From positions 13,715-77,714 of the forward strand of contig CAYZNS010000004.1 in the NCBI GenBank assembly GCA_964479945.1: 64,000 bases of DNA, given 5' to 3'. The position numbers were made by a program, and so were the translations under genes. The notes below the pieces were generated by a model. That model made no database searches. It worked only from the letters and a program-made list of their open reading frames with translations, and was not told the origin of the DNA. Shown piece by piece: positions 1 through 64,000 of this stretch; position 1 is the first letter of the stretch; the number at the start of each line of letters is the position of its first letter. The stretch comes from an uncultured Candidatus Saccharibacteria bacterium (lineage in GTDB: Bacteria; Patescibacteriota; Minisyncoccia; Ryanbacterales; 2-02-FULL-48-12).

Positions 1-5
1 CCAGT

Positions 6-1382
6 TTGTATCATTTTCCATCAGGATTTTTATCTGCCCCGAAAGTAAAATACTTAAAAGCCCGTGAGGCGCCCCCGCCCGCGAATTTGCCGGAGAGCGG
101 CATTCTTTTGGGCGAAAACGTATTCCGCGGTGATCGTTCTCTGATACACATTCAACCGGATGACCGTCGTCGCCATCTTTATACTATCGGGCAGACAGGT
201 ACTGGGAAAACTAATTTCATGAAGAGTATGATCCATCAGGATATTATGGCGGGTCAGGGCGTATGTTTTATAGATCCGCATGGTGAGACAACAGAAGAAC
301 TTCTAGAGCTTATTCCCAAAGAGCGCGTGGACGACGTAATTTATTTTAATCCGGGCGACGTGGCGCGCCCGCTGGGCCTCAACATGCTGGAATACGATGC
401 GCGGTTTCCGGAGCAGAAAACGTTTGTGGTAAACGAGATGTTCAGCATTTTCCAGAAGCTCTACGGCGCGGTACCCGAATCCATGGGACCTATGTTTGAG
501 CAGTATTTCCGCAACGCCACCATGCTGGTGATGGACGATCCTGCATCCGGCAGCACGCTTATGGAAATTGAGCGCGTACTTTCTGACAAGGACTTCCGCG
601 CGTATAAACTCTCACGCACGAAAAACGTAGTAGTGCGCACGTTTTGGGAAGACGTAGCGGAGAAAGCGGGCGGGGAAGCCGCGCTTCAGAATATCGTCCC
701 CTATATTACATCCAAGTTTGACATTTTTCTTGCCAATGAAATCATGCGGCCTATTGTAGGGCAGGAGGCGTCCGCGTTTAATTTCCGTGAAGTAATGGAT
801 GCGCAAAAAATTCTTCTGGTGAATCTTTCCAAAGGGCGGCTTGGCGACATTAACTCCCATCTTTTGGGGCTTATTATAGTAGGCAAACTTCTTATGGCGG
901 CCCTTTCGCGCGGGGAGATGCCGCAACTGGAACGCAGGGATTTTTATCTCTATATTGACGAGTTTCAGAATGTTACCACGAAATCCATAGAGACGATTCT
1001 TTCCGAAGCCCGCAAGTACCGCCTGAACTTGACCGTTGCGCACCAGTTCATCGGGCAGTTGGAAGAGAATATAAAGAAAGCGGTGTTCGGCAACGTGGGG
1101 TCCATGGTTTCATTTCGCATCGGCGCGGATGATGCGGAATATATAGAAGATCAATTCGCGCCGGTGTTCAACGCGCATGATCTTATGAACATAGACAACT
1201 ACAATGCGTATGTGAAATTATTAATAAATGGGCAAACGTCGCGTCCGTTCAACATCCGCACGTTCGCCGTGCCGGAAGGGAACAAGGCGGTGGCGGAGGC
1301 GGTAAAGGAATTATCAAGCATAAAATACGGCAAGCCGCGCGAAGAGGTGGAGTGGAAAATAGCATCGCGCTTCCGCGCGTAG
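6..1382 (+). CDS. TraD/TrwB/VirD4-family P-loop ATPase (type IV secretion coupling-protein-like); probably 5'-truncated by window edge
   Basis: Walker A GQTGTGKT, Walker B LYIDEFQ, C-terminal RKYRLNLTVAHQFIGQL motif typical of the coupling-protein/FtsK-HerA clade; ORF opens with TTG 5 nt from the window start. Confidence 0.5.
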   Translation: MYHFPSGFLSAPKVKYLKAREAPPPANLPESGILLGENVFRGDRSLIHIQPDDRRRHLYTIGQTGTGKTNFMKSMIHQDIMAGQGVCFIDPHGETTEELLELIPKERVDDVIYFNPGDVARPLGLNMLEYDARFPEQKTFVVNEMFSIFQKLYGAVPESMGPMFEQYFRNATMLVMDDPASGSTLMEIERVLSDKDFRAYKLSRTKNVVVRTFWEDVAEKAGGEAALQNIVPYITSKFDIFLANEIMRPIVGQEASAFNFREVMDAQKILLVNLSKGRLGDINSHLLGLIIVGKLLMAALSRGEMPQLERRDFYLYIDEFQNVTTKSIETILSEARKYRLNLTVAHQFIGQLEENIKKAVFGNVGSMVSFRIGADDAEYIEDQFAPVFNAHDLMNIDNYNAYVKLLINGQTSRPFNIRTFAVPEGNKAVAEAVKELSSIKYGKPREEVEWKIASRFRA

Positions 1383-1390
1383 GATAGTAA

Positions 1391-1443
1391 CCCGTAAACC
1401 GTAACTCGTACAAAAAATTACGGATTACGAGTTATGAGTTACG
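1391..1443. repeat. hairpin spacer built from GTAACTCG / TTACGAG units
   Basis: ccgtaaaccgtaactcgta-caaaaaat-tacggattacgagttatgagttacg. Confidence 0.6.
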
Positions 1444-1446
1444 TTT

Positions 1447-2013
1447 ATGATTTTTCAAGATATCATAATAGGTTTTTCTGATATCGCAAGTGCATTAACT
1501 TCCGATTTGGGGGTGTGGTGGCTCTTGACTCCCATTATTTTTTTGTGGCTTGCCATGGAAGTGTATTTCGGCGAATATAAACAAGAGCAGTTGGGATTTT
1601 CCAGCACGCTTGCTAATGGGTTTTCTCTGTTCTGGATTTCCATTATGTCATTTCGCGTGTTCTTGTTATTTGAGCGCGCGTACGCGAACGGCGCGTATCG
1701 CGATATGCGGGTATATATTCTCGGCTTTCTTGTGCTGTATGCCCTTGCTATAATTTATTTTTCCTTTTCGCACCGGTTAAGCGCTGCTATTGTGCAAGTG
1801 CTTGCCGGCCCGTCGCTCACGTATTTCTTTTCCATCCTTTCCGTATTGTGGGGACAACGCCTGTTGAATGTTTCGTTGCCTATCATATACGCTTTATGTA
1901 TATCCTTCGGCATTCTTATCTTTATATTTTCCTTATTGCGCCATCAATTGGGATTACGGGGAGAAGTGGAACGCATCCGGCAGTTGGATGGTAATAATAT
2001 GAATCATGCGTGA
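1447..2013 (+). CDS. hypothetical integral membrane protein
   Basis: hydrophobic 188-aa ORF with multiple predicted TM helices; overlaps the following GtrA-like gene by 8 nt. Confidence 0.4.
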   Translation: MIFQDIIIGFSDIASALTSDLGVWWLLTPIIFLWLAMEVYFGEYKQEQLGFSSTLANGFSLFWISIMSFRVFLLFERAYANGAYRDMRVYILGFLVLYALAIIYFSFSHRLSAAIVQVLAGPSLTYFFSILSVLWGQRLLNVSLPIIYALCISFGILIFIFSLLRHQLGLRGEVERIRQLDGNNMNHA

Positions 2014-2728
2014 CGGAGATTACCGCATAGCAGCCATTGCCGGATTCTTCACCGGTGTTTTCATGTTGCCGGTGCTTTATAACCTTGCCATTGCATTCCC
2101 GTTTGGCTTGCCGTACGTGAGCATCGTTTTTATCATCCCTGTTTTCTGGGTAATTGGCATCTGGCTGGGAAAGGTTCTTTCCCGCTGGCTGGGCATCATG
2201 CCGCAGTTTTCGCGGTATGCGGCCGCCGGATTTTTGAGCTTCGCCATTGATTTCGGCATTACCAATACGCTTATATTCTTTACCGGCATTGCATCCGGGA
2301 GATGGTTTGCCGTATTTAAGGCGGCGGGTTATGTAGTGGCAAATGTTAACGCATATATATGGAACAAATATTGGGTATTCCGCCAATATACGCCGGACGA
2401 GCGTGTATCACTGCGCACAGTCGCGCGCGAATACGGCAAATTCCTGACGGTGAGCGTTATCGGTTTTGTTATCAATGTCTCCGTGGCGTCGCTGGTGGTG
2501 GATGTTATCCGGCCGCAGTTCGGTTTTGCGGAAAAAGCATGGGCAAATATTGCCCTTATAATAGCAACGGCAATAACCATCATTTGGAATTTCGCGGGGT
2601 ATAAATTGTTTGTTTTTAGAAAATCTGTGAATCAGCAAAACAATAATGGCAATGATGAGAGTACGGGTATTGATAATGAAATTCAAAAATCAATATTCAA
2701 AAATCAAAATTACAATTCAAAATTTTAA
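2006..2728 (+). CDS. GtrA-family membrane protein (polysaccharide synthesis/flippase-like)
   Basis: GtrA signature AYIWNKYWVF plus extra N-terminal TM segments; N/Q-rich low-complexity C-tail. Confidence 0.6.
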   Translation: MRDGDYRIAAIAGFFTGVFMLPVLYNLAIAFPFGLPYVSIVFIIPVFWVIGIWLGKVLSRWLGIMPQFSRYAAAGFLSFAIDFGITNTLIFFTGIASGRWFAVFKAAGYVVANVNAYIWNKYWVFRQYTPDERVSLRTVAREYGKFLTVSVIGFVINVSVASLVVDVIRPQFGFAEKAWANIALIIATAITIIWNFAGYKLFVFRKSVNQQNNNGNDESTGIDNEIQKSIFKNQNYNSKF

Positions 2729-2817
2729 ATTTTACACTGTAATTTTTCATTTTGCACTTTTAATTTTGCATTTCATAAGGTCTGGAATACCTGCATTTTT
2801 CGTGTTATCATGTCCTT

Positions 2818-3948
2818 ATGCAGAATCAAGTTTTATATAGAAAATACCGTCCCCAGAGCTTTGGCGACGTGGTGGGGCAGGCGCATGTTACAACCCTTCT
2901 AAAAAATGCCGTCAAGCTGAACCGGGTGGCGCACGCGTTTTTGTTTTCCGGTCCGCGCGGCACGGGAAAAACTACCGTCGCGCGGCTCTTGGCGAAAGCG
3001 GCAAGTTGCGAGAAGCCCAAAGACGGCGAGCCATGCAACACATGCGGCATATGCAAAGAATTTTCTTCCGGCGCCTCGCTTGATCTTATTGAAATAGACG
3101 CGGCCTCTTCCCGCGGCATTGACGATATTCGCGAACTGCGGGAGTCTGTGCGCTTGGCGCCCAGCCGCGGCAGGTATAAGGCGTACATCATCGACGAGGT
3201 GCATATGTTGACAAAAGAAGCATTTAATGCTCTCCTCAAAACTTTGGAAGAGCCGCCGGCGCACGCGATGTTCATTCTTGCGACCACGGAGTTTCAAAAA
3301 ATGCCGGAGACCATTGTATCCCGCACGCAGCATTATGAATTCCGTAAAATCGCAACGCTCGCCATTGTGGACCGCCTCTCCATGTTGGCAGAGAAGGAGG
3401 GGATCAGCGCCGAAAAAGATGCGTTGCGCCTTATAGGCATATTTGCAGACGGCGGCTTGCGCGACGCCGAGAGCATGCTGGGGCAGGTGGCAAGCGGCCG
3501 CGATAAGCTCACGGCGGAAGACGTGCGGCTGGTGCTGGGCGCGCCCAAGGAAGAACACGTACACGCGTTTATTGTCGCACTCTTTGCCAAAGACGCGGGA
3601 ACGGCGGCGCGCATTGCGAACGCCGCGATTGATGAAGGAACGGATCCGCAGATGTATCTTAAAATGAATATCCGCAATGTGCGGCATGTATTATTGCAAC
3701 GGCTTGACGCGAGCGCTGCGGTTCGTCTCAAGGACGATCTTACCGAAGCCGAACAGAAGTTTCTGGGTGCCGTGCCTGTAACGTTGAGTGTTCCGCAGTT
3801 GGAACACATGTTAAAATCCTTGATCGACGCCTACTGGATGAGTTATCGCGCTGTCTTCCCCCAGTTGCCGCTGGAGCTTGCCATTGTGGAAATTTTGCGG
3901 GATAGTTTTGGGGAGGAGAAAAAAGCAGTAAATCATATTGGGGAGTAG
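2818..3948 (+). CDS. dnaX: DNA polymerase III subunit gamma/tau, short form
   Basis: YRPQSFGDVVGQ..., Walker A GPRGTGKT, Zn-module CxxC, DEVHML box. Confidence 0.88.
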   Translation: MQNQVLYRKYRPQSFGDVVGQAHVTTLLKNAVKLNRVAHAFLFSGPRGTGKTTVARLLAKAASCEKPKDGEPCNTCGICKEFSSGASLDLIEIDAASSRGIDDIRELRESVRLAPSRGRYKAYIIDEVHMLTKEAFNALLKTLEEPPAHAMFILATTEFQKMPETIVSRTQHYEFRKIATLAIVDRLSMLAEKEGISAEKDALRLIGIFADGGLRDAESMLGQVASGRDKLTAEDVRLVLGAPKEEHVHAFIVALFAKDAGTAARIANAAIDEGTDPQMYLKMNIRNVRHVLLQRLDASAAVRLKDDLTEAEQKFLGAVPVTLSVPQLEHMLKSLIDAYWMSYRAVFPQLPLELAIVEILRDSFGEEKKAVNHIGE

Positions 3949-4009
3949 TGAAACGGTATCACGCGGGACTTTGGATCCCTAATTCCAGGTTCGAATCCTG
4001 GCTCCCCAG
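3939..4009 (+). tRNA. tRNA-Gln (anticodon TTG)
   Basis: manual cloverleaf: acceptor TGGGGAG/CTCCCCA, D-arm GTGA-AACGGTA-TCAC, anticodon loop CTTTGGA, T-arm CCAGG-TTCGAAT-CCTGG; 5' end overlaps the dnaX stop. Confidence 0.6.
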
Positions 4010-4072
4010 CCGCTAATATTGTTTACGTACAAACGTTCCAACTTTCCCCAAGCATAATCCTCGCGGTTACCA

Positions 4073-4099
4073 TTAGCACTCTTGACACAAGAGTGCTAA
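4073..4099 (+). promoter_or_regulatory. CIRCE operator (HrcA binding site)
   Basis: perfect TTAGCACTC-N9-GAGTGCTAA inverted repeat 23 nt upstream of hrcA. Confidence 0.9.
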
Positions 4100-4121
4100 T
4101 TTTTTATTATTGATACTATAA

Positions 4122-4787
4122 ATGCTTACGGCACGAGAACAGCATATATTAGAGCATGTAGTGCGGGAGTACATTGCAAACGCTACGCCCGTTTCATCAA
4201 AATGTGTTGCGGATAGCGGTATGATTGAGGCAAGTCCGGCCACTATACGCGCGGTGATGATGTATCTGGAAGACAAGGGGTTTCTGCGCCAGCCGCATAC
4301 GTCTGCCGGCCGTCTGCCAACGCAGCGCGGCTATCGGTATTTTGTGGATCACTGCCTGATACAGGAAGATGAAGCGCATGAGTTTGTAGATTTGCATGAA
4401 GCGCTACGTTTTGTAAGCGGGCGTTCGCGGCTCTTTACAGCCATGGTCAATCAGCGGGCGCATACGGTGGCATATTATGGCGTTGAGACAGTCCTACAGA
4501 GTCCTGAATTTACAGATCCGCACTGCCTGCGCATGTTTGGGCGCCTGGTGGATGCGTTGTATTCGTTTGCCGAATACTACGAGGAAGAATTGGAAGATGC
4601 GGAACAGACGCCGCGCGTATTTATTGAGCGTGAAAACCCGGCGCGGGAAGCGCAGTCGCTAGGCGTGGTAACGGCGCCGCTGCAGGATGAAGCCACATTG
4701 TTTTTCGCCATAGGGCCGTCGCGCATGGATTACGGATCTGCCATATCGGCCGTGCGAGCCATTGCGGAAAATCCTATGTGGCACTAA
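4122..4787 (+). CDS. hrcA: heat-inducible transcription repressor HrcA
   Basis: N-terminal winged-helix LTAREQHILEHVVREYI...SPATIRAVMMYLEDKGFL; CIRCE upstream; grpE-dnaK downstream. Confidence 0.85.
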   Translation: MLTAREQHILEHVVREYIANATPVSSKCVADSGMIEASPATIRAVMMYLEDKGFLRQPHTSAGRLPTQRGYRYFVDHCLIQEDEAHEFVDLHEALRFVSGRSRLFTAMVNQRAHTVAYYGVETVLQSPEFTDPHCLRMFGRLVDALYSFAEYYEEELEDAEQTPRVFIERENPAREAQSLGVVTAPLQDEATLFFAIGPSRMDYGSAISAVRAIAENPMWH

Positions 4788-4790
4788 CAT

Positions 4791-5348
4791 TTGTATATGA
4801 ATAACGAAGGACAAGAAAATGAGAAAGAACAGTATGAACCGGAAGAGGGAGGATTGGACGCAACAAACTTATCAGCCAGAGAGGTAGGGCTTCGGCGGGA
4901 CCTTGCACAGTGCCGCAAGGAGAAGCAGGAGTATCTGCAAGGCTGGCAGCGGTGCCAAGCGGATGCGGTAAATTTCCGGCAGGAAGAAGAGAGGCGGCGC
5001 AAAGAATACGCGCTGTTTGCGGCGGAAGGCATTATACGGGATATTCTGAACGTACTTGCCACATTTCATCACGCGTTTACAGGAAAGGATGATAAGGATC
5101 CTTATACCCGCGGCTTTCGGCACATATATGCGCAACTGGAAGCAGTGCTCCAGAGGCATGGGGTTGAGCAAATCATGACAAACGAGGAGCCGTTTAATGC
5201 GCTGCTTCACGAAGCTGTTGAAAATGTGCCGGTAGAAGATGCGGAGCAAGACAATATGGTTATGGAAGAAGTGGAAAAAGGATATATGCTGCATGGGAAG
5301 GTTATAAAGCCGGCAAAAGTGAAGGTGGGACAGTACAAAGAAAATTAA
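4791..5348 (+). CDS. grpE: nucleotide exchange factor GrpE
   Basis: GrpE coiled-coil plus C-terminal beta domain (…MEEVEKGYMLHGKVIKPAKVKV); operon position. Confidence 0.8.
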   Translation: MYMNNEGQENEKEQYEPEEGGLDATNLSAREVGLRRDLAQCRKEKQEYLQGWQRCQADAVNFRQEEERRRKEYALFAAEGIIRDILNVLATFHHAFTGKDDKDPYTRGFRHIYAQLEAVLQRHGVEQIMTNEEPFNALLHEAVENVPVEDAEQDNMVMEEVEKGYMLHGKVIKPAKVKVGQYKEN

Positions 5349-5469
5349 AAATGCAAAAATAAAAATGAAAAATTACAAATCAAAATGTGAAAATGGAAAA
5401 AGAGGAATAGCGGCAATTTTACAACTTTAACATTGTAAAATAAGATTACAGGTTTATAAATAAAAAAAT

Positions 5470-7371
5470 ATGTCAAAGATACTAGGAATTGACCTCGGTA
5501 CCACCAACTCCGCCATGGCGGTGATGCAGGCGGGGCAGCCGAAAATAATAGAAAACAAAGAAGGGAACCGCACCACGCCGTCCATGGTAGCGGTCTCTAA
5601 AACGGCCGAGCGCCTGGCCGGTTTGCTTGCCAAGCGTCAGGCAATTACGAATCCTAAAAACACCATTTATTCCGCGAAGCGTCTGATCGGGCGCACGTTC
5701 ACGGACGCGCAGCTGGATAAGGACAAAGAAACCCTGCCATATGACATCCGCGCGTCGGCAAGCGGCGGCGTTGAGATTCGCATGGCGGATAAATGGTATA
5801 GGCCGGAGGAGATCTCTGCTATGGTTCTCCAGAAACTCAAGCATGATGCCGAAGAATACTTGGGCGAGAAAATAACGGAAGCGATTATAACCGTTCCTGC
5901 GTATTTTGACGACGATCAGCGGCAGGCAACCAAAAATGCGGGTGAGATAGCGGGCCTTACCGTGCGCCGAATTATCAACGAGCCCACGGCGGCCGCGCTT
6001 GCGTACGGGTTTGATAAAAAGAAGAACGAAAAGATAGTAGTGTATGATTTCGGCGGCGGCACGTTTGACGTATCAGTGCTGGAAATCGGCGACAATACCA
6101 TTGAGGTGCGCGCCACAGGCGGAGATACGCATTTGGGAGGGGATGATTTTGATCAGAAAATTATTGATCACCTTGTCGTGGAATTCAAGAAGGAATCCGG
6201 CATAGATATCTCAAAGGACGGCCTTGCCCTTCAGCGTCTTAAAGAAGCGGCGGAGAAAGCAAAACATGAATTATCTACTACGGTAGAGACGGAAATAAAT
6301 ATTCCCTTTATAACTTCCGGCGCGGACGGGCCGCAGCATCTCCTAATCAAGCTCGCGCGCGCCAAGTTGGAATCCCTGGTGAGTGAATATGTCTTACGCT
6401 CCGTGGAAATAACCAGGCAGGTAGTGCGCGATGCAAAATTTGAACTACACGCGATAGACGAAGTCATTTTGGTGGGCGGACAAACGCGCATGCCAGCCAT
6501 TGTAAATGCGGTGAAGGAACTGTTCGGCAAAGAGCCGAACAAGTCCATCAACCCGGATGAAGTGGTGGCGGTTGGAGCAGCTATTCAGGGCGGCATTATG
6601 CAGGGAGACGTAAAGGATGTTCTCCTTCTGGATGTAACACCGCTTTCGTTTGGCATTGAAACATTAGGGGGGGTATTTACGCGCCTTATAGAAAAAAATA
6701 CCACCATTCCCACGGCCAAAAGCCAGATATTTTCCACCGCCGCGGACAATCAAACGTCCGTGGAAGTGCACGTGCTGCAAGGGGAGCGGGAATTCGCGCG
6801 GGACAACAAAAGCTTGGGCCGGTTTATATTGGACGGTATCCCGCCTGCCCCCCGCGGCATGCCGCAAGTGGAGGTTACGTTTGACATTGATGCGAACGGC
6901 ATCCTCAATGTGAAAGCAAAAGACAAAGCGTCCGGCAAAGAACAATCCATTCGTATTGAAGCGTCTACCGGACTCTCCAAGGAAGAGATAGAGCGCATGA
7001 AGCAGGATGCGGCCGCGCATGCCGAGGAAGACAAGAAACGCAAAGAGACTGTGGAAATGAAAAATACGGCAGACGCGCTTATCTACACGGCGGAGAAGTC
7101 TCTCCGCGACGCGGGCGACAAAGCGCCGGAAGATATCCGCAAAGACGTGGAGACGAAAATAGAGGATCTCAAAAAAGCGAAGGAAGGGGATGACGCGCAG
7201 CAGATTCAAAACGTGTCCAGCGCGCTGCAAGCATCGCTTTCAAAGATAGGCGAGTATCTCTACAAGCAGCAGCCGCAAGAGAACAAAGGCACGCAATCAA
7301 CTGATGATAAGAAAGACAATGTGAAAGATGCGGAGTTCAAGGATGTAGAAGATAAGAATAAAGAATCATGA
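5470..7371 (+). CDS. dnaK: molecular chaperone DnaK (Hsp70)
   Basis: [18 protein letters not shown], full Hsp70 architecture, 633 aa. Confidence 0.95.
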
Positions 7372-7569
7372 ATCATGAATCATGAATTATGAAATATGGA
7401 AAACGTAAAACTCTAAACTCTAAGTCCTAAACAAGTCTCAAGTTCAAAGTGCAAAGTTCAAAAAGAGGTTTTTATGCTTTATGTTTTTATCTTCGAGTTT
7501 GTTTAGAGTTTAGGGTTTGGAACTTAGAATTTTTGTCCTTGATTCATAATTCTTACTTCATAATTCAAA
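7372..7569. repeat. heptamer-based imperfect palindromic spacer (catgaat / aactcta motifs and their reverse complements)
   Basis: tandem atcatga x3 at left edge mirrored by ttcataa repeats at right edge; nested inverted repeats seen directly. Confidence 0.6.
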
Positions 7570-8544
7570 ATGCTTTATACTGAAAGCATTATGACGAATG
7601 TTAAATCTTTCATTGTCGGCATAATCATAGTTGCGTCTTCTGTCCCTTTTTGGTTTTTCTATCGCGAGGCAATCGGCCTCAATGCAGGTAACGGCCTTGC
7701 CGTGTCTTACGCGCTGATATTGCTGACAATTAATCTTGCCGCAACGGCGCTTTTGCTTCTGTTCGCGGAACGCGCGCGCATACTTATTGTGGTGGCCGTG
7801 CTGAACGCGTTTTCGTTTCTTTATTTTTTTGGCGCTTCCGTAATTACGGGCATAGGTGCGTTTTTTCTTTTGGCGGCCGTGTGGTACGCGTACGAGCGGG
7901 TGCATGCGGAGATTGAAAGCCGTATTACATTTAACGTGTCCATTCTGTTGCGGCAGGGCATGCCTTCCGTTCTTACGGCGCTTGCCATAGCGCTTGCATT
8001 GGGATATTTTGTGCAAACCGCGAAAACGCCCGAGCGCATTACCATACGCGATATTATTCCCCGCGCGGTGTTTGAGGCCGTATTTGAGAATACCGTTCCC
8101 TATATTGGCACTGCGGCGCTTGAGGGTTTTAGCGCCAATCTCACGGTTGACGAATACATAGAGCGGCAGCTTACAAAAGGCGGGCTGGATATAACACAGC
8201 TCCCCGCCGGCGAGCGGGAACAAGTTTTTGCCCGCGCCCGGGAAGAGCTGTTTCGGCAGGTTTCCGACACGCTGCCGGAAACTTCCATTCAGGGTGATAC
8301 GCGCATCGGCGACGTATTGTATGACATTATTATTGCGCGAAGCGAGCAGGTACTCGCACCCTATCAGCAGTTTATCCCTTTTGCGTTTGCATTCGGACTC
8401 TTTTTATTTCTTCGTACGGTTGCGCTGCCATATGGGTGGGCAATTTCATGGATTATCCGCGGCGCCATAGCGCTGCTTCGGCGCGGAGGAGTGGTGGTGC
8501 GAACGGAGGAACAGGCTGTGAAAGAACGCATGTCTTGGGCATGA
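7570..8544 (+). CDS. hypothetical polytopic membrane protein
   Basis: 324-aa ORF with multiple hydrophobic helices; no recognisable family. Confidence 0.45.
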   Translation: MLYTESIMTNVKSFIVGIIIVASSVPFWFFYREAIGLNAGNGLAVSYALILLTINLAATALLLLFAERARILIVVAVLNAFSFLYFFGASVITGIGAFFLLAAVWYAYERVHAEIESRITFNVSILLRQGMPSVLTALAIALALGYFVQTAKTPERITIRDIIPRAVFEAVFENTVPYIGTAALEGFSANLTVDEYIERQLTKGGLDITQLPAGEREQVFARAREELFRQVSDTLPETSIQGDTRIGDVLYDIIIARSEQVLAPYQQFIPFAFAFGLFLFLRTVALPYGWAISWIIRGAIALLRRGGVVVRTEEQAVKERMSWA

Positions 8545-8622
8545 AGGGGAGGGATATCCACAGGATTTTGGTTACGAGGCGCTTGACAAGCCAGACGCAT
8601 TTTTGATACATAAGAAAGTAAC

Positions 8623-8742
8623 ATGAATACGATAGGTCGCAGCTATTACATGGGCAGGGAGGCAAGCGCTCTCCTCTTTTGGGGCGTGCTTTTTATTACT
8701 CTCTTTGCCATCGTAACGGGGCGGCTTCAGGTGTTTTCCTAA
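8623..8742 (+). CDS. possible small hydrophobic peptide (39 aa)
   Basis: ATG ORF MNTIGRSYYMGREASALLFWGVLFITLFAIVTGRLQVFS following a TTGACA-like box; speculative. Confidence 0.2.
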   Translation: MNTIGRSYYMGREASALLFWGVLFITLFAIVTGRLQVFS

Positions 8743-8791
8743 AACAAAAGGAGGCAGAAAAAGGAAAACAAAAACAAGAGTATATCAAGCA

Positions 8792-8826
8792 GCCGATCCC
8801 GCAAAAACGGGATCGGTTTTTTTGTT
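8792..8826 (+). terminator. intrinsic terminator
   Basis: GCCGATCCCG-caaaaa-CGGGATCGG hairpin followed by T7 run. Confidence 0.6.
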
Positions 8827-8851
8827 CTTTAACAACAACATAGGAGGGTGT

Positions 8852-9223
8852 ATGCAGAAATGCGTAGATTGCGGAGCATTCACGGATGTTGTGGAAGGCG
8901 GTTTCCAGTGTCCGGCTTGCGGGTTGTTTTTCCAGCGAAGCGCCGGAAACCGTATTCGTATTTCCGGAAATGAATTACGGCGTATTGCGTCCAAAGCTAT
9001 GAAAACAGAAGAATGGAGGTGTCCTGTGCAGTGTAAATGCGGATCAGATATGGCGCCTATAGATCAGGGAGTATTTTTATGCCATGCATGCGGTATAACG
9101 CGGGAAGTGAAAAACAACGAATGGAAAGAGAATGACCTGATCGCCCGCATGGACAAGCGGTTTAAGGGATTTCGCGATCATGTAAACACATTTTTTTACC
9201 TGCTGCGGCAATCGCCGTTCTAG
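8852..9223 (+). CDS. hypothetical double zinc-ribbon protein
   Basis: four CxxC pairs (CVDCG, CPAC, CPVQCKCG, CHACG); strong SD AGGAGGG before ATG at 8852 (the track ORF begins at an upstream TTG at 8822). Confidence 0.5.
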   Translation: MQKCVDCGAFTDVVEGGFQCPACGLFFQRSAGNRIRISGNELRRIASKAMKTEEWRCPVQCKCGSDMAPIDQGVFLCHACGITREVKNNEWKENDLIARMDKRFKGFRDHVNTFFYLLRQSPF

Positions 9224-9235
9224 AGGAGGTCTGTC

Positions 9236-9517
9236 ATGAGTGATGTTATGTTTCTATTGTTGCAGGTTGGTGATTTGCAGTTAACTGGTTACTGGGTGAG
9301 GCAATATGATATAAGCTGTCCATTTCGCGACTGCAAGTCAGATGATGTGTATGTTTTGTTCGATGGCCAAAGCCGCACCAGTACGTATCCTTACCGCTGC
9401 TGGAAGTGTGAGCAGGTGTGGTATTTTGCATATTCCCAATTCCCCATACCGGATTTCTTTAGCTTAAAGCGGGAAGGGAAAGACACGCGCATACCACAAG
9501 TTAACGTAAAGAAATAA
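9236..9517 (+). CDS. hypothetical small Cys-containing protein
   Basis: 93-aa ORF with SD GAGGAGG; CPFRDC and CWKC motifs. Confidence 0.4.
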   Translation: MSDVMFLLLQVGDLQLTGYWVRQYDISCPFRDCKSDDVYVLFDGQSRTSTYPYRCWKCEQVWYFAYSQFPIPDFFSLKREGKDTRIPQVNVKK

Positions 9518-9530
9518 CAATCATGTATCA

Positions 9531-9560
9531 GGATTGCTTGGCAAAGAGCAATCCTTTTTT
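9531..9560 (+). terminator. intrinsic terminator
   Basis: GGATTGCT-tggcaaag-AGCAATCC hairpin plus T6. Confidence 0.55.
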
Positions 9561-9596
9561 CTTGAAAATATGCATGGAGTATAGTAGCTTTATGAA

Positions 9597-10682
9597 GTGC
9601 TGCAAAAAATACTCAAAAGGCTCATCTCCTTTCACTCCCTAAGCGGCGATCATGAGGCAAACGCGCGGCTTTTGGATTTTGCGGAAGATATTCTTGGGCA
9701 ACATCTTTTTGTGAGGCGGTTTTCTTCAAACGGTCATCCTTCACTAGTGGCAACCGTGCGGCGAACAAAGAAACCGAAGATGTTGCTGGTGGGACATACG
9801 GATGTGGTGCCGGGTCCGGAGAAATTATTTCGGTTACAGATGCGCGGTGGAAAACTTTTTGGCCGTGGAGTATTGGATATGAAGTTTGCAATAGCATGCT
9901 ACTTGCGGCTTGTGCAAGAGCTTGGTTCCGACATCAAAAAATATGATCTGGGCGTTATACTTACGTCCGATGAAGAAATAGGCGGTTTCAATGGCGTTGA
10001 GTATTTGTTGAAAAAAGGATACGGTGCGGAGTTTGCGTTTCTTCCCGACGGCGGCATAAATTGGCAGATTGAGCGCGGATCCAAAGGCATGTGGCATGTG
10101 GACTTTGAAGTTCATGGCAAAACGGCGCATGCGGCGCATCCGTGGGAAGGGGAGAGCGCGATTATGACATTTTTCAGGTTTCTGCAAGAATTGGAAAAGG
10201 AGTTTGCGCCAAATTTACCCTGTGACGGCAGGCATTACCATGACACCTTGACTATCACGCGCATTGCCGGCGGCGAGACGCCCAATCAGGTGCCGGGGTA
10301 TTTGAGCGCCTCCGTAAATATCCGCTATGTGCCGGAGACGACAAAAAAAGAATTGGAGCAGCGCATATTGCGCGCGGCGAAAAAATTTCCGGCAATTTCA
10401 TTCAAAGAGCGCGTGCATGGCCATGCATGGGTGACGAATCTTGCGCATCCGGTTATACGCGAGTATATTGCAGCGGCGCAAAAACAAGGTGTAGATGTAG
10501 GCGACACATTTTCGCACGGCTCATCCGACGCGCGGTTCTTCGCCGAACGCGGTATTCCGGTTCTTACCGTCTGGCCTCGCGGCGGGGGGCATCACAGCGA
10601 TGAAGAGTGGATAGAGAAGCAGGATTTTGAGAAATATTACCGTATTTTAAAGGAGTTGATAACGGGAGTTGCAAAAAGATAA
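9597..10682 (+). CDS. M20-family metallopeptidase (DapE/ArgE-like deacylase)
   Basis: HTDVV, GxLDMK, SDEEIGG, HGKTAHAAHPWEGESAI motifs; GTG start. Confidence 0.75.
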   Translation: MLQKILKRLISFHSLSGDHEANARLLDFAEDILGQHLFVRRFSSNGHPSLVATVRRTKKPKMLLVGHTDVVPGPEKLFRLQMRGGKLFGRGVLDMKFAIACYLRLVQELGSDIKKYDLGVILTSDEEIGGFNGVEYLLKKGYGAEFAFLPDGGINWQIERGSKGMWHVDFEVHGKTAHAAHPWEGESAIMTFFRFLQELEKEFAPNLPCDGRHYHDTLTITRIAGGETPNQVPGYLSASVNIRYVPETTKKELEQRILRAAKKFPAISFKERVHGHAWVTNLAHPVIREYIAAAQKQGVDVGDTFSHGSSDARFFAERGIPVLTVWPRGGGHHSDEEWIEKQDFEKYYRILKELITGVAKR

Positions 10683-10901
10683 TGTGGTGGTATAATAAGG
10701 ATAATTTTATATTGGAGGTGTCCTTATGCAGCAGGTAGATTGGAAACGAGTCCAGTCTTGCAGCGGTTTTGGCGAGAAGGTAATGATGCTGCGTCATCTC
10801 ACCGGTATTTCGGTGTACGCGGCAATGTTGGAGGTTGATAACCTGCTAAAAAGGAAAAAGGGAGGGAAAGTATTTAAAAAAGAAGGACACTAGGTAGTTT
10901 A

Positions 10902-10937
10902 AAGGAGGCACTAAAAATGCCTCCTTCAACTTTTTTG
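10902..10937 (+). terminator. intrinsic terminator
   Basis: AAGGAGGCAC-taaaaa-TGCCTCCTT hairpin plus T-run, after an unlisted 55-aa ORF (10726-). Confidence 0.5.
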
Positions 10938-11073
10938 ATCCATGTTCTAATATGTATGTAATTGGTGTGAGTAATTAGTAGTTAGGAAAATTTTTGCAGT
11001 GAAATATATCAACTAGTCCTAAATACTAAATACCAGTTACTAAGGACTCAAATTTTTGTGAGAGCAAAAATTT

Positions 11074-12678
11074 ATGACCCGCACGGAACTTCTACAAAAA
11101 TTAAAAGCAAAACGCAAAGAACTTGCTGACCGGGAAGGTATTGAGCTGTTTATGGTATGTACCAACAAGGCGCTGGAGGAGACGGTAAAAGCAATGCCGG
11201 CGACGCTTGCGGATCTGGCGTTGGTAAAAGGTTGGGGGAAGACAAAGATTGCGAAGTACGGCACAGATGTATTGGATATCATCGTGCATGGCAATTTGGA
11301 AGATCAATCGCCAAGTTCACTTGGACGTCCGGTTTCCAAGTCAGAGGGGGCGGTGTTTTCTGTTGCAGAATTTTTGGATGCCGTCAATATTACACTCGCG
11401 CGGTTGGGGGCCGTGCGCGTGCAGGGAGAGGTCAGCGAGCTTAAAACGAGAGGGGCCGCCGTGTATTTTACGCTCAAAGACACTGAAGGAGAGGCAAGCG
11501 TGAAGTGTGTATTGTGGGCCTGGAAATTTGAACGCGAGTACAGCTATTTGGAAGACGGCATGGAAATAGTGGTGGACGCGCTGCCGGAAGTATATGCAAA
11601 ATTTGGAACGTTTGACCTCAAGGTGGAGCGGGTGGAGCCAGTTGGCGAAGGGGCGCTGCAAAAAGCGTTTGAAGCATTGAAGAAAAAATTGGAAGCAAAA
11701 GGATATTTTAATGCTGCTCGCAAACGCCCTATTCCCGCCATAGTGCGGCGTATCGGGGTTATTACATCCGAGAAAGGGGAAGCCATAAACGATTTTCTAA
11801 AAAACATCGGGGCATACGGATTTGAAATTGTCCTCACTGATGTGCGTGTGGAAGGAGCACAGGCGGAAGATACGATAGTATCCGCATTCCATCGCATGAA
11901 TAAGGAACGCCACGACCTAGACGTAATCTGCCTTATTCGTGGCGGCGGCGGGCTCGAGAATTTAAAAGCATTTAATACGGAGCGTGTTGCGGAAGCGGTG
12001 GCAACATCGCGCATCCCCGTGATGACTGGCATCGGCCATGAGCGCGATGTAACCATTGCGAGCTTGTCGTCCGATGCGGATTTTTCCACGCCTACGAAGG
12101 TGGCGGACGCAATACGAAGAGGCAGAGAGGACATGTTGCGCGCTATAGAAAGGCAGGCGCAAGATGCGTCTCAATGTGTAAAAGAATTGTTGCGGGAAGC
12201 CCTGCAAGCAGCCGCACTTCTGGCAGGCGAGCTGCAGCGCACGCCGGATAGGGTACTGGAACGCGCGCGCGTGCGTATAAGCGGCGCGGCTCATAGAATG
12301 GAGTCCGCATTAGGGCGCGTTTTTGCGGCCTTTAACCTTCTGGAGCGCAGGATCCGGGATGGCATGCATAGATACACCCGCATGCTTCAAGAAGCGCAGC
12401 ACCTCATATCCCGCGAGGCCGCGGGTATGCGCGAATACATGCAGGGCGCGCTGCAAACTATGGGGAAACGTATTGCAGTGGCTTCAGCCGCTCTTGTGCC
12501 GTTGAATCCAGCCGCCCCGTTACAGCGCGGGTATAGTATTGTGTATGGACCGGATGGGAAGGTGGTAAAAGATTCTGAATGTGTTACTATTGGTGAATAT
12601 GTTACCGTACGGCTCTATAAGGGAAAGATCAAATCAAAAGTTGAAGGCATAGATTTAAATGAAAACATTAAAGCATGA
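11074..12678 (+). CDS. xseA: exodeoxyribonuclease VII large subunit with N-terminal HRDC domain
   Basis: N-terminal ~70 aa match HRDC consensus (ELLQKLKAKRKELADREGIELFMVCTNKALEE…LALVKGWGKTKIAKYG); OB fold plus IRGGGGLENLKAFN…GIGHERD XseA core; xseB follows. Confidence 0.8.
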   Translation: MTRTELLQKLKAKRKELADREGIELFMVCTNKALEETVKAMPATLADLALVKGWGKTKIAKYGTDVLDIIVHGNLEDQSPSSLGRPVSKSEGAVFSVAEFLDAVNITLARLGAVRVQGEVSELKTRGAAVYFTLKDTEGEASVKCVLWAWKFEREYSYLEDGMEIVVDALPEVYAKFGTFDLKVERVEPVGEGALQKAFEALKKKLEAKGYFNAARKRPIPAIVRRIGVITSEKGEAINDFLKNIGAYGFEIVLTDVRVEGAQAEDTIVSAFHRMNKERHDLDVICLIRGGGGLENLKAFNTERVAEAVATSRIPVMTGIGHERDVTIASLSSDADFSTPTKVADAIRRGREDMLRAIERQAQDASQCVKELLREALQAAALLAGELQRTPDRVLERARVRISGAAHRMESALGRVFAAFNLLERRIRDGMHRYTRMLQEAQHLISREAAGMREYMQGALQTMGKRIAVASAALVPLNPAAPLQRGYSIVYGPDGKVVKDSECVTIGEYVTVRLYKGKIKSKVEGIDLNENIKA

Positions 12679-12741
12679 AAACATAAAAACAAAACAACTT
12701 GTTTTTATGCTTTTGTGTTTTCATGTTTTAATGAATTACAT

Positions 12742-12993
12742 ATGTCTTCCCAAAAACAAACAATAGAACAATCCCTTAAACGCCTCGAAAAGATCGTGGA
12801 AGAACTTAACGCACGCGACGTGGATGTTGAGGAAGGGCTTGCCAAATTCAAAGAAGGCGTGGAATTAATAAAGGCGTGCCGCAGCCAGCTGGGTCAGGCG
12901 GAAAATGAGTTTAAGAAATTACAAAAGGAGTTAGATGCTGATGATAAAAGTACTTTTTTTGAAGGAGGAGAAAATAATAGTGATGAATTATGA
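12742..12993 (+). CDS. xseB: exodeoxyribonuclease VII small subunit
   Basis: SLKRLEKIVEELNARDVDVEEGLAKFKEGVELIKACRSQL; ATG at 12742 (the track ORF begins at an upstream GTG). Confidence 0.75.
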   Translation: MSSQKQTIEQSLKRLEKIVEELNARDVDVEEGLAKFKEGVELIKACRSQLGQAENEFKKLQKELDADDKSTFFEGGENNSDEL

Positions 12994-13106
12994 AGCATGA
13001 ATTATGAATTACGGAGAAAAAAGAATTGCGAGTTTTATAATACTTTTCCATAATTCCATATTCATGATTCATGTAAATAGATGAGTAATCGTATTGATAG
13101 AAAATA

Positions 13107-14897
13107 ATGGTAGAAAAAGTAGTTAATTCTCTCGGCAACCTGCCCTCCTGGGATCTCTCCGCTTTTTTCAGCGGCAAGGGCGATCCGCGCATAGCAGAAG
13201 TGTTGGCGGAGACACTGGCCCGCGCGGAGCGGTTTGAAAAAACTTGGCGCGGAACGGTAACTGATGCGTCTTCCGGCGAAGATATTCTTGCCGCTTTACA
13301 GGAATACGAAGCAATAATTCAGGAAGCGCAGAAACCGCAGCATTATGCGCATCTTCTGCAGACGGCGGATAGCACGGACGCGGAACATGGGGCGCTGGTG
13401 CAAAAAACAAGCGCGGGGTTTTTAGATATATACCGGCATCTGGTCTTTTTTGAGCTGGAACTGCTCCAGATTTCTCCTGATACGCCTCATCCAAATTATC
13501 GCCATTTTCTAGCAAATCTCCTCAAAACAAAACCCCATCGCTTGTCCGAATCCGAGGAACAGATCATGAACGATCTTTCTCTTACGGGACCGGCCGCGTT
13601 TACGCGGTTGTTTGACGAAGAGTTGTCGCAGAAAAAATTTATGGTTGCAGGGGAAGGCGGTACGGAAGAATGGCCGGAAGAAAAAGTGCTTAACTTGCTG
13701 TACGATTCTGACCGGGAACGGCGCAAAGCCGGCGCGGATGCAATGACGCGGGGTCTTTCAGCAGACTTGAGGCGCTTTACGTTTATTTTCAATACGCTGG
13801 GTGAAGATAAACATATCCGCGATCGGTATCAAAAGTTCGCCACACCGGAAGCATCCCGCCATCTTTTCAACGAGGTTACGCAGGAGATGGTGGACACCAT
13901 GAGTGAAGCCGTACACGAGAGCCGCGGCGTAGTCGCTGATTACTATAATCTGAAACGCGAAGTCCTGGGCCTCACAGAGCTGTATGATTATGACAGGTAT
14001 GCTCCCGTTTTGGAGACGCAGCGCCTGTATGCGTTTGATGAAGCCCGGGAGATGATGCTTGGTGCGTATGGCCGGTTTACGCCGGTGATGCGCGATGCGG
14101 CGCAGGAATTCTTCCGGGAAAGCTGGATAGACGCGGAGACGCGGCATGGTAAACGCGGCGGCGCTTTTTGCTCGTTCGGCACGCCCGATACGCATCCGGT
14201 GGTGTTTTTAAATTATCTTGGCACGGTAAAGCATGTTATGACGCTTGCGCATGAGCTGGGGCATGGCGTGCATGCGTCACTCATGCGGAAGCAAACAATG
14301 CTTAATTTTGATACGCCCCTGACTATAGCGGAGACTGCAAGCGTGTTCGGTGAGATGCTGGTATTTGACAGTTTGCGTTCCACCATGACAGGCCGCGATC
14401 TTCTGGCGCTTACCATGGGTAAAATTGAAGAGATTTTCGCCACCATTTTCCGCCAGCATGCAATGTATCAATTTGAACGCGATTTTCATGCAGCTCGTAG
14501 AAGTGAAGGCGAGCTGAAACCCGAGCGTATTAACGAGATGTGGATGAATCGCCAGAAAGAGATGTTCGGGGATTCCGTGATACTGCGCGACGATTACCGC
14601 ATCTGGTGGAGCTATATTCCGCATTTTCTCCATACGCCATTTTACGTATATGCATATGTGTTCGGTGAGTTGTTGACGCTTTCATTTTATGATATGTATC
14701 AGAAAACCGCCGACAAAGCGGCATTCGCGGAACAATATCTAGCCATGCTGGAGGCGGGAGGCACTAAAACGCCGGAAGAGCTGATGGAGCCGTTCGGTAT
14801 AGATTTAAATCGTAAAGAGTTTTGGCAGGGAGGCCTTTGTGTGATACAAGATCTTGTAAAGGAGGCAAAACAGCTATATATAATTCATAATTCTTAA
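13107..14897 (+). CDS. pepF: oligoendopeptidase F (M3B family)
   Basis: HEXXH zinc site LAHELGHGVH, 596 aa M3 architecture. Confidence 0.85.
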   Translation: MVEKVVNSLGNLPSWDLSAFFSGKGDPRIAEVLAETLARAERFEKTWRGTVTDASSGEDILAALQEYEAIIQEAQKPQHYAHLLQTADSTDAEHGALVQKTSAGFLDIYRHLVFFELELLQISPDTPHPNYRHFLANLLKTKPHRLSESEEQIMNDLSLTGPAAFTRLFDEELSQKKFMVAGEGGTEEWPEEKVLNLLYDSDRERRKAGADAMTRGLSADLRRFTFIFNTLGEDKHIRDRYQKFATPEASRHLFNEVTQEMVDTMSEAVHESRGVVADYYNLKREVLGLTELYDYDRYAPVLETQRLYAFDEAREMMLGAYGRFTPVMRDAAQEFFRESWIDAETRHGKRGGAFCSFGTPDTHPVVFLNYLGTVKHVMTLAHELGHGVHASLMRKQTMLNFDTPLTIAETASVFGEMLVFDSLRSTMTGRDLLALTMGKIEEIFATIFRQHAMYQFERDFHAARRSEGELKPERINEMWMNRQKEMFGDSVILRDDYRIWWSYIPHFLHTPFYVYAYVFGELLTLSFYDMYQKTADKAAFAEQYLAMLEAGGTKTPEELMEPFGIDLNRKEFWQGGLCVIQDLVKEAKQLYIIHNS

Positions 14898-14903
14898 AGA
14901 TAT

Positions 14904-15878
14904 ATGGCCTTGTTTTACGTTTCCGTATTTCTTCTCTCAAGCATTATGCTCGCCATCGCGGGCGACTGGTTGGTGCGCTCGCTTGCCCGTATTGCGCGCT
15001 ATTTCGGCTGGCAGGAATTTATTGCGGCATTTTTTATTATGTCTGTTGCCGTCTCCGTGCCGGAGTTGTTTATCGGCATTACCGCCGCCGCGGAAGGCAT
15101 TCCGGAGCTTTCATTCGGCAATATTGTGGGCGCTAATATTATCCACTTCACGCTTGCCCTCGCATTGGCAACCATTGTGTTGGGCGAGCTAAAGTTTGAA
15201 AGCGTGCAAATACGCACCAGCGTCAATTTTACCTTTCTTTTTGCGCTTCTGCCGTTTTTACTCATGATTGACGGCGACTTGTCGCGCGCGGATGGGGTTA
15301 TTCTTATGAGTTCTTTTTTTATCTATGTGCTGTGGGTTTTCTCCAAACGCGAGCGCTTTAGCCAACAGTACCAGCCATTGGCGTTAAACGGTCATCAACT
15401 GCTCTCGCCGTTGGAAAAATTTCGGCAATTCATGAAAGACGTGGGGCTGTTCGTGGCCGGCATTAGCGTGCTTATCGCGGCATCCCAGGGCATCGTAAAT
15501 TCAGCTGCGTTTTTCGCTGACATATTCAATATACCTCTTGTGGTAGTTGGCGTATTTATCGTGGGTTTGGGCACGGCGTTGCCGGAGACGTATTTTGCGG
15601 TTGCCTCTGCCCGCCGCGGCAACGCATGGATGGTAGTGGGAAATTTACTTGGATCAACCGTGCTCACCGCAAGTTTTGTGCTTGGCCTGGTCGCATTTAT
15701 CCACCCCATTGTCATCGTGGATTTTTCGCCGTATGTCGTTGCGCGCGCGTTTCTCGTGATGTCTGCGGTAGCGCTTCTGTTATTTTCGCGTACGGAACAT
15801 AAAATTACATCCCGCGAGGCATTTGCGATGCTGACGTTGTATATTCTCTTTGCAGTCGCGCAAGCAGCCGCGAAATAA
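14904..15878 (+). CDS. CaCA-family cation/Ca2+ exchanger (YrbG-like)
   Basis: two alpha-repeat motifs GNIVGANIIH and GNLLGSTVLT, ~10 TM. Confidence 0.75.
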   Translation: MALFYVSVFLLSSIMLAIAGDWLVRSLARIARYFGWQEFIAAFFIMSVAVSVPELFIGITAAAEGIPELSFGNIVGANIIHFTLALALATIVLGELKFESVQIRTSVNFTFLFALLPFLLMIDGDLSRADGVILMSSFFIYVLWVFSKRERFSQQYQPLALNGHQLLSPLEKFRQFMKDVGLFVAGISVLIAASQGIVNSAAFFADIFNIPLVVVGVFIVGLGTALPETYFAVASARRGNAWMVVGNLLGSTVLTASFVLGLVAFIHPIVIVDFSPYVVARAFLVMSAVALLLFSRTEHKITSREAFAMLTLYILFAVAQAAAK

Positions 15879-16058
15879 AATGTGGAAACGTATCTATACC
15901 ATCAGGCAAGAAACAATTGAGCGGCGCCTATTCCCCCTTATGATACTATGTTTATTATAAACGGTTATTTTTAAGATAGGCTCTATTTACTTTATATAAA
16001 AAATAAGGTAGTGTCTAGACAAGTTTGAAATTCATGTCTTATATAGTAAGGAGAGCGT

Positions 16059-16424
16059 ATGAGTTATTTGGATCAAGAAGGTGTAAGCGGCATATTTCTG
16101 TCGGAAATCATCATTCAAGCAACACCAGGGTACGCGTCGTGGGAGCTCGTCAAGAAAAATATACAGCATTCAGGCGAAACGCGGCTCATCTGGGCAGTTT
16201 TTTATGAAGCCGTTGGGTATCTTCTAAAACACTATCAAGAACATGTCTGCAATGCCGCCGTAAAGCGGGAGATCAAAGATGTGGAAGATTGGATTAACAA
16301 CAATGATGATGCTTGGCCATTTAGTTTTATAAATATTTGCAGAAATCTTGGATTAGATCCTGACTATGTTCGGAGCGGGATCGCGCGCAAAAAGCGAGTC
16401 CTTTCTGGACTAGTACCCCATTAA
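16059..16424 (+). CDS. hypothetical protein, paralog 1 of a tandem pair
   Basis: shares C-terminal W..F.F.NIC..LGL.P.Y.R.G block with the following ORF; SD present. Confidence 0.5.
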   Translation: MSYLDQEGVSGIFLSEIIIQATPGYASWELVKKNIQHSGETRLIWAVFYEAVGYLLKHYQEHVCNAAVKREIKDVEDWINNNDDAWPFSFINICRNLGLDPDYVRSGIARKKRVLSGLVPH

Positions 16425-16440
16425 ATTAATTTTGTCGTTG

Positions 16441-16515
16441 TTTTTCTGCGTTTTTCTGCGTAAAGTCTGCGAATTTCTGCGAGTACTTCCGACAAATTTA
16501 TTTTAAGGAAGTACT
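16441..16515 (+). promoter_or_regulatory. periodic TTCTGCG repeat array plus 9-bp inverted repeat over the RBS of paralog 2
   Basis: CTGCG at 16447/16457/16468/16478 (10-11 bp phasing); AGTACTTCC…GGAAGTACT perfect inverted repeat. Confidence 0.4.
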
Positions 16516-16526
16516 AGAGGTGTCAC

Positions 16527-16928
16527 ATGGGTGTCAATGATTCATGGAAGGGCGCTAATACATTAGGAAACTGCACAATCTTGCCGGAACAATTTTTTCC
16601 GGTGCAAAGCCACAAATTCACGCCTGAGATGAGATTGTTGGTCGCCATCCTTGAAGATGCTCTTCACATTTTTCAACGATGTGCGCATGCAAGAACAAGG
16701 CGTGAACGGCGCCTTTGGGAGGAAGTACGGGATTGGTTCTGGGATAAGGAGGAGTCAATATGGTTGTGTAATTTTGAAAATATTTGCGGCATATTGGGGT
16801 TGGAACCCGGGTATCTCCGATGCGGGCTAACCGCATGGCTAGAAAAGGCAAAACAAGATCCTCAACTTAAAATACCTCTCCGGCAGCGCGTAAATAGATG
16901 CGGCAGTCATCGCGTCTCTGATGAATAA
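16527..16928 (+). CDS. hypothetical protein, paralog 2 of a tandem pair
   Basis: EMRLLVAILEDALHIF…WLCNFENICGILGLEPGYLRCG aligns to paralog 1. Confidence 0.5.
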   Translation: MGVNDSWKGANTLGNCTILPEQFFPVQSHKFTPEMRLLVAILEDALHIFQRCAHARTRRERRLWEEVRDWFWDKEESIWLCNFENICGILGLEPGYLRCGLTAWLEKAKQDPQLKIPLRQRVNRCGSHRVSDE

Positions 16929-16938
16929 ACTGTCCCAT

Positions 16939-16968
16939 ATGACCCTGAATTTCGGGGTCATTTTTTTG
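16939..16968 (+). terminator. intrinsic terminator
   Basis: ATGACCC-tgaatttc-GGGGTCAT hairpin plus T7. Confidence 0.6.
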
Positions 16969-17068
16969 TGCAACACCGAATGCCGCACAGGTACCGGCAC
17001 GGGACTTGACTTTTATTTTTCAATTTGCTAGCATTTTTAAAGCTGTGGATAACTTTTTTGGCAGGGCT

Positions 17069-17097
17069 TTGCCAAAAGGCATCCTGTGTGTTACTAT
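17069..17097 (+). promoter_or_regulatory. candidate sigma70-like promoter for rpoB (TTGCCA-17-TACTAT)
   Basis: hexamer match and spacing only; ~185-nt leader follows. Confidence 0.3.
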
Positions 17098-17281
17098 ATT
17101 AATACAAGCTAATCAACGTTGGTTTTTTGAATACAAAAGGGGTATATTGCTAAAAGTCCGAGAAGTCCTGTCGTTGGAAGGGGATAGGGCTTTTTGATGT
17201 TTTCATTATAATCTCCTTATCATAAAGCCCCTGCTTTAACCCCTGTTTTGCATAGGGGAGGGGCGCTCACATTCAAACATA

Positions 17282-20200
17282 ATGCAAAAGAAATATTTTT
17301 CGCGGTATAAAGAGCCGCTTATGCCGCTGCCTGACTTGGTGGATATGCAGGTCAGCTCTTTTCGGTGGATGCTGGAGAAAGGTATGCATGAGCTTTTTAG
17401 CGATTTCTTTCCGGTAGAGGACTACTCGGGCGGCCTTCGGTTGGAATTTGCCGAATTTGCCCTGGAAGACCCGAAACACGATGAATACCACGCGCGCGAT
17501 CACAATCTTTCTTATGAAGCTCCGTTGCGGCTTCGCTTGCGGCTGGTAAACAAAAAAACAGGAGAGTTAAAAGAGCAGGAAGTTTTTTTGGGGGATTTTC
17601 CCCTGATGACGAAACGCGGCACCTTTGTTATAAACGGCGTTGAGCGGGTTATAGTTTCGCAGCTTGCCCGTTCATTCGGCGTATACTTTACGGAATATTA
17701 TCTCCGCGGCAAAAAGTTTTTTGGCGCAAAAATTGTGCCTTCGCGCGGCGCATGGCTGGAGTTTGAGACGGATATTGACGGCGCCATTTATGTAAAAATA
17801 GACCGCAAGCGGCGCATACCCGTCTCTTCACTGCTGCGGATACTTGGCCTTCATACGGATGATGAAATAAAAAACGCGTTTGGAACGGTAGACAACACGG
17901 ACGTATCGTATATCGGCCGCACGTTGGAAAAAGATACGGCGCGCACTCTGGATGAAGCATATGTGGAGCTCTACAAGCGCATTCGGCCGGGGGATCTTGC
18001 CACGGTGGATAATGCGCGCGAACTTTTGCAGAGCATGTTCGGCTCGGATCGGTACGATCTTTCCCTGGTGGGGCGGTATAAGTTTAATCAGCGCTTGCAG
18101 TTGGAAAGCGGGACAAAAGCAGGGACCCGCGTTTTAGACGCGCAAGATATAACGGCGGTTGTATCGGAGATTATCCGCATGAACCAGAATCCGCATCTAA
18201 CGGCAGACGATATTGACCATCTTGGAAACCGGCGGGTTCGCGGCATCGGCGAGATGCTGCAAAGCAGGCTTCGTATTGGCTTGGCGCGCATGGAGCGCAT
18301 TATCAAAGACCGCATGTCAACGCTAGATGCAAGCTTGCTCACGCCGGTTCAACTGGTAAACGCGCGGCCGTTTATGGCGGCTATGAAAGAATTTTTCACC
18401 ACGAACCAACTGTCCCAATTCATGGACCAGACAAATATCTTAGCCGAGTTGGAACACAAGCGGCGCGTATCTGCCCTTGGTCCCGGCGGGCTTACGCGGG
18501 AGCGCGCTGGTTTTGAAGTGCGCGACGTGCATCCGTCCCACTATGGCCGCATCTGTCCCATTCAGACGCCGGAAGGCCCGAACATCGGGTTGGTAGGCCA
18601 CCTTGCCAGCTACGCGCGCATAAGCGAATACGGCATTATTGAAACGCCATATCGCAAGGTTGAAGACGGAAAGCTTACCAGTGAAATTCAATATCTGACG
18701 GCATTTGAGGAAGCGCGGTTTAATATTGCGCATGCGGGCGTTCCGTATCTCTCTGATGGCACTATTGCCGAGGATCTGGTGGAAGCGCGCGTCAAAGGCC
18801 AGCCGGGCGTTGTCTCAAAGAGCGACATACAATATATGGATATCTCGCCCCAGCAGGCAATCAGTATTGCCACGTCCCTTATTCCGTTTCTGGAGCACGA
18901 TGACGCAAACCGTGCCTTGATGGGCTCCAACATGCAGCGCCAGGCCGTTCCCAATATTTTGCCGCAAGCGCCGTTGGTGGCGACTGGCGTAGAAGGCCGC
19001 GTGGCGCGCGACTCGGGCTTGGTGGTGGTAGCTGAAGAAGCGGGAACGGTAACCGCCGTGGACGCGCGGGAAATCATCGTAAAAGAAAGCAAGCAGGAGC
19101 GTACATATCAACTTATCACGTATCTGCGTTCAAACAATGCCACGGCTTTGCATCACCGGCCACTGGTGCACGTGGGCGAAAAGATAGAAAAAGGCCAAGT
19201 GCTTGCCGATAATCTCTCTACGAACAACGGCCAGCTGGCGCTGGGGCAGAATATATTGGTATCGTTTCTTTCCTGGGGCGGATCAAACTATGAAGACGCT
19301 ATTATCTTGTCGGAGCGGTTGGTGCAGCGGGACGCCTTCAGCACGGTACACATTGAAGATTTTACCATCAACGTGCGCGACACAAAGCTTGGTCCGGAAG
19401 TAACCACCCACGATATTCCGAACGTGGGCGAAGACAAGTTAAAGGACCTTGACGAAGAAGGAATTGTGCGTATTGGTGCGGAAGTGCGGCCGGGAGACAT
19501 TTTGGTAGGAAAAATATCGCCGAAGGGCGAGTCTGACTTAACGCCGGAGGAGCGGCTCTTGCGCGCGATTTTCGGTGAGAAAGCGCGGGACGTAAAAGAC
19601 TCTTCGCTGCGCATGCCGATCGGCAAACAGGGGCGCGTGGTAGGGGTGAAAGTGTTCTCGCGCGATCAGGGCGACCGTTTGGAGTCGGGTGTAATTAAAA
19701 GCGTGCGCGTGGAAGTGGCACAGCTTCGTAAAGTTCTGGTGGGCGATAAGCTTGCAGGGCGGCACGGAAACAAAGGCGTTATTTCAAGAATTCTGCCGGT
19801 GGAAGATATGCCGCATCTCAAGGACGGCACGCCGGTTGACATTATATTAAATCCGCTGGGCGTGGCATCGCGCATGAATATCGGTCAGATTTTAGAGACG
19901 CATCTTGGCTGGGCGGCGGGCACGGCGGGATATCAAGCTATAACGCCGTCGCTTCTGGGCGCTTCGGACGAAGAAATTCACGCGGAGCTTGAAGCGGCCG
20001 GCTTGCCGGAGGATGGCAAGGTGGAACTGTACGACGGCCGCAGCGGCGAGCTCTTCGGCCAGCGCGTAACCGTAGGCATTATTTATATGATGAAGCTCAC
20101 ACACATGGTGGAAGACAAAATCCACATGCGCTCCATCGGGCCGTATTCACTTATTACTCAGCAGCCGCTCGGCGGAAAAGCGCAAGGCGGCGGGCAGCGG

Positions 20201-20446
20201 TTCGGCGAGATGGAAGTATGGGCGCTGGAAGGATTCGGCGCCGCACACACGCTGCAGGAGATGCTTACCATAAAATCTGACGACGTTGCCGGGCGCGTGT
20301 CCACATATGACGCCATTGTGCGCGGGGAGCCGTTTAAGAATCCAAATATTCCGGCGTCATTTCATGTGCTTGTAAATGAACTTAAAGGATTAGCTTTAGA
20401 CGTGGATCTTGTACATGAAGCCAAGCATGAACTTGAGAGAGAATAA
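17282..20446 (+). CDS. rpoB: DNA-directed RNA polymerase subunit beta (compact)
   Basis: full RpoB motif set, 1054 aa. Confidence 0.95.
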   Translation: MQKKYFSRYKEPLMPLPDLVDMQVSSFRWMLEKGMHELFSDFFPVEDYSGGLRLEFAEFALEDPKHDEYHARDHNLSYEAPLRLRLRLVNKKTGELKEQEVFLGDFPLMTKRGTFVINGVERVIVSQLARSFGVYFTEYYLRGKKFFGAKIVPSRGAWLEFETDIDGAIYVKIDRKRRIPVSSLLRILGLHTDDEIKNAFGTVDNTDVSYIGRTLEKDTARTLDEAYVELYKRIRPGDLATVDNARELLQSMFGSDRYDLSLVGRYKFNQRLQLESGTKAGTRVLDAQDITAVVSEIIRMNQNPHLTADDIDHLGNRRVRGIGEMLQSRLRIGLARMERIIKDRMSTLDASLLTPVQLVNARPFMAAMKEFFTTNQLSQFMDQTNILAELEHKRRVSALGPGGLTRERAGFEVRDVHPSHYGRICPIQTPEGPNIGLVGHLASYARISEYGIIETPYRKVEDGKLTSEIQYLTAFEEARFNIAHAGVPYLSDGTIAEDLVEARVKGQPGVVSKSDIQYMDISPQQAISIATSLIPFLEHDDANRALMGSNMQRQAVPNILPQAPLVATGVEGRVARDSGLVVVAEEAGTVTAVDAREIIVKESKQERTYQLITYLRSNNATALHHRPLVHVGEKIEKGQVLADNLSTNNGQLALGQNILVSFLSWGGSNYEDAIILSERLVQRDAFSTVHIEDFTINVRDTKLGPEVTTHDIPNVGEDKLKDLDEEGIVRIGAEVRPGDILVGKISPKGESDLTPEERLLRAIFGEKARDVKDSSLRMPIGKQGRVVGVKVFSRDQGDRLESGVIKSVRVEVAQLRKVLVGDKLAGRHGNKGVISRILPVEDMPHLKDGTPVDIILNPLGVASRMNIGQILETHLGWAAGTAGYQAITPSLLGASDEEIHAELEAAGLPEDGKVELYDGRSGELFGQRVTVGIIYMMKLTHMVEDKIHMRSIGPYSLITQQPLGGKAQGGGQRFGEMEVWALEGFGAAHTLQEMLTIKSDDVAGRVSTYDAIVRGEPFKNPNIPASFHVLVNELKGLALDVDLVHEAKHELERE

Positions 20447-20738
20447 CACAATTTACCATGAATCAAGAATTATGAATTATGGGATTTGAAAGTAATAAGA
20501 GCCTATCTCAAAAATAATGAGGAGCTGAAATCCTTAAAATTCGTTGCGAAAATTGCAAAAAATGAGGAGGCATAGCGAGCTATGGCGACGAGTTTTTTGC
20601 AATTTGCAGCCGAATTTTAAAGATTTCAGCCCTCAAGTGCCATAATTTGTTATATTTGCACGGTTATTTTTGAGATAGGCTCAAGTTAATGCTTCTTTTT
20701 TCCTTAATTCATAATTCAAGATTCATAATTCATATTTC
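20447..20738. repeat. 292-nt nested near-perfect palindrome forming the rpoB-rpoC spacer
   Basis: outer catgaatcaagaattatgaatt / aattcataattcaagattcataattcat; perfect 19-bp GAGCCTATCTCAAAAATAA/TTATTTTTGAGATAGGCTC; further nested arms. Confidence 0.7.
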
Positions 20739-23700
20739 ATGAACACTTTAGAAAAAGACAACATAATAGTAGATCAGAATTTTGACGCAATTGCCTTGCG
20801 GCTGGCTTCGCCCGCGCGCATGTTGGAGTGGTCGCATGGGGAAGTCTTGAAACCGGAAACCATCAACTACCGCACCCAGCGGCCGGAGCGCGACGGTTTG
20901 TTTTGCGAGCGCATATTCGGGCCAGAGAAGGATTACGAGTGTTACTGCGGAAAATACCGCCGCATCCGTTTTAAAGGCATCATCTGCGACAAATGCGGCG
21001 TTGAAGTTACGCGCGCGGTGGTGCGAAGAGAACGCATGGGGCATATTGCGCTGGCGTCTCCCGTTTCGCACATTTGGTTCTTACGCGGCGTGCCTTCCAA
21101 AATGAGCTTGCTCTTGGGCGTCTCCGTCAGCGATCTGGAGAAAGTAATTTATTTCGCGGGCTATATTGTACAGCATGTGGACGAGGATCGGCGCCGGGAG
21201 GTTTTGTCAGAGATTGAGCGCGAGTATAAATTGAAATTGAAAGCGGGCGTGCGGGACAAAGACACGCTGAAAGAGGCGGCTGACCAGGCAAAGTCGGAAG
21301 TAAAAAGCATCACGCGCATGCAGGTGCTCTCGGAAGTGGAATATCACCACATCAGCATGAAATACGCCAATCTCTTCCGCGCGGGCATAGGTGCCGAAGC
21401 GTTGTACGATATTTGCACGGGTGTTGATTTTACCGTGTTGGAATCAAGCTTGAATGAAGAAGCGGAGCGCTCTTCAAATCCGGTGCAGAAGCGAAAAATA
21501 TTAAAACGCTTGCAGCTTGTCCGGGCCATGCAGACTACCGGCATACGTCCCGAATGGATGTTTCTTACCATTATTCCAGTTATTCCGCCGGCGCTGCGGC
21601 CCATGGTTCCCCTTGATGGCGGGCGGCACGCAACCAGCGATGTCAACGATTTATACCGGAGAGTAATCAACCGGAACAACCGCTTGAAACGCCTCTATGA
21701 ACTCAAAGCGCCTGAAGTAATATGCCGCAATGAAAAGCGCATGCTGCAGGAAGCGGTGGACGCGTTGATAGACAACTCTATCCGGCGGGGACAGGCAGTG
21801 GTAACGTCGCAGGCGCAAAAGCGCCCGCTGCGTTCTCTCGCCGACATGCTCAAAGGCAAGCAAGGGCGGTTCCGGCAAAATTTGCTGGGCAAGCGCGTGG
21901 ATTACTCCGGGCGTTCCGTTATTGTGGTAGGGCCTGACTTGAAACTGCATCAGTGCGGCTTGCCGAAGCATATGGCATTAGAGTTGTTTCGTCCATTCGT
22001 AATCCGAAAAATCATTGAGCGCGGGCTTGCGTTTAACATCCGCGGCGCCGGACGCCTTATTGAAGACGCGACCCCCGACGTATGGGCGATTTTGGAAGAG
22101 GTGGTGGATGGCAAATACGTGCTCTTAAATCGCGCGCCCACGCTGCATCGCTTGGGAATCCAGGCATTCCAGCCGAAACTTATTGAAGGCCGCGCTATAC
22201 AGCTGCATCCGCTCTCGTGCGAAGCGTTTAATGCCGATTTCGACGGCGACCAGATGGCGGTGCACGTGCCGCTTACGAAAGAAGCGCAGTATGAGGCGCG
22301 TGAAATTATGGCGGCGGAAAAAAATTTGCTCAAACCCGGCACGGGCGATGCCATCGCGCGGCCGCAGCAAGATATCGTGCTTGGCTGCTACTGGCTGACG
22401 CAAGTAAAGGATGGCGCGCAAGGGGAGGGCAAAATATTTTCCGACCGCCAAGAAGCGTTGATGGCGCTGGAACACGGCGCGGTGAGTCTGCAGGCGAAGA
22501 TTAAAGTGCGGTTAACCGAGAATGAATTGGAGCTTACGGAAACAACCCCCGGTCGCATTATTTTCAATAACGCCCTGCCGGATGGATTTGAGTTTGTTAA
22601 TAACGGGCTCAATAAAAAATTTCTCACGGCGCTTACGAGTAAAATCGTACGCCAGTACGGCGCGGAGGGATCGGCCCCCATTCTGGACAGCATAAAAGAT
22701 ATTGGTTTCGAGTATGCCACGCGTTCGGGTATAAGCTGGGGCATCAGCGATCTGCCGGAGTTGACCCGCAAGAAAGAGATTATTGATCAAGCGCTCGCGG
22801 ATGCGCAAGTGGTTCGCGATCAGTTTGAGCGCGGACTGCTTACGGACACAGAGCGCTATGCCAAGGTGGTGGAAATTTGGAATACGAAAGTAAAGCCTCA
22901 AATAGACAAAGAGGTGCGGGAATCTTTGGATAAGGCAGGCCCTATTTTCTCCATGATCGATTCCGCCGCGCGCGGCTCTTGGGTACAGGTAAACCAAATG
23001 GCGGGCATGAAAGGCATGGTCGTCAATCCATCCGGCCGGATTATTGAGCTTCCCATTGTTTCCAGTTATAAAGAAGGCCTCAATGTGCTTGAATATTTCA
23101 TATCTACGCACGGCGCGCGTAAAGGCACGGCGGATACGGCATTAAAAACCGCGGCGGCCGGCTATTTGACGCGGCGTTTGGTTGATGTGGCCCAGGATGT
23201 GGTGGTAACGGAGGAAGATTGCAATGATGATAACGGCCTCATTGCGTACCGGAAGGATGTGGAAGAGGTAAATAAAAGTTTCGCTTCGCGCATATTCGGG
23301 CGCACGCTGCTGGCCGATGCGCGGCATCCGGAAACAAAGAAGGCGCTTGCGCGCGCCGGCGAAATAATTACCATTGACATGGCGGAACTTATTGATAAGT
23401 CCGGGCTTTCTACGGTGCATCTGCGCTCTCCCGTAACGTGCAAGACGCGCCGCGGCGTGTGCCAGGCATGTTATGGCTATGATTTGGGGACAAATTCGCA
23501 AGTGCGTATCGGCGAGGCGGTTGGCATTGTAGCGGCCCAGGCGATCGGCGAGCCCGGCACCCAGCTTACCATGCGCACATTCCATATCGGCGGCGTGGCG
23601 GGCGGCGGCGATATCACGCTTGGCTTGCCCCGCGTGGAAGAAATATTTGAAATACGCACGCCGAAGACGAAGGCGATTATTTCCGAGGTAAACGGAAAGG

Positions 23701-24410
23701 TGTTGGAGATTAAGGATGAAAACCGCGACCGCATCGTACGCGTTCTTCCCGATGACGACGACGGCACAAAGCGCGATGTGCAGGAATATACGATTCCGTT
23801 CGGCAAGGGTGTGGTGGTAAGCGAACATGATGTGATAACAAAAGGCCAGCCGGTCTCTGACGGCATTGTGGATACGAAAGATCTCTTTAAGGTGGCCGGC
23901 ATAGCCGAAGCGCAGAATTATATTATTCGGGAAATCGGCAAAGTATACGCGCTGCAGGGCTCTCCTATTAACGAAAAGCATATTGAAGTCATTGTGCGCC
24001 AGATGTTTTCGCGCATACGGGTGAAGACCGCGGGTTCCACGCGTTTCAGCGAAGACGAAATAGTGGAGCGCGACCGCTTTCTGGAAGAAAATGACCGCGC
24101 GCTTGCCGCGAACGGCGATCCCGCAAAAGGCGTGCGGCTTTTGATAGGCATTTCCAAGACGGCGCTTTCGGTTTCCAGCTTCCTCTCGGCCGCAAGCTTC
24201 CAGGAGACCACGCGTGTTCTTATTAATGCGGCCATAGAAGGGCAGGTTGATCATCTGCGGGGCCTTAAGGAAAACGTAATAATCGGGCGCCTGATACCGG
24301 CTGGCACGGGATACCGCAAAGACATTCCAAAAACGATCGGACCGACCTACACCGAAGACGAAGAAGCGGAGGTGGAGATAGAAGAGATGGCAATGGAAGA
24401 ACAGGTGTAA
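20739..24410 (+). CDS. rpoC: DNA-directed RNA polymerase subunit beta'
   Basis: NADFDGD catalytic motif, Zn-binding CxxC N-terminus, 1223 aa. Confidence 0.95.
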
Positions 24411-24469
24411 GCAGTTGTAAGTAGTAAGTTGTAAGTTCTAAATAAAAAAACTGATAAATAAACAGTAAA

Positions 24470-24540
24470 AACCCCCTTCTCTGACCCCACCGTAATCCTC
24501 CCCTTATGAAGGGAAGGAAAGAGGAGGGGTTTTTTGTTTT
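24470..24540 (+). terminator. two-tier GC hairpin plus T-run (rpoC terminator)
   Basis: CCCCTTCTCT…AGAGGAGGGG stem then GGTTTTTTGTTTT. Confidence 0.55.
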
Positions 24541-24674
24541 GAATAATGGGACTGTTGCCGAATGGCACTTTTAGCGATTTTTGCCCGAAAATATCCTTAT
24601 TTTTCAACAGGCAAATTTAAAAAAACGGCATTCGGCAACAGTCCCATAATACAAGAGCTCATAAACATTTGCGA

Positions 24675-24708
24675 ATTACGAAACTCCACCAACGTTGTCA
24701 TTGCGAGG
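24675..24708 (+). repeat. 34-nt dispersed motif ATTACGAAACTC(C/T)(ACC/GTC)AACGTTGTCATTGCGAGG, copy 1
   Basis: second copy at 53575-53608 with 4 mismatches. Confidence 0.6.
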
Positions 24709-24857
24709 GCTATCCGCGCCTAGGCGGATCCGCCTTGGGCGGAAAATTCGTACGTTTTTATTCCCAATTTATCCAAATGAAAACCGCCCGACCAATGCCA
24801 GACGGTTTAATGGCAAGAACTCGCAAATCAGAGCAAGTGCCAGGATTGTGATCAGTT

Positions 24858-25034
24858 AGAAAGTGTTTACAAACCCTTCGTAGCGAAGCTTTCCTGCTTT
24901 GAGCTGATACAAGGAAGGCAAGTAAAACGGCATAAGGCGTAGCAACGCTACGGTGAAATGCTGTTTTACGCAGCCTGACGCCGTAGCAGCCAAAGCAGGA
25001 AAGCTGCAGTAGAAGGGGTTTGTAAACACTTTCT
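24858..25034. repeat. 177-nt rod-like hairpin element with 5' GCCAGGATTGTGA box
   Basis: perfect 19-bp outer stem AGAAAGTGTTTACAAACCC/GGGTTTGTAAACACTTTCT, 14-bp second stem, internal GCTACGG/CCGTAGC stem. Confidence 0.6.
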
Positions 25035-25076
25035 TAGTGACTTACAACTTACAACTTTTTTTGCTATACTATACTC

Positions 25077-27335
25077 ATGTTTTGGAGCAGGAAAAAGGCA
25101 AAAAAGAAGCGGCGGGAGCAACGGCGGGAAATTGAGGAAGAAGAGGAGGAGCGTGCGCCCTGGCATGCTGATTTGCATACGGAGACGAAGCGGTCGGTAT
25201 GGGCGGTTCTTTCGTTTTGCATGGCGCTTATATTTCTTCTGGCATGGTTTGGAAAAGCGGGGCTTGCGGGGGAGCGCATCTCGTCGTTTTTCACGCTCTT
25301 GTTCGGCAACGCTTTTCTCGTAGTGCCGATTATGTTTCTTCTTGCAGGCATATCTTTTTTGTTTGGCATGCGCCAACGCGTGATGGGGGGTACCTTTTTC
25401 GGAGCGCTTCTGTTTTTAGTAAGCGTGCTGGGATTAGGCGAGATTATCGGCGGCCCGGAGACAAGCGGCTATGTGGGGCTTGGCATTGCGTTGGCGCCCC
25501 TGAAATTTTTTGACGTTGCCGCAAGCAGTATAATATTCGGTACCATTCTTTTAATATCGCTTCTCCTCATGTTTAACAAAGCGCTGGTGCCGCGGCGGAT
25601 AGAGAAGGAAGAACCGCAGAAAGAGATGCCGGTAAACGAAATGAATACCACAGATGAGGAGCATGCTGCCACAGAGAAGAGAGGACTCTTCGCGCGCATG
25701 GTACGTTTTTTGTTTGGCAAACGGCAGTTTCAAGCAGATATGCCCGCCGCGCTGGAACCTGTTGCAACGAGTGAAGAGATGGCGCCGGCATCTGCGGCAA
25801 TAGAACCGGCGCTGCAGGAGATGCCGGCCCCGTTGGATGATGGGGTGCTGCCGATAAAAGATGATAAGCCGGTTGCCTATCGGCGCGTTCCCTCAAGCTA
25901 TAAGCCGCCGCCGCTGAATCTGTTGGAAGAGGATCGCGGCAAGCCATCATCGGGCGATGTGCGTGCGAATGCGAATATCATCCAGCGCACGCTTCAGAAC
26001 TTTGACATTGACGTGGACATGGGAGAGGTGAATATAGGTCCCTCGGTAACACAATATACCTTAAAGCCCGCCGAAGGCATAAAACTTGAGCGCATTACAA
26101 ATCTTGCCAGCAACCTTGGCATGGCGTTGGCAGCTCATCCGTTACGCATTGAAGCGCCTATTCCCGGCAGATCGCTCGTGGGTGTTGAAGTACCGAATAA
26201 ATCTATCTCATTTGTGGGACTGCGAAGGCTGATGGCAGAATTTACCGCGAAAAAACGTGAAATGGTACTCGGATTCGCGTTGGGACGGGATGTTACGGGC
26301 ACCGCCGTGTTTACAGATATTGCGCGTATGCCGCATCTGCTCATCGCCGGCAGCACGGGATCTGGTAAATCTGTTACCATTCATTCTTTACTCTTAAGTC
26401 TTTTATTTTCTAATCCGCCGGAGATGCTGCGGTTTATTATGATAGATCCAAAGCGCGTGGAGATGGTGTATTACAGCGATATTCCGCATTTGCTCACGCC
26501 CGTGGTAACGGAAGCCAAGAAAGCGATTGTCGCGCTTCGGTGGGCAGTCAGGGAAATGGAACAGCGGTACAAAATGCTCCAGGATGCGCGTGCCCGCGAT
26601 ATTGTTTCTTACAACAGCGATGCCGCCAATGCTGATATATTGCCGCATGTTGTGATAATAGTAGACGAGCTTGCGGAGTTGATGGCAATCTATCCGCGGG
26701 AAGTGGAAGCAAACATCACGCGGTTGAGTTCAATGGCGCGCGCGGTAGGAATTCACCTTGTGGTTTCCACGCAGCGGCCATCGGTGAATGTTATAACCGG
26801 CCTTATCAAAGCGAATATCACCACGCGCATTGCGCTTCAAGTGGCGTCCCAGATAGATTCGCGGACCATTCTGGGCGCCGCGGGCGCCGAGAAGCTTTTG
26901 GGGAAAGGGGATATGTTGTATCAACAGGGCGATGGCGCCAAACCGCGGCGCATCCAAGGCGTGTTTGTATCGGAATCGGAAGTAAAGCGTGTTACGCAAT
27001 ATTTGCAGCAATTGGCAGGAGATGTGTATCCGGCTGCCGTAGATGATCAGGACGTTATTTTCGGCGGGCAGAGCTCGGAGGAAATTAAACTTGAAGGTGA
27101 AGAAGCAGACGATGAAAAATATGAAGAAGCGCGAGAGCTTGTAATTGCCGCGGGGAAGGCGTCTATTTCCATGCTTCAACGGCGGCTTGGACTAGGGTAT
27201 GCGCGGGCCGGGAAACTTATTGATATGCTTGAAGACCGCGGCGTGGTTGGGCCGGGCGATGGAGCTAAGCCGCGGGATGTGCTGGTAAGCCGTGAGGCGG
27301 AGAACGTGCTTGAGCGGGATTTGCATGAAGCGTAG
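25077..27335 (+). CDS. ftsK: DNA translocase FtsK/SpoIIIE
   Basis: N-terminal TM region, Walker A GSTGSGKS, C-terminal gamma winged-helix domain. Confidence 0.9.
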   Translation: MFWSRKKAKKKRREQRREIEEEEEERAPWHADLHTETKRSVWAVLSFCMALIFLLAWFGKAGLAGERISSFFTLLFGNAFLVVPIMFLLAGISFLFGMRQRVMGGTFFGALLFLVSVLGLGEIIGGPETSGYVGLGIALAPLKFFDVAASSIIFGTILLISLLLMFNKALVPRRIEKEEPQKEMPVNEMNTTDEEHAATEKRGLFARMVRFLFGKRQFQADMPAALEPVATSEEMAPASAAIEPALQEMPAPLDDGVLPIKDDKPVAYRRVPSSYKPPPLNLLEEDRGKPSSGDVRANANIIQRTLQNFDIDVDMGEVNIGPSVTQYTLKPAEGIKLERITNLASNLGMALAAHPLRIEAPIPGRSLVGVEVPNKSISFVGLRRLMAEFTAKKREMVLGFALGRDVTGTAVFTDIARMPHLLIAGSTGSGKSVTIHSLLLSLLFSNPPEMLRFIMIDPKRVEMVYYSDIPHLLTPVVTEAKKAIVALRWAVREMEQRYKMLQDARARDIVSYNSDAANADILPHVVIIVDELAELMAIYPREVEANITRLSSMARAVGIHLVVSTQRPSVNVITGLIKANITTRIALQVASQIDSRTILGAAGAEKLLGKGDMLYQQGDGAKPRRIQGVFVSESEVKRVTQYLQQLAGDVYPAAVDDQDVIFGGQSSEEIKLEGEEADDEKYEEARELVIAAGKASISMLQRRLGLGYARAGKLIDMLEDRGVVGPGDGAKPRDVLVSREAENVLERDLHEA

Positions 27336-27352
27336 ATATAAGTAGATATAAT

Positions 27353-27733
27353 ATGATTTTAACTTCCGACTATCTTAAAGAATCACGCAGGACGCTCCTT
27401 AAAAAACGGGTGCGGCTGTTCGTTGCAATAAGTACTATTTTCTTGGTGGGCGCCTATTTTGCTTATCAGACGAGCGACGCCATGCGTCCGCCGGAACTTG
27501 AGATAGCGCAGCCCGCCGACGGCGCCACGCTTGACGGGCCGGTAGTTGTGGTGGAAGGTTTTGTCACGCCCGGCATCCGATTGACAGTGTATGGCGTAGA
27601 AGCGTATAGTGGGAACGATGGACGGTTCTACGTAGAGCTGCTGTTACCGGCGGGGTTGCATGTTATAGGTATCAGCGCGGAAAACAGGTTTGGTAAAACA
27701 AGTTCCCTGGAGCGCAGAATAGTGGTGAAATAA
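27353..27733 (+). CDS. hypothetical membrane-anchored protein with beta-rich extracytoplasmic domain
   Basis: single N-terminal TM helix, 126 aa. Confidence 0.4.
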   Translation: MILTSDYLKESRRTLLKKRVRLFVAISTIFLVGAYFAYQTSDAMRPPELEIAQPADGATLDGPVVVVEGFVTPGIRLTVYGVEAYSGNDGRFYVELLLPAGLHVIGISAENRFGKTSSLERRIVVK

Positions 27734-27855
27734 CTTTGAATAACGAAAACCGCAGGGAATGTGACTAACCGAGCTCTGCACACAAGCGAAGCGAAGTGTG
27801 AATAGCTCGGTTTGGCACATTCCAGATGTCAAATAATGCGTTTCGTTATTCAAAG
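27734..27855. repeat. long palindromic element, copy A of the GTGACTARCCGAGCT family
   Basis: outer inverted repeat CTTTGAATAACGAAA/TTTCGTTATTCAAAG; core boxes GTGACTAACCGAGCTC and AGCTCGGTTTGGCAC; inner hairpin CACAC…GTGTG. Confidence 0.75.
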
Positions 27856-27871
27856 TAAATAAGCAATACGT

Positions 27872-28912
27872 ATGCAAAAAACAGCCCAAAAGGAACAAAA
27901 ACAAAAAAAAGCGGAGGTCGCAGTGGATAAAGTCGCGGCAGTTGATGAAGTAGTAAAAGAAATTCAGGGCCGGTACGGCGAAGGGTCGCTTATGCGGCTG
28001 GGCGGCATGCGCAAGGTTGATGTGGAGGTGATACCCACCGGCTCTTTTACGCTGGATATGGCTTTGGGCGTAGGCGGCATACCGCGCGGACGCATTGTAG
28101 AGATTTTCGGACCTGAATCTTCCGGCAAAACGACGTTGGCTTTGCACGTTGTGGCTAATTCCCAGCGAATGGGCGGCATATGCGCTTTTATTGACGCGGA
28201 GCATGCGCTGGATCCCGAATACGCGAAGCGCATAGGTGTCAAAACGGAAAACCTGCTTGTCTCGCAGCCTGACAGCGGCGAGCAGGCGCTTGAGATTGCC
28301 GAGAGCTTAGTCCGAAGCGGCGGCATTGACCTTATTGTCATAGACTCTGTCGCGGCATTGACCCCGCGGGCTGAAATTGAAGGAGACATGGGCCAACAGC
28401 ATGTGGGCCTGCAGGCGCGCTTGATGTCGCACGCGCTCCGGAAGCTCACGGGAGCAGTATCACGCACGCACACCACCATTATTTTTACCAACCAGGTACG
28501 CATGCAGATTGGCATGATGTATGGAAACCCGGAAACCACGCCGGGCGGCAAAGCGCTTAAATTCTATGCATCAGTGCGCGTAGAAGTGCGGCGTGCGGCA
28601 AAAATCCAGAAAGGAGAGGAGGTTATCGGCAGCCGTACGCGGGCAAAGGTGGTGAAAAATAAAGTGGCGCCGCCATTTCGCACGGCCGAGTTTGATATTA
28701 TGTACAATCAGGGCATCTCCTATGAGGGTGATGTTATTACCGTGGGCGCAAAATACGGCATCATAAAAAAGGCGGGCGCGTCGTTCTCCTATGGTGATAT
28801 AAAGTTAGGGCAAGGGATGGAAAATGCAAAAAAGTTTCTCCGCGAGAACAAAAAAACAACCGACGAGGTTGTAAGGGAAGTAAAAAAGAAGCTGGACGAG
28901 GAGAAAGAATAA
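27872..28912 (+). CDS. recA: recombinase RecA
   Basis: GPESSGKTT Walker A, L1/L2 loops, 346 aa. Confidence 0.95.
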
Positions 28913-28919
28913 TAACCGA

Positions 28920-29120
28920 TTATCTCAATGTAAACGGGAGCAGTGCCAAGTGCCGCGCGTGTTTTATGGCGCGCGTAAGACGGCGCTGGCACGAAGCACA
29001 AGTGCCTGTTTTGCGGCGGGGCTGTATTTTTGCCTGCGTATTTATAAACCCGCGCAAAATCTCCGTATCTTTATAATCAATAAGCTGTACGTTATTTACG
29101 CAAAATTGACATTGTTTCAT
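28920..29120 (-). CDS. rpsR: 30S ribosomal protein S18
   Basis: CQFC…IDYKD…PRRKTG…ALLP signature. Confidence 0.85.
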   Translation of the reverse strand: MKQCQFCVNNVQLIDYKDTEILRGFINTQAKIQPRRKTGTCASCQRRLTRAIKHARHLALLPFTLR

Positions 29121-29124
29121 AAAT

Positions 29125-29217
29125 CTCGTAACTCGTAATCCGTAACTCGTAATCCGTACCAGGAAGATTAATAAGATAAAATTCCTTTGTACGAGTTACG
29201 GTTTACGGATTACGAAT
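29125..29217. repeat. hairpin of CTCGTAA/TTACGAG heptamer repeats between rpsR and ssb
   Basis: ctcgtaactcgtaatccgtaactcgtaatccgta … tacgagttacggtttacggattacga inverted arms. Confidence 0.7.
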
Positions 29218-29226
29218 CCCTGTTTT

Positions 29227-29679
29227 TTAAAACGGTATTTCTTCCGGATTAACGTCGTCTTCGGGGTATTCCACGGTTGCAACATCTTCTTGTGGCGCTT
29301 TCCTTGCCGACGCCGCACCTGTGGTACCCCCGAGAGATGATCCGGTTGCGCGCGGGCCAAACTGGAAATTCTCCACAATTATCTCCGTGCGCGACTTTTT
29401 CTGCCCGTCCTGCCCGTCCCATGATCGCGTCTGCAGGCGGCCTTCTACATAGAGCGACCCGCCTTTTTTCATGTATTGGTGGATTAACTCTGCCGGTTTT
29501 CCGAATGCAACAAGATTATGAAATTCAGCCTGCTGCTGCTTCTGGCCGCTTTGATCCGTCCAGGTACGGTTTGTTGCCAAGCCAAAATTCACAACCGGTT
29601 TGCCGGAAGGAAGCGTTTTTAATTCCGGATCCCGCGTGAGATTTCCAATAAGAAGCGCTTTGTTTAGATTCATATTCAC
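29227..29679 (-). CDS. ssb: single-stranded DNA-binding protein
   Basis: OB fold, Gly/Gln-rich linker and acidic EEIPF C-terminal tip. Confidence 0.9.
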   Translation of the reverse strand: MNMNLNKALLIGNLTRDPELKTLPSGKPVVNFGLATNRTWTDQSGQKQQQAEFHNLVAFGKPAELIHQYMKKGGSLYVEGRLQTRSWDGQDGQKKSRTEIIVENFQFGPRATGSSLGGTTGAASARKAPQEDVATVEYPEDDVNPEEIPF

Positions 29680-29767
29680 GTATAACGTGTAACATGTAAC
29701 GTATAACGCAAGAAAAATATATGTATTGTTTCTTCACGTTCTACGTTCTACGCTTCACGTTTTATGA

Positions 29768-30217
29768 TTAATTTCCTAATATTTCATCCAACTTTTTATC
29801 CAACTCTTTTTCATCAACTTTTTCCGCTTGCTTTTCGGGCGTGTCCGCCGGAGGCACGCTGCCTGCAGCTGTTTTTAGTCCCGGCGCGCGTCCGCGCCGT
29901 ACTATCGGCTGGGCAGTTGTGCGCTCCCACGACAGCACTAAATGCCTTACAATGGTATCGTGCGTTTTTACTTCCCGTTCAATGCCGCCAATTGCGGGGG
30001 GTGCGATGGAAAATTGCAGCGCGGCGAAATAGGCCTGCTCTATTTTACGAATGGGATAAGAAAGCTTGCGGATTTTCGGATCCGTGGTTCTCTCGAGCAT
30101 ACCGTTGTATTTTTCAATAATGGACCGAACATTGCCAAGTTCCGCCGCAGCTTCCTCTTCCGATAGCTCCGATTTTATAAGCAGGCCTATTTCATATAAC
30201 TGCGGCTCTTGTGCCAT
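29768..30217 (-). CDS. rpsF: 30S ribosomal protein S6 with acidic/Lys-rich C-terminal extension
   Basis: YEIGLLIKSELSEEE… S6 fold; rpsF-ssb-rpsR order. Confidence 0.75.
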   Translation of the reverse strand: MAQEPQLYEIGLLIKSELSEEEAAAELGNVRSIIEKYNGMLERTTDPKIRKLSYPIRKIEQAYFAALQFSIAPPAIGGIEREVKTHDTIVRHLVLSWERTTAQPIVRRGRAPGLKTAAGSVPPADTPEKQAEKVDEKELDKKLDEILGN

Positions 30218-30223
30218 AAGGGC

Positions 30224-30252
30224 ATTGTACTATAAGGGATCTCTTATAGCAA
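30224..30252 (-). promoter_or_regulatory. candidate rpsF promoter (TTGCTA-17-TACAAT) with embedded 20-bp perfect palindrome
   Basis: minus-strand hexamers; CTATAAGGGATCTCTTATAG fills the spacer; -10 lies ~7 nt from the ATG. Confidence 0.4.
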
Positions 30253-30338
30253 GCAGGTATTTGCCTCGCAGGGCTTGACAAATATTTTATAACATGCTAT
30301 TCTGTCGGCAGAATTAAGAACAAGTGTCTCACCAAAGG

Positions 30339-30482
30339 GGTAAGAGTTCACAAACTCGAGTAAGCGCCAGGATTGTGACTAGCCGAGCTTTACACACACG
30401 CCAAGGCGGTGTGGATAGCTCGGCTTGGCACATCCGGAAATGGAGAAAAGCAATTATTGCTCGAGTTTGTGAGCTGTTACCC
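30339..30482. repeat. long palindromic element, copy B (GCCAGGATTGTGACTAGCCGAGCTT … AGCTCGGCTTGGCACATCC)
   Basis: outer inverted repeat GGTAAGAGTTCACAAACTCGAG/CTCGAGTTTGTGAGCTGTTACC; inner hairpin CACACACGCC…GGCGGTGTGG. Confidence 0.75.
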
Positions 30483-30491
30483 AAAGAGAAC

Positions 30492-30520
30492 TTGACAAGA
30501 ATAGTATAACATGCTATAAT
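30492..30520 (+). promoter_or_regulatory. consensus promoter TTGACA-17-TATAAT
   Basis: perfect hexamers with 17-nt spacer; ~300-nt leader to the next ORF. Confidence 0.55.
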
Positions 30521-30824
30521 ATATCCATAAAAAGAGGATGTACTTCCTAACCGCTTTTCTTTTGTGGAAAGAATGATGGAGGAGAGAGGGCAAATAGGAT
30601 CGGCACTAAATATACATAAGAGGCCGTTACTCCTTACAATCGCCTTCATCGTTCTCTCTATGAAATGAGAGGAGAGATTGGAATAGTTCTTTGTTGAAAT
30701 AACATAAGCGTTCAAACGTGGAACGTAAAGCGTAAAGCGTTAAAACGAATAGCCGGAGAAGTTCTTTGAATTAAATAGTGCTGTTGCTCATATAGATTTC
30801 TGGCCGCTTTTGAGGAGATAGAAA

Positions 30825-31256
30825 ATGTCTTTTCAAACGCGGCTGGAAACTATATTAACCAGCCCGTCAGCTTACCGAGCTACAGAAGCTGAAACGCCAG
30901 AGGAGGCACCAATGGCACGAATAGATTGCACGAAGACAAATTGCGAAACTTTTCGGCAGTTGATTGAAAAACTCAATACCGAAGGGTTCGATATAGATCA
31001 CTTTCATGCGGTTGACCTTATTGAGGTCGATGCTGACTATAGTGGAGGAGAAAAGGTGGTCTATGTCCTCGAGGGCGATATCTTGAAAAAAGGGATAGAG
31101 ATGGTCGTTCATCTCAATTTCGTCTTCGATAAAAACGGCGTCGTAGAAGATGCCGCATGGTCTTCGGGAAATGAGTTGGACGAGAGGATTCACCCTCTCG
31201 ATCAAGATCCGAGAGGCTGGTTCAAGCTTGTTGCCGACGAGTGGCACGAACGATAG
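30825..31256 (+). CDS. hypothetical acidic protein (143 aa)
   Basis: SD GAGGAG; no recognisable family; C3-rich codon usage unlike core genes. Confidence 0.45.
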   Translation: MSFQTRLETILTSPSAYRATEAETPEEAPMARIDCTKTNCETFRQLIEKLNTEGFDIDHFHAVDLIEVDADYSGGEKVVYVLEGDILKKGIEMVVHLNFVFDKNGVVEDAAWSSGNELDERIHPLDQDPRGWFKLVADEWHER

Positions 31257-31266
31257 GAGGGGTGTC

Positions 31267-31623
31267 ATGAAAGAGTTAGATAAGTTTTTTTCGGGTCTCC
31301 AGTCTTGGTACCGGACCCCCATTCGCACCATCTGCCCGTCGTCCCCCTGCCTGTATAAGGGTTGTATTCTCGAGGTTTTGCTCTCAGACCTCGAGATGGA
31401 TTGCCCTGACACAGGGCATCAGGGCTTCCTCTGCTCGGCAGAGGATGGGACGATGGTAGTCTTCGACGAAGCAGGCGGATTGGCTCGGGTCGCCGTTTTC
31501 TGTGGAAATGTGGAAACGGCGAAAAGTCTTTGCCCGGAGGAGCTCCAATGGAGCTTCTACTGGGCAGAAATGAGGGGAGGTGAAATTCACCTCCTGCCGA
31601 GCAAGAACCCCTTCCTGGAGTAA
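31267..31623 (+). CDS. hypothetical Cys-containing protein (118 aa)
   Basis: SD AGGAGGGG 7 nt upstream of ATG; immediately follows the preceding ORF. Confidence 0.45.
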   Translation: MKELDKFFSGLQSWYRTPIRTICPSSPCLYKGCILEVLLSDLEMDCPDTGHQGFLCSAEDGTMVVFDEAGGLARVAVFCGNVETAKSLCPEELQWSFYWAEMRGGEIHLLPSKNPFLE

Positions 31624-31907
31624 CCCCCGTTACAGAAACTCCTCAAAAAATTAATCCGGCCATGCACTGGCTGGCGGCAAGGAAAAGCACTTTTCCTGCG
31701 GGCATTGGTAGGTTCCGAAGCATTTCGGAAGTCCGTTCTCAACGACATCGAGAGAACAAAAACCTACTCTTCTACAAAGCTTTCAAAATGTTTTGAAGGC
31801 TTTGAGAGGAAAGTTCTTCAAAATTACATTATCTCCACTTGTTGGGATGTGTAAGGCGATAGTAGTCGCTTTATATATCTCAATAAGAAAGGAGGTGATA
31901 CTCTACC

Positions 31908-32123
31908 ATGGGCCGGTGGGTCCGATATTTTATCGGCACCCCCGAGCGGTTCATGAGGACGGTGGTTGTCTTCGGACTGATCATTGTCATCCTGAACCCG
32001 GGCTTGCTCGCGTCAGCTGCGAACCAGCTGATTGCCGAGTTAAGCCCGCTCCTCGGGCCCGCGTTGACGATCTTGATCGTCCTCGCGGGAATCCGGATGA
32101 TCCTTGGGGGTCGCCGGAAGTAA
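31908..32123 (+). CDS. hypothetical small membrane protein (71 aa, 2 TM)
   Basis: SD AAGGAGGTGA; hydrophobic; followed by GTCCAC-ttcg-GGTGGAC hairpin. Confidence 0.5.
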   Translation: MGRWVRYFIGTPERFMRTVVVFGLIIVILNPGLLASAANQLIAELSPLLGPALTILIVLAGIRMILGGRRK

Positions 32124-32328
32124 CCGTTGGACTCGGGGACGGCCTGTCCACTTCGGGTGGACGGAGGCGCGCGGATATGCGTCTTGGCAACGGAAGAGGG
32201 TTTCTGGAATTGGCCAGAACACTTCAAAAATATCAGAGGGCGACAGAGGTCCCTCCGCACAAAAACCTCTCCACAACCGAGTTTTCAAAAAAAGTTTGAA
32301 GACTCAAAGTGGAAGTTCTTTGAAACAA

Positions 32329-32449
32329 CCCAGCACTAAATTTTTGGTTTAAATAGTGTGTGACTAACCGAGCTCTATCCCGGTGCAACCGCGGATGGAC
32401 AGCTCGGTTTGGCACTATACAAATATCGAACCAAAAATTTAGTGCTGGG
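32329..32449. repeat. long palindromic element, copy C
   Basis: outer inverted repeat CCCAGCACTAAATTTTTGGTT/AACCAAAAATTTAGTGCTGGG; core GTGACTAACCGAGCTC…AGCTCGGTTTGGCAC. Confidence 0.75.
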
Positions 32450-32536
32450 CAAAAAATCAGTGATTATGTTTGCGCGGTTCATAAAAGAGCGCAATGGCTA
32501 GCATGCCAAGCATGAATAAAAAAATAATTGCTTCAA
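32438..32536 (-). CDS. possible tiny hydrophobic peptide (32 aa)
   Basis: MPVSLFEAIIFLFMLGMLAIALFYEPRKHNH; speculative, no SD. Confidence 0.2.
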
Positions 32537-32557
32537 AAAGTGACACGGGCATAGTTT

Positions 32558-32650
32558 ATTCTTTATGACGCATGGCCCATATAAAAATAATGGTTCCCAT
32601 AGCTCCGATGGCAAGATATGCAAGCATGAGTTTTTGGTTTATGTCCATGG
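32558..32650 (-). CDS. possible tiny hydrophobic peptide (30 aa)
   Basis: MDINQKLMLAYLAIGAMGTIIFIWAMRHKE; tandem with the previous one; speculative. Confidence 0.2.
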
Positions 32651-32769
32651 AATGTTTAAAATTTAACCAGCAGCGGAGATTCGGAAAAACCTCTCCCGCG
32701 AGGAGTATGTGCGGGGTCAGCTGGAGGAGTGGGAGAGAAGAAAAAAGAATTTAAACTGAGGAGGAAAAT

Positions 32770-33027
32770 ATGCCGTTTGAGTTTCCCTACTGCCAGACCC
32801 CAGACGGGGATGATTATGTCTGCCATTGCGGGGTGGCGCTGGTGAAAATCGGCGAGGATGACATGGAGTGGGAAGAAGATGATGATACCCCTCGATCGCA
32901 CATCCGATTCTTCGAGTGCACCGCATGCAAAGAATATTGCGCGGACTGCACAGGAGAATGGGTGCAAGAGGGGATATCAGGACTCGTCCCACTTAACCCG
33001 GCAGACGACAACATCCACGCCAGCTAG
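32770..33027 (+). CDS. hypothetical acidic Cys-rich small protein (Zn-ribbon-like)
   Basis: SD GAGGAGG; CHCG…CTACKEYCADC. Confidence 0.45.
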   Translation: MPFEFPYCQTPDGDDYVCHCGVALVKIGEDDMEWEEDDDTPRSHIRFFECTACKEYCADCTGEWVQEGISGLVPLNPADDNIHAS

Positions 33028-33267
33028 AGGCGGCCTGTCTAGCGCCCTTGCCATGTAAAATAAATCACGCCCCGCAACGGGATGCGTGATGTGCTCCGAC
33101 ATGGCGGAGACGGATCTCTCCACAAAGAGAGGCATCCGTGAGTGGGGACCCTGCCGAAGCAATAAGGCACGGGCGGGACCACAGCGCATGTATGGGAGGG
33201 TTACACACAAAACTCTCCCTACCTTTCTTGAGTACATGTTCTATAATGAAGATGTACTCAAATCAGG

Positions 33268-33573
33268 TTCACCCACACACCTTTTAGGAACATAGCAATG
33301 CATTATTTTTACATCCTTAAAAGTCAGATTGATAAGAAACTATACCGAGGATTTACCGGTAATCTTCGCAGACGATTTGACGAACATCAAAATGGCCGTG
33401 CTCTTTCAACGAAAAATCGTAGACCTTTTAGTTTGGTATATTATGAAGCATATAGATCAAAAACAGATGCGACCCGTCGTGAACAGCAGATGAAATTGAA
33501 TGCGAAGGCTTGGAGTCAGCTTAAGCGGCGTATTGCAACGAGTATAGAAGATACCTAAAAGGTGTGTGGGTAA
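33268..33573. repeat. 17-bp inverted repeats bracketing the GIY-YIG gene
   Basis: TTCACCCACACACCTTTTA (33268-86) vs TAAAAGGTGTGTGGGTAA (33556-73, overlapping the stop codon). Confidence 0.6.
33298..33558 (+). CDS. GIY-YIG nuclease-family small protein
   Basis: YFYILKS…KLYRGFTGNLRRRFDEHQNG…FSLVYYE…RRE matches the GIY-YIG core. Confidence 0.8.
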   Translation: MHYFYILKSQIDKKLYRGFTGNLRRRFDEHQNGRALSTKNRRPFSLVYYEAYRSKTDATRREQQMKLNAKAWSQLKRRIATSIEDT

Positions 33574-33759
33574 ACCGCCACAAGGCTGTTGAGTCAGTAC
33601 AACGGAATCGGGTTAAAGCGACGTTGTGAGATTTTTTAAAGATCTCTCTCCTCTAAACAATGTTTCTTGACCCGTATAATTTCTGTTTGCTGGCTCACAG
33701 CCTTGTGGCGGTACATAAAAAACCGCCTCGGATAATCGAGGGGGCACGTATCTCCATAC

Positions 33760-34785
33760 CTATATCTTAAACTCAATTACGTCGCCGTCTTGCACGATAT
33801 AGTCTTTTCCTTTCGTTTGCAGCATGCCAAGTTCACGGGCTTTTGCGTATGAGCCTGCTTTCACAAGATTTTCATAACTTACAACTTCCGCACGGATAAA
33901 TTTTTCTTCAAAATCGGAGTGGATAGCGTGGCCCGCTTGCGGAGCGGACGATCCTTTGGGAATTGCCCACGCGCGCGTTTCTTTCTCGCCCGTGGTAAGG
34001 AATGTGATAAGTCCGACTACCTCATACGCTTTCGTAATAAGCTCGCCCAAGCGGGATTCGTTTTGCAACTCTCTGGCGTCATCGCCGAGCTCCACGATCT
34101 CTGCTTCAAGTTTGATATTAAGTTGAATGGTGTGCAATGCTCGGCTTTGCACATTTTGGTTTGCAACATTCAAAATGTATATGAATGGTTTGGCGGTCAG
34201 CAGATGCATTTCACGAAGAACTTCCTCCGCTTGCGTCTCCGGCGGGGTGTATGCGGATGCGAGCTTGCCTTCTTGAAGCAGCTGTTTGATTGCGCGGGCA
34301 GCTTCCATGCGTTTTCTCTCGTTGCCGCCTCCCGTTTTCGCTTCTTTCTCAAGCCGGGCTGCTGTTTTTTCTGCAGTTGCGAGATCAGCCAGCGCAAGTT
34401 CCGTGTGAATGGTATCTATGTCATCTTCCGGGTCAATGCGCCCGGCGACGTGGTGTATATCAGGGTTTTCAAATGCGCGTACTACTTCCACTATTGCATC
34501 AACTTCGCGTATGTGCGAGAGGAATTGATTGCCAAGCCCTTCGCCTTCGTGAGCGCCTTTGACGAGTCCCGCGATGTCCACGAATTCTATTGCCGCGGGA
34601 ATAATTTTTTGCGAATGTGAAAGAACGGCAAGCTTTTGCAATCGTTCGTCCGGTACCGTAACAACGCCCACATTCGGATCAATGGTGGCAAAGGGATAAT
34701 TAGAGGTATCCACTTGTTTTTTTGTGAGTGCCTGGAACAGCGTGGATTTACCTACGTTGGGAAGGCCGACGATACCGATTTTCAT
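33760..34785 (-). CDS. ychF: ribosome-binding ATPase YchF
   Basis: GLPNVGKST, NxxD, C-terminal TGS domain. Confidence 0.9.
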
Positions 34786-34808
34786 AGATTGATGATAGTA
34801 TAAAGCTC

Positions 34809-36203
34809 ATGGAAATCAACCCTTCAATATTCAAAACCTACGATATCCGTGGCACGGTGCCGGATCAATTAACGCCGGAAGCAGCTTACCGCATCGGGCG
34901 GGCATTCGGGCAGTATATTTGGATAACGGTTCTCAATAAGGAACGGGATCCGGTAATTGTTGTGAATGCGGATGCGCGCGCATCCTCACCGGAACTCAAA
35001 GCAGAACTCCTGCGCGGTTTATTGGATGAACAGTGCCATGTTATTGACTGTAGCCTCAGTACAACGCCAATGCATTATTTTGCCATAAACCATCTCAAAG
35101 CGGACGGCGGCGTTATGGTAACCGCGTCTCATAATCCCGCGCAATACAACGGCTTTAAACTTTCGCGGCGTGGCGCGGAACCGATAGGCGAGGGATCCGG
35201 CATGGAGGAGATCCGCAATACCGTGCTCCGGGGCATTTTTCTGGTACCGGCGCGACAGGGATCGGTGCGGGGGGAGGAGAGCGTGATAGAAGCGTACATG
35301 GAATATATCTGCTCGCTTGTTGACATGGCCGCGTTTAAAAAAATGAATGTGGTGTTTGATGTAGGAAATGGCATGGTGGGGCTTGTGCTGCCAAAACTGC
35401 TGGAACGCCTGCCGATTGTCGCCGATGTTTTGTATGGAGATATTGACATGACGTTTCCGAATCATGAAGCAAACCCACTCAAGGACGAGACGCTTATTGC
35501 ATTAAAAAACGCCGTTGCAGAGAAACAAGCCGATTTGGGCGTTGCGTTTGACGGCGACGGCGATCGCGTACGGTTCATAACACCGAAAGGGTTTGCAATA
35601 CCTGGTGATATTATGGCGGCATTGTTCGCGCAGAATATTCTCCAAAATTCCAGAAGTGGTACATCCGGCGATTCTCCTTTGTCAGTTGTGGTTTACACTG
35701 TTAATTCATCGCGTATCGTCAGAGAGGTGATCGAACAAGCCGGAGGAGACGCGATAGAATCGCGGGTGGGGCACGCGCTTATCAAAAAAGTGATGCGCGC
35801 ACGGGATGCGCTTTTCGGCGGGGAAGTGAGTGGACACTTTTACTGGCGGGATTATTATTATGCGGAATCTGCGCTTTTGGCAACGCTTCGTATGCTTGCC
35901 ATCCTTTCCGCGAGCGGGAAGACGCTGGATGAACTTGTGCGGCCATTGCTCCGCTATGCTTCTTCCGGTGAAATAAACATTACGGTTCCCGACAAAGACA
36001 AGGCGCTGGATGCGGTTGCTGCGCACTATCAAGATGCAAAAGAAATAAAATATGTGGACGGCATTTCCGTCGCGTACGAGGATTTTTGGTTCAATGTCCG
36101 CCCCTCAAACACGGAGTCGCTCTTGCGCATAACCATGGAAGCCAAAGAAAAAAGCGTGCTTGATGCACGTTTAGACGAGCTTCTACAGCTTGTGAGGCAG
36201 TAG
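34809..36203 (+). CDS. phosphomannomutase/phosphoglucomutase
   Basis: active-site TASHNP, four-domain PGM/PMM fold. Confidence 0.85.
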   Translation: MEINPSIFKTYDIRGTVPDQLTPEAAYRIGRAFGQYIWITVLNKERDPVIVVNADARASSPELKAELLRGLLDEQCHVIDCSLSTTPMHYFAINHLKADGGVMVTASHNPAQYNGFKLSRRGAEPIGEGSGMEEIRNTVLRGIFLVPARQGSVRGEESVIEAYMEYICSLVDMAAFKKMNVVFDVGNGMVGLVLPKLLERLPIVADVLYGDIDMTFPNHEANPLKDETLIALKNAVAEKQADLGVAFDGDGDRVRFITPKGFAIPGDIMAALFAQNILQNSRSGTSGDSPLSVVVYTVNSSRIVREVIEQAGGDAIESRVGHALIKKVMRARDALFGGEVSGHFYWRDYYYAESALLATLRMLAILSASGKTLDELVRPLLRYASSGEINITVPDKDKALDAVAAHYQDAKEIKYVDGISVAYEDFWFNVRPSNTESLLRITMEAKEKSVLDARLDELLQLVRQ

Positions 36204-37187
36204 TAGTTGTAATGCTTCCTCTTTTGTTTTTACCCAATGAATCCGTTTGTCGCGCTTAAACCATGTTATTTGGCGCTTTGCGTAGCGCCAGGTTTCTATT
36301 TCAATCTTATTACATAGGTACTTGGCGGCCATACGTCCAAGCATACTTGGACGTCCGGTTTCCAAGTAATCAAGCGCAAGGCGGTACTCAAACCCGAGTT
36401 CTCGGATACGCCTCTTTGGAATATGCAAGGCAAGAAGCCGTTTTGTTTCTTTCAAAATTGCCGGTACCAGTTTTTTCGTGCGTTTTTCAATGGCGCGCCG
36501 CAGTTCGGCGGGATCTTTTTTTATGCCAATCATCAAAACGCGATTATCATTATGATATACGATCGTGTTTTGAAATAATACTTTGGAATTAGACGGGACC
36601 GGTTTTCCGGATGCCTTTATAATTTCCAGGGCGCGCATAAGCCGCCGTGGATTTTTTGCATCAATTTGTTTTGCGCGCCGGGGGTCCCGTTTTTTGAGCA
36701 TGGCGAATAATTCTTCTTTAGATTTCTTTGCAAGTTCCTTGCGGAGTTTTATATTTGGCGGCATTTCCGGCAGTACTAAATTGTCAACAACTGCCTGAAT
36801 ATAAAACCCCGTCCCGCCGACGAGTATTGGCACATTGCCGCGCGCGGTTATTTCCGTAATTGCCTTGTCCGCGCATTTTTTATATTCCGCAACTGTGAAT
36901 GTTTTGCGCGGGTGCACAAAGTCTATGCAGTGGTGAGGGATGTTTTTGTATATAAAACAATATGTTAGTTTAGCCGCTATAGCTGCTAAACTAACATTAC
37001 TCCATGTGCCGGGGACTTTGTTGGTGCCTATATCTAAATATTTATATACCTGCCGGGAGTCGGCGGAGATTATCTCGGCGCCGCGGTACCCGCCCAGTTT
37101 ATGTCTTTTTATCTCGCGCGCAAGAAAAATGGCAAGATCAGACTTGCCGGACGCGGTGGGGCCGACTATTGCAATGAGTTTTTGCAT
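36183..37187 (-). CDS. miaA: tRNA dimethylallyltransferase with ~24-aa in-frame insertion
   Basis: GPTASGKS P-loop, DSRQVYK; insertion encoded by a 34-nt quasi-palindrome at 36963-36996. Confidence 0.85.
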   Translation of the reverse strand: MQKLIAIVGPTASGKSDLAIFLAREIKRHKLGGYRGAEIISADSRQVYKYLDIGTNKVPGTWSNVSLAAIAAKLTYCFIYKNIPHHCIDFVHPRKTFTVAEYKKCADKAITEITARGNVPILVGGTGFYIQAVVDNLVLPEMPPNIKLRKELAKKSKEELFAMLKKRDPRRAKQIDAKNPRRLMRALEIIKASGKPVPSNSKVLFQNTIVYHNDNRVLMIGIKKDPAELRRAIEKRTKKLVPAILKETKRLLALHIPKRRIRELGFEYRLALDYLETGRPSMLGRMAAKYLCNKIEIETWRYAKRQITWFKRDKRIHWVKTKEEALQLLLPHKL

Positions 37188-37188
37188 A

Positions 37189-38457
37189 TTATAAGGAAGA
37201 AACCACCGACTTCTGAAGAAACTCCTCCGGCTGCATAGTCTGCGTCTCCGCTTTCCCCCGCTCGCGCACGTTCACTGATCGTGCGCTTTTTTCTTTCTCG
37301 CCTACTACCAAAAGGTAGGGGATTTTTTGCATCTCTGCTTCGCGGATTTTTTTGCCGAGGGATTCATTGCGCGCGTCCAGTTCAACGCGGATATTGTTTT
37401 TTGTAAGTTCCTGCTCAACTTCTTTTGCATAATCCGCAACTTTTTCATTTATGGTGAGAATGCGCGCCTGCACGGGAGCAAGCCAGTAGGGAAGCGCGCC
37501 GCTGAAGTGTTCCAATAAAATGCCGATGAACCGTTCAAAAGAGCCGAAGATGGCGCGGTGAATTACCCACGGCATTTTTTTATTTCCGGCCTCATCTATA
37601 TACGAAAGATCAAATTGTTTCGGTAGCATTACCAAGTCAAGCTGGGCGGTGCCCATTTGCCAGTCGCGGCCCTGGGAATCTTCCATATGGACTTCAATTT
37701 TGGGACCGTAAAAGGCGCCTTCACCTTTATCAATGGTGTATGCCGTTTTTTGTCTTTGTAACGCTTGTTCCAGAGCATGCTCCGCTACATCCCACACTTT
37801 TTTTGCACCCAGCGCTTTTTTCGGCCGCGTGGCCAATACATAGCGGGGTGTGAATCCGAATGATCCGTAGAATTCTTCTATTATTTTCACTACGGTGGCA
37901 ATCTCATCTTCCACCTGATCGGGACGTACAAAAATATGCGCGTCGTCCATGGTAATCTGTCGTACGCGAAAGAGTCCGCCCAATGTGCCAGAGAGTTCAT
38001 TGCGGTTTAAGCGCCCGATTTCCGCAAGGCGCAAGGGAAGGTCTTTATAGCTTCGTACATCGGAGTTGTATAGGTAAGTAGATTCCGGGCAGTTCATCGG
38101 TTTTACCACCAGCGTTTCTTTTTTATCGCGCGGGTTTGTAAACCAGAACATGTTGTCGCGGTAAAAATCCCAGTGGCCGGATTTTTCAAAGACTTCTTTT
38201 TTTACCAGAATGGGCGTGCTGATTTCCTGATACCCGTTCTCGTCGTTTACGCGGCGGGCATAGCGCTCCAGCTCGCGGAAAACAATCATGCCTTTGTGAT
38301 GCCAAAACGGCGCCCCCGGCGCTATCTCATGGAATGAAAACAAATCCAGCGCTTGCCCCAGCGCTCTATGGTCATTCGGCGGGAGTTCTTTTGGTTCTTC
38401 AGCAGCTTTTTTCCTTGGCATGCGCTTTATCATACTATCAAAGCCGTTATGCTTCAA
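37189..38457 (-). CDS. thrS: threonyl-tRNA synthetase, catalytic plus anticodon-binding domains only
   Basis: class II motifs, DHRALGQALDLF, HWDFYRDNMF; 422 aa lacks N1/N2 editing region. Confidence 0.8.
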   Translation of the reverse strand: MKHNGFDSMIKRMPRKKAAEEPKELPPNDHRALGQALDLFSFHEIAPGAPFWHHKGMIVFRELERYARRVNDENGYQEISTPILVKKEVFEKSGHWDFYRDNMFWFTNPRDKKETLVVKPMNCPESTYLYNSDVRSYKDLPLRLAEIGRLNRNELSGTLGGLFRVRQITMDDAHIFVRPDQVEDEIATVVKIIEEFYGSFGFTPRYVLATRPKKALGAKKVWDVAEHALEQALQRQKTAYTIDKGEGAFYGPKIEVHMEDSQGRDWQMGTAQLDLVMLPKQFDLSYIDEAGNKKMPWVIHRAIFGSFERFIGILLEHFSGALPYWLAPVQARILTINEKVADYAKEVEQELTKNNIRVELDARNESLGKKIREAEMQKIPYLLVVGEKEKSARSVNVRERGKAETQTMQPEEFLQKSVVSSL

Positions 38458-41400
38458 GCTTCTTCACTGCATCCGCCACTATGGAAACCACGCCGTCCCG
38501 CTCGTTCGTTTTTCCTTTTATAAACACGCATGTATCCGGCTGCAGGAGATTGGCATATTTCTCCATGATGCGGGGGAATGCGATTGCCTCGATTTCATCC
38601 GTGAAATCCTGCAGCTTAAGGAACATCATAACCTCGCCTTTCTTGGTGAGGATTTTTTTTGCGTTGGTGATAAGTCCCGCGGTGGTAATAAGCGCCCCGG
38701 GCCGGAATGATTTTATGGTAGCTATTTTAGAACACGCTTTTGGGATTTTTGCACGGTAGTCGTCCAACGGATGTCCGGAGACATACAAACCTAGCAGTTC
38801 TTTCTCCCATGTAAGGCGCTCCATCGCGGTCGCAGGTACGGTCGTGTGCAGGCGAAGCGTCAAAGCGTTTGAATCGGGCAAGTCGCCAAACAGGGAAGTT
38901 TGGTTCCGTTCCCGCGTACGCGCGGCCTCGCGGTTGTATTCCAAAATGGCGTCTATGTTTTGCAGTACCTGATTTCGTTCTATCAAATCATCCAGCGTGC
39001 CGGACTTTACGAGCGCTTCCAGGGATTTCTTGTTAAGCTCGCGCGAGGGCATGCGATGCAGCAGATCGTCCAGCGAACCGAATAGTCCGCGCGCGGTACG
39101 CTCCGCAAGAATGGCTTCCACCGTATTGGAGCCCAAGTTTTTTATGGTATAGAGTCCGAAGCGTATGTTATCTGTCTCTCCTTTTATAATGGTAAAGTTT
39201 TTCTGCGAGGTGTTAATATCGGGCGGCAGCACGGGGATTCGCATGCGGCTGCATTCGGCGATTATTTCGGCAATTTTTTCTACGTCGCCCGCTTCCGCGG
39301 TAAGCACCGCGCACATATATTCGGCCGGATAATTTGCTTTCATGTATGCCGTCTGATACGCCACGCGCCCGTAGCAGGCCGCGTGCGCTTTATTGAAGCC
39401 ATACCCTTGGAACGGTTCAAACAATTGCCAGATGTGTTCCGCTTCTTCTTTTGTCATGCCGCTGTGAGTCTGACAGCCCGCGACGAATATTTCATGTTGC
39501 TTGGCCATCTCCGCCGGAATTTTTTTACCGACTGCCTTGCGGAATTTATCTACCGTTTCCCATGTGTAACCGGCAAGTTCCAGCGCTGTGAACAGCAGAT
39601 CATCCTGATACACCAAGATGCCGTAGGATTTTGCCAAAAAGTTTTCCGCCTTCGGATGAAAATAGGTAATGGGTTTACGGCCGTGCTTGCGCGCAATGTA
39701 CTCGGGGATGTTGCTCATGGGCCCCGGCCGGTAGAGCGCCACCATGGCATTTATGTCGTAGATGGTTGTTGGTTTTAATTCTTTGAGATAATTCGTCATC
39801 TGCTCGCCTCCCAACTGGAATAATCCTTCCGTCTCGCCGCGGGCAAGCAGGGCAAATGTCTTTGCGTCATCAAATGGTATTTGTTCTATTTCAATCTCAA
39901 CATTGCGATGCTTGCGGACCAATTGTACGGCATCTTCTAGAATGGCGAGGTTCCGGATGCCCAGGAAATCCAGTTTGGTAAGCCCCACGCCATCTTCTCC
40001 CACGGTGTACATGTCATATTGCGTGATGAGTTTGGTGTTTTCTTTGGGGTCGTATTGAATAGGCACATATTCCGCTAGCGGTTTGGGCGCTATGACCACG
40101 CCCGCCGCATGCACGGATACATGCCGCACGGTTCCTTCCAGTTTTTTTGCCACGTCAAGAATGTGTTTTACTTCCGCGTTGGTATTGTAAAGATTTTGCA
40201 ATTCTGTCTGCATTTCCATGGCGTGGTCAATGGTCATGGGAAACCCTTGCGACCCAAAAGGAACAAGTTTTGCAATAGTGTTTCCCATCTCATACGGTTT
40301 GCCCAATGCGCGGGCTACGTCCCGAATCGCGCCCCGTGCCATCATGGTGCCGAATGTGCCGATTTGCGCGACTTTATCTTCGCCATATTTTTCCTTGGCA
40401 TATGCTATCACTTCCTCACGGCGGTTATCGGCAAAGTCCATATCAATATCAGGCGCGGACGGACGGTAGGGATTCAAAAACCGCTCAAACGGGAGTTGGA
40501 ATTCCAGGGGGTTTACGTTGGTAATGCCGGAAAGGTACGCAACTAAAGATCCAGCCGCGGACCCGCGCACGGTGCTGTAGATGCCATGCTCTCGCGCGAA
40601 CCGTAGAAGATCAGCCACCACCAAAAAATACGGCGCGTAGTTTTTTTGGCGAATAATATCCAGTTCAAATAGCCGGCGTTCTTCCACTTCGGGCAATGCA
40701 TGCAATTTTTGTTCTTTGGCGCCCGCGCGGGTAAGTTCATCCAACATTTGATCTGCAGTCTTATCTGGTTCCAGGGGAAAATCGGGGAAAATAAACGTGC
40801 CAAGCCGCAGCGTTACATTGCATTGTTCGGCAATGCGTTCCGTGTTGGCGACTGCTTCCGGAATATCTTTAAATAATTCCAGCGCTTCTTCGGTTGATAT
40901 AAAATGATACTGCCCGTTGCCGTTGAATAGGGCGGTGTCTGCAACGTCGCTGTTCGTGGAGATTGCTATGAGCGTTTTATGCGCTTCCGTGTCGTCCTGA
41001 TGAAGATAATGGGAATCTTGCGTGGCTGCCAGCGGCACGCCGAGCTTGCGGGACAAATCTATCAGAGCGTTGCGCCATTCCTGAAAGTTTTCCACTTCCG
41101 GATGATGCATTATCTCTATGTAGTAACTGTCTTTGCCGAATATATCTTGGTGCTCGCGGATTATGGTTTCGGCGCGATCAATGGCGCCCGCTTGGATTGT
41201 CCGTGCGAGTTCGCCTGCCATACAGCCGGAAAGCGCTATAAGGCCGTCCGCATGCGCGTGCAGCAGATCTTTGTCCACTCGCGGCTTATAATAGTATCCC
41301 TCCACATGCGCCGCCGTGGTAAGCTTTATGAGATTTTGATACCCCGTATTGTTTTTGGCAAGGACGGTCAGATGATACCGTTTATTGTCAATGCCCGGCT

Positions 41401-41635
41401 CCTTGTCAAAACGCGTGCGGTTCGCAATGTAGAGCTCCACGCCGATGATGGGTTTTATGTCGTTCTTTACGCAGGTACTATAAAACTCGATGATGCCATA
41501 CATGGCGCCGTGATCAGTAAGGCCGATTGCTGGCATACCGTGCTGTTTTGCAAGCGCCACCATGTCCTTAACTTTAGAGAGACCGTCAAGGAGAGAGTAG
41601 TGAGAATGGGTGTGCAGGTGAATAAAAGATGCCAT
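38447..41635 (-). CDS. dnaE: DNA polymerase III alpha subunit
   Basis: PHP domain HLHTHSHYSLLDG, palm/fingers, 1062 aa. Confidence 0.95.
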   Translation of the reverse strand: MASFIHLHTHSHYSLLDGLSKVKDMVALAKQHGMPAIGLTDHGAMYGIIEFYSTCVKNDIKPIIGVELYIANRTRFDKEPGIDNKRYHLTVLAKNNTGYQNLIKLTTAAHVEGYYYKPRVDKDLLHAHADGLIALSGCMAGELARTIQAGAIDRAETIIREHQDIFGKDSYYIEIMHHPEVENFQEWRNALIDLSRKLGVPLAATQDSHYLHQDDTEAHKTLIAISTNSDVADTALFNGNGQYHFISTEEALELFKDIPEAVANTERIAEQCNVTLRLGTFIFPDFPLEPDKTADQMLDELTRAGAKEQKLHALPEVEERRLFELDIIRQKNYAPYFLVVADLLRFAREHGIYSTVRGSAAGSLVAYLSGITNVNPLEFQLPFERFLNPYRPSAPDIDMDFADNRREEVIAYAKEKYGEDKVAQIGTFGTMMARGAIRDVARALGKPYEMGNTIAKLVPFGSQGFPMTIDHAMEMQTELQNLYNTNAEVKHILDVAKKLEGTVRHVSVHAAGVVIAPKPLAEYVPIQYDPKENTKLITQYDMYTVGEDGVGLTKLDFLGIRNLAILEDAVQLVRKHRNVEIEIEQIPFDDAKTFALLARGETEGLFQLGGEQMTNYLKELKPTTIYDINAMVALYRPGPMSNIPEYIARKHGRKPITYFHPKAENFLAKSYGILVYQDDLLFTALELAGYTWETVDKFRKAVGKKIPAEMAKQHEIFVAGCQTHSGMTKEEAEHIWQLFEPFQGYGFNKAHAACYGRVAYQTAYMKANYPAEYMCAVLTAEAGDVEKIAEIIAECSRMRIPVLPPDINTSQKNFTIIKGETDNIRFGLYTIKNLGSNTVEAILAERTARGLFGSLDDLLHRMPSRELNKKSLEALVKSGTLDDLIERNQVLQNIDAILEYNREAARTRERNQTSLFGDLPDSNALTLRLHTTVPATAMERLTWEKELLGLYVSGHPLDDYRAKIPKACSKIATIKSFRPGALITTAGLITNAKKILTKKGEVMMFLKLQDFTDEIEAIAFPRIMEKYANLLQPDTCVFIKGKTNERDGVVSIVADAVKKLEA

Positions 41636-41680
41636 AAGGAAAATTATAGCAGTATTTATGCAAATTCAAAGTTAAAACAA

Positions 41681-41704
41681 ATATCCCGCTGAAAGCGGGA
41701 TACC
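41681..41704 (-). terminator. GC hairpin terminator (ATCCCGC-tttcag-GCGGGAT family)
   Basis: stem-loop with A/T flanks downstream of prfA on the minus strand. Confidence 0.5.
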
Positions 41705-41736
41705 AAAATTTTGCATTTTGATTTTTAAATTTTGAA

Positions 41737-42456
41737 TTATTTTCTGAACGCCTTCACAATCTTCCCGAAATCGCCGGCGAGAATGTTTTCAATGTTATGC
41801 CAATTTTTTTTGATGCGGTGGTCGGTAATGCGGTCTTGTAGAAAATTATAGGTGCGGATTTTCTCGGAGCGGTCTCCGGTGCCGATTTGTTCTTTGCGCG
41901 CCTGCGCTACGTTGCCGTATTTTTGCTCATGTTCCATGTCGTATAATTTTGCGCGTAGAATGCCAAGTGCTCGCTCGCGGTTTTGCTGTTGCGAACGCTC
42001 GGCCTGGGAGCGGACCACAATACCGGTAGGTTTATGAAGTATACGCACGGCCGTTTCTACTTTGTTCACATTCTGCCCGCCGGCGCCGCCCGCGCGCGAA
42101 AACGTAACTTCAAGCTCATCGGACTTGAGTTCAACTTCGGATGCTTCCACTTCCGGCAATACCGCCACAGAGACGGTGGACGTATGGATGCGCCCGGACT
42201 TTTCGGTTTTGGGAACGCGCTGCACCCGGTGTACGCCGGATTCCTGCCGGTAGTCTTCAAAAGCGTCTTCGCCGCGAATGCTGAAAATAAGCTCGCGGAT
42301 GCCGCCCAAATCGTTTGCCGATTCATCCAGCGCCGCCGCGCGCCAGCCGCGCTGCTGGGCATAGCGGATGTACATATCGGCAAGCGTGCGCGCAAACAGG
42401 GCGGCCTCCAAACCACCTGCCCCTGCGCGGATTTCTATAATGATGGCGTCCCTCAT
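41737..42456 (-). CDS. prfA: peptide chain release factor 1 lacking N-terminal domain 1
   Basis: PKT tripeptide and GGQ motif; start ATG overlaps the rpmE stop in TAATG; a longer in-frame ORF upstream would run antisense-frame through rpmE. Confidence 0.7.
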
Positions 42457-42701
42457 TATTTTCTCGTTTTCCCGGCTTTCTTCTTGGGCGCCGCTTTCTT
42501 TGCTTTTGCCACTCGCGCCTTGAATTTCTCTACGCGGCCGGCCGTATCCACCAGCTTTTCCTTGCCGGTGTAGAAAGGGTGGCACGCGCTGCAAATTTCC
42601 ACCGTCATATCTTTTTTGACAGCGCCCGTGCGTATAATATTCCCGCATGCGCAGGTTATTTTTGCATCCGCAAAGTACGTAGGATGAATATCCGTTTTCA
42701 T
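42456..42701 (-). CDS. rpmE: 50S ribosomal protein L31
   Basis: MKTDIHP…CxC…[11 protein letters not shown]…[10 protein letters not shown]. Confidence 0.9.
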
Positions 42702-42732
42702 AGTGGATATACTATACTATAATTAGAACTAT

Positions 42733-43608
42733 ATGCAAGATGTTGATGCTAATAGGTATAAAAGCGGGTTTTCGGTAATAGAGCTTTTAGTGGTTATTGC
42801 GATCATCGGTATATTGTCGAGTATTGTGCTTGTCTCGCTTCGCACTTCGCGCGAAAGCGCGCGCGTGGCAAGTATTATTGAACACGCTTGGTCTTTGCAC
42901 ACCCTGCTGAACGTGAATTGTATCGCGGGATGGGATTTTGAAGGAGTTGCAGGTGTTACCGTGCCGGATGAATGCGGCGGGTATAACGGCACCATAAACG
43001 GCGCTACGGTGTCAACAGACGGCGTTAATAAGGGCGCGGCGCTGGCATTTGACGGTGTGGACGATTATGTTGATCTCGGTGTAATTGATATTGACGCTGA
43101 TGGGCCAGGTGAGGACGGCATGACGATAAGCGCATGGTTCAAAGCGGACGCGTGGACGAACGGCATTTATCACGATGGGCGCATTATTGAAAAATCCTGG
43201 AACCATTACAACAACGGCATATTCTGGATGCTCAGCACAATTGCCGTTGGCAGCGATACCCGCTTGCGGTTCCGTCTGAAAACGGGTGGCGTTACGGACG
43301 TACTCATTGCGGACAGAGGCAACCTGGATCTGGACCGCTGGTACTTTGCGGTTGCTACATACAACGGCAGCGAGATGAAGCTTTATCTAGACGGTCAGCT
43401 CGTCGGCAGTATGGCAAAGACGGGTATCGTTGATAAAGACAGCAATTATCCGGCGTTTATCGGAAACAGTTCCGACTTGGTGCGTCCCTGGTCCGGTCTC
43501 ATTGATGATGTGCGGATATATGCGGAAGCCGCACCCTTGGCCGCTATACAACATTGGTATGCTCGAGGCATAAGGGAACGCATGCTTGCGCGCGCCGGTT
43601 CGCTATGA
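42733..43608 (+). CDS. type IV pilin-like protein with LamG/concanavalin-like domain
   Basis: prepilin leader GFSVIELLVVIAIIGIL; LamG-like DGVDDYVDLG…ISAWFKADAW…LYLDGQLVGS. Confidence 0.75.
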   Translation: MQDVDANRYKSGFSVIELLVVIAIIGILSSIVLVSLRTSRESARVASIIEHAWSLHTLLNVNCIAGWDFEGVAGVTVPDECGGYNGTINGATVSTDGVNKGAALAFDGVDDYVDLGVIDIDADGPGEDGMTISAWFKADAWTNGIYHDGRIIEKSWNHYNNGIFWMLSTIAVGSDTRLRFRLKTGGVTDVLIADRGNLDLDRWYFAVATYNGSEMKLYLDGQLVGSMAKTGIVDKDSNYPAFIGNSSDLVRPWSGLIDDVRIYAEAAPLAAIQHWYARGIRERMLARAGSL

Positions 43609-43621
43609 TAGTATATATTGT

Positions 43622-44365
43622 ATGGCAGAAACCGCAACTATGAAAGAAATTCTGACTCCTTCTGCGGAGGTAAACCCCGAAATACTTGCTATGTACCATG
43701 CGGGGATGCATTTTGGGTATTCAAAAACGCAGCGGCACCCCGGCATGCGGCCTTATATTTTCGGCACGAAAAACAACATTGAAGTTTTTGATTTGTATAA
43801 AGTCCTGCCAAAGCTTGATGAGACGTTGGAGGGCATACGCGCGTTAGGGGAGCAGGCCAAGATGATGCTCCTTGTCGGCACCAAGGCATCGGCAAAGGAC
43901 GCCGTACGCGCCGCCGCGGAAGATTTAGGGATGCCCTATGTAACGGAGCGGTGGATCGGCGGCACGCTTACGAATTTTAAGGTCATATCGGAACGCGTAC
44001 AATATTGGCAGGAATTAAAGCGCCAGAAAGAAGCGGGAGAGCTTAAAAAATATACCAAGCATGAACAGACCAAGCTTGCGCAGCACATAGAAAGATTGGA
44101 ATATATGTTTAAGGGTCTGGAAGGCATGAAGCGCCTGCCTCATGCATTGGCGGTTATAGATTTAAAGGAAGAAGCGCTGGCTGTACGCGAGGCGCGGCGC
44201 CGTGAAATTCCCGTTGTGGCGCTATCCAATACCGATACGGATCCATCGCTGGCAACGCATATTATTCCCGGCAACGACAATGCAAAGGCAAGCATAACGT
44301 ATGCCCTGAACCGCATGGTAACCGCATATAAAGAAGGGAAAGCGATACAGCCTGCGCTACATTAA
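43622..44365 (+). CDS. rpsB: 30S ribosomal protein S2
   Basis: HFGYSKTQRHPGMRPYIFG…LLVGTK…; ATG at 43622 chosen (the track ORF begins at an upstream TTG). Confidence 0.85.
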   Translation: MAETATMKEILTPSAEVNPEILAMYHAGMHFGYSKTQRHPGMRPYIFGTKNNIEVFDLYKVLPKLDETLEGIRALGEQAKMMLLVGTKASAKDAVRAAAEDLGMPYVTERWIGGTLTNFKVISERVQYWQELKRQKEAGELKKYTKHEQTKLAQHIERLEYMFKGLEGMKRLPHALAVIDLKEEALAVREARRREIPVVALSNTDTDPSLATHIIPGNDNAKASITYALNRMVTAYKEGKAIQPALH

Positions 44366-44367
44366 TT

Positions 44368-44820
44368 ATGGCAGTAGAAGTATCAGTATTAAAACAATTG
44401 CGCGAGCGGACGGACGCTTCGGTGGGCGCTTGCAAGGATGCGCTGGAGAAGGCGCAAGGGGATATTGACAAAGCGGCAGAATTATTACGCAGCGAAGGCA
44501 GCCGAATTGCCGAGAAAAAATCCGCGCGGGAAACCGGCATCGGCATCGTAGAAGCGTACGTGCACACCACGCAGCGCTTGGGCGCCTTGTTGGAATTGCG
44601 CTCCGAGACGGATTTCGTCGCCCGCAATGCGGAGTTTCAGAAATTGGCGCATAACATTGCCATGCATGTTACCGCCGCTGGTCCGCAAAACGTGGAAGAA
44701 CTGCTTGCCCAACCCTATATCCGCGATGAAAGCAAAACCATTCAGGATGTTGTAAACGAATCCATTGCGCGGTTTGGAGAAAATATACAGATAGCGCGGT
44801 TCAGCCGGTTTGAAATTTAA
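44368..44820 (+). CDS. tsf: elongation factor Ts, short form
   Basis: VKQLRERTDASVGACKDAL UBA-like N-terminus plus dimerisation core; 150 aa. Confidence 0.8.
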   Translation: MAVEVSVLKQLRERTDASVGACKDALEKAQGDIDKAAELLRSEGSRIAEKKSARETGIGIVEAYVHTTQRLGALLELRSETDFVARNAEFQKLAHNIAMHVTAAGPQNVEELLAQPYIRDESKTIQDVVNESIARFGENIQIARFSRFEI

Positions 44821-44884
44821 ATAAAAAGGGGGGACTCACAACTTGTAATCAGTAACGAGAAAACGCATCCGAAAAATAAAACAT

Positions 44885-45277
44885 ATGCTACTAGGAACTG
44901 CCATCACTATAGCCGCCTTGAGTCTTATGGGAATATGCGTCCTCTACTTGCGGCATGTTCCCGCCGTTGCCCGTATGACGCCGGAAGAGCTTGCCGGCGT
45001 GTTGCAGCGGGAACGGCCCTTGCTTACGCAGGCATTGTATAATGCACGGGGGGTATCAAGGAAAATTTGGCACCAGTATCTGCGCGCAAGAATACTTACA
45101 TTCCTGGTAAGAAAGATTTATCAGGTTCGGATTGTGATATTGCGTACAGAGCAGGCGTTGTTTCGTGCCGCCCGGGGGTTGCGGAAACGTTCACAAACTA
45201 ATCAGCCGCCTTCGGATTATTGGCAGGACATCCACGGCTGGCGTAAAACCGTGCATTGGCGAAAGAAAGAGGAGTGA
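44885..45277 (+). CDS. hypothetical membrane-anchored basic protein
   Basis: N-terminal TM helix, Arg/Lys-rich remainder. Confidence 0.4.
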   Translation: MLLGTAITIAALSLMGICVLYLRHVPAVARMTPEELAGVLQRERPLLTQALYNARGVSRKIWHQYLRARILTFLVRKIYQVRIVILRTEQALFRAARGLRKRSQTNQPPSDYWQDIHGWRKTVHWRKKEE

Positions 45278-45284
45278 TCTGCTC

Positions 45285-45481
45285 GCCACCTTAGCTCAGC
45301 GGCAGAGTCCCGTCTACATTGACTATTGTGGTAAGCCGAAGTAGCTCAGCGGTAGAGCAACTGTTTTGTAAACAGTAGGTCGCGAGTTCGAATCTCGCCT
45401 TCGGCTCATTATTCGGCTTACCACATAATGAATGTTGACGGGATAAAGCATGTGTCCTCGGTTCGAATCCGAGAGGTGGCT
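45285..45481 (+). tRNA. tRNA-like gene interrupted between anticodon-stem halves by a 116-nt insert
   Basis: 5' half GCCACCT-TA-GCTC-AGCGGCA-GAGT-C-CCGTC and 3' half GACGG…CTCGG-TTCGAAT-CCGAG-AGGTGGC-T pair as acceptor/D/T arms; TTGAC direct repeat at both junctions; no canonical anticodon loop reconstructable. Confidence 0.45.
45335..45406 (+). tRNA. tRNA-Thr (anticodon TGT) nested inside the interrupted tRNA-like gene
   Basis: GCCGAAG-TA-GCTC-AGCGGTA-GAGC-A-ACTGT-TTTGTAA-ACAGT-AGGTC-GCGAG-TTCGAAT-CTCGC-CTTCGGC-T. Confidence 0.8.
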
Positions 45482-45510
45482 CTTCTCATTATTAATTAAT
45501 TTTTAAAAAA

Positions 45511-46026
45511 ATGATCAAAATAGGAGAATCCGCGCCAGACTTTAAGTTGAAAGGATATTTCAACGGCAAGTTCAAAGAATACGCGCTGAAAGATTATAAG
45601 AACAAATGGGTAGTGATATTTTTCTATCCGCTGGATTTTACGTTCGTCTGCCCCACGGAAATTAAGGAGTTTTCGGCAAAGTACGCAAATTTCAAGAAAT
45701 TGAACGCGGAAGTGGTCGGCGTGTCCGTTGACTCGGAACACTCGCACAAGGCATGGGTGGAAGGGCCGCTCGGCAAAATTAATTTTCCGCTGCTGTCGGA
45801 CTTTCACAAACGCATGGCGGAGGATTACGAAGTGCTTATTGAAGATGAAGGCACTGCGTTGCGGGGGACATTCATCATTGATCCATATGGGAAACTGAAG
45901 TACGCAGTACTATCTCATAACGATGTCGGCCGTTCCGTTGACGAGACGCTTCGCGTGCTCGCCGCGCTCCAGACCGGAAAGCTCTGCCCCGTAGAATGGA
46001 AACCCGGGGAGAAGACATTAAACTAA
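45511..46026 (+). CDS. peroxiredoxin (AhpC/TSA family)
   Basis: peroxidatic Cys motif FYPLDFTFVCPTEI. Confidence 0.85.
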   Translation: MIKIGESAPDFKLKGYFNGKFKEYALKDYKNKWVVIFFYPLDFTFVCPTEIKEFSAKYANFKKLNAEVVGVSVDSEHSHKAWVEGPLGKINFPLLSDFHKRMAEDYEVLIEDEGTALRGTFIIDPYGKLKYAVLSHNDVGRSVDETLRVLAALQTGKLCPVEWKPGEKTLN

Positions 46027-46037
46027 GCAAAGCAGAC

Positions 46038-46722
46038 GCCAGGATTGTGACTAGCCGGGCTTCGCACACGCCCTGCAAGGGCGCTGTGAGTAGCCAGGCT
46101 TGGCACACTCCCCCACCAAAATTTTTGGTGGGGGAGCACATCCGGAAAAAGGTGGACAAAAAATTAAAAGTATGCTAAAAACTATGCAGACAGCAAACTG
46201 CATAGTTTTTTTGAAAGGGGGATTTGAAATGTCTGATCAGGAAAAAATACATGTTGCGTTATGCAATATTGGCAACATACATCTCACTAGAAAGATGGGC
46301 GAAATTATAGTATTTTGCTCCTTTAATAACCATATCAATTTCTATTTTAATGAGTCGGGAGTGCTTGAGGAGATTGAACTTTATAATTCACCTTCGTATC
46401 ATAGAAATATCCTCCAAGCCAGACATGAGTGGACAGGAACGCTTATCGGCGTCCGGTTGGAAGGAGATGAGTTATATCTCTATCCAAATAACGCTGGACT
46501 CGTGAAAGTGAATCTGAGAACTGGTTTCTTATACACAAAGTAACATTGATTGGGAGAGGGTGATATTCTCTCCTTTTTTATTGACATTTTTGATGTGTGC
46601 GTATATCATATTGATATTAATCTATATGTAATTTATTTTTGAAGTTTCTGTATCAATGCATTCTGGATGTGCTCCCCAACCAAAATTTTTGGTGGGGGAG
46701 TGTACCAAGCCGGGCTACTCGC
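46038..46722. mobile_element. palindromic element copy D split by a ~520-nt insertion with 58-nt terminal inverted repeats and a cargo ORF
   Basis: left TIR 46086-46143 and right TIR 46665-46722 each contain the 29-nt palindrome CTCCCCCACCAAAATTTTTGGTGGGGGAG; interior has its own terminator, SD, low-GC ORF, second terminator and a TTGACA-17-TATCAT promoter. Confidence 0.5.
46229..46543 (+). CDS. hypothetical protein (104 aa), cargo of the inserted element
   Basis: SD AAGGGGGA; AT-rich codon usage; no family recognised; the track ORF begins at an upstream ATG (46100) inside the repeat. Confidence 0.45.
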   Translation: MSDQEKIHVALCNIGNIHLTRKMGEIIVFCSFNNHINFYFNESGVLEEIELYNSPSYHRNILQARHEWTGTLIGVRLEGDELYLYPNNAGLVKVNLRTGFLYTK

Positions 46723-46749
46723 ATCGCCATTTAAATTAGCCACATCACT

Positions 46750-47031
46750 ATGCAAAATACTAAAAAAACATGTGCCGGCTGTTTCCGCGTATTGGCGGAT
46801 GCCACGCGTATGGGGATTATTAAGCATTTGCAGGAAGGGGGCGCTCAAAATGTAAGCGCGCTCACGAAGCTTCTGCGCGTCTCGCAGCCGACGGTGTCGC
46901 ACCATCTGCACCGCCTCGCGGATGCCGGGTATGTAACGCGCACGCGCTTAGGAAAGCAAATACGGTATGAGTTTCGGAAAGATTATCCGTGCCGGGGATG
47001 CGGGGTGTTTTCAGCTCCTATACGGAGCTGA
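46750..47031 (+). CDS. ArsR/SmtB-family transcriptional regulator
   Basis: HTH ADATRMGIIKHLQEG…VSALTKLLRVSQPTVSHHLHRLADAGYV. Confidence 0.8.
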   Translation: MQNTKKTCAGCFRVLADATRMGIIKHLQEGGAQNVSALTKLLRVSQPTVSHHLHRLADAGYVTRTRLGKQIRYEFRKDYPCRGCGVFSAPIRS

Positions 47032-47067
47032 CAAGTTAAAAGTTAAAAGTGCAAAATGCAAAGTTAT

Positions 47068-47090
47068 GGTATCCCGCTTTCAGCGGGATG
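47068..47090 (+). terminator. GC hairpin terminator (GGTATCCCGC-tttcag-GCGGGATG) inside an A/T heptamer palindrome
   Basis: stem-loop flanked by gttaaaagtgcaaaatgcaaag / ttttgcactttgcactttg inverted arms. Confidence 0.5.
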
Positions 47091-47165
47091 ATTATATAAA
47101 TCCGTGAGCGAAGCGAACACCAAAATTTTGCACTTTGCACTTTGAATTTTGAACTAATATAGCAT

Positions 47166-48425
47166 ATGTCACAGCATGTAATCAAAGAAAATCATAAGCA
47201 AAAAACAACTATCAAACGCATATATGTAGACCATGCTGCCGCAACGCCGCTTGATCCGGTTGTGCTAAAGAAAATGATGCCGTATTTTACCAAGCAGTAC
47301 GGCAATCCATCATCCATTCATGCCGAGGGACGTGCCGCGCGTGCTGTCGTGGAGAATGCGCGGCGTGCTGTCGCGGATGTTTTGGGCGTCCGGCGCCAAG
47401 AAATTATATTTACCGGATCCGGCACTGAATCAATTGCTTTGGCACTCCGTGGTGTTTTGAGCGCGTATCCTGGCTCGCATCTGATCACCAGCGTGCTGGA
47501 ACATCCCGCCGTTGAGAAAAACGCGAAGCTTCTTTCCGAGGAGGGATATGCCGTATCTTTTGTGGGCGCCTCTGCCGCCGGCATTGTAGATACAAAGCGG
47601 CTAGCCGCTTCCATAACGCCGCAAACGACACTTGTATCTATAATCTACGTTAATAACGAAATAGGGTCGGTACAGCCTATAAAGGAAGTTGCGCGCGTAG
47701 TGCGGCGGGAGCGCAATCGGCGGCGCGCGGTGAGGGAGCAATTGCCGCTTTGGTTTCATATCGATGCCAGCCAGGCGCCTGCATATCATCCCTTGCGCGT
47801 AGATACATTGGGTGTTGATTTAATGACGCTCAACGCTTCAAAAATCTATGGTCCGAAAGGGATCGGTTTGTTATACAAGCGCAGCGCCGTTTCATTGCAG
47901 GCGCTTTGGGAAGGCGGCGGGCAGGAGGGCGGCATGCGCAGCGGCACGGAACATGTGGCAGGTATCGTAGGGTTTGCCGCAGCTTTGGGGCAGTTGATAC
48001 GGATGCAGTCGAAAGAATGCGCGCGCATGAAGCAACTGCAGGCATATTTTCTCTCTCGCCTGCAGGGCATGATTCCCGCAGCCGTTCTCAACGGCCCGCC
48101 GGCAGGAAACATACGTACGCCAAATAACGTGCATGTTTCTATTCCTGGCATTGCGGCAGAAAGCCTTGTTTTGTACCTTGACGCAAAGGGTGTTTCTGCG
48201 TCCACAGGTTCCGCTTGCAGCGCTCATAGTAACGAGGTGTCTCGTGGTATACTGCATATATTACAAAAGAGCTACGCGAATGACGGTGGCGTGCGGTTTA
48301 CTATGGGGCGCGGTACGACGAAGCGCGATGTTGATTATGTCGTAGGCACGCTTCGTAAGTGCGTGGACATATTAAAACGGGCACCGACGTTGGGAAGAAT
48401 TGAGAAAAACGTTATATGGCATTAG
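47166..48425 (+). CDS. cysteine desulfurase (NifS/IscS-like class V aminotransferase)
   Basis: IYVDHAAATP…, PLP Lys in …SKIYGPKGIG…, catalytic Cys loop. Confidence 0.85.
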   Translation: MSQHVIKENHKQKTTIKRIYVDHAAATPLDPVVLKKMMPYFTKQYGNPSSIHAEGRAARAVVENARRAVADVLGVRRQEIIFTGSGTESIALALRGVLSAYPGSHLITSVLEHPAVEKNAKLLSEEGYAVSFVGASAAGIVDTKRLAASITPQTTLVSIIYVNNEIGSVQPIKEVARVVRRERNRRRAVREQLPLWFHIDASQAPAYHPLRVDTLGVDLMTLNASKIYGPKGIGLLYKRSAVSLQALWEGGGQEGGMRSGTEHVAGIVGFAAALGQLIRMQSKECARMKQLQAYFLSRLQGMIPAAVLNGPPAGNIRTPNNVHVSIPGIAAESLVLYLDAKGVSASTGSACSAHSNEVSRGILHILQKSYANDGGVRFTMGRGTTKRDVDYVVGTLRKCVDILKRAPTLGRIEKNVIWH

Positions 48426-48649
48426 AAAGAAAAAAAGTGGGAAAAATTTTTGTTGACCGTGATTTATGCATTGGCGCGGCAAGCTGCATTGCGGTCGCGC
48501 CAGATACGTTTGAATTGGATCGGGAAAACAAAGCAATTGTGAAAGACAAGAACGCATCAGATGATGAAACGCTGCTGTTGGCAGCGCAATCGTGCCCGAC
48601 CAAGGCAATAATTGTTTATGATGAAGAGGGGAATCAGATATACCCGTAA
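48416..48649 (+). CDS. small 4Fe-4S ferredoxin
   Basis: DxCIGAASC…CP motif, 77 aa. Confidence 0.6.
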   Translation: MALERKKVGKIFVDRDLCIGAASCIAVAPDTFELDRENKAIVKDKNASDDETLLLAAQSCPTKAIIVYDEEGNQIYP

Positions 48650-48687
48650 AAAATGCAAAATGTAAAAATCAAAATGTAAAATTTTTG

Positions 48688-48709
48688 TATTCCGGCGAAG
48701 CCGGAATCA
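48688..48709 (+). terminator. GC hairpin terminator (TTCCGGC-gaa-GCCGGAA) inside an aaatg/cattt heptamer palindrome
   Basis: seen directly; between ferredoxin and SOD genes. Confidence 0.5.
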
Positions 48710-48778
48710 TTTTAGCATTTTACATTGTCATTTTGCATTTTGATTTTTACATTTTAAATTATAAACTAACAAGAAAAT

Positions 48779-49366
48779 ATGCATACTATAAAACCACTAA
48801 ACTATAAGGAGTTGCAAGGACTCTCGGAGAAACAGCTCACGGAGCATCATGACGTTCTGTATGCTGGCTATGTTAAAAAAATCGGCGAGATTGACGAAAA
48901 GCTTAAAACAACAGACAAATCTGCGGCCAATGCGACATACAGCGAATTCGGCGAGTTAAAGCGGGAAGAAACCTTCGCATTGAACGGCGTTAAGCTGCAT
49001 GAAGGATATTTTGACAACATGAAGCCGGACGGTTCACCGTGTTCCGGAAAAATCCGCGAACTTATTGAGCGCGATTTTGGATCCTATGAGGCATGGGAAG
49101 AGGAATTCCGCGCGGCGGGCATTGCGGGCCGCGGCTGGGTAGTGCTGGGATACGACCTTGAGGAAGGCAAGCTGCGCAACGTGTTATGCGATGCGCACAA
49201 CCATGGCGGCGTGTGGAATATGATAGCATTGTTCATTATGGACATCTATGAGCATGCCTATTTTCTTGACTATGGCACTGGAAGGAAAGCATATATTGAA
49301 GCGTTTTTCAAAAATCTAAACTGGGAACATGTGAATGGGTTATTGGAGAAATATAAAATAGGGTGA
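48779..49366 (+). CDS. Fe/Mn superoxide dismutase
   Basis: H…H metal ligands, C-terminal DxYEHAYFLDY…NW motif. Confidence 0.85.
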   Translation: MHTIKPLNYKELQGLSEKQLTEHHDVLYAGYVKKIGEIDEKLKTTDKSAANATYSEFGELKREETFALNGVKLHEGYFDNMKPDGSPCSGKIRELIERDFGSYEAWEEEFRAAGIAGRGWVVLGYDLEEGKLRNVLCDAHNHGGVWNMIALFIMDIYEHAYFLDYGTGRKAYIEAFFKNLNWEHVNGLLEKYKIG

Positions 49367-49418
49367 AGCGAAATGTGTAGATTGATCTTTACAGCCGTTC
49401 TATTTTGAGATATAATAT

Positions 49419-50624
49419 ATGCCAATGGAAGACCTTACCAAGAAACAAATGGTACTCCTGATGCTACTGGTCAGTTTTGTTACGTCGCTTTCTACCGTAG
49501 TGGTAACGCTCTCCATTTTAGACGAGGTTCCGGAAGCCGCACCGCAGACAATTTTACAGCGCGTGATACAGCGCGTTACGGATAAATCGGAGGACGTTTC
49601 AGAGAGAGGCGAAGTTGTTATTAAAGAAGAGGACCTTGTTATAGAAGTTGCTGCGCAAGCGTCGCCCGCCGTGGTAAGTATTGTGGCCGCAAAGGATCTT
49701 CCGGTGGTTCAGCGTTTTTTCTTTGATCCGTTCGGCAGCGGAGATATCAGTGGTGGGACGGAACATCGCGAAATAGGCCGCGGATCCGGTTTTATCGTCT
49801 CAAAAGACGGCATGCTGGTGACCAACCGTCATGTAGTGAGCGATTTGGAAGCGGAATATACCGTTATTTTAAGTTCCGGAAATACCTATCAGGCAAACGT
49901 ATTAGCGCGCGATCCTGTTCACGATATTGCTATCCTTACAATTGACGGCGGCCCGTTTCCTTTCGTGCCGCTGGGAAATTCAGATACCATCCGCATCGGA
50001 CAGACGGTTATTGCAATTGGCAATGCTTTGGGCGAGTTTGATAATACCGTGTCGGTGGGTATATTATCGGGGAAAGAGCGTACGCTGACGGCATTCGGCG
50101 GCAGCGCGGGTCCCAGTGATCTGCAGCGGGTTTTGCAGACGGATGCCGCAATTAACCCGGGAAACTCCGGCGGACCGCTGTTGAATACCGCGGGCGAAGT
50201 AATTGGCATCAATACGGCAATCGTCTCGGGCGCCGAGAATATTGGGTTTGCCGTACCCGTAAATATCGCGCGGCGCGATATAGAACAAGTAAAGAAAACT
50301 GGGCGCATTATCTATCCCTTTCTCGGCGTGCGTTATGTTACTATTACCGATGCCATACGCCAAGAGAATGGTATACATGCCAAGTTCGGCGTATTGGTGG
50401 TAGGCAGCGCGCAAAATCCGGCGGTACTGCCCGGATCGCCTGCGGATAAAGCGGGGTTGCGTGAAGGCGATATTATTACGCACGCGGGTGGCACGATGCT
50501 TGATCGTGATACATCACTTGCGGAGATTATCCAGATGAAAAATGTCGGCGACACGGTGACGCTCACCGTACAGCGAGAAGGCAAGAATATGTTGATGACG
50601 GTTACGCTGGCGGAACGCCCCTAG
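49419..50624 (+). CDS. htrA: HtrA/DegP-family serine protease with PDZ domain
   Basis: catalytic triad context GSGFIV…NRHVV…GNSGGPLLN, C-terminal PDZ. Confidence 0.85.
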   Translation: MPMEDLTKKQMVLLMLLVSFVTSLSTVVVTLSILDEVPEAAPQTILQRVIQRVTDKSEDVSERGEVVIKEEDLVIEVAAQASPAVVSIVAAKDLPVVQRFFFDPFGSGDISGGTEHREIGRGSGFIVSKDGMLVTNRHVVSDLEAEYTVILSSGNTYQANVLARDPVHDIAILTIDGGPFPFVPLGNSDTIRIGQTVIAIGNALGEFDNTVSVGILSGKERTLTAFGGSAGPSDLQRVLQTDAAINPGNSGGPLLNTAGEVIGINTAIVSGAENIGFAVPVNIARRDIEQVKKTGRIIYPFLGVRYVTITDAIRQENGIHAKFGVLVVGSAQNPAVLPGSPADKAGLREGDIITHAGGTMLDRDTSLAEIIQMKNVGDTVTLTVQREGKNMLMTVTLAERP

Positions 50625-50660
50625 AAAATTAAAAGTTAAAAATTAAAAGTGCAAAGTGTT

Positions 50661-50684
50661 GGTATTCCGGCTGCGCCGGAATGA
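50661..50684 (+). terminator. GC hairpin terminator (TTCCGGC-tgc-GCCGGAA)
   Basis: same family as 48688 with compensatory loop change. Confidence 0.5.
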
Positions 50685-50806
50685 ATGTACTGTGAATTAC
50701 GAAATGCATTATTTGACATCTGGAATGTGTCATTTCGTAATTCACAGAATGTATATAATCCGTGAGCGAAGCGAACACCAAAATTTTGAATTTTGCACTT
50801 TAAATT

Positions 50807-53500
50807 TTGAATTTATATATGACTCCATTTCATAATTTTACGGTAAAAGCCCAGGAAGCGCTCAAGCGGGCCCACGAGCTCGCCATTGAGCGCGGGCACA
50901 ATCAGATAGACGCGCTCCATCTTTTAAGCGCGCTGTTGCTGCAGGATGACGGCGTTGTCATTTCTCTTTTGGATAAGCTGGAAGTGGATACGCAGCTGAT
51001 GCTGGATTCTATTCTTGATAAGCTCAACGGCGGCACGCGCGGCGACCTTTTGACGCCCTCGCCGCAGATCTACCTGACGCAGGAATTAGCGCGGGTTTTG
51101 GAAGAATCGCATAAAGCTGCGGCCCAGCTCAACGACGAATTTATCTCAACGGAACATTTATTTATAGCGCTTTTGGACGTGCCGTCCCGTGCGGCCGATA
51201 TGCTTTCCAAATTCCGCATAGATAAAGAAGTTGTGTTACGGATCCTTCACGAAATCCGCGGATCGCAGACCGTTACCGACATGGAGCCGGAGACAAAATA
51301 CCAATCGCTGGAAAAATACGCGCGCAATTTGACGCGCCTTGCCAAAGAAGAAAAGCTGGACCCGGTCATCGGCCGGGAAGAAGAAGTGCGCCGCGTGATG
51401 CAGATTCTCTCGCGCCGCACCAAAAATAATCCCGTGCTCATCGGCGAGCCCGGCGTGGGGAAGACGGCTATTGTGGAGGGCTTGGCCCAGCGCATCGTAA
51501 TGGGCGACGTGCCAGAAAGCTTAAAAGAGAGGGAACTCATCGCGCTGGATCTTGGCGCGTTGGTTGCGGGTACTAAGTATCGGGGCGAATTTGAAGAGCG
51601 CTTGAAAGCGGTGCTTCGGGAAATTGACCGCGCGGCGGGGAAAATACTCTTGTTCATAGATGAGCTTCATACGCTGGTTGGCGCGGGTGCGGCCGAGGGC
51701 GCCATTGACGCCTCTAACATGTTGAAGCCCGCGCTTGCCCGCGGGGAATTGCATGCCATAGGAGCTACCACGCTAAAGGAATATCAAAAATATATTGAAC
51801 GCGATATGGCGTTGGCGCGGCGATTCCAGCCCGTGTATGTGGAAGAGCCATCAATAGATGACGCTATCGCCATCCTCCGCGGCTTAAAGCAGAAATACGA
51901 GCTTCATCACGGCGTGCGCATCACCGATAGCGCAATTGTAGGGGCGGTACAGCTCTCAAGCCGATACATTGCAGACCGGTTTCTGCCGGACAAAGCGGTT
52001 GATTTGATAGATGAAGCCGCCTCCTCTCTGCGGTTGGATATTGATTCCATGCCGAAAGATCTTGACCGGGCGCGCCGCGAGATTATGCGCCTGGAGATTG
52101 AGAAAGAAGCGCTCAAGCGCGAGGCGGAGCCGTCGGCTAAGCAGAAAGTCAAGAAAATTCAAAAACAAATTGAGGAGCTCAAGGAAAAAACGGGGGGACT
52201 GGAGCTCAAATGGAAAAATGAAAAGGAGGCGATCGTCGGCATCCGCGGAATGAAAAAGGAACTCGACGCGATGCGCCAGGAATCCGATGCGGCGGAACGC
52301 GCGGGGAATTTGGCGAAAGTTGCCGAAATCCGCTACGGCCGTATTCCCGCGTTGGAAAAAAATATCAGCGATGAAGAGGCGCGCCTGGGCAAACTGCAAT
52401 CCGCGCGCCATATATTGAAAGAAAGCGTTGCGGAAGAAGACATCGCCGAGGTAATTTCCCGATGGACGGGGGTACCCGTGATGCGCATGCTGGAGGAGGA
52501 GGCAAAGAAATTGCTCACCATGGAGGACGTGCTTCAAAAACGCGTGGTGGGGCAGGAAGAAGCAATCTCCAAAGTAGCGCAGGCAATCCGCCGTTCGCGC
52601 GCGGGCGTAGGAGAAGAGGACCGGCCGGTTGGCTCGTTTATGTTTTTGGGCCCCACGGGTGTCGGGAAAACTGAGCTTGCTCGCGCCTTGGCCGAGTTTC
52701 TTTTCAACGATGAAAAATCGCTTATCCGCGTGGATATGTCTGAATATATGGAGCGTCACACGGTGTCTAAGTTTATCGGATCTCCTCCCGGATACGTGGG
52801 GCATGAAGAAGGCGGGCAGCTGACTGAGCTTATCCGCCACCGGCCGTATTCCGTGGTGCTGTTTGACGAAATTGAAAAAGCGCATCCAGAGGTGTTTAAC
52901 ATCATGCTGCAAGTGCTTGACAATGGCCGGCTTACGGACGCGAAAGGTCGGCATGTTAATTTCAAAAATTCTGTCATTATCATGACGTCCAATATCGGCT
53001 CCGAGTACGTGCGCGAGATGGAACGCTTGGGATTTGCGGCCGGCGAGGAAGATACAAAAGAGCGCCGTGAAGATAATTTGAAATCAAAAATCCGGCAGGC
53101 ATTGGAGCGCAACTTCCGCCCCGAGTTCTTAAACCGCCTTGATGAAATTTTGATATTCAACAGCTTATCGCCTGAAATTTTGAGCGAGATAGTGAAAATC
53201 CAGCTTGACCGCGTTGCGCGTCGTCTGGAGCAAAAACAAATTGCGCTTAAAGTAAGCGCGGAAGCTCGCAAGTTCTTAGCGCGCGAAGGCCATGATCCGC
53301 ATTATGGCGCGCGGCCGCTTAAGCGTTATATTCAAAATCACATCCTAAACCCGCTTGCGGAACATATTGTAGGCGGCAAAATCAAGCCGGACAGCGCCAT
53401 ACGTGTGGAAATTCGCGATGGACGGCTGGTACTGGAGACCGATCGCAGGCACGTGAAAAAGGAAGCGCGCAAAGAAGAGCCGGTTGCCGCAGGGGTGTAA
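50807..53500 (+). CDS. clpB: ATP-dependent chaperone ClpB
   Basis: Clp-N, two AAA+ modules with Walker motifs, middle coiled-coil domain, 897 aa. Confidence 0.95.
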
Positions 53501-53574
53501 ACTTGTTGTGAATAGTTACCCAACTTCCTCTTGAGAAGTCGGGCCTTTTGTGATATAGTAGATGTATACTATGA

Positions 53575-53608
53575 ATTACGAAACTCTGTCAACGTTGTCA
53601 TTGCGAGG
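53575..53608 (+). repeat. 34-nt dispersed motif, copy 2, followed by GAGCGAAGCGA box and CTCGCAATGAC inverted partner
   Basis: seen directly. Confidence 0.6.
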
Positions 53609-53693
53609 AGCGAAGCGACGTAGCAATCTCATAATTTTCAATACGCTCGCAATGACAATATTCTGATGTTTCATAAATCAAAAAATTATATGT

Positions 53694-53777
53694 GGGTCGG
53701 TGGCGGAGCGGTCAATCGCACTAGACTGTAAATCTAGCGCCTATATGGCTACGCAGGTTCGAATCCTGCCCGGCCCA
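53694..53777 (+). tRNA. tRNA-Tyr (anticodon GTA), class II long variable arm
   Basis: GGGTCGG…CTAGA-CTGTAAA-TCTAG-CGCCTATATGGCTAC-GCAGG-TTCGAAT-CCTGC-CCGGCCC-A. Confidence 0.8.
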
Positions 53778-54081
53778 CAAAACAGGATTTTGTAAAATTT
53801 TGATGCCCACCCCATCCTCGCTTTCCGATTTTGTTTTAAAAACTTGATTTTTTCTATGTTTTTGGTTATATGCATTAGAGGGTGGTCAAGCTGGTGCTTG
53901 GCTCAATTTGTATCTTGAAAATTAAACAATGGAATATGCAATACGTTCCCTACGTGTTGCAACTTGCAACTGATGTTGAAAAAAATTACGGCGATTTAAA
54001 TATTGTCCAGGTGGCTCGCGCAGTCGCTGTGGTTCGTTCAACATCTACTTCATTGGGCTTAGCCCGGAAAGGAGAATAGTT

Positions 54082-54843
54082 ATGATCTGTAACACGACGT
54101 TGGATCGGCTGGCTCTTGAAGTTTTAAGGGCCGATGCACTGGAACTTAGAGATGTTCCGAAAAAGGTGACTAACGAAGAAGTGGAGTACTTGCCTCTTAA
54201 CACGCAACCATTTCTTTACGCCTCGGGTAACTGGGGTCCCGGTTACCTCATGATTAAGGGTCTGGTCGGCAATAAGCCGTTGATCAGGTGCCTTGGCCGC
54301 TACTTGGCGTTTGAAATCGGCGAGAAATGGTCGACCGAAATCGACTTTGTTGCCGGCAACGTTACCGGCGGCATGATCCTTGGGTGGTTGATCAGCGAGG
54401 AATTGGAGGTTCTTCTCGGCAAGCGGATCCCATTCGTTTACATTCGTGAACTTCGGAAAACTGGCGGCCAAAAGGAACTCATCACCGGATATCAAAAGAA
54501 TCAGGAAATCCCCCCCGGCTCCAGCGGCTTGGACATGGAAGAACTGGTCAACTTCGCCCAGACCATTGTCAACGGCGCGGTTTGCCTTCGCGAAGCGGGC
54601 TTCGTTTGCACGAAGGGTGCTTGCGTCCTTTACTACGACAACCCCGTCGCGAACAGGAATTTGGCCGAAGCCGGAATCGAAATGGTTTCATTGCTTACTC
54701 TTCCCAGGGTCATCGACGTGGCCGAGCGGTTTAGCACGCATCCCAAGGAACTCTTGGCTGAGTACCGCGAATTCTTGAGGAATCCGCTACAATGGCAGGC
54801 TGATCGCGGTTTGACGCATGTAGAGAAGGGGGGCACGAAATGA
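54082..54843 (+). CDS. type I phosphoribosyltransferase, orotate-PRTase-like with divergent PRPP loop
   Basis: VAGNVTGGMILGWLISEEL and GSSGLDMEELVNFAQTIVNGAVCLREAGF align to PyrE blocks but the PRPP-binding loop (GSSGLDMEELVNFAQT) lacks the canonical acidic (V/L)(V/I)DD(V/I) signature; strong SD AAAGGAG; ATGA overlap with pyrF. Confidence 0.55.
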   Translation: MICNTTLDRLALEVLRADALELRDVPKKVTNEEVEYLPLNTQPFLYASGNWGPGYLMIKGLVGNKPLIRCLGRYLAFEIGEKWSTEIDFVAGNVTGGMILGWLISEELEVLLGKRIPFVYIRELRKTGGQKELITGYQKNQEIPPGSSGLDMEELVNFAQTIVNGAVCLREAGFVCTKGACVLYYDNPVANRNLAEAGIEMVSLLTLPRVIDVAERFSTHPKELLAEYREFLRNPLQWQADRGLTHVEKGGTK

Positions 54844-55532
54844 AGAGTCCATTGCTTTTCATGGCCCTCGACGATCTCAACAACAAGGAACAGGAAACCC
54901 TGAAGGCAGTTCGAGAACTCGATCAAGTGCCTGGCAACTTCGGGTACAAGATCAATCTTGACTGTATGATGGCAGAAGGTGTCTGCGCGATCATCCGCAA
55001 ACTACCGGTCTCGCGTCCGATTTTTGCCGACACCAAGACATGGAATGGCAAACGGACAATGACCGACCTTGCCAAAATGCTGGTTGATGCCGGCGTGGAC
55101 TATTTCAACGTCTGGGTTCAGGCGGACGATCAGCTCGCAGGCGCGGTCAAGGCCACTGAGGATTCTAATACCAAAATTCTTGGAGTTACTGTGCTCACTC
55201 ATTACAGCGATGATTGGTGCAGGATGTATTTCCGCCGTTCGCTTGAGGAGACAGTTGTATTTCTTACTCAACGAGCCAAGGATCTCGGTTTGCACGGTGT
55301 CGTTCTGCCGGGGACTTGCTTGTCCGCGGTCAAAGACAGCGATCTGATCAAGACTGTGCCCGGAATCCGCATGGAGGATTTCAAGGACGACAGGCACAAG
55401 CAGGAGATCACTCCGGAATTCGCCGCTCAAAACGGAGCGGACATAGTCGTGTGCGGAAGCCCGATTATGAAGGTTCTCAACAAAGCGGACGCGCTTCGTC
55501 GGGTTCTTTCGCGATTAACTATCGCACCGTGA
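54840..55532 (+). CDS. pyrF: orotidine 5'-phosphate decarboxylase
   Basis: MALDDL, FADTKTWN(K), C-terminal VCGSPI motif. Confidence 0.75.
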   Translation: MKSPLLFMALDDLNNKEQETLKAVRELDQVPGNFGYKINLDCMMAEGVCAIIRKLPVSRPIFADTKTWNGKRTMTDLAKMLVDAGVDYFNVWVQADDQLAGAVKATEDSNTKILGVTVLTHYSDDWCRMYFRRSLEETVVFLTQRAKDLGLHGVVLPGTCLSAVKDSDLIKTVPGIRMEDFKDDRHKQEITPEFAAQNGADIVVCGSPIMKVLNKADALRRVLSRLTIAP

Positions 55533-55757
55533 ACAACAAGAGGTTCAGCGGCACCTTGTCACAACAAGACAAAGCCGCTTTTTTCTTTGCTAAAAACTTT
55601 CCCTTAAGAAACAGGGCTGTTGGGGCGAAATTATGATAAAAACGCCCCGACACGGTCGTGGCGCTTCCTTTTCTCAAGCGTTTTTGATAAAGTGAGTCCG
55701 AGCAGAGTTGTATAAAGACGCCAATCAGATAAAAAAGATAAAAGTCAGATTTAAAAA

Positions 55758-55829
55758 GCCGGAGTAGTTCAGTGGCAGAACGCCATCTTGGTAAGATGGA
55801 AGTCGAGAGTTCGATTCTCTCTTCCGGCT
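55758..55829 (+). tRNA. tRNA-Thr (anticodon GGT)
   Basis: GCCGGAG-TA-GTTC-AGTGGCA-GAAC-G-CCATC-TTGGTAA-GATGG-AAGTC-GAGAG-TTCGATT-CTCTC-TTCCGGC-T. Confidence 0.8.
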
Positions 55830-55887
55830 CTGTACTTTGCGTGATAGATATGATATATTACGAATATTATTTTTCAACACCCAATCT

Positions 55888-56046
55888 ATGAGTCAGGATA
55901 ATCTCATTAAATTTCAATGCAGCGCTTGTAAGCGCGTTAATTATTGGTCAAGCAAAAACCGCCGGAACGTAGAGCGGAAAATTGAACTTGCCAAATTTTG
56001 CCGCTGGTGCAAAAAACATACATCTCACAAGGAATCCAAGAAATAA
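55888..56046 (+). CDS. rpmG: 50S ribosomal protein L33
   Basis: FQCSACKRVNYWSSKNRRN…KFCRWCKKHTSHKE; between tRNA-Thr and tRNA-Trp. Confidence 0.8.
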   Translation: MSQDNLIKFQCSACKRVNYWSSKNRRNVERKIELAKFCRWCKKHTSHKESKK

Positions 56047-56050
56047 ACAG

Positions 56051-56122
56051 GGGGGTATGGTGAAACGGCTATCACGACGGTCTCCAAAACCGTTGTTCTA
56101 GGTTCGAGTCCTAGTATCCCCG
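56051..56122 (+). tRNA. tRNA-Trp (anticodon CCA)
   Basis: GGGGGTA-TG-GTGA-AACGGCTA-TCAC-G-ACGGT-CTCCAAA-ACCGT-TGTT-CTAGG-TTCGAGT-CCTAG-TATCCCC-G. Confidence 0.8.
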
Positions 56123-56315
56123 CATAAAATTTGAGCGAGCGAAAATTTTATCTCTACCTACAAATTACTCACACTAATTACAAATTTTAGTTTTAAAATT
56201 TGTTTTCGCTCAAATTTTGAGTAATTAGTAATTAGTATTTTGTAATTAGGACAAGGAAGATTAAGCAGAGAAAGCAAATATTGCTTTATTTCTACGTTTT
56301 GGTATACTATCCACC

Positions 56316-57038
56316 ATGACAAACAATAAAATACGCTTTTTCGTAGGATTGGGGGTTGTTGCGCTTATTGCTGCTGCAAGCGGTGTTTTTATGTGGCAAA
56401 ACGATTTCTTTTCCAGCGGCGGATCATCCGCGGCAGGCGATTTTCCGCGCGGGTATAATAAAATAAACGAGGATCCGGCCGTGGTTGCTGAATTGCCGGA
56501 AGCCCGGCGGCAGCAATACCGCAAAGAGTTTGAGGAATTGCTAAATACCATAAAAGAACATCCCGATTCTTTTGCCGCATGGTATAACTTGGGTTCTGTT
56601 AAAAGTGCCCTCGGTGACTATAAAGGCGCGGAGGCGGCATGGCTGTATGCAACGGCAATTACGCCTAATCAGGGGCGCACATACATGAACTTGGGCGATT
56701 TGTATTGGAATAAGATTAAAGACTACGAGAAGGCGGAATGGGCATATATCACGGCAATAGGAATAGAAGGCGGGCAATTGGAACGCACCCGCGCCTTCCG
56801 TGATTTGGCGACGTTATACCGCTTCTCGCTAAACCAGCATGATAAATCATTCGGCGTATTGCGCCTAGGCATTGAAGATTTGGATGATAACGGCGAGCTT
56901 TTAGCGCTCGCGGGCATGTGGGCATGGCAAGACGGCTTGCTCAAGGAAGCTGAAGAGTTTTATGTACAGTATCTCGCCCAAAATCCGGATCAAGAACAGG
57001 CGCAAAAGGACTTAGCGCAAATACGCGCTCAAATGTAA
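56316..57038 (+). CDS. membrane-anchored TPR-repeat protein
   Basis: N-terminal TM helix; repeated AWYNLG / AEAAW…A TPR-like helices. Confidence 0.6.
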   Translation: MTNNKIRFFVGLGVVALIAAASGVFMWQNDFFSSGGSSAAGDFPRGYNKINEDPAVVAELPEARRQQYRKEFEELLNTIKEHPDSFAAWYNLGSVKSALGDYKGAEAAWLYATAITPNQGRTYMNLGDLYWNKIKDYEKAEWAYITAIGIEGGQLERTRAFRDLATLYRFSLNQHDKSFGVLRLGIEDLDDNGELLALAGMWAWQDGLLKEAEEFYVQYLAQNPDQEQAQKDLAQIRAQM

Positions 57039-57128
57039 GTGCCTGCTCATAAATCTTCCACGTTGACAGTACGGATTTGTATACGGTAAGATAATTATAC
57101 AAAAAGGGGAATATAATGAGATATCTTT

Positions 57129-58646
57129 ATGATATTTATATTCTCTTTATTTCTCGTTTTACTCGCCCTCCCGGCTTTTGCCTCGGGGGCTGTTGTCGGT
57201 AATGAAATAGCATGGATGGGAACTGAAACAAGCGCGAATGACGAGTGGATTGAGTTATACAACAACGGCAGTGAAAGTATTGATTTGAGCGGTTGGCGCA
57301 TAGTGGATGCCATAAACGGATCGCCGGATATTGCCATAGGTGATGCATGTATAAAAACAACCATCTCAGCCGGAGGTTATTTCCTACTTGAACGGTCCGA
57401 TGATGATTCGGTTCCTGGTATATCTGCCGATTGCATCTATACGGGCGCATTAAGTAACAGCGGCGAACATTTGCAGTTGATAGATGCGGGCGGGAATATC
57501 ATGGATTCTGTTAATGCGGCAGATGGATGGCCTGCCGGTGATAACACAACCAAAGAGACCATGCAAAAATCTGGCGGTGGATGGGTAACGGCTCAGGCAA
57601 CGCCGAAAGCAGCAAATGCCGTAGGCGGCAGCACTGATGATCCTTATGATTCCGGCTCTGAAACTAATACCGGCGATACGAGCAAATCATCAAATTCGTC
57701 AAACCAAAGCGGGTCATCATCAGGAGGCAGTAGCGCGTATGTCCCGCCGGAAGATCTGCCGCGCATCACAGCGAATGCAGGGAAGGATACAAGCGCAATA
57801 GTGGGTGAGGAGATAGAATTTCGCGGCATGGCGTTCGGGTTAGAAGGCGAACCAATGGAACATGTACGGTATCTGTGGAATTTTGGTGATGGCGGTACGC
57901 GCGAGGGGCAGAATGTAGGGCATGCCTATATGTTCCCGGGTACGTATATGGTACGCCTTACGATTTCTTCAGGAAAATATACTGCGTTTGACGGCCTCGC
58001 CGTATCAATAGGCGAAGGAGGCATGATAATAAGCGAAGCCAAACCCGGCATGGATGGTTGGATTGAACTGCAAAACAAAGGAATCCAAGCCATTCATGTG
58101 GGGAATTGGATTATAGAATCATCCGCGCAACGGTTTATATTTCCGCAGGGTACCACTATAGCGCCCGGGAGTTTCGCGGTGCTTTCCGCGGCAACAACGA
58201 AACTTATCTTAGAAGAAGCTGGTGATGCTGTGCATCTGTTCTATCCGAACGGATCTTTCGCAAATGGTTTCTCCTATGTGTTCCAAGTTCCGGCAGGGAT
58301 GAGCATTTCAAACAACGAGGGCGTTGCAATATTTACAAATCCGACGCCGGGCAAGCCGAATGCTGTGCCGGCGCTGCCGCCAGTACAAGAACCGTTGGTA
58401 CAAAAGCGCTCTGTTGCGGCAAATGTTTTGCCGCCGACAAGCACAAAGCCAACCATTGCAACCAAAATTACTTTGCCGGCGCCGCCTATAGAGCCACTTG
58501 CCCGCGCGTCCGTGTTTGACGCCGCGCCTCCGCCATCCCAAAAAAACAGCGAAACCATCTGGTTCGCCGGAAGCCTGATAGCTGGCGGCCTCCTTGCCGT
58601 TGCAGTGGTATTTTTAAGGCGGAAAAGAAATAGCGTGGATATTTAA
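57129..58646 (+). CDS. cell-surface protein with two lamin-tail domains and a PKD domain, C-terminal TM anchor
   Basis: signal peptide; EWIELYNNGSESIDLSGWRI and GWIELQNKGIQAIHVGNWII lamin-tail motifs; PKD YLWNFGDGGT…GTYMVRLTIS; Ser-rich linker; C-terminal hydrophobic helix plus RRKR. Confidence 0.7.
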   Translation: MIFIFSLFLVLLALPAFASGAVVGNEIAWMGTETSANDEWIELYNNGSESIDLSGWRIVDAINGSPDIAIGDACIKTTISAGGYFLLERSDDDSVPGISADCIYTGALSNSGEHLQLIDAGGNIMDSVNAADGWPAGDNTTKETMQKSGGGWVTAQATPKAANAVGGSTDDPYDSGSETNTGDTSKSSNSSNQSGSSSGGSSAYVPPEDLPRITANAGKDTSAIVGEEIEFRGMAFGLEGEPMEHVRYLWNFGDGGTREGQNVGHAYMFPGTYMVRLTISSGKYTAFDGLAVSIGEGGMIISEAKPGMDGWIELQNKGIQAIHVGNWIIESSAQRFIFPQGTTIAPGSFAVLSAATTKLILEEAGDAVHLFYPNGSFANGFSYVFQVPAGMSISNNEGVAIFTNPTPGKPNAVPALPPVQEPLVQKRSVAANVLPPTSTKPTIATKITLPAPPIEPLARASVFDAAPPPSQKNSETIWFAGSLIAGGLLAVAVVFLRRKRNSVDI

Positions 58647-59788
58647 TATTTATATAATGCAATAGTTTTTTGCATCATCGTTTCAAGTGAAAATTCCGCC
58701 GTGACGCGCCTTTTATTTTCTTCCCCCATTTGTTTGCGCAAGTCCGCGTTTTGGCAAAGCTGAATAATTGAATCGGCAAGATCGGTAAGAGAAATAGGGG
58801 ACACAAGAAATCCGTTTTTTTCGTGTTCAATAATATCCGGCACGCCGCCAACGCGCGTTGCTACCACCGGCAAACCGGCAAGACCTGCCTCCAGAAGCGT
58901 GTACGGCAGTCCTTCTTTAAGCGACGGAAGTACGAATATGTCAAATGCTTTAAGATAAGGAGCGGCCGGCGATTTAGAAATAAAGAAAACATGGTTTTCC
59001 AACCCCAACTTTGCACTTTGCACTTTGCACTTTGCACTTTCTTCTCCCCATCCTATAAGGCAAAGTTTCGCTTCCGGAAACTTCTGAAGAACCGCCGGCA
59101 GAGCAACTATCAAAAAATCAAGCCCTTTATTTTTGGTCCACTCCGCGATAGTGCCAATTACCAGTGGATATTCCTGGCCGAACAATTCATGCTGTGCTTG
59201 GGCGCGCGGCAAGAATTGCAAGACCTCGATGCCATTGTGTATCAGCGTTACTTTGGAGGATGGCGCGACGTTGTATGATAACGCGGCTCGCCGATCGTTT
59301 TCGGAAATAACAATAACATGATCATGCAGGAGTACCGTTATTTTGCTTGCATAGCGTATAAGCAAGCGCTGCCAATGCGGACGCCATGTTTCTTCAAAAG
59401 GCAAGCCGTGCACTGTGAACACGCGCATGATGTTTTTGGCGGCAAGCGCGTTATAAAAAAAAGCAGCCGCTCCCGCGATACCTCCTGCTTTGGAGCTGTT
59501 CGTATGTATAATGTCCGGTTGGAAACGGCGGTATACGGCAAGAAGTTCAAAAAAAGAGATGATATCTTTGAGCGGATTGATTGATTTTTGAAATCCGGCA
59601 ATGGGGAAGACCACTACGTGTTCTTCGGCTAGTTTTTCCGTAAGCGCGCCACCGGGAACGGTTGCAACCGCTGTTTCAAATTCTTCCCGCGGCAGATGTG
59701 TGGCAAGATCAAACACATACCGCTGGGCGCCCCCCCATACGGATTTTGTGATGACAAACAGGATTTTTTTTCGTTTATCGTTTTGCAT
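58643..59788 (-). CDS. GT4-family glycosyltransferase carrying an in-frame TGCAAAG heptamer tract
   Basis: GT-B fold, EX7E-like …LPSLKEGLPYTLLEAGLAGLPVVAT; CTTTGCA x4 at 59009-59036 encodes ESAKCKVQSAK. Confidence 0.8.
   Translation of the reverse strand: MQNDKRKKILFVITKSVWGGAQRYVFDLATHLPREEFETAVATVPGGALTEKLAEEHVVVFPIAGFQKSINPLKDIISFFELLAVYRRFQPDIIHTNSSKAGGIAGAAAFFYNALAAKNIMRVFTVHGLPFEETWRPHWQRLLIRYASKITVLLHDHVIVISENDRRAALSYNVAPSSKVTLIHNGIEVLQFLPRAQAQHELFGQEYPLVIGTIAEWTKNKGLDFLIVALPAVLQKFPEAKLCLIGWGEESAKCKVQSAKLGLENHVFFISKSPAAPYLKAFDIFVLPSLKEGLPYTLLEAGLAGLPVVATRVGGVPDIIEHEKNGFLVSPISLTDLADSIIQLCQNADLRKQMGEENKRRVTAEFSLETMMQKTIALYKY
59009..59036 (-). repeat. CTTTGCA x4 heptamer tandem repeat inside a coding sequence
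   Basis: seen directly; the same heptamer builds intergenic hairpins at 47120-47150 and 7450-7465. Confidence 0.9.
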
Positions 59789-59809
59789 TATGGATGCATC
59801 ACGGACTTC

Positions 59810-59887
59810 GCTGAAGGATATGCGCTTCAGGAGGGTTTACTTGGCCAAGCGGCCGTGAGCGCCCTCCTGAAGCGCATATCCTTCAGC
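59810..59887. promoter_or_regulatory. perfect 26-bp inverted repeat with 26-nt spacer between divergent glycosyltransferase genes
   Basis: GCTGAAGGATATGCGCTTCAGGAGGG … CCCTCCTGAAGCGCATATCCTTCAGC; spacer contains CTTGGCCAAG palindrome. Confidence 0.6.
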
Positions 59888-59907
59888 AAATAATTACATA
59901 TGTTACA

Positions 59908-61062
59908 ATGTATAATACACTGTTTATGCATAATAAAAAAACTATTCTTATTTTCTCAACTGCCTATCTGCCCCTGATAGGCGGCGCGGAGCTTGCCATG
60001 CAAGAAATAACCGGCCGCATACGCGATTTTGATTTTGTTTTAATAACAGCGCGCATGCGGCGCGCGTATCCGCCGCAGGAACGCATCGGCAATGTTGAGG
60101 TGCGCCGCATTGGCGTTGGGCTTCCGGCGCTGGATAAAATCCTTGTTGGTATCGGCGGCATGCTAACAGCACGTCGCTTGATGCGCGAACGGCCTGTCTG
60201 CCTCTTTTGGGGTATGATGGCAAGTTACGCGAGCATGGCGCCGGCGCTCCTTTCTCTTCTGCGCCTCAATCAAGGCGTACCGTTTTTGCTTACGCTTCAA
60301 GAGGGAGATTCGGAAGTACATATCGCGCGCGGACGGCTTGGACTCGTACGATACGGATGGCGTTTTATGCTTCGCCACGCAAGTCATATACAGGTGATAA
60401 GCAATTATCTTGACGGTATGGCGCGGACATATGGGTACACCGGGGATATAACGCTCGTACCCAATGGAGTGGACACAAATCGTATAACGCGAAACGTAGA
60501 ACGTAGAACGCAAGAAAAAAAAGTTATTATTACAGTGTCGCGACTCGTAGAGAAAAACGGGGTTGATACATTGATTCGAGCTTTTGCGGAGGTTTATAAA
60601 AAATATCCGCTCTCCGAATTGCATATAGTGGGGGACGGCCCGTTGCGGTTTGAGCTTGAGGCGCTTTCGCGCGTGCTTGGCGTAGGGAAGGCAACAACGT
60701 TTTTTGGCGCCGTACCGTATGAGAAAGTGCCGGAACATTTGGCGGAGGCAGATATTTTTGCGCGCCCGTCACGGTCGGAAGGGTTAGGCACCGCGTTTCT
60801 GGAAGCGATGGCCGCCGGTTTGCCGATACTAGGCACGCCGGTAGGCGGCATTGTGGACTTTTTGCGGGATGGCGAGACGGGTTTGGTGTGCAACGTTGAC
60901 GATGCAGACGATCTTGCGGATAAAATATGCGCGCTTTTGGAAAATAGGGAACTTTACGAACGATTGCAAAAAAACGGCAGACAACTCGTGGAGAGTGAGT
61001 ATAGCTGGGATAGCGTCGCGGAACGGATGAAAAACATAATGAACTCGCTATGCGCATCGTAA
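59908..61062 (+). CDS. GT4-family glycosyltransferase
   Basis: N-terminal STAYLPLIGGAE, C-terminal PSRSEGLGTAFLEAMAAGLPILGT; contains ACGTAGA x2 (60494-60510); likely start at the second ATG (59926). Confidence 0.8.
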   Translation: MYNTLFMHNKKTILIFSTAYLPLIGGAELAMQEITGRIRDFDFVLITARMRRAYPPQERIGNVEVRRIGVGLPALDKILVGIGGMLTARRLMRERPVCLFWGMMASYASMAPALLSLLRLNQGVPFLLTLQEGDSEVHIARGRLGLVRYGWRFMLRHASHIQVISNYLDGMARTYGYTGDITLVPNGVDTNRITRNVERRTQEKKVIITVSRLVEKNGVDTLIRAFAEVYKKYPLSELHIVGDGPLRFELEALSRVLGVGKATTFFGAVPYEKVPEHLAEADIFARPSRSEGLGTAFLEAMAAGLPILGTPVGGIVDFLRDGETGLVCNVDDADDLADKICALLENRELYERLQKNGRQLVESEYSWDSVAERMKNIMNSLCAS

Positions 61063-62216
61063 TCGCAACGGGCATATTCCCGCCGGATATCGGAGGACCG
61101 GCGACATACAGCAAGGTATTGGCTGAAGAGCTTGTTAAGCGCGGGCACACAGTTACGGTTGTTACATACGGTAGCAATGAATCAAGAAGTAAGAATCAGG
61201 AATCAAGGAATAATAATTACGAGTTACGAGTTACGAGTTACGAGTTACGAAAAGGTATCCGGCACATGGTTTATTTCTGGCGCGTATACCGCGCGGGCCG
61301 CAATGCCGATGTAATCTACGCGCAGGATGCGGTAAGCGCGGGGTTTCCGGCGGCAGTGGCCGCACTTCTGCTCAAGCGGCGTTTTATACTTAAAATTGTG
61401 GGGGACCATGCATGGGAGCAAGGTGTGCAGCGCTTCGGCGTGCGGGACTTGCTGGATGATTTTCTTGGGAAATCATATGGCGCGCGCGTCGGCATGCTGC
61501 GCATGGTACAACGGTTTGCGGGCCGAAGAGCAAAGCACATTATCGTGCCAAGCGAATATTTAAAATCTGTGGTAGAACGGTGGGGCTTGAAGCCGGACAA
61601 AATAACAGTTATCCCGAACGCGGTTTCCATTTCACAGAATCTCGTATCAAAAAAGGAAGCGCGCGCGAAATTGGGATTGGATAGTGAAGCTTTTATTCTT
61701 CTTTCCATAGGCCGCCTTGTACCATGGAAAGGATTTGGGATGCTGATTGAATTGATGCCTCGAATTACCGCGAAAATTTCTGACGCAAAACTTATTATCA
61801 TAGGAAATGGTCCTGATGAAGATATATTACGAGTTACGAGTTACGAGTTACGAGTTCCCGTTATATTTACAGGTGGTATTCCAAAAGAAAATATTGCTCT
61901 GTATCTTGCGGCGGCTGATATGTTCTGCCTCAACACGGCTTATGAGGGTTTCTCTCATCAGCTTATTGAAGCTATGACCGCCGGTATTCCGGTGATAACA
62001 ACGAATGCGGGGGGTAATAAAGAAATCATACGGGATGGAGAAAATGCGTTGGTAGCGCGGTATAATGATGATGCAGACTGGCAAGAGAAAATTTTCTTAC
62101 TGTATCATAATGAGGCGTTGCGCCTTCGTCTGTCCCGTGGAGGAGAACATATTGCGGATCATTATTCTCTGGAGCGCATGGTTATAAAGACAGAATCCAT
62201 AATCCGTAATTCATGA
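61050..62216 (+). CDS. GT4-family glycosyltransferase with two in-frame TTACGAG tracts
   Basis: IFPPDIGGPATY…, C-terminal EGFSHQLIEAMTAGIPVITT; repeats encode …NNYELRVTSYELRKG… and …DILRVTSYELRVPV…. Confidence 0.8.
   Translation: MRIVIATGIFPPDIGGPATYSKVLAEELVKRGHTVTVVTYGSNESRSKNQESRNNNYELRVTSYELRKGIRHMVYFWRVYRAGRNADVIYAQDAVSAGFPAAVAALLLKRRFILKIVGDHAWEQGVQRFGVRDLLDDFLGKSYGARVGMLRMVQRFAGRRAKHIIVPSEYLKSVVERWGLKPDKITVIPNAVSISQNLVSKKEARAKLGLDSEAFILLSIGRLVPWKGFGMLIELMPRITAKISDAKLIIIGNGPDEDILRVTSYELRVPVIFTGGIPKENIALYLAAADMFCLNTAYEGFSHQLIEAMTAGIPVITTNAGGNKEIIRDGENALVARYNDDADWQEKIFLLYHNEALRLRLSRGGEHIADHYSLERMVIKTESIIRNS
61217..61251 (+). repeat. TTACGAG x4 (+1 degenerate) heptamer tandem repeat inside a coding sequence
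   Basis: seen directly. Confidence 0.9.
61827..61854 (+). repeat. TTACGAG x4 heptamer tandem repeat inside a coding sequence
   Basis: seen directly. Confidence 0.9.
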
Positions 62217-63250
62217 AAATCGTAATGTTCACATCCGATCCCCAGGCATTTGTTTCCGGATCGCATACCTGGAACCGCATGCGTCTGTATGAAGCTGCAC
62301 TGGAGAAATTGGAACTTGTCCGCATGGACCGGTCACAAGGAAGATATGCAAGATTTTGGCGCGGATATAAGAAAGCAAAGCTGCTTGTACGCGGCGAGCG
62401 CTATGATCTTATAGTGGCACAGGATGTGGAGCACGCATTCCTTGCGTGGCATCTTTCCCGGCGCTGCGGCGTGCCGTTTCAAATGCAGATTCATACGGAT
62501 ATATTCAGCCCATACGTTTGGAGGGGCAGCATGTTGAACAAGGCGCGCGTTCTGTTCGCCATGTTCCTGATCCCGCGGGCATCATGCATACGGGTTGTAT
62601 CAGAGCGCATACGGCGTTCCATTACGGCGCGATACCCTGATACGCATATATCTATTACGGTGCTCCCCGTTATTCCCGCATATTCCGGAACTCCGGAAGC
62701 AAAACTTCCGGAATTTTTTACCGTACTTATGGTTGCGCGGCTGGAGAAGGAAAAAAACATTCCCTTAGCGCTGCGCGTATTCGCCAAGTTTTTACGGGGG
62801 CATCCGGGGGCGCGTCTGCGCATTGTTGGAAACGGATCGCAAAGAGCGGCATTGAAACGCATGTGCGCTGCTTTGGGAATTGAACATTCGGTGGAGTTCC
62901 GGGAAGCGTTTTCTATGAAGGAATATGAAACCGCCCATGTTTTGCTGCTCACCTCAAATTATGAGGGATACGGAATGGTGGCGCTGGAAGCGTTGCGGAG
63001 CGGTTTGCCGGTGATTATGACTAATGTCGGCGTGGCGGGTGAAGTTGTGCTGGATGGCGTAAATGGCCTGGTGGTGCCCGTGGGAGACGAAGAAAAACTG
63101 CTGGAAGCGCTTACTCGCTATGCAGGGGATAGCGCGGTGCAAGATCGGCTGCGCCGGGGGGCTAAGGCAACGCAGGCGCCCTATGCATCGCAGGAAGAAT
63201 ACAGGGATAAGCTTTTGGCGTCATGGCGAACATGCGGCATGAAAAATTAA
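62213..63250 (+). CDS. GT4-family glycosyltransferase
   Basis: LTSNYEGYGMVALEALRSGLPVIMTNVGVAGEVV; ATGA overlap upstream. Confidence 0.75.
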   Translation: MKIVMFTSDPQAFVSGSHTWNRMRLYEAALEKLELVRMDRSQGRYARFWRGYKKAKLLVRGERYDLIVAQDVEHAFLAWHLSRRCGVPFQMQIHTDIFSPYVWRGSMLNKARVLFAMFLIPRASCIRVVSERIRRSITARYPDTHISITVLPVIPAYSGTPEAKLPEFFTVLMVARLEKEKNIPLALRVFAKFLRGHPGARLRIVGNGSQRAALKRMCAALGIEHSVEFREAFSMKEYETAHVLLLTSNYEGYGMVALEALRSGLPVIMTNVGVAGEVVLDGVNGLVVPVGDEEKLLEALTRYAGDSAVQDRLRRGAKATQAPYASQEEYRDKLLASWRTCGMKN

Positions 63251-64000
63251 AAGTCTGTTATATAGTGCCGGAAATTGCGGAAGATGCCTCAACGCATTTT
63301 GAGCATAAGCGGGAAATTATACAGGAGCTTCGGGGCGATATTGAATTTTTTGTATATGCTCCGACTCTTATAAGCATCGTGAAAATCAAATTTGCTTATT
63401 TTTTCCGCGGCGTTCGCATATTCTATGTGCATTATTCATTCAAGGGCGCGCTCGTTGCCATACTCCTTACAAAACTTTTTGGCGGCAGGGTCTTTTACTG
63501 GAACTGCGGTATGCCATGGTTGTATAAGCGCGGGTGGCTGGAGGAGAAATTATTTAGATTTATTTTACGGAACTCGATATTTGTTACCGGCACGAATTCT
63601 CTTGCGGAACACTATGCTGATCGGTATGGGCTTGATCGCGCGCGCGTACGCGTAGTGCCGAATTATATTCGCGTCTCGCATATGCAGGGAATTACGCGCG
63701 ATTCAGCGCGTAGGGAACTTGAGATTCCATCGGGTAAAAAGGTTGTACTTTTTCTGCATCGCCTCTCGCGGCGCAAGGGGGCGCATTTTTTGCCGGATAT
63801 TTTAAAAGAGTTTGCGATCAGGGAAGACGTACTATTTTTGATAGTCGGCGACGGCCCCGAACGTACCAATACCGAGTTACGAGTTACGAGTTACGAGTTA
63901 CAAAACAGGGTTCGTTTTGAGGGAAATGTGCCAAATAATCGTGTGCCAATTTATTTCGCAGCCGCGGATGTTTTTCTTATGCCTTCCGAAGAAGAGGGGA
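63238..64000 (+). CDS. GT4-family glycosyltransferase (3'-truncated by window) with in-frame TTACGAG tract
   Basis: ATG at 63238 overlapping the upstream stop; …LFLIVGDGPERTNTELRVTSYELQNRVRF…FLMPSEEEG; not in the ORF track because it has no in-window stop. Confidence 0.65.
63877..63897 (+). repeat. TTACGAG x3 heptamer tandem repeat inside a coding sequence
   Basis: seen directly. Confidence 0.9.

Follow-up and report, generated by a model that had tools for sequence, protein, structure and literature searches.

Mirrored heptamer arrays at the gene junctions of a Parcubacteria-like bacterium

Introduction

Genomes of the CPR/Patescibacteria are regarded as small, streamlined and repeat-poor. 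A 64-kb stretch of DNA, referred to here as the window, raises the question of how such a genome comes to carry long palindromes, built from tandem 7-nt units, between the genes of its rpsF-ssb-rpsR and rpoBC operons, and whether these palindromes were copied there, grew in place or are maintained for a function. The window comes from the chromosome of a Parcubacteria-like (CPR/Patescibacteria) bacterium, and includes hrcA-grpE-dnaK, xseAB, pepF, rpoB (1054 aa), rpoC, ftsK, recA and rpsF-ssb-rpsR, as well as ychF, dnaE, a prfB-like gene, rpsB-tsf, clpB and a cluster of GT4 glycosyltransferase genes. An Rfam search over the window returned five tRNAs only, with no match at the hairpins.

The RecA of this bacterium shares at most 67% identity with that of any GTDB species representative, the top matches being Parcubacteria. 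Scans of genome and metagenome contigs based on RecA yielded relatives at no more than this 67%, peptide patterns being too conserved, and closer relatives were recovered through RpoB homologues and the contigs that carry them. For RpoB there is a clade with 79-89% identity to the window, for example 'Parcubacteria group bacterium Gr01-1014_29', and a next tier at ~70% made up of Giovannoni-, Sung- and Niyogibacteria. The RecA scans also supplied ~160 recA loci of other bacteria, which were used as controls. Sequence covered for the genome itself amounts to ~72 kb, namely the 64-kb window and 7.8 kb beyond it in the tail of contig L236.

Two hairpins inside the rpsF-ssb-rpsR operon

The element from which the analysis starts (29125-29215, minus strand; supported by TRF, inverted repeat and RNA fold) is a palindrome with arms of CTCGTAA/TCCGTAA and TTACGAG/TTACGGA units, and it fills the junction between ssb and rpsR, genes assigned by Pfam (S18) and NCBIfam (SSB, S6). 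TRF finds arrays at 29125-29152 (CTCGTAA x4.0) and 29196-29214 (TTACGGA x2.7), and the arms, at 29126-29151 and 29190-29215, are 88% complementary with 38 nt between them. The sense-strand RNA folds at -43.2 kcal/mol (z = -7.0), a stability reached by none of 200 shuffles, and the DNA at -21.8 kcal/mol (z = -5.2). The junction between the S6 gene (rpsF) and ssb is filled by a hairpin of ACGTATA/ACGTGTA and ACGTTCT units (29678-29761, minus strand; TRF, partner test and junction comparison), and thus both elements lie inside a classical operon.

A second copy of the CGTAA family is found at 1387-1443 (plus strand; alignment, TRF and partner test), with the left arm GTAACCCGTAAACCGTAACTCGTAC and a loop of 6 nt as compared to ~30 nt in the ssb-rpsR element. 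When the elements at 1383 and 29121 are aligned, the left arms, GTAA(C/T)CCGTAAACCGTAACTCGTACAAA, are identical at 29 of 30 positions and the right arms, TACGGATTACGAGTTA, at 16 of 16, whereas neighbours and loops differ. The flanks of this best-matched pair show no target-site duplication. Units of the CGTAA type occur at five sites in the window (1387, 29125, 61217, 61827 and 63873).

Extent of the heptamer signal

Period 7 accounts for 38 of the 72 TRF rows of the window; in 30 block-wise dinucleotide shuffles such rows average 1.8 and never exceed 5. The excess is ~20-fold over local shuffles and ~12-fold over other genomes, the density being 5.9 period-7 arrays per 10 kb in the window versus a median of ~0.5 at the ~160 control loci. 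In intergenic DNA, self-identity has peaks at lags 7, 14 and 21 (0.306, 0.294 and 0.282, against a baseline of ~0.262), whereas the coding DNA of the window shows the codon period only and no peak at lag 7. Moreover, of 36 arrays, 26 can be matched within their own spacer to a reverse complement that beats every shuffled query. Shuffle controls on period-7 counts, on spacer signal and on array partnering thus rule out chance. An earlier note on this DNA had held that such an architecture is not a generic bacterial feature, which these figures bear out, and had suggested a process at work genome-wide; the tandem-repeat census and palindrome scan cover ~72 kb of this genome.

The same note extended the architecture to each intergenic spacer, which goes too far. 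Of the 41 spacers that measure 25 nt or more, just 13-15 have a significant period-7 signal and 13 contain a mirrored-array hairpin, and some very stable spacers are free of heptamers (27734, 31413, 32300, 33238 and 59789). Nor is the palindrome architecture strictly heptameric, as the element at xseA-xseB (12659-12732, plus strand; inverted repeats, TRF, z -5.8) is a palindrome of period 8 with AAAACATA units. Of the arrays listed in the note, several do not pair as described: 5341-5401 and 30724-40 are unpaired, and 56220-49 is weakly paired. Long palindromes account for about a quarter of non-coding DNA and fill about one third of gene gaps.

The arrays are short (3-9 units), and the A/T-rich arms of 20-50 nt have no common head sequence. 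In paired elements the upstream stop codon is at most 13 nt from the arm, and the arm at most 20 nt, usually at most 5 nt, from the downstream start codon; at dnaK, xseA, xseB and rpoC an arm contains the stop or start codon. The palindromes also extend or overwrite the ends of open reading frames.

Families of elements and a shared order of variant units

This one genome contains six or more unrelated units, among them CTCGTAA, ATGAATY, GTAAGTT and AAAATGC, and each family of units occupies two to six loci in the window. Units of the ATGAATY type occur at 7363, 12983, 20458 and 61177. In the palindrome that follows dnaK (7355-7581, plus strand; inverted repeat, TRF and partner test), outer arms at 7355-7403 and 7533-7581 enclose inner AAACTCT arms at 7408-7423 and 7503-7518, and the arms contain both the dnaK stop codon and the start codon of the next gene. 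A second ATGAATY palindrome lies at xseB-pepF (12983-13072, plus strand; TRF, partner test and an orthologous array in the relative L164). At rpoB-rpoC (20457-20741, plus strand; inverted repeats and fold), ATGAATY outer arms surround three nested inverted repeats, and the 292-nt spacer forms a single nested hairpin of ~125 bp (-122 kcal/mol, z = -14) with the rpoC ATG in its right arm. Immediately beyond rpoC, arrays of GTAAGTT (24413-24441) and AACTTAC (25040-25057) bracket the rpoC-ftsK junction (24413-25057, plus strand; TRF, spacer z -13 and partner test), a spacer of 666 nt with further hairpins and a terminator-like stem inside.

The A-rich type (AAAATGC/AAGTGCA/AAGTTAA) is found at 2679, 5341, 41650, 47033, 48650 and 50625, and four of its copies can be aligned. 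An A/T-rich heptamer palindrome (AAATTCA.../...ATTTTGC; 2676-2776, plus strand; inverted repeat, TRF and partner test) is centred on the stop codon of a GtrA-like gene, and an A-rich heptamer array upstream of dnaK (5341-5401, plus strand; TRF) has no partner above the null. The remaining copies have GC-rich cores. The copy at 41650-41738 (minus strand; core comparison, terminator scan and alignment) has the core ATCCCGC-TGAAA-GCGGGAT; that at 47033-47155 (plus strand; inverted repeat and alignment) runs from an AAGTTAA/AAGTGCA arm through the GC core and a GCGAAGC module to a TTTGCAC/TTTGAAC arm; that at 48650-48760 (plus strand; inverted repeat and alignment) has arms that are 90% complementary, with a mirrored order of units around the core ATTCCGGC-GAAG-CCGGAAT; and that at 50625-50817 (plus strand; inverted repeat, core comparison and alignment) contains a nested extra palindrome, a module held in common with the spacer 27734-27871. 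Other loci include GTAATTAG/CTAAATA arrays at 10950-11045 (plus strand; TRF and partner test), a unit that is also present at 56126-56249 (plus strand; inverted repeat and TRF), where a hairpin at 56126-56218 is followed by an AGTAATT array at 56220-56249 with a weak partner. Modules recur in the loops as well, one of 42 nt at 27734 and 50625, one of 36 nt at 24683 and 53583, and one containing GCGAAGC at 47100 and 50780.

Copies within the window have similar arms and usually dissimilar loops. What they share is the order of variant units, illustrated by the arrangement (ATGAATY)n-AAGGAAAAA, which alignment shows to be common to six ATGAATY arms and whose AAGGAAAAA ending is also present in copies from the relatives L164 and L166 and in an in-frame stretch of a GT4 gene. 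Because such an order is very unlikely to result from independent slippage, it suggests that elements have been copied whole between loci. The notion that each spacer grew its own, private heptamer in place therefore does not describe these data: the units belong to a few families and recur at several spacers in the same order. More distant genomes provide pairs with more extensive similarity. Two entire elements of L002 (GW2011_GWB1_40_14) are 79% identical, loops included. In L218, two copies are near-identical in a unique core (mean column identity over the full alignment, 83%), whereas in one arm their heptamer units differ in number and in kind, a pattern that fits copying followed by slippage. 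An 18-mer, AAAAATCAAAATGCAAAA, found in both the window and L002 was rejected as proof of homology, as it is too common in A/T-rich viral DNA (45 hits).

In-frame arrays in GT4 glycosyltransferase genes

An exception to the otherwise non-coding location of the arrays is provided by the GT4 genes. One of them contains an ATGAATC-like array followed by a perfect (TTACGAG)4.9, in-frame in the N-terminal domain (61175-61250, plus strand; TRF), and further on a perfect in-frame (TTACGAG)4.3 that is translated as LRVTSYELRV in the helix after GxGP (61827-61856, plus strand; TRF). In the same alignment columns as the latter, a second paralog has a perfect in-frame (CGAGTTA)4.1 (63873-63901, plus strand; TRF) and a third a perfect in-frame (GCAAAGT)4.7 (59008-59040, minus strand; TRF). 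All four tracts (59008-40, 61217-50, 61827-56 and 63873-901) are 100% perfect, with a unit that is not a multiple of 3, and in this respect resemble phase-variable contingency loci, where a perfect non-3n tract lies in an open reading frame. No variation in GT4 unit number was found among three to four contigs, the protein clusters having a single member each and L236, L237 and L238 being 100% identical; one further entry, P0244, is again this protein and differs only in where its start was called.

Independent assemblies and the junctions of relatives

Four contigs (L001, L236, L237 and L238) are independent assemblies that are identical to the window through six or more arrays. Over 13 kb, and through the arrays in it, no difference separates three to four assemblies of different samples (100% identity), the sole deviations from the window being three mismatches in the first 25 bases of L001. 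Identity of contigs from different samples through the arrays excludes an assembly artefact, as do orthologous arrays in other genomes. The expansion described as active in the earlier note is not shown by these contigs: a comparison of strains for changes in unit number detected no differences among the four contigs, and neither unit-number nor presence/absence polymorphism was seen in the three to four assemblies. The palindromes do disturb assembly, with L001 beginning at a palindrome centre and a short contig, L167, ending ~70 nt past a hairpin.

Seven syntenic contigs were recovered from relatives whose RpoB is 79-89% identical to that of the window. The rpoB-rpoC junction measures -41 to +18 nt in six of the seven as compared to 292 nt in the window, and L167 has in its place a hairpin of ~115 nt that is neither periodic nor heptameric. 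Similarly, the S6-ssb junction is 9-14 nt in relatives versus 88 nt in the window. Since the junctions of relatives are compact and their period-7 TRF arrays few (0-2 per 5-23 kb), the spacers of the window are lineage-specific gains.

Families of the window nevertheless occur in relatives, at orthologous as well as non-orthologous junctions (L164, L166 and L168). L164 has GAATCATGAATTAAGAATTAAG, a GAATCAT/GAATTAA array, at the orthologous xseB-pepF junction, and L168 has an orthologous GTAAGTT x3 and a terminator after rpoC. In L166, CTTGATTCTTGATTCAT is found at pepF-Na-Ca exchanger, a non-orthologous site, and the ssb-rpsR junction is occupied by a 97-nt hairpin of ACGAAT/ATTCGTT units whose sequence is unlike that of the window. 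Farther afield, L002, with an RpoB identity of 64%, displays the full architecture at 6.2 period-7 arrays per 10 kb, with families of its own and an A-rich element with a GC core like that of the window. L218, an IMG/VR prophage-like contig that was binned with Holophagaceae, reuses inverted heptamer arrays at four spacers.

Folding, transcript ends and promoter-like boxes

The stems of the heptamer hairpins are almost purely Watson-Crick, with ~5% G-U pairs, and a test of sense versus antisense folding and of G-U pairs showed no asymmetry for these hairpins, the energies of the two strands being equal. That the test can detect RNA-level selection is evident from two spacers, 10683-11073 and 16929-17281, which have a strong sense bias and many G-U pairs. 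Thus, the heptamer palindromes look symmetric at the level of DNA, or young, rather than like RNA structures under long selection.

GC-rich cores were found, as had been noted earlier, at four positions (41683, 47071, 48689 and 50664) in two variants, ATCCCGC...GCGGGAT and ATTCCGGC...GCCGGAAT, which are one compensated pair and one extra pair apart. A role for the spacers as bidirectional terminators, which the earlier note had proposed, can apply at most to this A/T-rich GC-core family: only one of the four cores passes a simple terminator scan, in the sense direction (41704-41680), the other three are missing a U-tail, and the other families have no GC core. Ordinary terminators exist elsewhere in this genome. 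Candidate promoter-like boxes are found in or after right arms, namely CATAAT in AATTCAT arrays and TTGAAC/TTGCAC in the A-rich family, and a conserved promoter-like sequence, TGCTATACT, precedes ftsK. Consensus scans for promoters and terminators gave scores +1.6 to +3.5 sd over shuffle means, which is modest.

Comparison with known repeats

Heptanucleotide STRR repeats belong to heterocystous cyanobacteria, with CCCCAGT, TTGGTCA and CAACAGT as the units STRR1-3. Mazel in 1990, Jackman and Mulligan in 1995 and Elhai in 2008 reportedly described these repeats and the 'variable but structured' intergenic regions of Anabaena/Nostoc. The present arrays are similar in their tandem 7-nt units, mostly intergenic location, several dispersed families, hairpins and tiny nested repeats. 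They differ in that the host belongs to the CPR/Parcubacteria, the units are unrelated to STRR1-3, the arrays comprise 3-9 units, and a mirrored pair of arrays spans the spacer from stop to start.

Heptamers of the sequence TAACTGA are known from marine Beggiatoaceae and from some Cyanobacteria and Bacteroidetes, nearly all of them intergenic; many sets stop short of a start codon by a few bases, their phylogeny is patchy, and the mechanism of their transfer is not known (PMC4679880). Intergenic heptamers, often just before a start codon, and a patchy distribution are common to both cases. The TAACTGA repeats, however, consist of a single unit that is almost always in direct orientation, with inverted repeats in 1 of 170 sets (PMC4679880), whereas many units and inverted pairing are the rule here.

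Intergenic imperfect palindromes that follow stop codons, also within operons, are typical of REP/BIME and REPIN sequences, which are mobilised by RAYT (PMC3116915, PMC3333891). The present elements have a comparable inverted, doublet-like symmetry, a mosaic and nested structure, and a lineage-specific expansion. REPs, however, are GC-rich units of 20-40 nt with a conserved head, whereas here the arms are A/T-rich heptamer arrays without a head, and no RAYT gene was found among the ~65 genes of the window and L236 tail.

The bacterial MITEs and palindromic elements, such as Correia/NEMIS, ERIC, RUP and the Rickettsia RPE (PMC3184786, PMC2229807), offer further parallels: a size of 60-300 bp, inverted arms at gene junctions and, for RPE, occasional in-frame location in genes. 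MITEs are non-autonomous and co-transcribed with their neighbours, and some supply promoters or terminators. Terminal inverted repeats are present in the window, at 13 spacers above the null. For full-length similarity, window copies share arms and differ in loops, whereas in L002 and L218 entire elements are similar. Departures from MITEs are the lack of a target-site duplication at the best-matched pair and the internal periodicity of the arms. No autonomous IS or transposase that could serve MITE-like elements was found in the ~72 kb; more generally, Pfam and NCBIfam identified no transposase, RAYT/HUH or reverse transcriptase gene among the ~60-65 genes of the 64-kb window and the 7.8 kb beyond.

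Inverted arms of tandem repeats are also the hallmark of eukaryotic foldback transposons (Drosophila FB, Galileo, Tetris; PMC4079207, PMC4168063), and selfish palindromic repeats populate the bloated organelle genomes of Volvox (PMC2670323). Arms of short tandem repeats that vary in number, variable centres and proliferation in non-coding DNA are all seen here, although these systems belong to another domain of life and another scale, and homology is not implied. Integron attC sites, CRISPR and telomere-like repeats were considered and rejected, there being no integrase or cas genes, the flanks being housekeeping genes, and the arrays being internal. Thus, the present elements combine known features while departing from the defining marks of STRR (units, taxon), of REP (head and, over the ~72 kb covered, RAYT) and of MITEs (target-site duplication and, over the same ~72 kb, transposase), and searches of the literature turned up no account of such elements in CPR bacteria.

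Origin of the mirrored arrays

An explanation to which about even credence can be given is that the spacers are dispersed palindromic repeat families, foldback-, MITE- or REPIN-like, whose arms are heptamer arrays and have been remodelled by slippage. Entire elements would have been copied to new gene junctions within this lineage, after which slipped-strand mispairing would add, drop and homogenise array units, and other small palindromic modules would come to nest in the loops. Complementarity of the arms may be kept by the youth of an element or, presumably, by hairpin-templated repair. Because the ancestral junctions would have been only ~10 nt long, an inserted element would run from the upstream stop to the downstream start codon, and by folding back as RNA or single-stranded DNA it could rejoin the two codons. 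Such self-folding is the likely reason that inserts are tolerated inside rpoBC and rpsF-ssb-rpsR. The A/T-rich GC-core family probably also serves as a transcript-end hairpin, and some right arms may supply promoter-like boxes. Several observations sit less comfortably with copying: the ~72 kb contain no gene for an enzyme that could move the elements, the best-matched pair lacks a target-site duplication, window copies usually differ in their loops, as those of classical MITE families would not, three to four assemblies show no polymorphism, the orthologous arrays of L164 and L168 imply that some elements are old rather than recent insertions, and the stop context of rpoC, GGTGTAAG, resembles a GTAAGTT unit.

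The latter resemblance is what would be expected if the hairpins had instead grown in place, a possibility that is tenable but on balance doubtful. A seed at a stop or start codon would be amplified by 7-nt slippage and the opposite arm produced by intrastrand template switching, and similar units at different loci would reflect similar seeds, such as ATGA stop/start overlaps and GTAA stop contexts. The first array units indeed hold the real stop codon at dnaK, xseB and rpoC, perfect arrays exist in coding regions without a palindrome partner, and the arms can pair in several registers, as in the nested repeats of rpoB-rpoC. According to Mrazek (2007), as cited in PMC4679880, heptamers are the commonest unit of long simple-sequence repeats in prokaryotes and are ascribed to polymerase slippage. 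Independent slippage, however, would hardly produce the same order of variant units at distant loci, relatives have identical 11-12-mers at non-orthologous junctions, and the identity of the L002 elements includes their loops. Because some arrays look locally seeded, growth in place stays a substantial rival of copying, or a contributor to it.

It is unlikely that the hairpins are primarily selected RNA structures, whether terminators, RNase III or 3'-stabilising stems, or stems for translational coupling, with the heptamer period a by-product or a means to provide stops in three frames (7 = 1 mod 3) and promoter boxes. Hairpins that span exactly from stop to start would suit such roles, as would the compensated pair change of the GC cores, the one core that is terminator-like in the sense direction, the TAA, TGA or TAG present in most left-arm units, the CATAAT- and TTGAAC-like boxes of right arms together with the putative promoter before ftsK, and the retention in L166 of an ssb-rpsR hairpin with a different sequence. 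Selection on RNA is nevertheless difficult to reconcile with the lack of sense-strand bias and the few G-U pairs, given that other spacers of the window do show bias. Close relatives manage with 10-nt junctions, ordinary terminators are available elsewhere while three of the four cores are without a U-tail, and terminators inside rpoBC or rpsF-ssb-rpsR would require new promoters.

Also improbable is an undescribed copying process, hairpin-primed or templated, that would write 7-nt units together with their mirror image into the stop/start junctions of some CPR bacteria, with no classical transposase; it would also operate in some phage or prophage (L218) and would have overwritten short in-frame segments in the three GT4 paralogs.

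Very improbable, in turn, is that a nucleic-acid-binding protein, such as a cold-shock or S1-type RNA binder or a DNA regulator, recognises the arrays at one site per 7 nt, with the inverted copy being secondary. A cold-shock or S1-type RNA binder has been proposed for the TAACTGA repeats of Beggiatoaceae (PMC4679880), and the right arms here likewise stop a few bases before start codons, with GTAAGTT and GAATCAT units conserved in relatives; yet at least six unrelated units coexist, and the strongest regularity is the complementarity of the arms and not a motif. Chance or an assembly artefact has a negligible probability, as the position of L001, which starts at a palindrome centre with mismatches in its first bases, is outweighed by the shuffle controls, the four identical contigs and the orthologous arrays of other genomes.

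Implications for CPR genomes

Regardless of their origins, long palindromes are tolerated inside the most conserved operons, rpoBC and rpsF-ssb-rpsR, in a group of bacteria whose genomes are deemed repeat-poor, while sister lineages retain junctions of 10 nt at the very rpoBC and rpsF-ssb sites that are filled in the window. How palindromes of 100-300 bp spread and remain stable in organisms with minimal repair, and how genes are expressed across such inserts in these bacteria, are questions that the elements now raise. The mirrored arrays also tie scattered reports of heptamers in cyanobacteria, Beggiatoaceae and phages to a structural form that could be sought systematically.

Heptamer arrays within coding sequences

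Perfect in-frame heptamer arrays are present in three of the five GT4 glycosyltransferase paralogs (59008-59040, 61827-61856 and 63873-63901), all at the same alignment columns, corresponding to the helix that follows the GxGP motif; a further in-frame GT4 array lies at 61175-61250. The TTACGAG unit of these arrays is translated as part of the peptide LRVTSYELRV and the GCAAAGT unit as part of KCKVQSAKL, and the array-bearing paralogs are of the same length in this region as paralogs with ordinary sequence. Because a slip of 7 nt would frameshift the gene, the GT4 arrays look like contingency (phase-variable) loci. No variation in the arrays was found among the 3-4 independent assemblies from other samples that overlap the window, which are identical.

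At the 3' end of pepF, the final codons (ATAATTCATAATTCTTAA, 14880-14897) correspond to two units of the AATTCAT array family. An array has apparently been taken up into the end of the reading frame.

Palindromes and other small repeats in spacers

The relative nearest to the window by RpoB (L167, 89% identity) possesses a near-perfect, non-periodic hairpin of ~115 nt at the rpoB-rpoC junction (4750-4870 of a short contig that stops ~70 nt past the hairpin), whereas the junction is at most 18 nt long in five other relatives. Palindromes seem to land repeatedly at the rpoB-rpoC junction.

The heptamer elements share their spacers with a second class of small repeat, a REP-like palindromic module of the type (G)TCATTGCGAGG ... 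CTCGCAATGAC, found in the rpoC-ftsK spacer (24696-24745), in the syntenic relative L169 (9640-9735), and in 16 copies in L203, an unrelated IMG/VR contig. In addition, the heptamer GCGAAGC, a DNA mini-hairpin of exceptional stability, occurs in the core or a neighbouring module of three A-rich family elements (47098-47118, 48693-48703 and 50776-50796), which are palindromes with A/T-rich heptamer arms and a GC-rich core.

Structured spacers and gene expression signals

Between the rpsF operon and ychF, which are neighbours, or nearly so, in the relatives L164 and L162, lies a region of ~3 kb (30800-33760) in which small hypothetical ORFs are accompanied by non-coding stretches with very strong folding (31413-31792, z -6.8; 32300-32655, z -8.0; 33238-33759, z -11.4); the region has no Rfam or Pfam matches. 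Upstream of xseA and rpoB, the spacers at 10683-11073 and 16929-17281 fold much more strongly on the sense strand and are rich in G-U pairs (24 versus 5 and 20 versus 11, respectively), the pattern expected of genuine structured RNAs or leaders; neither spacer has an Rfam match.

Just 5' of hrcA-grpE-dnaK, a TTGACA-N17-TATTAT promoter match overlaps an inverted repeat of the CIRCE type (4072-4100), ATTAGCACTC-N9-GAGTGCTAAT, which is perfect. A conserved extended -10 box, TGCTATACT, is positioned 7-10 nt 5' of the ftsK ATG in the window (25055-25079), L164 (9515-9535) and L169 (9808-9830), and a Shine-Dalgarno sequence is absent before ftsK, as it is before rpoC and other genes. Such an arrangement suggests that mRNAs of this clade are leaderless or nearly so.

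Viral and prophage contigs

Queries with (TTACGAG)3 or an A-rich sequence recovered viral or prophage contigs (L208, L217, L203, L201 and the prophage-like L218) with 6-18 period-7 arrays per 10 kb, comprising several different units. In L218 (IMGVR_UViG_2820946191_000001, 1384-5900), mirrored GAGCTTA/TAAGTTC arrays flank a conserved core at several spacers. Heptamer-armed palindromes are therefore also found outside CPR bacteria.

Follow-up and report, generated by a model that had tools for sequence, protein, structure and literature searches.

A segment of about 3.4 kb (approximately 30270 to 33715), located between the terminator of ychF and the promoter of rpsF, raised the question of whether its small genes constitute one acquired accessory system or a collection of independent units. 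It was found in a window of 64,000 nucleotides, which is the whole stretch of DNA that was analysed. The first-pass annotation had described most of this segment as a putative horizontally acquired island of five ORFs, here O1 to O5, and had suggested an accessory system such as a toxin/immunity pair or a defence module. We consider it somewhat more likely than not that the islet is a lineage-specific mosaic, accreted from small modules with their own signals, and is not one system. The following features were identified.

30275 to 30303, plus strand: promoter-like site P1, TTGACA-17-TATTCT (10/12 match), upstream of hairpin element B
30338 to 30482, plus strand: hairpin element B (-82.5 kcal/mol, z = -11.8)
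30492 to 30520, plus strand: sigma-70-type promoter P2, TTGACA-17-TATAAT (12/12) with a TG extension
30527 to 30911, plus strand: 5' leader of O1, about 385 nt, its 5' end placed from the promoter position
30787 to 30853, plus strand: leader hairpin of about 30 bp, holding the ATG at 30825
30868 to 30911, plus strand: 5'-UTR motif of the O1 family, a hairpin (30868 to 30891) followed by GCCAgAGGAGGCACCA before the ATG, with the Shine-Dalgarno (SD) sequence at 30900 to 30906
30912 to 31256, plus strand: O1, 114 aa, pI 4.6, member of a rare new family
31267 to 31623, plus strand: O2, 118 aa, pI 4.6, 7 Cys, an orphan 10 nt downstream of O1
31759 to 31825, plus strand: left copy of an imperfect direct repeat (about 65 nt, about 70% identical) flanking O3
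31908 to 32123, plus strand: O3, 71 aa, pI 11.9, two transmembrane (TM) segments, GC3 0.82, SD AAGGAGGTGA at 31889 to 31898
32261 to 32327, plus strand: right copy of the direct repeat flanking O3
32329 to 32449, plus strand: hairpin element C (-68 kcal/mol, z = -11.4)
32457 to 32552, minus strand: p31, 31 aa, hydrophobic, one TM stretch, basic C-terminus
32556 to 32648, minus strand: p30, 30 aa, hydrophobic, one TM stretch, basic C-terminus
32770 to 33027, plus strand: O4, 85 aa, pI 4.05, 7 Cys including CxxCxxxCxxC, an orphan with SD GAGGAGG at 32758 to 32764
33194 to 33229, plus strand: terminator-like hairpin with a T-rich tail, downstream of O4
33266 to 33576, plus strand: GIY-YIG mini-unit, the O5 ORF bracketed exactly by a 23-nt inverted repeat
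33726 to 33741, minus strand: intrinsic-terminator-like hairpin followed by a T run, just past the ychF stop, at the right-hand edge of the inserted segment

Position and distribution of the islet

The gene order pmm-ychF-rpsF-ssb-rpsR-recA was kept in approximately 20 Parcubacteria relatives. No homologue of O1 to O4 was present in the ychF-rpsF gap of any of these relatives, and the region is therefore lineage-specific. The length of this gap in the relatives varied between 22 nt and over 5 kb, and its contents differed genome by genome. Within the islet itself, GC content swung from 37% to 65% over 3.4 kb. The synteny, the mosaic GC content and a leader 90% identical to a Sungbacteria sequence (described below) were in agreement with the proposed horizontal acquisition. 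Because the nearest relatives were distant (YchF identity at most 59%), a recent gain is not separable from an old variable spot. Three other contigs carried the region, each 100% identical to the window and thus free of polymorphism.

Absence from relatives at a conserved locus and atypical composition, which are features of genomic islands, were both observed. An integrase or recombinase combined with a flanking tRNA and border direct repeats was not: no integrase or recombinase domain was detected among the scanned ORFs of at least 100 aa in the window, no tRNA lay within 11 kb of the islet, and no transposase, flanking tRNA, target-site duplication, border direct repeat or att-like repeat was found to mark it. 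Structural or replication genes of phage or element type were missing from the islet, and searches of IMG/VR, INPHARED phages and PLSDB plasmids returned no relatives. The segment resembles genomic islets, flexible-genome hotspots and phage moron-like cassettes in being an insert at a conserved syntenic junction that is absent from relatives, in its atypical composition and codons, in its own promoter and ribosome-binding sites and in its richness in orphans. Unlike classic islets, it has neither integrase, flanking tRNA nor edge direct repeats, spans only 3.4 kb, comprises at least five unrelated modules and lies in a host whose core genes have no SD. In comparison with integrons, the cassettes carry their own promoter and the window contains no integrase.

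The O1 gene and its leader

The start of the first gene had been placed at 30825. The true start is the ATG at 30912, preceded by the SD GAGGAGG (30900 to 30906), and it is at 30912 that the homologues begin. The ATG at 30825 and its GAGGAG sit within the leader hairpin, and at the homologous locus of a Sungbacteria contig (L084) indels shift the reading frame over the stretch corresponding to 30825 to 30912.

O1 belongs to a rare, new family of small proteins with its own conserved RNA leader. A total of 21 clusters or representatives (E < 1e-3) were retrieved among 1.84e9 proteins, and no sequence match was obtained in Pfam or PDB. The family pattern, which O1 matches, is RxDC(T/S)...TFxxL...GFxVDHFH...HLN...PxG...LVADEWHER at the C-terminus, with L17, L21, H30, H32, H67, D109 and H112 invariant. 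The AF2 model (pLDDT 92.3, pTM 0.82) was beta-rich with one helix, and Foldseek identified no match to it in PDB or BFVD. H30 and H32 would share a strand, H67 would belong to a second one, and D109 and H112 would lie at the C-terminus. Judging from these conserved residues, O1 may be a small metal-binding protein. The homologues occurred at differing genomic sites, patchily distributed over hosts of 38 to 64% GC, and the domain was also found fused to the C-terminus of proteins of 180 to 430 aa. O1 itself would work alone.

The perfect promoter reported at 30492 to 30520 (P2) was confirmed, and P1 was recognised as a 27-nt duplicate of it (direct repeat 30274 to 30300 and 30491 to 30517, 85% identical). 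A similar promoter precedes the L084 homologue of O1 (84% identity to P2 over 31 nt, L084 1660 to 1690). The last 156 nt before O1 were 90% identical to L084, whereas core genes of the two genomes were only 56 to 62% identical. In the Sungbacteria genome, the homologue lies at another locus, adjoining ftsX, ftsE and prfB. This contrast in identity, together with the different locus, supports horizontal movement of a putative O1 cassette.

Close to the start codon, the O1-family feature of a 5'-UTR hairpin followed by GCCAAAGGAGGCACCA-AUG was present in the window locus. Across seven O1-family loci, the hairpin was located 5 to approximately 20 nt upstream of the conserved SD. In the homologues it consisted of a covarying outer stem, a bulge and a CCG-AnnnA-CGG core; the window copy of the core reads CCG-AGCUA-CAG, with one C-A mismatch. 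In the UTR alignment, 87% of cells were paired, 15 extra pair types were counted and 0 of 2000 shuffles were as good, these pair counts being biased by the adjustment of the alignment by hand to fit the structure. A model of the motif (R1) gave 34 bits for the held-out copy of locus L086 and 64 bits for 30868 to 30911, a copy that belonged to its training set; no other site in the window was recovered. When Rfam covariance models were applied to the leader and to elements B and C, only tRNAs reached the threshold, and the sub-threshold matches were to generic miRNA-hairpin models. The motif resembles autoregulatory ribosomal-protein leaders in its covarying stem, its conserved loop-closing core and its proximity to a conserved SD. 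Unlike known cis-regulatory leaders, it matches no Rfam family, and the protein family itself is uncharacterised. Expression of O1 could be controlled via this conserved hairpin, possibly by O1 itself.

The SD of O2 (AGGAGG) overlaps the stop codon of O1, and O2 is therefore probably translationally coupled to O1. No homologue of O2 was found among 5.8e9 proteins, from which only O2 itself was retrieved, and its structure was not predictable. In the reading favoured here, P2, the structured leader of about 385 nt, the family hairpin with its SD, O1 and then O2 would make up a first module: a self-contained cassette for expression, passed between Patescibacteria by horizontal transfer, with O2 as a variable passenger. 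The remaining modules would be O3 with its direct repeats, the two peptides, O4, the GIY-YIG unit and two copies of a long-hairpin repeat of genome-wide occurrence.

Other modules of the islet

The 2-TM mini-protein, the acidic Cys-rich protein and the tandem of two hydrophobic peptides of about 30 aa on the opposite strand were all recovered as described in the first-pass annotation (O3, O4, and p30 and p31, respectively). O3 gave a match to T4SS_pilin (PF18895) at E = 0.11 and 13 bits, which is under the cutoff of 26.6; its flanking repeats were detected as D1 and D4, both 502 nt apart. Neither p30 nor p31 was preceded by an SD. A weak DNA repeat (D5; 22 nt, at a spacing of 114 nt) was detected in this pair, and an antisense promoter-like site with a match of only 9/12 was located nearby (32409 to 32438). 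In shape, the two peptides fit type I toxin peptides. For O4, only the protein itself was found among 5.8e9 proteins; this acidic, Cys-rich protein is probably Zn-binding.

O5 (33298 to 33558, 86 aa) was the sole ORF of the islet with a recognisable family, as had been stated: no Pfam, NCBIfam, PADLOC or PHROGs match was obtained otherwise. It matched PF01541 over residues 1 to 71 (E = 4.9e-15, 56 bits, cutoff 22.6) and scored 19.7 bits against TIGR01453 (cutoff 56). A candidate Tyr...Tyr...Arg...His...Glu pattern can be read by eye from its translated sequence, in YFYIL, LYRGFTG, RRRFDEH and YYEAY. O5 resembles stand-alone short GIY-YIG proteins, passing the family cutoff. Unlike GIY-YIG homing endonucleases it has no DNA-binding domain, the I-TevI-like C-terminal domain being absent and only the catalytic domain present. 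Within the GIY-YIG superfamily it is set apart by its enclosing inverted repeat (33266 to 33288 and 33554 to 33576, 96% complementary) and by a composition unlike that of O1 to O4. No further copy of the repeat was present in the window, where chance alone would give 0.01 matches. With its own inverted repeats and the opposite codon bias, O5 reads as a unit separate from O1 to O4, and the unit is probably a selfish mini-element.

The palindromic elements B and C, which had been taken to punctuate the island, are both real but not island-specific. Further copies of the hairpin element were identified at 27733 to 27860, 46037 to 46147, 46661 to 46731, approximately 24812 to 25040 and 50685 to 50732. 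Element B consists of an inner hairpin that is conserved (GTGACTAGCCGAGCT...AGCTCGGCTTGGCAC) and, around it, an outer stem of about 24 bp peculiar to this copy. Element C, which sits between the convergent O3 and p31, has the same inner hairpin and an unrelated, perfect outer stem of 21 bp (I3, 100% complementary). A search of 97 loci of other genomes did not recover the core pattern. As intergenic, imperfect palindromes of 120 to 150 nt, B and C resemble REP/BIME/ERIC or MITE-like repeats, and, as in dispersed repeats, at least five copies occur within the 64-kb window. Unlike MITEs, which have terminal repeats, they share the inner hairpin while the outer stems differ completely in sequence yet still pair.

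Translation signals, codon use and competing explanations

All five ORFs exist with the stop codons originally assigned. Of the strong SDs ascribed to all of them, those of O1 to O4 were verified (AGGAGG type); the GIY-YIG ORF has only AGGA upstream. The statement that core genes mostly do without an SD was upheld, with an SD of at least 5 nt in 0 of the 38 Pfam-positive genes of the window. A -10-like box was located 3 to 14 nt before the ATG in 16 of these 38 genes, compared with 4.7% of random positions. The conserved host genes look largely leaderless. Codon counts confirmed the core preference for GCG, CCG and ACG. The bias of the island genes towards C-ending codons was reproduced in pooled O1 to O4 for GTC (14/28 vs 0.09 in the core, p = 3e-8), CTC (16/38 vs 0.13, p = 9e-6), ATC (0.50 vs 0.26) and TTC (0.65 vs 0.35); CCC was not clearly enriched (0.32 vs 0.25). 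In O1 alone, overall C3 was average and the use of GTC, CTC and TTC was shifted. The GIY-YIG ORF, with AT-rich codons (GC3 0.30, C3 0.10), showed the opposite of the C-rich bias attributed to it. From the SD use and the codon dialect of O1 to O4, set against an SD-less core, we infer that these genes may derive from a gene pool in which SDs are used, either that of a mobile element or that of a different lineage.

An alternative is that O1 and O2, maybe with O3 or the mini-peptides, form a toxin/immunity, toxin-antitoxin or defence/anti-defence module in which O1, as the small, acidic and conserved member, would neutralise or help a rapidly evolving partner. O1 and O2 are tightly linked, both products are acidic as noted earlier, p30 and p31 are similar to type I toxins in their size and shape, and a conserved first gene followed by a gene unrelated to O2 recurs in five loci (L084, L086, L087, L088 and L092). 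Small, adjacent, co-oriented and probably coupled, O1 and O2 also recall type II toxin-antitoxin pairs. Unlike such pairs, they match no known toxin or antitoxin family and do not co-occur, O1 often being alone or fused to larger proteins. The expected co-occurrence thus failed: beyond the five loci with an unrelated partner, L090, L097 and L099 lack an adjacent partner, and a gap of 327 nt separates the L100 homologue from the following gene. No similarity was detected among the downstream partners, except for a 21-residue N-terminal match between those of L088 and L092. No toxin-like domain was found, and none of the components had PADLOC, Pfam, NCBIfam or PHROG hits; in PADLOC-DB 2.0, O1 to O4, p30 and p31 gave no hits and O5 appeared only at E = 0.028. 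The partner is variable, the GIY-YIG gene is a separate unit, and the SD and codon signature recurs in other orphan ORFs of the window. None of the results points to a role in defence or toxin/immunity, and we regard such a module as unlikely. A low probability was likewise assigned to a decayed prophage, integrative element or cassette array, in which O1 to O4 would represent moron-like cargo equipped with promoters and ribosome-binding sites of its own. The strong promoter, the SDs, the foreign codon dialect and the inverted repeats around the GIY-YIG unit would suit such a remnant, as would the surroundings of O1 homologues: a hammerhead-type III match and a tRNA lie downstream of the cassette in L084, and in L086 and L092 the homologues lie within same-strand ORFan runs without Pfam hits. 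Against it stand the missing integrase, structural or replication genes and att-like repeats, the lack of relatives in the phage and plasmid collections, and the absence of PHROG hits for O1 to O4 and for the neighbours in L086 and L092.

The region might instead be ancestral, the ychF-rpsF spacer being an old variable spot with fast-evolving native orphans whose SDs mark a native regulatory class. In favour of this, the gap is variable in all relatives with unrelated contents, there are no close relatives by which to date a gain, and outside the islet the window contains six more Pfam-less ORFs with strong SDs, some of them with the same raised GTC use. The 90% identity of the leader to a genome whose core is only about 60% identical, with the homologue at another locus there, the patchy occurrence of the O1 family over hosts of widely different GC and the sharp GC swings inside the islet make this explanation quite improbable. 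Least credible is the view that O2, O3, O4 and the mini-ORFs are chance ORFs in a region of mainly non-coding structured RNAs and repeats. It could account for the lack of homologues of O2 and O4, the failure to fold O2 and the density of hairpins, and the identical carrier contigs offer no polymorphism to test selection on O2 to O4. Against it stand four same-strand, non-overlapping ATG ORFs with SDs of 6 to 8 nt at working distance, since over the remainder of the 128 kb of both strands an SD-like motif preceded only four wrong-frame ORFs of at least 70 aa, all starting with TTG or GTG and none (0/4) with the full AGGAGG. Moreover, GC3 > GC1 > GC2 held in the called frames, one codon dialect was common to O1 to O4, homologues validated O1, and independent gene callers annotated the same ORFs.

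Since six SD-led, Pfam-less ORFs lie outside the islet, an SD may be the sign of a class of translation and not of a foreign source. Beyond the mosaic reading, the genome may have two initiation regimes, in which conserved genes are leaderless or SD-less and lineage-specific or acquired small genes are SD-dependent. If so, the SD would be a mark of the accessory gene pool and a possible lever for regulating accessory genes. Both these two regimes and a mobile, self-regulating unit of O1 and its UTR hairpin are speculative readings that we consider unlikely; in the latter, O1 would be a small metal-dependent protein binding either the leader RNA of its own gene or a similar hairpin of nucleic acid, and the unit may spread among Patescibacteria and other uncultured bacteria, recruiting variable downstream genes. 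As a separate observation, the SD-led ORF at 54082, outside the islet and adjacent to pyrF, may be a metabolic gene that has diverged.

Genomic setting of the islet

Among 185,579 species representatives, identity to the YchF of the window did not exceed 59%, and the best matches belonged to Parcubacteria, Sungbacteria, and related MAGs; the source genome is that of an uncultured, Parcubacteria-like member of Patescibacteria. Based on Pfam matches, the gene order was ftsK, a gene for a Glucodextran_B-domain protein, recA, and rpsR-ssb-rpsF (minus strand), followed by the islet (30.2–33.7 kb) and, past it, ychF (minus strand), phosphomannomutase, miaA, class II tRNA synthetase, and dnaE. All five ORFs reported in the first-pass annotation were present, and its descriptions of the encoded proteins hold. 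The features of the islet are as follows:

30338-30482, long-hairpin element B
30492-30520, promoter upstream of O1
30912-31256, plus strand, O1, orphan ORF
31267-31623, plus strand, O2, orphan ORF
31908-32123, plus strand, O3, orphan ORF
32329-32449, long-hairpin element C
32457-32552, minus strand, p31, hydrophobic mini-ORF
32556-32648, minus strand, p30, hydrophobic mini-ORF
32770-33027, plus strand, O4, orphan ORF
33298-33558, GIY-YIG ORF (O5)

Proteins of the window were run by tblastn on 80 loci retrieved with YchF. Among these, the order pmm(-)-ychF(+)-rpsF-ssb-rpsR(+)-recA(-) was kept in approximately 20 Parcubacteria-type genomes. The ychF-rpsF gap of the relatives was 22 nt (L012), 62–126 nt (L016, L017, and L011), or >5 kb (L007), with contents varying between genomes, and that of the window was 3.5 kb, bordered by a terminator-like hairpin of ychF (33726-33741) and the rpsF promoter region. 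No relative of O1–O4 was encoded in the gaps of the ~20 syntenic genomes. The claim that the islet is foreign, lineage-specific DNA was therefore supported by synteny, as well as by GC content swinging from 37% to 65% inside the gap and by the similarity of the O1 leader to a Sungbacteria sequence. No tRNA, recombinase, or border repeat marking the gap was found.

Elsewhere in the window, a VirD4/TraG-like type IV coupling protein was encoded at 6-1382, running from the window edge, and a type IV pilin-like protein (N_methyl + LamG) at 42733-43608, adjoining prfB and rpsB.

The O1 family, its leader, and its partner genes

The start of O1 had been placed at 30825, behind a Shine-Dalgarno (SD) sequence. 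This was not borne out: N-termini of homologues, frame breaks, and SD position all indicated a start at 30912. The earlier ATG and the preceding GAGGAG are paired within a ~30-bp hairpin (30787-30853), and the 143-aa extended form was rejected, since the DNA of 30825-30911 was conserved in a Sungbacteria locus (L084) with indels breaking the frame. The two closest homologues begin with MAR(I/V)DC, as does most of the family, whose overall N-terminus is MAR(I/Q)DC.

Only two homologues of O1 were found in a word-index search of 5.8e9 proteins, P0012 from a Sungbacteria MAG (61% identity) and P0013 (51%), and a profile search of 1.84e9 representatives yielded only 21 proteins at E<1e-3. Family members occur as stand-alone proteins of 77–125 aa or as the C-terminal domain of 180–430-aa proteins; they share invariant L17, L21, H30, H32, H67, D109, and H112 and end in the motif LVADEWHER. 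AlphaFold2 (16 sequences) gave a beta-rich model with one helix (pLDDT 92.3, pTM 0.82). Foldseek against PDB and BFVD returned no match (best E = 0.15, TM <0.4), and O1 had no PDB match in a sequence-profile search, no Pfam family, and no match among INPHARED phage and PLSDB plasmid records. The placement of HxH on one strand, His on another, and Asp/His at the C-terminus suggests a possible metal site. The O1 family is very rare, and its confident model has no detectable PDB/BFVD fold match and a likely metal site.

Hosts of the family ranged from 38% to 64% GC, and its genomic sites differed: ftsX/prfB in the Sungbacteria genome, recA-HTH-ftsK for the fused protein P0016, and ORFan runs in L086 and L092. 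In L094-L096 (6001-7293), which belong to another CPR lineage, the O1 domain formed the C-terminus of the 430-aa P0016; recA-HTH/Glucodextran_B-ftsK, the same neighborhood as that of the islet, lies ~800 nt from this gene.

The promoter at 30492-30520 was confirmed as perfect (12/12 match), and the promoters upstream of O1 were alike in the window and L084. Over the final 156 nt of the O1 leader, identity between the two was 90%, as compared with 55% and 74% for the halves of the O1 coding sequence and 56–62% for ychF, recA, ssb, and rpsR. Within the coding sequence, eleven consecutive codons (31146-31178; AAWSSGNELDE) showed zero synonymous differences from L084, and in a neighboring stretch with likewise identical amino acids 8/14 codons differed; the codon identity could reflect nucleotide-level constraint or a recombination patch.

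Two 5'-UTR elements were common to seven O1-family loci. The first was a hairpin whose 6-bp outer stem covaries and is followed by a bulge and the core CCG-AnnnA-CGG; the core of the window copy has a single C-A mismatch. The second was GCCAAAGGAGGCACCA, directly 5' of the AUG. When the loci were aligned by hand, 87% of cells paired and 15 extra pair types were counted over 9 pairs; 0/2000 partner shuffles reached this pairing level, although these counts lean toward structure because the alignment was fitted to it. A covariance model trained on six loci detected the held-out L086 copy (34 bits, E = 3e-6) and, above ~19 bits, no second site in the window or 31 further loci. A scan of IMG/VR with the leader hairpin gave no match. 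A conserved RNA leader, consisting of hairpin plus SD, accompanies the O1 family across hosts, and family and leader motif are worth following up, alongside the division of SD use in the window.

O2 starts 10 nt past O1, with its SD overlapping the O1 stop codon. The genes following O1 homologues encoded 143 aa (L084), 276 aa (L086), 73 aa (L087), 186 aa (L088), and 113 aa (L092); no adjacent same-strand gene was present in L090, L097, and L099, and in L100 the next gene was 327 nt off. None of these genes was similar to O2, and only the L088 and L092 partners resembled each other, in a 21-residue N-terminal match. Because partners were dissimilar or missing across the loci, the co-occurrence expected of an O1/O2 pair was not observed, and the two do not form a conserved unit.

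SD sequences and codon use

Strong SDs had been assigned to all five ORFs. They were found for O2, O3, and O4, and for O1 with GAGGAGG (30900-30906) as the true SD, but not for the GIY-YIG ORF, which has only AGGA upstream. Among the 38 Pfam-positive genes of the window, none had an SD of at least 5 nt within 20 nt of the start (examples of SD-less conserved starts: 27353, 36183(-), 38447(-), 42733, 49419, and 57129), and 16 carried a -10-like (TATAAT-like) hexamer 3–14 nt before the ATG, as against 4.7% of random positions. The closeness of these boxes to the starts suggests that initiation of the conserved genes is largely leaderless. Strong SDs were also present on six ORFs outside the islet (8852-9223, 9236-9517, 10726-10893, 16059-16424, 16527-16928, and 54082-54843), all without Pfam match, so that 0/10 strongly SD-led ORFs of the window matched Pfam. 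The window splits sharply into conserved genes that are SD-less and look leaderless and orphan genes that are SD-led. In the literature available, a search on SD use in Patescibacteria turned up nothing relevant. Should the split hold for the genome as a whole, the accessory gene pool could be recognized by a simple sequence marker, and the split would hint at how CPR bacteria organize translation.

The reported preference for C-ending codons stood for GTC (14/28 in pooled O1–O4, 0.09 in the core genes of the window; p=3e-8), CTC (16/38, 0.13; p=9e-6), ATC (0.50, 0.26; p=0.017), and TTC (0.65, 0.35; p=0.008), and the shift was seen in each of O1, O2, O3, and O4. It did not extend to CCC, which lacked clear enrichment, or to the GIY-YIG ORF (GC3 0.30, C3 0.10). 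GTC use was raised in several of the ten strongly SD-led ORFs.

Two of the SD-led orphan ORFs, 16059-16424 and 16527-16928, lie directly upstream of rpoB at the usual position of rplJ/rplL and share the motif F.NIC..LGL(D/E)P.Y(V/L)R.G; assignment as rplJ/rplL was ruled out, as they have no Pfam match and are paralogous to each other. The 253-aa ORF 54082-54843 shares 4 nt with the start of pyrF (OMP decarboxylase); instead of being a foreign orphan, it might encode an enzyme of the pyrimidine pathway that has diverged strongly.

Probable cassette structure of the islet and alternative readings

The anatomy described in the first-pass annotation was mostly right, and the islet is probably a mosaic whose small cassettes are independent of each other, rather than a defense or toxin/immunity system. 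An imperfect ~65-nt direct repeat flanks O3 (71 aa, 2 TM, GC3 0.82) on both sides, element C lies between the convergent O3 and p31, and element B lies between two copies of one 27-nt promoter sequence. A 23-nt inverted repeat encloses the GIY-YIG ORF exactly and has no other copy in the window.

The GIY-YIG unit with its inverted repeat would also suit a mobile-element remnant, a reading we regard as unlikely given the gap without recombinase or border repeat; scans of IMG/VR with the profile of O1 and with O2, O3, O4, and O5 gave no match, nor did PHROGs on ten neighboring ORFs in L086 and L092. The tight spacing of O1 and O2 would fit a toxin/immunity or defense pair, as had been proposed. 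Their partnership is not conserved, and searches of the seven islet ORFs with Pfam, NCBIfam, PADLOC, and PHROGs matched only the GIY-YIG ORF, leaving O1–O4 and the mini-peptides blank; we consider such a pair rather unlikely, and the "defense island" label was removed as unsupported. An ancestral variable spot would account for gap contents that differ between relatives, and is improbable given the 90% identity of the O1 leader to a genome with far less similar core genes and the GC swings inside the islet. That O2–O4 are non-coding is very improbable. O2 and O4 had no homologue among 5.8e9 proteins (word-index search), the single-sequence AF2 model of O2 was unusable (pLDDT 38), and the 90% identity clusters contained solely the source genome's own sequences; SDs and codon shift were found in each of the three. 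Three other contigs with the islet region were 100% identical to the window, precluding a polymorphism or dN/dS test of its genes.

Physiological functions of the islet genes are predictions throughout. Patescibacteria (CPR) have tiny genomes with a large share of genes of unknown function, and in the islet, as the mosaic that we favor, the placement of such orphan genes can be seen at base-pair level: in small, separately signaled cassettes within a conserved junction.

Elements B and C had been described as punctuating the island. They are present there but dispersed through the window, and belong to a long-hairpin family (120–150 nt) at 27733-27860, 30338-30482, 32329-32449, 46037-46147, 46661-46731, ~24812-25040, and 50685-50732. 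The inner hairpin, GTGACTARCCGRGCT...AGCYCGGYTTGGCAC, is conserved, and the outer stems are unrelated in sequence between copies, yet pair near-perfectly (z = -8 to -12). In 97 loci from other genomes, this core did not occur, and an IMG/VR scan with it gave no match. As a cassette-boundary marker, GAAGTTCTTTGAA was dropped, its two exact copies not exceeding chance expectation.

No hammerhead ribozyme was found in the window. In L084 (Sungbacteria JACOYX010000026.1), 3106-3160 is a candidate type III hammerhead with a perfect CUGAUGA...GAAA core and a sub-threshold Hammerhead_3 match (36.2 bits; Rfam cutoff, 48.5). The O1-like two-gene cassette lies ~150 nt upstream of this candidate, and a minus-strand tRNA gene (3268-3338) is ~110 nt away from it.

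Directly after ahpC, a 147-aa ORF (46100-46543; no Pfam match, GC3 0.38) lies between 71-nt inverted repeats that are 89% complementary and contain the hairpin-element core; 46077-46731 resembles a small element delimited by inverted repeats. Many intergenic regions of the window are filled by tandem 7-nt repeats (TACGAGT, ATGAATC, TTTTGCA, and similar), including 1387-1460, 7347-7417, 12962-13032, 29125-29231, 29674-29776, 61177-61266, 61825-61862, and 63868-63905. Inverted pairs of these repeats form long hairpins, such as 29133-29172 / 29176-29215 between rpsR and ssb.

Follow-up and report, generated by a model that had tools for sequence, protein, structure and literature searches.

A minimal GIY-YIG nuclease gene enclosed by a terminal stem in a CPR bacterium, a putative copy of a selfish, IVS-like hairpin transposon

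Our data favor, at a probability of roughly 0.6, a reading in which a small GIY-YIG nuclease gene and the inverted repeat around it form one copy of a selfish hairpin transposon that resembles an intervening sequence (IVS), with an ORF-less relative (module 2) beside it. The role of the element at the RNA level is inferred, and a transposase function of the nuclease is unproven. The copy lies in a stretch of 64,000 nucleotides from an uncultured Candidatus Saccharibacteria bacterium, the whole of which is called the window here. What is shown is the unit itself: it runs from CCC-N-CAC to GTG-N-GGG, and these ends are the outer part of an 18- to 23-bp stem that encloses a single minimal GIY-YIG gene. 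That the nuclease and hairpin of the window belong to a widespread and barely described family of selfish cassettes, mostly in ultrasmall (CPR) bacteria, is supported by the evidence, albeit by a modest margin.

The window copy is located in noncoding DNA, with an intact ORF and a closing stem complementary at 22 of 23 positions. The left arm of this terminal inverted repeat (IR1; 33266-33288, plus strand; GGTTCACCCACACACCTTTTAGG) has the core CCCACAC at 33272-33278, the right arm (33554-33576, plus strand; CCTAAAAGGTGTGTGGGTAAACC) has the core GTGTGGG at 33564-33570, and the two arms of 23 nt each are separated by 265 nt. They enclose the ORF of 86 aa (33298-33558, plus strand) so tightly that the right arm overlaps the final codons and includes the stop codon TAA (33556-33558), while the inner end of the left arm overlaps the Shine-Dalgarno sequence AGGA (33286-33289; 8 nt 5' of the ATG), the AGG of which is the end of the arm. 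An earlier note on the window, made from the sequence alone, had described a 17-bp inverted repeat that frames the GIY-YIG ORF and overlaps its stop codon on the right; both statements held, but the real arms are longer. A 21-mer of IR1 has only two sites in the 64 kb, which are the arms themselves (0 matches in 100 shuffles), and neither a further copy of it nor a GIY-YIG paralogue was found in the window. Folding of 33266-33576 as RNA pairs the arms as a closing stem (MFE −87.3 kcal/mol, z −5.2). The ends of this copy (TTCA and TAAA) are without a direct repeat; the inverted repeat instead continues outward (GGTTCA/TAAACC). A promoter scan listed nothing promoter-like between 32886 and the GIY-YIG ORF, and the two TATAAT boxes nearby (one at 33242-33247, one within module 2) both lack a −35 box at usable spacing.

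The nuclease is a bare catalytic domain of 86 aa from the UPF0213/Slx1 branch and is not of the I-TevI type. Its match to the Pfam GIY-YIG family (PF01541; E = 4.9e-15, 56 bits compared to a cut-off of 22.6) covers residues 1 to 71, and no further Pfam domain was found in the protein. The family-invariant residues Y5, Y16, G18, R26, H30, and E62 are intact; Y5, Y16, R26, H30, and E62 are invariant in an alignment of 10 sequences, and we take these five to be catalytic from knowledge of I-TevI and Slx1. The AF2 model (pLDDT 88.6) has a three-stranded sheet plus helices in the order E-E-H-E-H-H, and Foldseek matched it to UPF0213 and Slx1 proteins with a probability of 1.0. The nearest solved relatives are the UPF0213 protein BH0048 and Slx1 (TM 0.58 to 0.64, the range given for Slx1 as well as for both together; rmsd to Slx1, 2.1 to 3.5 Å), and the best sequence match is 1ZG2 of the UPF0213 branch (E = 1e-13). 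The fold match to I-TevI is poor (TM 0.45, probability 0.54), the NCBIfam model of group I intron endonucleases (TIGR01453) stayed below its cut-off (19.7 bits compared to 56.05), and no intron model matched within 30100-33900 at E values up to 5. Hence, the earlier proposal that the gene is homing-endonuclease-like fails for the I-TevI type. No recognized transposase (DDE, HUH, Ser, or Tyr) is present in the cassette, whose sole ORF is the GIY-YIG domain.

Together with module 2, the cassette forms the ychF-proximal edge of a block of ~3.5 kb (30218-33759, plus strand) that is inserted between rpsF and ychF and contains hairpin repeats and small ORFs without family matches. The position at the edge of an island, as the earlier note had it, is thus confirmed, and the block splits a gene pair that is otherwise conserved: in relatives with the same synteny, ychF and rpsF follow each other directly, at a spacing of 130 to 170 bp compared to 3.5 kb in the window, and no GIY-YIG gene is present. 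An orthologous gene without repeats at this position across relatives, which would have refuted the cassette, was not what the relatives had. The precise empty allele was not found in close relatives. All five public contigs with identical neighboring proteins carry the cassette; exact-protein look-ups with the GIY-YIG protein, ORF85, and YchF returned only cassette-bearing contigs, and in a single metagenome scan with YchF the closest other YchF had only 61% identity. The ORFs of the island had no match in Pfam, NCBIfam, PHROGs, or PADLOC, and the PADLOC defense models matched neither the nuclease nor the four island ORFs. A phage or defense origin was rejected, with no relatives in IMG/VR, no PADLOC match, and a single marginal PHROG match of unknown function.

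Module 2 (33574-33712) is a near-perfect, ORF-less hairpin of 139 nt with the ends CCGCCAC (33575-33581) and GTGGCGG (33705-33711). Its inverted repeat (IR2) has perfect arms of 16 nt (33574-33589 and 33697-33712) with ~107 nt between them, and the whole element folds as a single imperfect hairpin that is almost uninterrupted (RNA MFE −74.8 kcal/mol, z −11.7; DNA z −8.2) flanked by TAAA and TACA. A second inverted repeat downstream of the gene had been noted before and is real; its description as 23-bp arms around a segment of ~90 nt is not, because the element is one long palindrome. Nor does module 2 seem to be a separate entity, as had been assumed. From core to core it measures 137 nt, compared to 136 to 141 nt for ORF-less hairpins adjoining GIY-YIG genes elsewhere, and it is likely a nonautonomous, ORF-less member of the hairpin family of the cassette in which one core pair is flipped from C-G to G-C. 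BLAST of module 2, the hairpin upstream of the cassette, and the spacer against all fetched loci (~1 Mb) gave no homologues. The upstream hairpin (33221-33268), which abuts the left arm, has a stem of ~17/21 bp and a 6-nt loop (TATAAT) and is not of the CCC-N-CAC type.

These data leave little room for a housekeeping UPF0213 nuclease gene whose stem is a gene-specific regulatory or mRNA-stabilizing structure and whose module 2 is a terminator. In its favor, the stem hides the ribosome-binding site, and module 2 lies between convergent genes. However, the gene is missing at the syntenic position in relatives, and identical stem ends surround ORF-less inserts and also occur within rRNA and RNase P RNA. 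Furthermore, module 2 is a hairpin of ~60 bp without a T-run and is in this respect unlike the terminator of the convergent ychF, an intrinsic-terminator-like hairpin with T-run (33726-33741, minus strand) with which the host gene ends, 14 nt past module 2. We therefore consider the housekeeping explanation all but excluded.

Species-representative genomes contain 477 relatives of the nuclease, mostly in CPR/Patescibacteria. Flanking inverted repeats scored at least 11 for 66 of 86 relative ORFs, compared to 6 to 9 for the best background; a strict motif test on the 86 found 55 ORFs enclosed and 9 more with an adjacent hairpin only. In these ~64 cases the hairpin ends are common, with CCC-N-CAC and GTG-N-GGG invariant and an inner stem that varies in sequence and keeps its complementarity. 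The same architecture recurs in 53 distinct flank contexts, which for the most part do not lie in RNA genes, and this recurrence, the defined ends, the direct-repeat flanks, and the ORF-less derivatives described below support the earlier idea that the gene is a selfish nuclease module carried between inverted repeats. Hosts recognized with Rfam or ARAGORN are 23S rRNA, 16S rRNA, RNase P RNA, and the 5' ends of tmRNA and tRNA genes. Copies in rRNA (L008, L009, L011, L033, L038, L041, L044, and L048 in 23S or 16S) and RNase P RNA occupy helix tips, and the others abut tRNA/tmRNA 5' ends, where partial duplications of the tRNA 5' end occur beside cassettes, or fill operon spacers. RNase P RNA was identified with 212 bits in L003 and with E values of 1e-6 to 1e-26 in five other loci, several of these hosts being below the Rfam threshold. 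The closest relative of the window protein (L011; 67% identity) is inserted in 23S rRNA at a position that a by-eye comparison with E. coli 23S assigns to helix 25; this 23S has group I introns elsewhere and not at the cassette, and no group I or group II intron houses any of the rRNA-borne relatives. The ORF is on the strand of the host RNA in ~29 RNA-hosted cases, with L090 as the one exception. Many cassettes begin 0 to 1 nt past the upstream stop codon and end <20 nt before the next start codon, and the nearest upstream ORFs within 40 nt are codirectional in 23 cases and opposite in ~6 to 8. Two of the loci, L073 and L078, come from one MAG.

Could the window cassette also sit in, or at the 3' end of, a structured RNA gene that escaped recognition? 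The family habitually nests in stable RNAs, the ORF-free spacer of 238 nt upstream (33028-33265) is strongly structured (z −5.7), and hairpins flank the region on both sides. On the other hand, Rfam at E values up to 5 had no match in 30100-33900, neither a tRNA nor a tmRNA was detected, and the spacer had no BLAST match in the ~1 Mb of fetched loci; the region is also part of a lineage-specific insertion absent from relatives and hence is not a conserved RNA gene. Such a location, which would make the host RNA the actual discovery, is compatible with our best explanation and appears unlikely. A position inside RNase P RNA or rRNA was rejected: neither Rfam (64 kb at the gathering threshold and 30100-33900 at E values up to 5) nor ARAGORN had a match at the cassette, the window contains no rRNA, and searches for RNase P CR-I/CR-IV by eye and by motif gave only chance 11-mers elsewhere.

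The stem itself is under selection, as judged from pairing and compensatory changes. Across the family, a helix of 19 pairs is 92.8% paired, compared to 62.5% after shuffling, and changes on both sides were seen at 16 of the 19 pairs. The covariation score is 0.709, compared to 0.149 for shuffled pairs and 0.10 to 0.17 when the partners are slid. The loci used here were preselected for an inverted repeat, and therefore the percentage paired is inflated; the compensatory changes are not affected. Mismatches, read on the ORF strand, are more often G-T (18) than A-C (6), and only the outer cores of the stem are invariant. The stem overlaps the last codons of the ORF, often the start codon too, and covaries with them, indicating a long association of stem and ORF.

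Evidence of movement comes from inside and outside the window. A mini hairpin of 29 nt from the same family (46108-46136; CTCCCCCACCAAAATTTTTGGTGGGGGAG), flanked by CACA at 46104-46107 and 46137-46140, interrupts a repeated motif in one of its copies, and the paralogue of this copy at 30425-30440 (GGCACATCCGG) is the empty site. This pair of filled and empty sites in the window is likely a sign of hairpin mobility with a 4-nt duplication, CACA. In another genome (L040), two paralogues match at 85% identity over exactly the interval from CCCGCACAC to GTGTGCGGGT, and their flanks are unrelated; they share the entire core-to-core unit including the stems, and hence ORF and stem travel together. 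No empty-site comparison could be made with L051, whose contig stops where the second of these sites would fall. Direct repeats of at least 4 nt abut 37 of 98 hairpins (~24 independent sites), compared to 3 of 98 in a shifted control, and 27 of the 37 are exactly 4 nt long (TTTA, TAAA, TATG, CAAG, and others). Their length is uneven, mostly 4 nt with 5 to 7 nt at tRNA 5' ends, which is unusual for a single transposase. ORF-less hairpins number ~40 in 430 kb around GIY-YIG genes, whereas other CPR loci (597 kb) have a single one. They are thus clustered near the genes and not dispersed, and it is possible that local duplication accounts for them. Their interiors are not conserved between distant genomes.

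The most serious alternative is that the hairpins propagate by another enzyme or by recombination and that the GIY-YIG ORF rides along as a homing passenger. The nuclease, as a dimer, would recognize the two close cores of a short palindrome as its intact target, and an ORF in the loop would part the cores by ~285 nt and so immunize the site, amounting to homing on palindromic repeats. Consistent with this, ORF-less palindromes of 25 to 40 nt with the same cores exist, one of them inserted alone in the window with its 4-nt duplication, and invariance is limited to the outer cores. Homing endonucleases are the most familiar GIY-YIG enzymes, and the partial tRNA 5'-end duplications resemble the co-conversion tracts of intron-less homing. 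Against it, the L040 paralogues share the full unit, stems included, and the stem overlaps and covaries with codons of the ORF. Moreover, the inner stems of ORF-less and ORF-bearing hairpins at the same locus (L018 and L079) differ, and no alternative transposase candidate was seen beside the elements. Homing remains possible.

A second alternative, an intervening sequence that acts purely at the RNA level, has no mobility of its own, and spreads only when conserved RNA genes recombine homologously or are transferred horizontally, with an unrelated (e.g., repair) function of the nuclease, is very unlikely. It can draw on helix 25 of 23S rRNA as a classical IVS site, on the short IVS-type insertions and the GIY-YIG ORFs in nonintron rRNA insertions of CPR bacteria (PMC11270868), and on the occurrence of UPF0213 proteins as ordinary stand-alone genes. 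It does not explain 53 contexts that are mostly outside RNA genes, end-abutting direct repeats far above the control rate, the unrelated flanks of paralogous copies, or the filled and empty sites in the window, and copies in operon spacers cannot be placed by recombination between conserved RNA genes.

In the model that we prefer, that of a selfish, IVS-like hairpin transposon, the cassette is too compact to hold a promoter, and its transcription would therefore likely depend on read-through from the host unit. The stem likely seals the whole insert in the RNA as one giant stem-loop, and this would render the insertion structurally neutral at a helix tip of rRNA or RNase P RNA, in a tRNA/tmRNA leader, or in an operon spacer. 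The stem also buries the ribosome-binding site and the start codon, so that the nuclease may be made only briefly or rarely, and the long double-stranded stem may be offered to RNase III for cutting, as with rRNA intervening sequences; masking and cutting are inferred by analogy and from sequence only. Less certain are the steps at the DNA level. The whole core-to-core unit would move to new sites and usually leave a 4-nt direct repeat, the Slx1-like, structure-specific nuclease would probably cut at the conserved ends or at hairpin/cruciform DNA, and ORF-less hairpins would be nonautonomous derivatives. Nothing presented here shows cutting by the nuclease. An 86-aa domain without a DNA-binding module weighs against a transposase role; to our knowledge, there is no precedent for such a domain as a transposase. 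A bolder version posits a new class of prokaryotic transposable elements in which a Slx1/UPF0213-type GIY-YIG protein of ~85 aa is the transposase, acts on CCC-N-CAC hairpin/cruciform repeats with a 4-nt stagger, gives rise to ORF-less hairpin MITEs, and is specialized on stable RNA genes of CPR bacteria (rRNA, RNase P RNA, and tRNA/tmRNA leaders). We offer it tentatively, the balance of evidence lying slightly against it.

Unexplained insertions in rRNA genes are a known trait of CPR bacteria, and the nonintron type with a GIY-YIG ORF had no described architecture or mode of spread. Brown et al. (2015) reportedly described GIY-YIG ORFs in nonintron "insertion sequences" of CPR rRNA genes, and Tsurumaki et al. 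(2024; PMC11270868) found such ORFs in nonintron CPR rRNA insertions and regarded GIY-YIG as sparse and not spreading. By term counts, neither inverted repeats nor RNase P come up in that paper. Searches for GIY-YIG with inverted repeat, TSD, MITE, RNase P insertion, or YhbQ gave nothing else of relevance; the literature searched had no report of target duplications, of derivatives without an ORF, or of tRNA/tmRNA or operon-spacer hosts. Hence, the GIY-YIG ORFs in CPR rRNA insertions are already published and the remainder was not found there: defined ends, a covarying closing stem, insertion footprints, and short derivatives can now be given for these insertions, and the host range is widened to RNase P RNA, tRNA/tmRNA 5' ends, and operon spacers. 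If the nuclease does move the element, it would be the smallest known transposase-like enzyme and represent a new mechanistic class, and the orphan but widespread UPF0213/YhbQ proteins would have a first function. Annotation of CPR genomes is affected in any case, since the inserts break the detection of RNase P RNA by covariance models and break assemblies at the repeats.

The GIY-YIG insertions in CPR rRNA genes probably encode the very same protein family as the window (L011 in 23S, others in 16S helices), and the difference is that the window copy is not in rRNA. The IVSs of bacterial 23S rRNA, including the ORF-bearing ones of Coxiella (S23p) and Leptospira, are similar in that they occupy the tip of a helix (25 or 45), have inverted repeats forming a long stem, may have an ORF in the loop, and are sporadically distributed; they are removed by RNase III without religation, as is generally known and also described in PMC11270868. 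The window cassette has the long closing stem and not the position at an rRNA helix tip, which its rRNA-borne relatives have. In contrast to IVSs, the cassettes carry a nuclease in place of the four-helix S23p/IVP protein and have ends that stay the same from host to host; most copies are outside rRNA, and the direct-repeat flanks found at part of the family suggest insertion at the DNA level.

Among nucleases, the Slx1/UPF0213 branch (YhbQ, BH0048, and EF2693) is the closest in both sequence and fold. Slx1 is active on branched and stem-loop DNA, and such cutting would by analogy fit an enzyme working on hairpin ends; the window protein, however, has neither the RING/PHD domain nor the Slx4 partner, and bacterial UPF0213 proteins are not known to have an assigned function. 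The GIY-YIG homing endonucleases I-TevI and T4 Seg share the catalytic fold, the selfish residence in or beside essential or highly expressed genes, and the partial duplication of a host gene end beside the insert, here at tRNA 5' ends. They differ in that the window protein lacks a DNA-binding domain and linker (86 aa compared to ~245 aa), and the cassette has no intron, has terminal inverted repeats and, at part of the family, 4-nt direct repeats, and uses many unrelated insertion sites.

Like a bacterial insertion sequence or MITE, the cassette has terminal inverted repeats that define its ends and copies at multiple unrelated sites (53 contexts and the L040 paralogues), but it has no recognized transposase. 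The REP/RAYT system (REPINs) also combines a nuclease gene between inverted hairpin repeats with short ORF-less hairpin copies, and it shares with the hairpin MITEs (Correia/NEMIS of Neisseria, ERIC, and the Rickettsia palindromic elements [RPEs]) the cotranscription of hairpins with neighboring genes. Correia hairpins are substrates of RNase III, and RPEs insert into RNA genes. The enzyme of the cassette is a GIY-YIG protein and not an HUH/Y1 (IS200/IS605-like) transposase as in REP/RAYT, and its elements, unlike REP/RAYT and the hairpin MITEs, in part carry direct repeats at their ends. Finally, Correia, ERIC, and RPE are without a cognate ORF-bearing "master" copy, whereas the cassette family has one.

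We read the GIY-YIG gene of the window together with its closing stem as a selfish hairpin transposon resembling the intervening sequences (IVSs) of rRNA, with a probability of about 0.6. The earlier note had claimed a GIY-YIG gene framed by inverted repeats and followed by a second inverted-repeat module; both parts held, and somewhat more is present than was described. The arms of the first repeat (IR1; 33266-33288 and 33554-33576) are 23 nt long, complementary at 22 of 23 positions, and match the family consensus at each position (TTCACCCACACACC versus TTTACCCCCACACC). The ORF (33298-33558; Pfam PF01541, 56 bits versus a cut-off of 22.6) is served by an AGGA ribosome-binding site (33286-33289) 8 nt 5' of the ATG, the AGG of which is the inner end of the left arm, and its stop codon is contained in the right arm. 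In the RNA fold of the 311-nt cassette, the two arms form the closing stem (z = -5.2). Other copies of the repeat arm, for which the note had proposed a search, do not exist elsewhere in the 64 kb, and the arm sequence never appeared in 100 shuffles. The ends of the window cassette carry no direct repeat (TTCA/TAAA). Directly downstream, IR2 (33574-33712) has perfect 16-nt arms, and all of its 139 nt form a single, nearly continuous hairpin (z = -11.7 as RNA and -8.2 as DNA). This module 2 measures 137 nt between the ends CCGCCAC and GTGGCGG, is one compensated pair off the family core, and is like the ORF-less partner hairpins of other loci in size and position; its membership in the hairpin family is likely but not proven.

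The 86-aa protein consists of the catalytic domain alone, which is intact and of the Slx1/UPF0213 type, with Y5, Y16, R26, H30, and E62 among the invariant residues of the family alignment. By sequence, the orphan UPF0213 proteins BH0048 and EF2693 come nearest among solved proteins, followed by Slx1, and the confident AF2 model (pLDDT 88.6) resembles UPF0213 and Slx1 (TM 0.58-0.64) but I-TevI only weakly (TM 0.45). The NCBIfam model for group-I-intron endonucleases stayed below its cut-off (19.7 vs 56 bits), and the nuclease had no match to defence systems and no meaningful match to phage families. An exhaustive HMMER search returned 512 cluster representatives at E values up to 1e-10, those listed being mostly 80-130 aa long. 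In 185,579 species-representative genomes, 477 relatives were detected, the best 80 of which are nearly all from CPR/Patescibacteria MAGs; the viral contigs of IMG/VR yielded none.

The closing stem characterises the family and is under selection. A flanking inverted repeat scoring at least 11 was found for 66 of 86 ORFs, against a background best of 6-9 at loci without the repeat. The outer end of the stem is a nearly invariant core, CCC-N-CAC paired with GTG-N-GGG, in which the N pair co-varies (C-G 28, U-A 11, G-C 9, A-U 3); in the roughly 11 pairs inside the core, the sequence varies and complementarity is retained. In an ungapped alignment of the arms from 52 sequences, 92.8% of the cells were paired versus 62.5% after shuffling, both-sided changes occurred at 16 of 19 pairs, and the covariation score was 0.709 versus 0.149 shuffled and 0.10-0.17 with the partners slid. 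The rows had been selected for having the repeat, which inflates the pairing but not the compensatory changes. Mismatches on the ORF strand are G-T (18) rather than A-C (6), ORF and host RNA lie on the same strand in about 29 cases with L090 as the one exception, and the stems often extend to or over the start codon at one end and into the last codons at the other. Together with the consensus fit of the window arms, these features argue for a role of the hairpin in the sense transcript.

The first few homologues examined were located within structured RNA genes: P0010 in a 23S rRNA, P0006 in a 16S rRNA, and P0003 in a class-A RNase P RNA (L003:4846-5766; Rfam 212 bits), of which it occupies the P12 loop and which contains a second hairpin-bounded insert further on. 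From our own reading of the sequence, we place P0008 at P3 of a different RNase P RNA. Among the best 80 and the earlier loci, Rfam/ARAGORN confirmed 23S rRNA, 16S rRNA, and the 16S-23S spacer as hosts. The 23S site we take to be the helix 25 tip, where classical IVSs are found (by eye, against the E. coli 23S), and the 16S sites to be helix 6/V1, V2, and V3 (by eye). Four to five further RNase P RNA hosts were under the gathering threshold, yet with E values of 1e-6 to 1e-26; several of these genes score so low because of their inserts. RNase P RNA genes with protein-coding hairpin inserts are L003:4846-5766, L005:~4963-5855, L023, L037, L039, L072 (~2700-3370), and L090:333-902 (minus strand), with a GIY-YIG ORF at what we take by eye to be P12 (L003), P3 (L005), or the P15-17 region, and the same RNAs contain additional hairpin inserts, either ORF-less or with another ORF. 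Group I introns (L011:4677-4932 and 5520-5811) share rRNA genes with a cassette, and L048 has a group II intron fragment (6037-6114) immediately 3' of its 16S gene; the cassette is therefore one among several kinds of insert per gene.

At about a dozen loci, the right arm ends in GGGG/GGGC, and these bases are at the same time the 5' start of a tRNA, in most cases tRNA-Ala (TGC), or of tmRNA (L068:2974-3610, L077:935-1572, L013, L019, L029, L034, L055, L064, L070, L078, L081, and L084). Just 5' of the left arm, these loci have a partial copy of the first 7-11 nt of the tRNA, and the G-run of the cassette appears to restore the tRNA 5' end. Directly next to tRNA 5' ends there are also ORF-less hairpins that have the same direct repeats (L075:3273-3376 and L058:3272-3340), and at L066:3268-3455, about 20 nt of a tRNA-Ala-like start are followed by about 110 extra nt before the tRNA call. 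Of 20 loci without an rRNA or RNase P motif match, the Rfam scan found no known RNA at the cassette in 16; in many of these, the upstream stop codon is 0-1 nt and the following start codon <20 nt away from the cassette, and the neighbours mostly run in its direction. Clustering of the flanks distinguished 53 contexts.

L040 defines the unit of duplication: it has two cassettes at a distance of 2 kb, whose identity of 85% starts precisely at CCCGCACAC and stops precisely at GTGTGCGGGT, with unrelated sequence beyond. The contig of L051 (1-20) begins exactly 3' of the site of the second cassette in the related L040 (643-676), which may reflect assembly breaks at these repeats. With the outermost C...G taken as hairpin ends, abutting direct repeats of ≥4 nt, identical at both ends, flank 37 of 98 hairpins versus 3 of 98 in a shifted control. 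They are exactly 4 nt long in 27 cases (TTTA, TAAA, TATG, CAAG, TAGA, TGAA, TTGA, CGTG) and 5-7 nt at tRNA 5' ends; about 24 independent sites remain when orthologous loci are collapsed. Derivatives without an ORF but with the same ends are frequent close to GIY-YIG genes, as 25-40-nt minis, 60-150-nt elements, and nested or tandem arrangements, and an element of 136-141 nt recurs directly 3' of the ORF in an orthologous group of eight loci. Elsewhere they are rare: CPR loci selected by YchF, 597 kb in all, contained 1. The window itself offers a proof of principle: a 29-nt mini hairpin (46108-46136), flanked by CACA on both sides, lies within one copy of a repeated motif (46036-46150), and the paralogous copy reads GGCACATCCGG (30425-30440) without interruption.

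Some arrangements stand apart. At L041:2170-2314, a hairpin is nested within a hairpin 5' of a 16S gene. The ORF of L052:1766-2267 is not enclosed by one stem but has a copy of a 109-nt ORF-less hairpin on either side, the two copies in direct orientation, and its adjacent arms therefore read GGGGGTAAACC ... GGTTTACCCCC; the TAAACC found there also follows the right arm in the window, L015, L020, L022, and L027. The repeated motif is an unannotated hairpin with four full copies on the plus strand (27736-27862, 30338-30482, 32329-32449, and 46036-46150), one of them just 5' of recA, and a partial inverted copy (46664-46722). In the inner core of the motif, GTGACTARCCGRGCT ... AGCYNGGYTTGGCAC, A·G and T·T mismatches are conserved and one pair is compensatory, and the outer stems vary from copy to copy. 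Eight matches were obtained versus 0.17 expected; the motif had no Rfam match and was not found in ~1 Mb of other CPR loci. The interior of a palindrome at 50688-50760 (CTGTGAATTACGAAATG ... CATTTCGTAATTCACAG) is 42 nt of motif copy D (27816-27857), reversed and 93% identical; these span the 3' outer-stem arm of copy D, and the palindrome lacks the inner motif. It hints at nested palindromic elements in this genome.

The order PGM, ychF, rpsF, ssb, rpsR is found in about 15 relatives, with 130-170 bp between ychF and rpsF; in the window, the two genes are separated by 3.5 kb (30218-33759). The small ORFs of this island match no family, and all of them run against the direction of ychF and rpsF. 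The ychF-proximal edge of the island consists of the cassette and module 2, the latter ending 14 nt before the ychF terminator. No promoter-like site belonging to the cassette was found; upstream within the island lies a perfect consensus promoter (30492-30520; TTGACA-17-TATAAT with TG before the -10 box), which has the string TATAACATGCTAT in common with a second promoter-like site (30275-30303), the two flanking motif copy A at the rpsF-proximal end. Between an 85-aa Cys-rich ORF and the cassette, an ORF-free spacer of 238 nt (33028-33265) is a row of hairpins that folds far better than shuffles (z = -5.7) and matches no family. Also inside the island, two tandem ORFs of about 30 codons (32455-32650, minus strand), translated by eye only into the hydrophobic peptides MDINQKLMLAYLAIGAMGTIIFIWAMRHKE and MPVSLFEAIIFLFMLGMLAIALFYEPRKHNH, converge on hairpin B. 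No empty allele is available, since the cassette is present in each of the five public contigs whose neighbouring proteins are identical.

As for the mechanism, the cassette is likely transcribed together with its host, and the stem would loop the insert out of the transcript, so that rRNA and RNase P RNA helices, tRNA leaders, and operons could tolerate it. The stem probably also masks the ribosome-binding site, which would limit translation to the time before the right arm is synthesized, and by analogy to classical IVSs, it is a likely substrate of RNase III. With less certainty, we infer that the nuclease moves the unit by cutting the conserved hairpin ends and making 4-nt staggered cuts at targets; that it is itself the transposase we hold to be possible but less likely than not. 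In the main rival explanation, the hairpins spread on their own and are entered by a homing ORF. The interpretation as a selfish element in the earlier note was right in outline, and the finding is real.

The cassette leads into a family-level phenomenon that has so far been described in part only. For CPR rRNA genes, insertions that are not introns but contain GIY-YIG ORFs have been published (PMC11270868), the ORFs being noted as sparse, lying in no intron, and seemingly outside homing; by term counts, that paper mentions neither inverted repeats nor RNase P. In the full-text literature searched, which covers few subscription journals and is therefore weak evidence, neither GIY-YIG cassettes that have terminal repeats, target duplications, or ORF-less derivatives nor RNase P RNAs with protein-coding inserts were found to be described. 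Among characterised enzymes, Slx1 comes closest. With classical IVSs, which contain an ORF in some species, the family has the closing stem and the helix-25 site in common; with REP/RAYT systems and with RNA-processed MITEs (Correia, ERIC, RPE), it has in common the logic of a hairpin repeat and a flanked nuclease gene. We place the cassette with the known IVS, homing cassette, and MITE kinds, and there is a substantial chance that it represents a new class of transposon.
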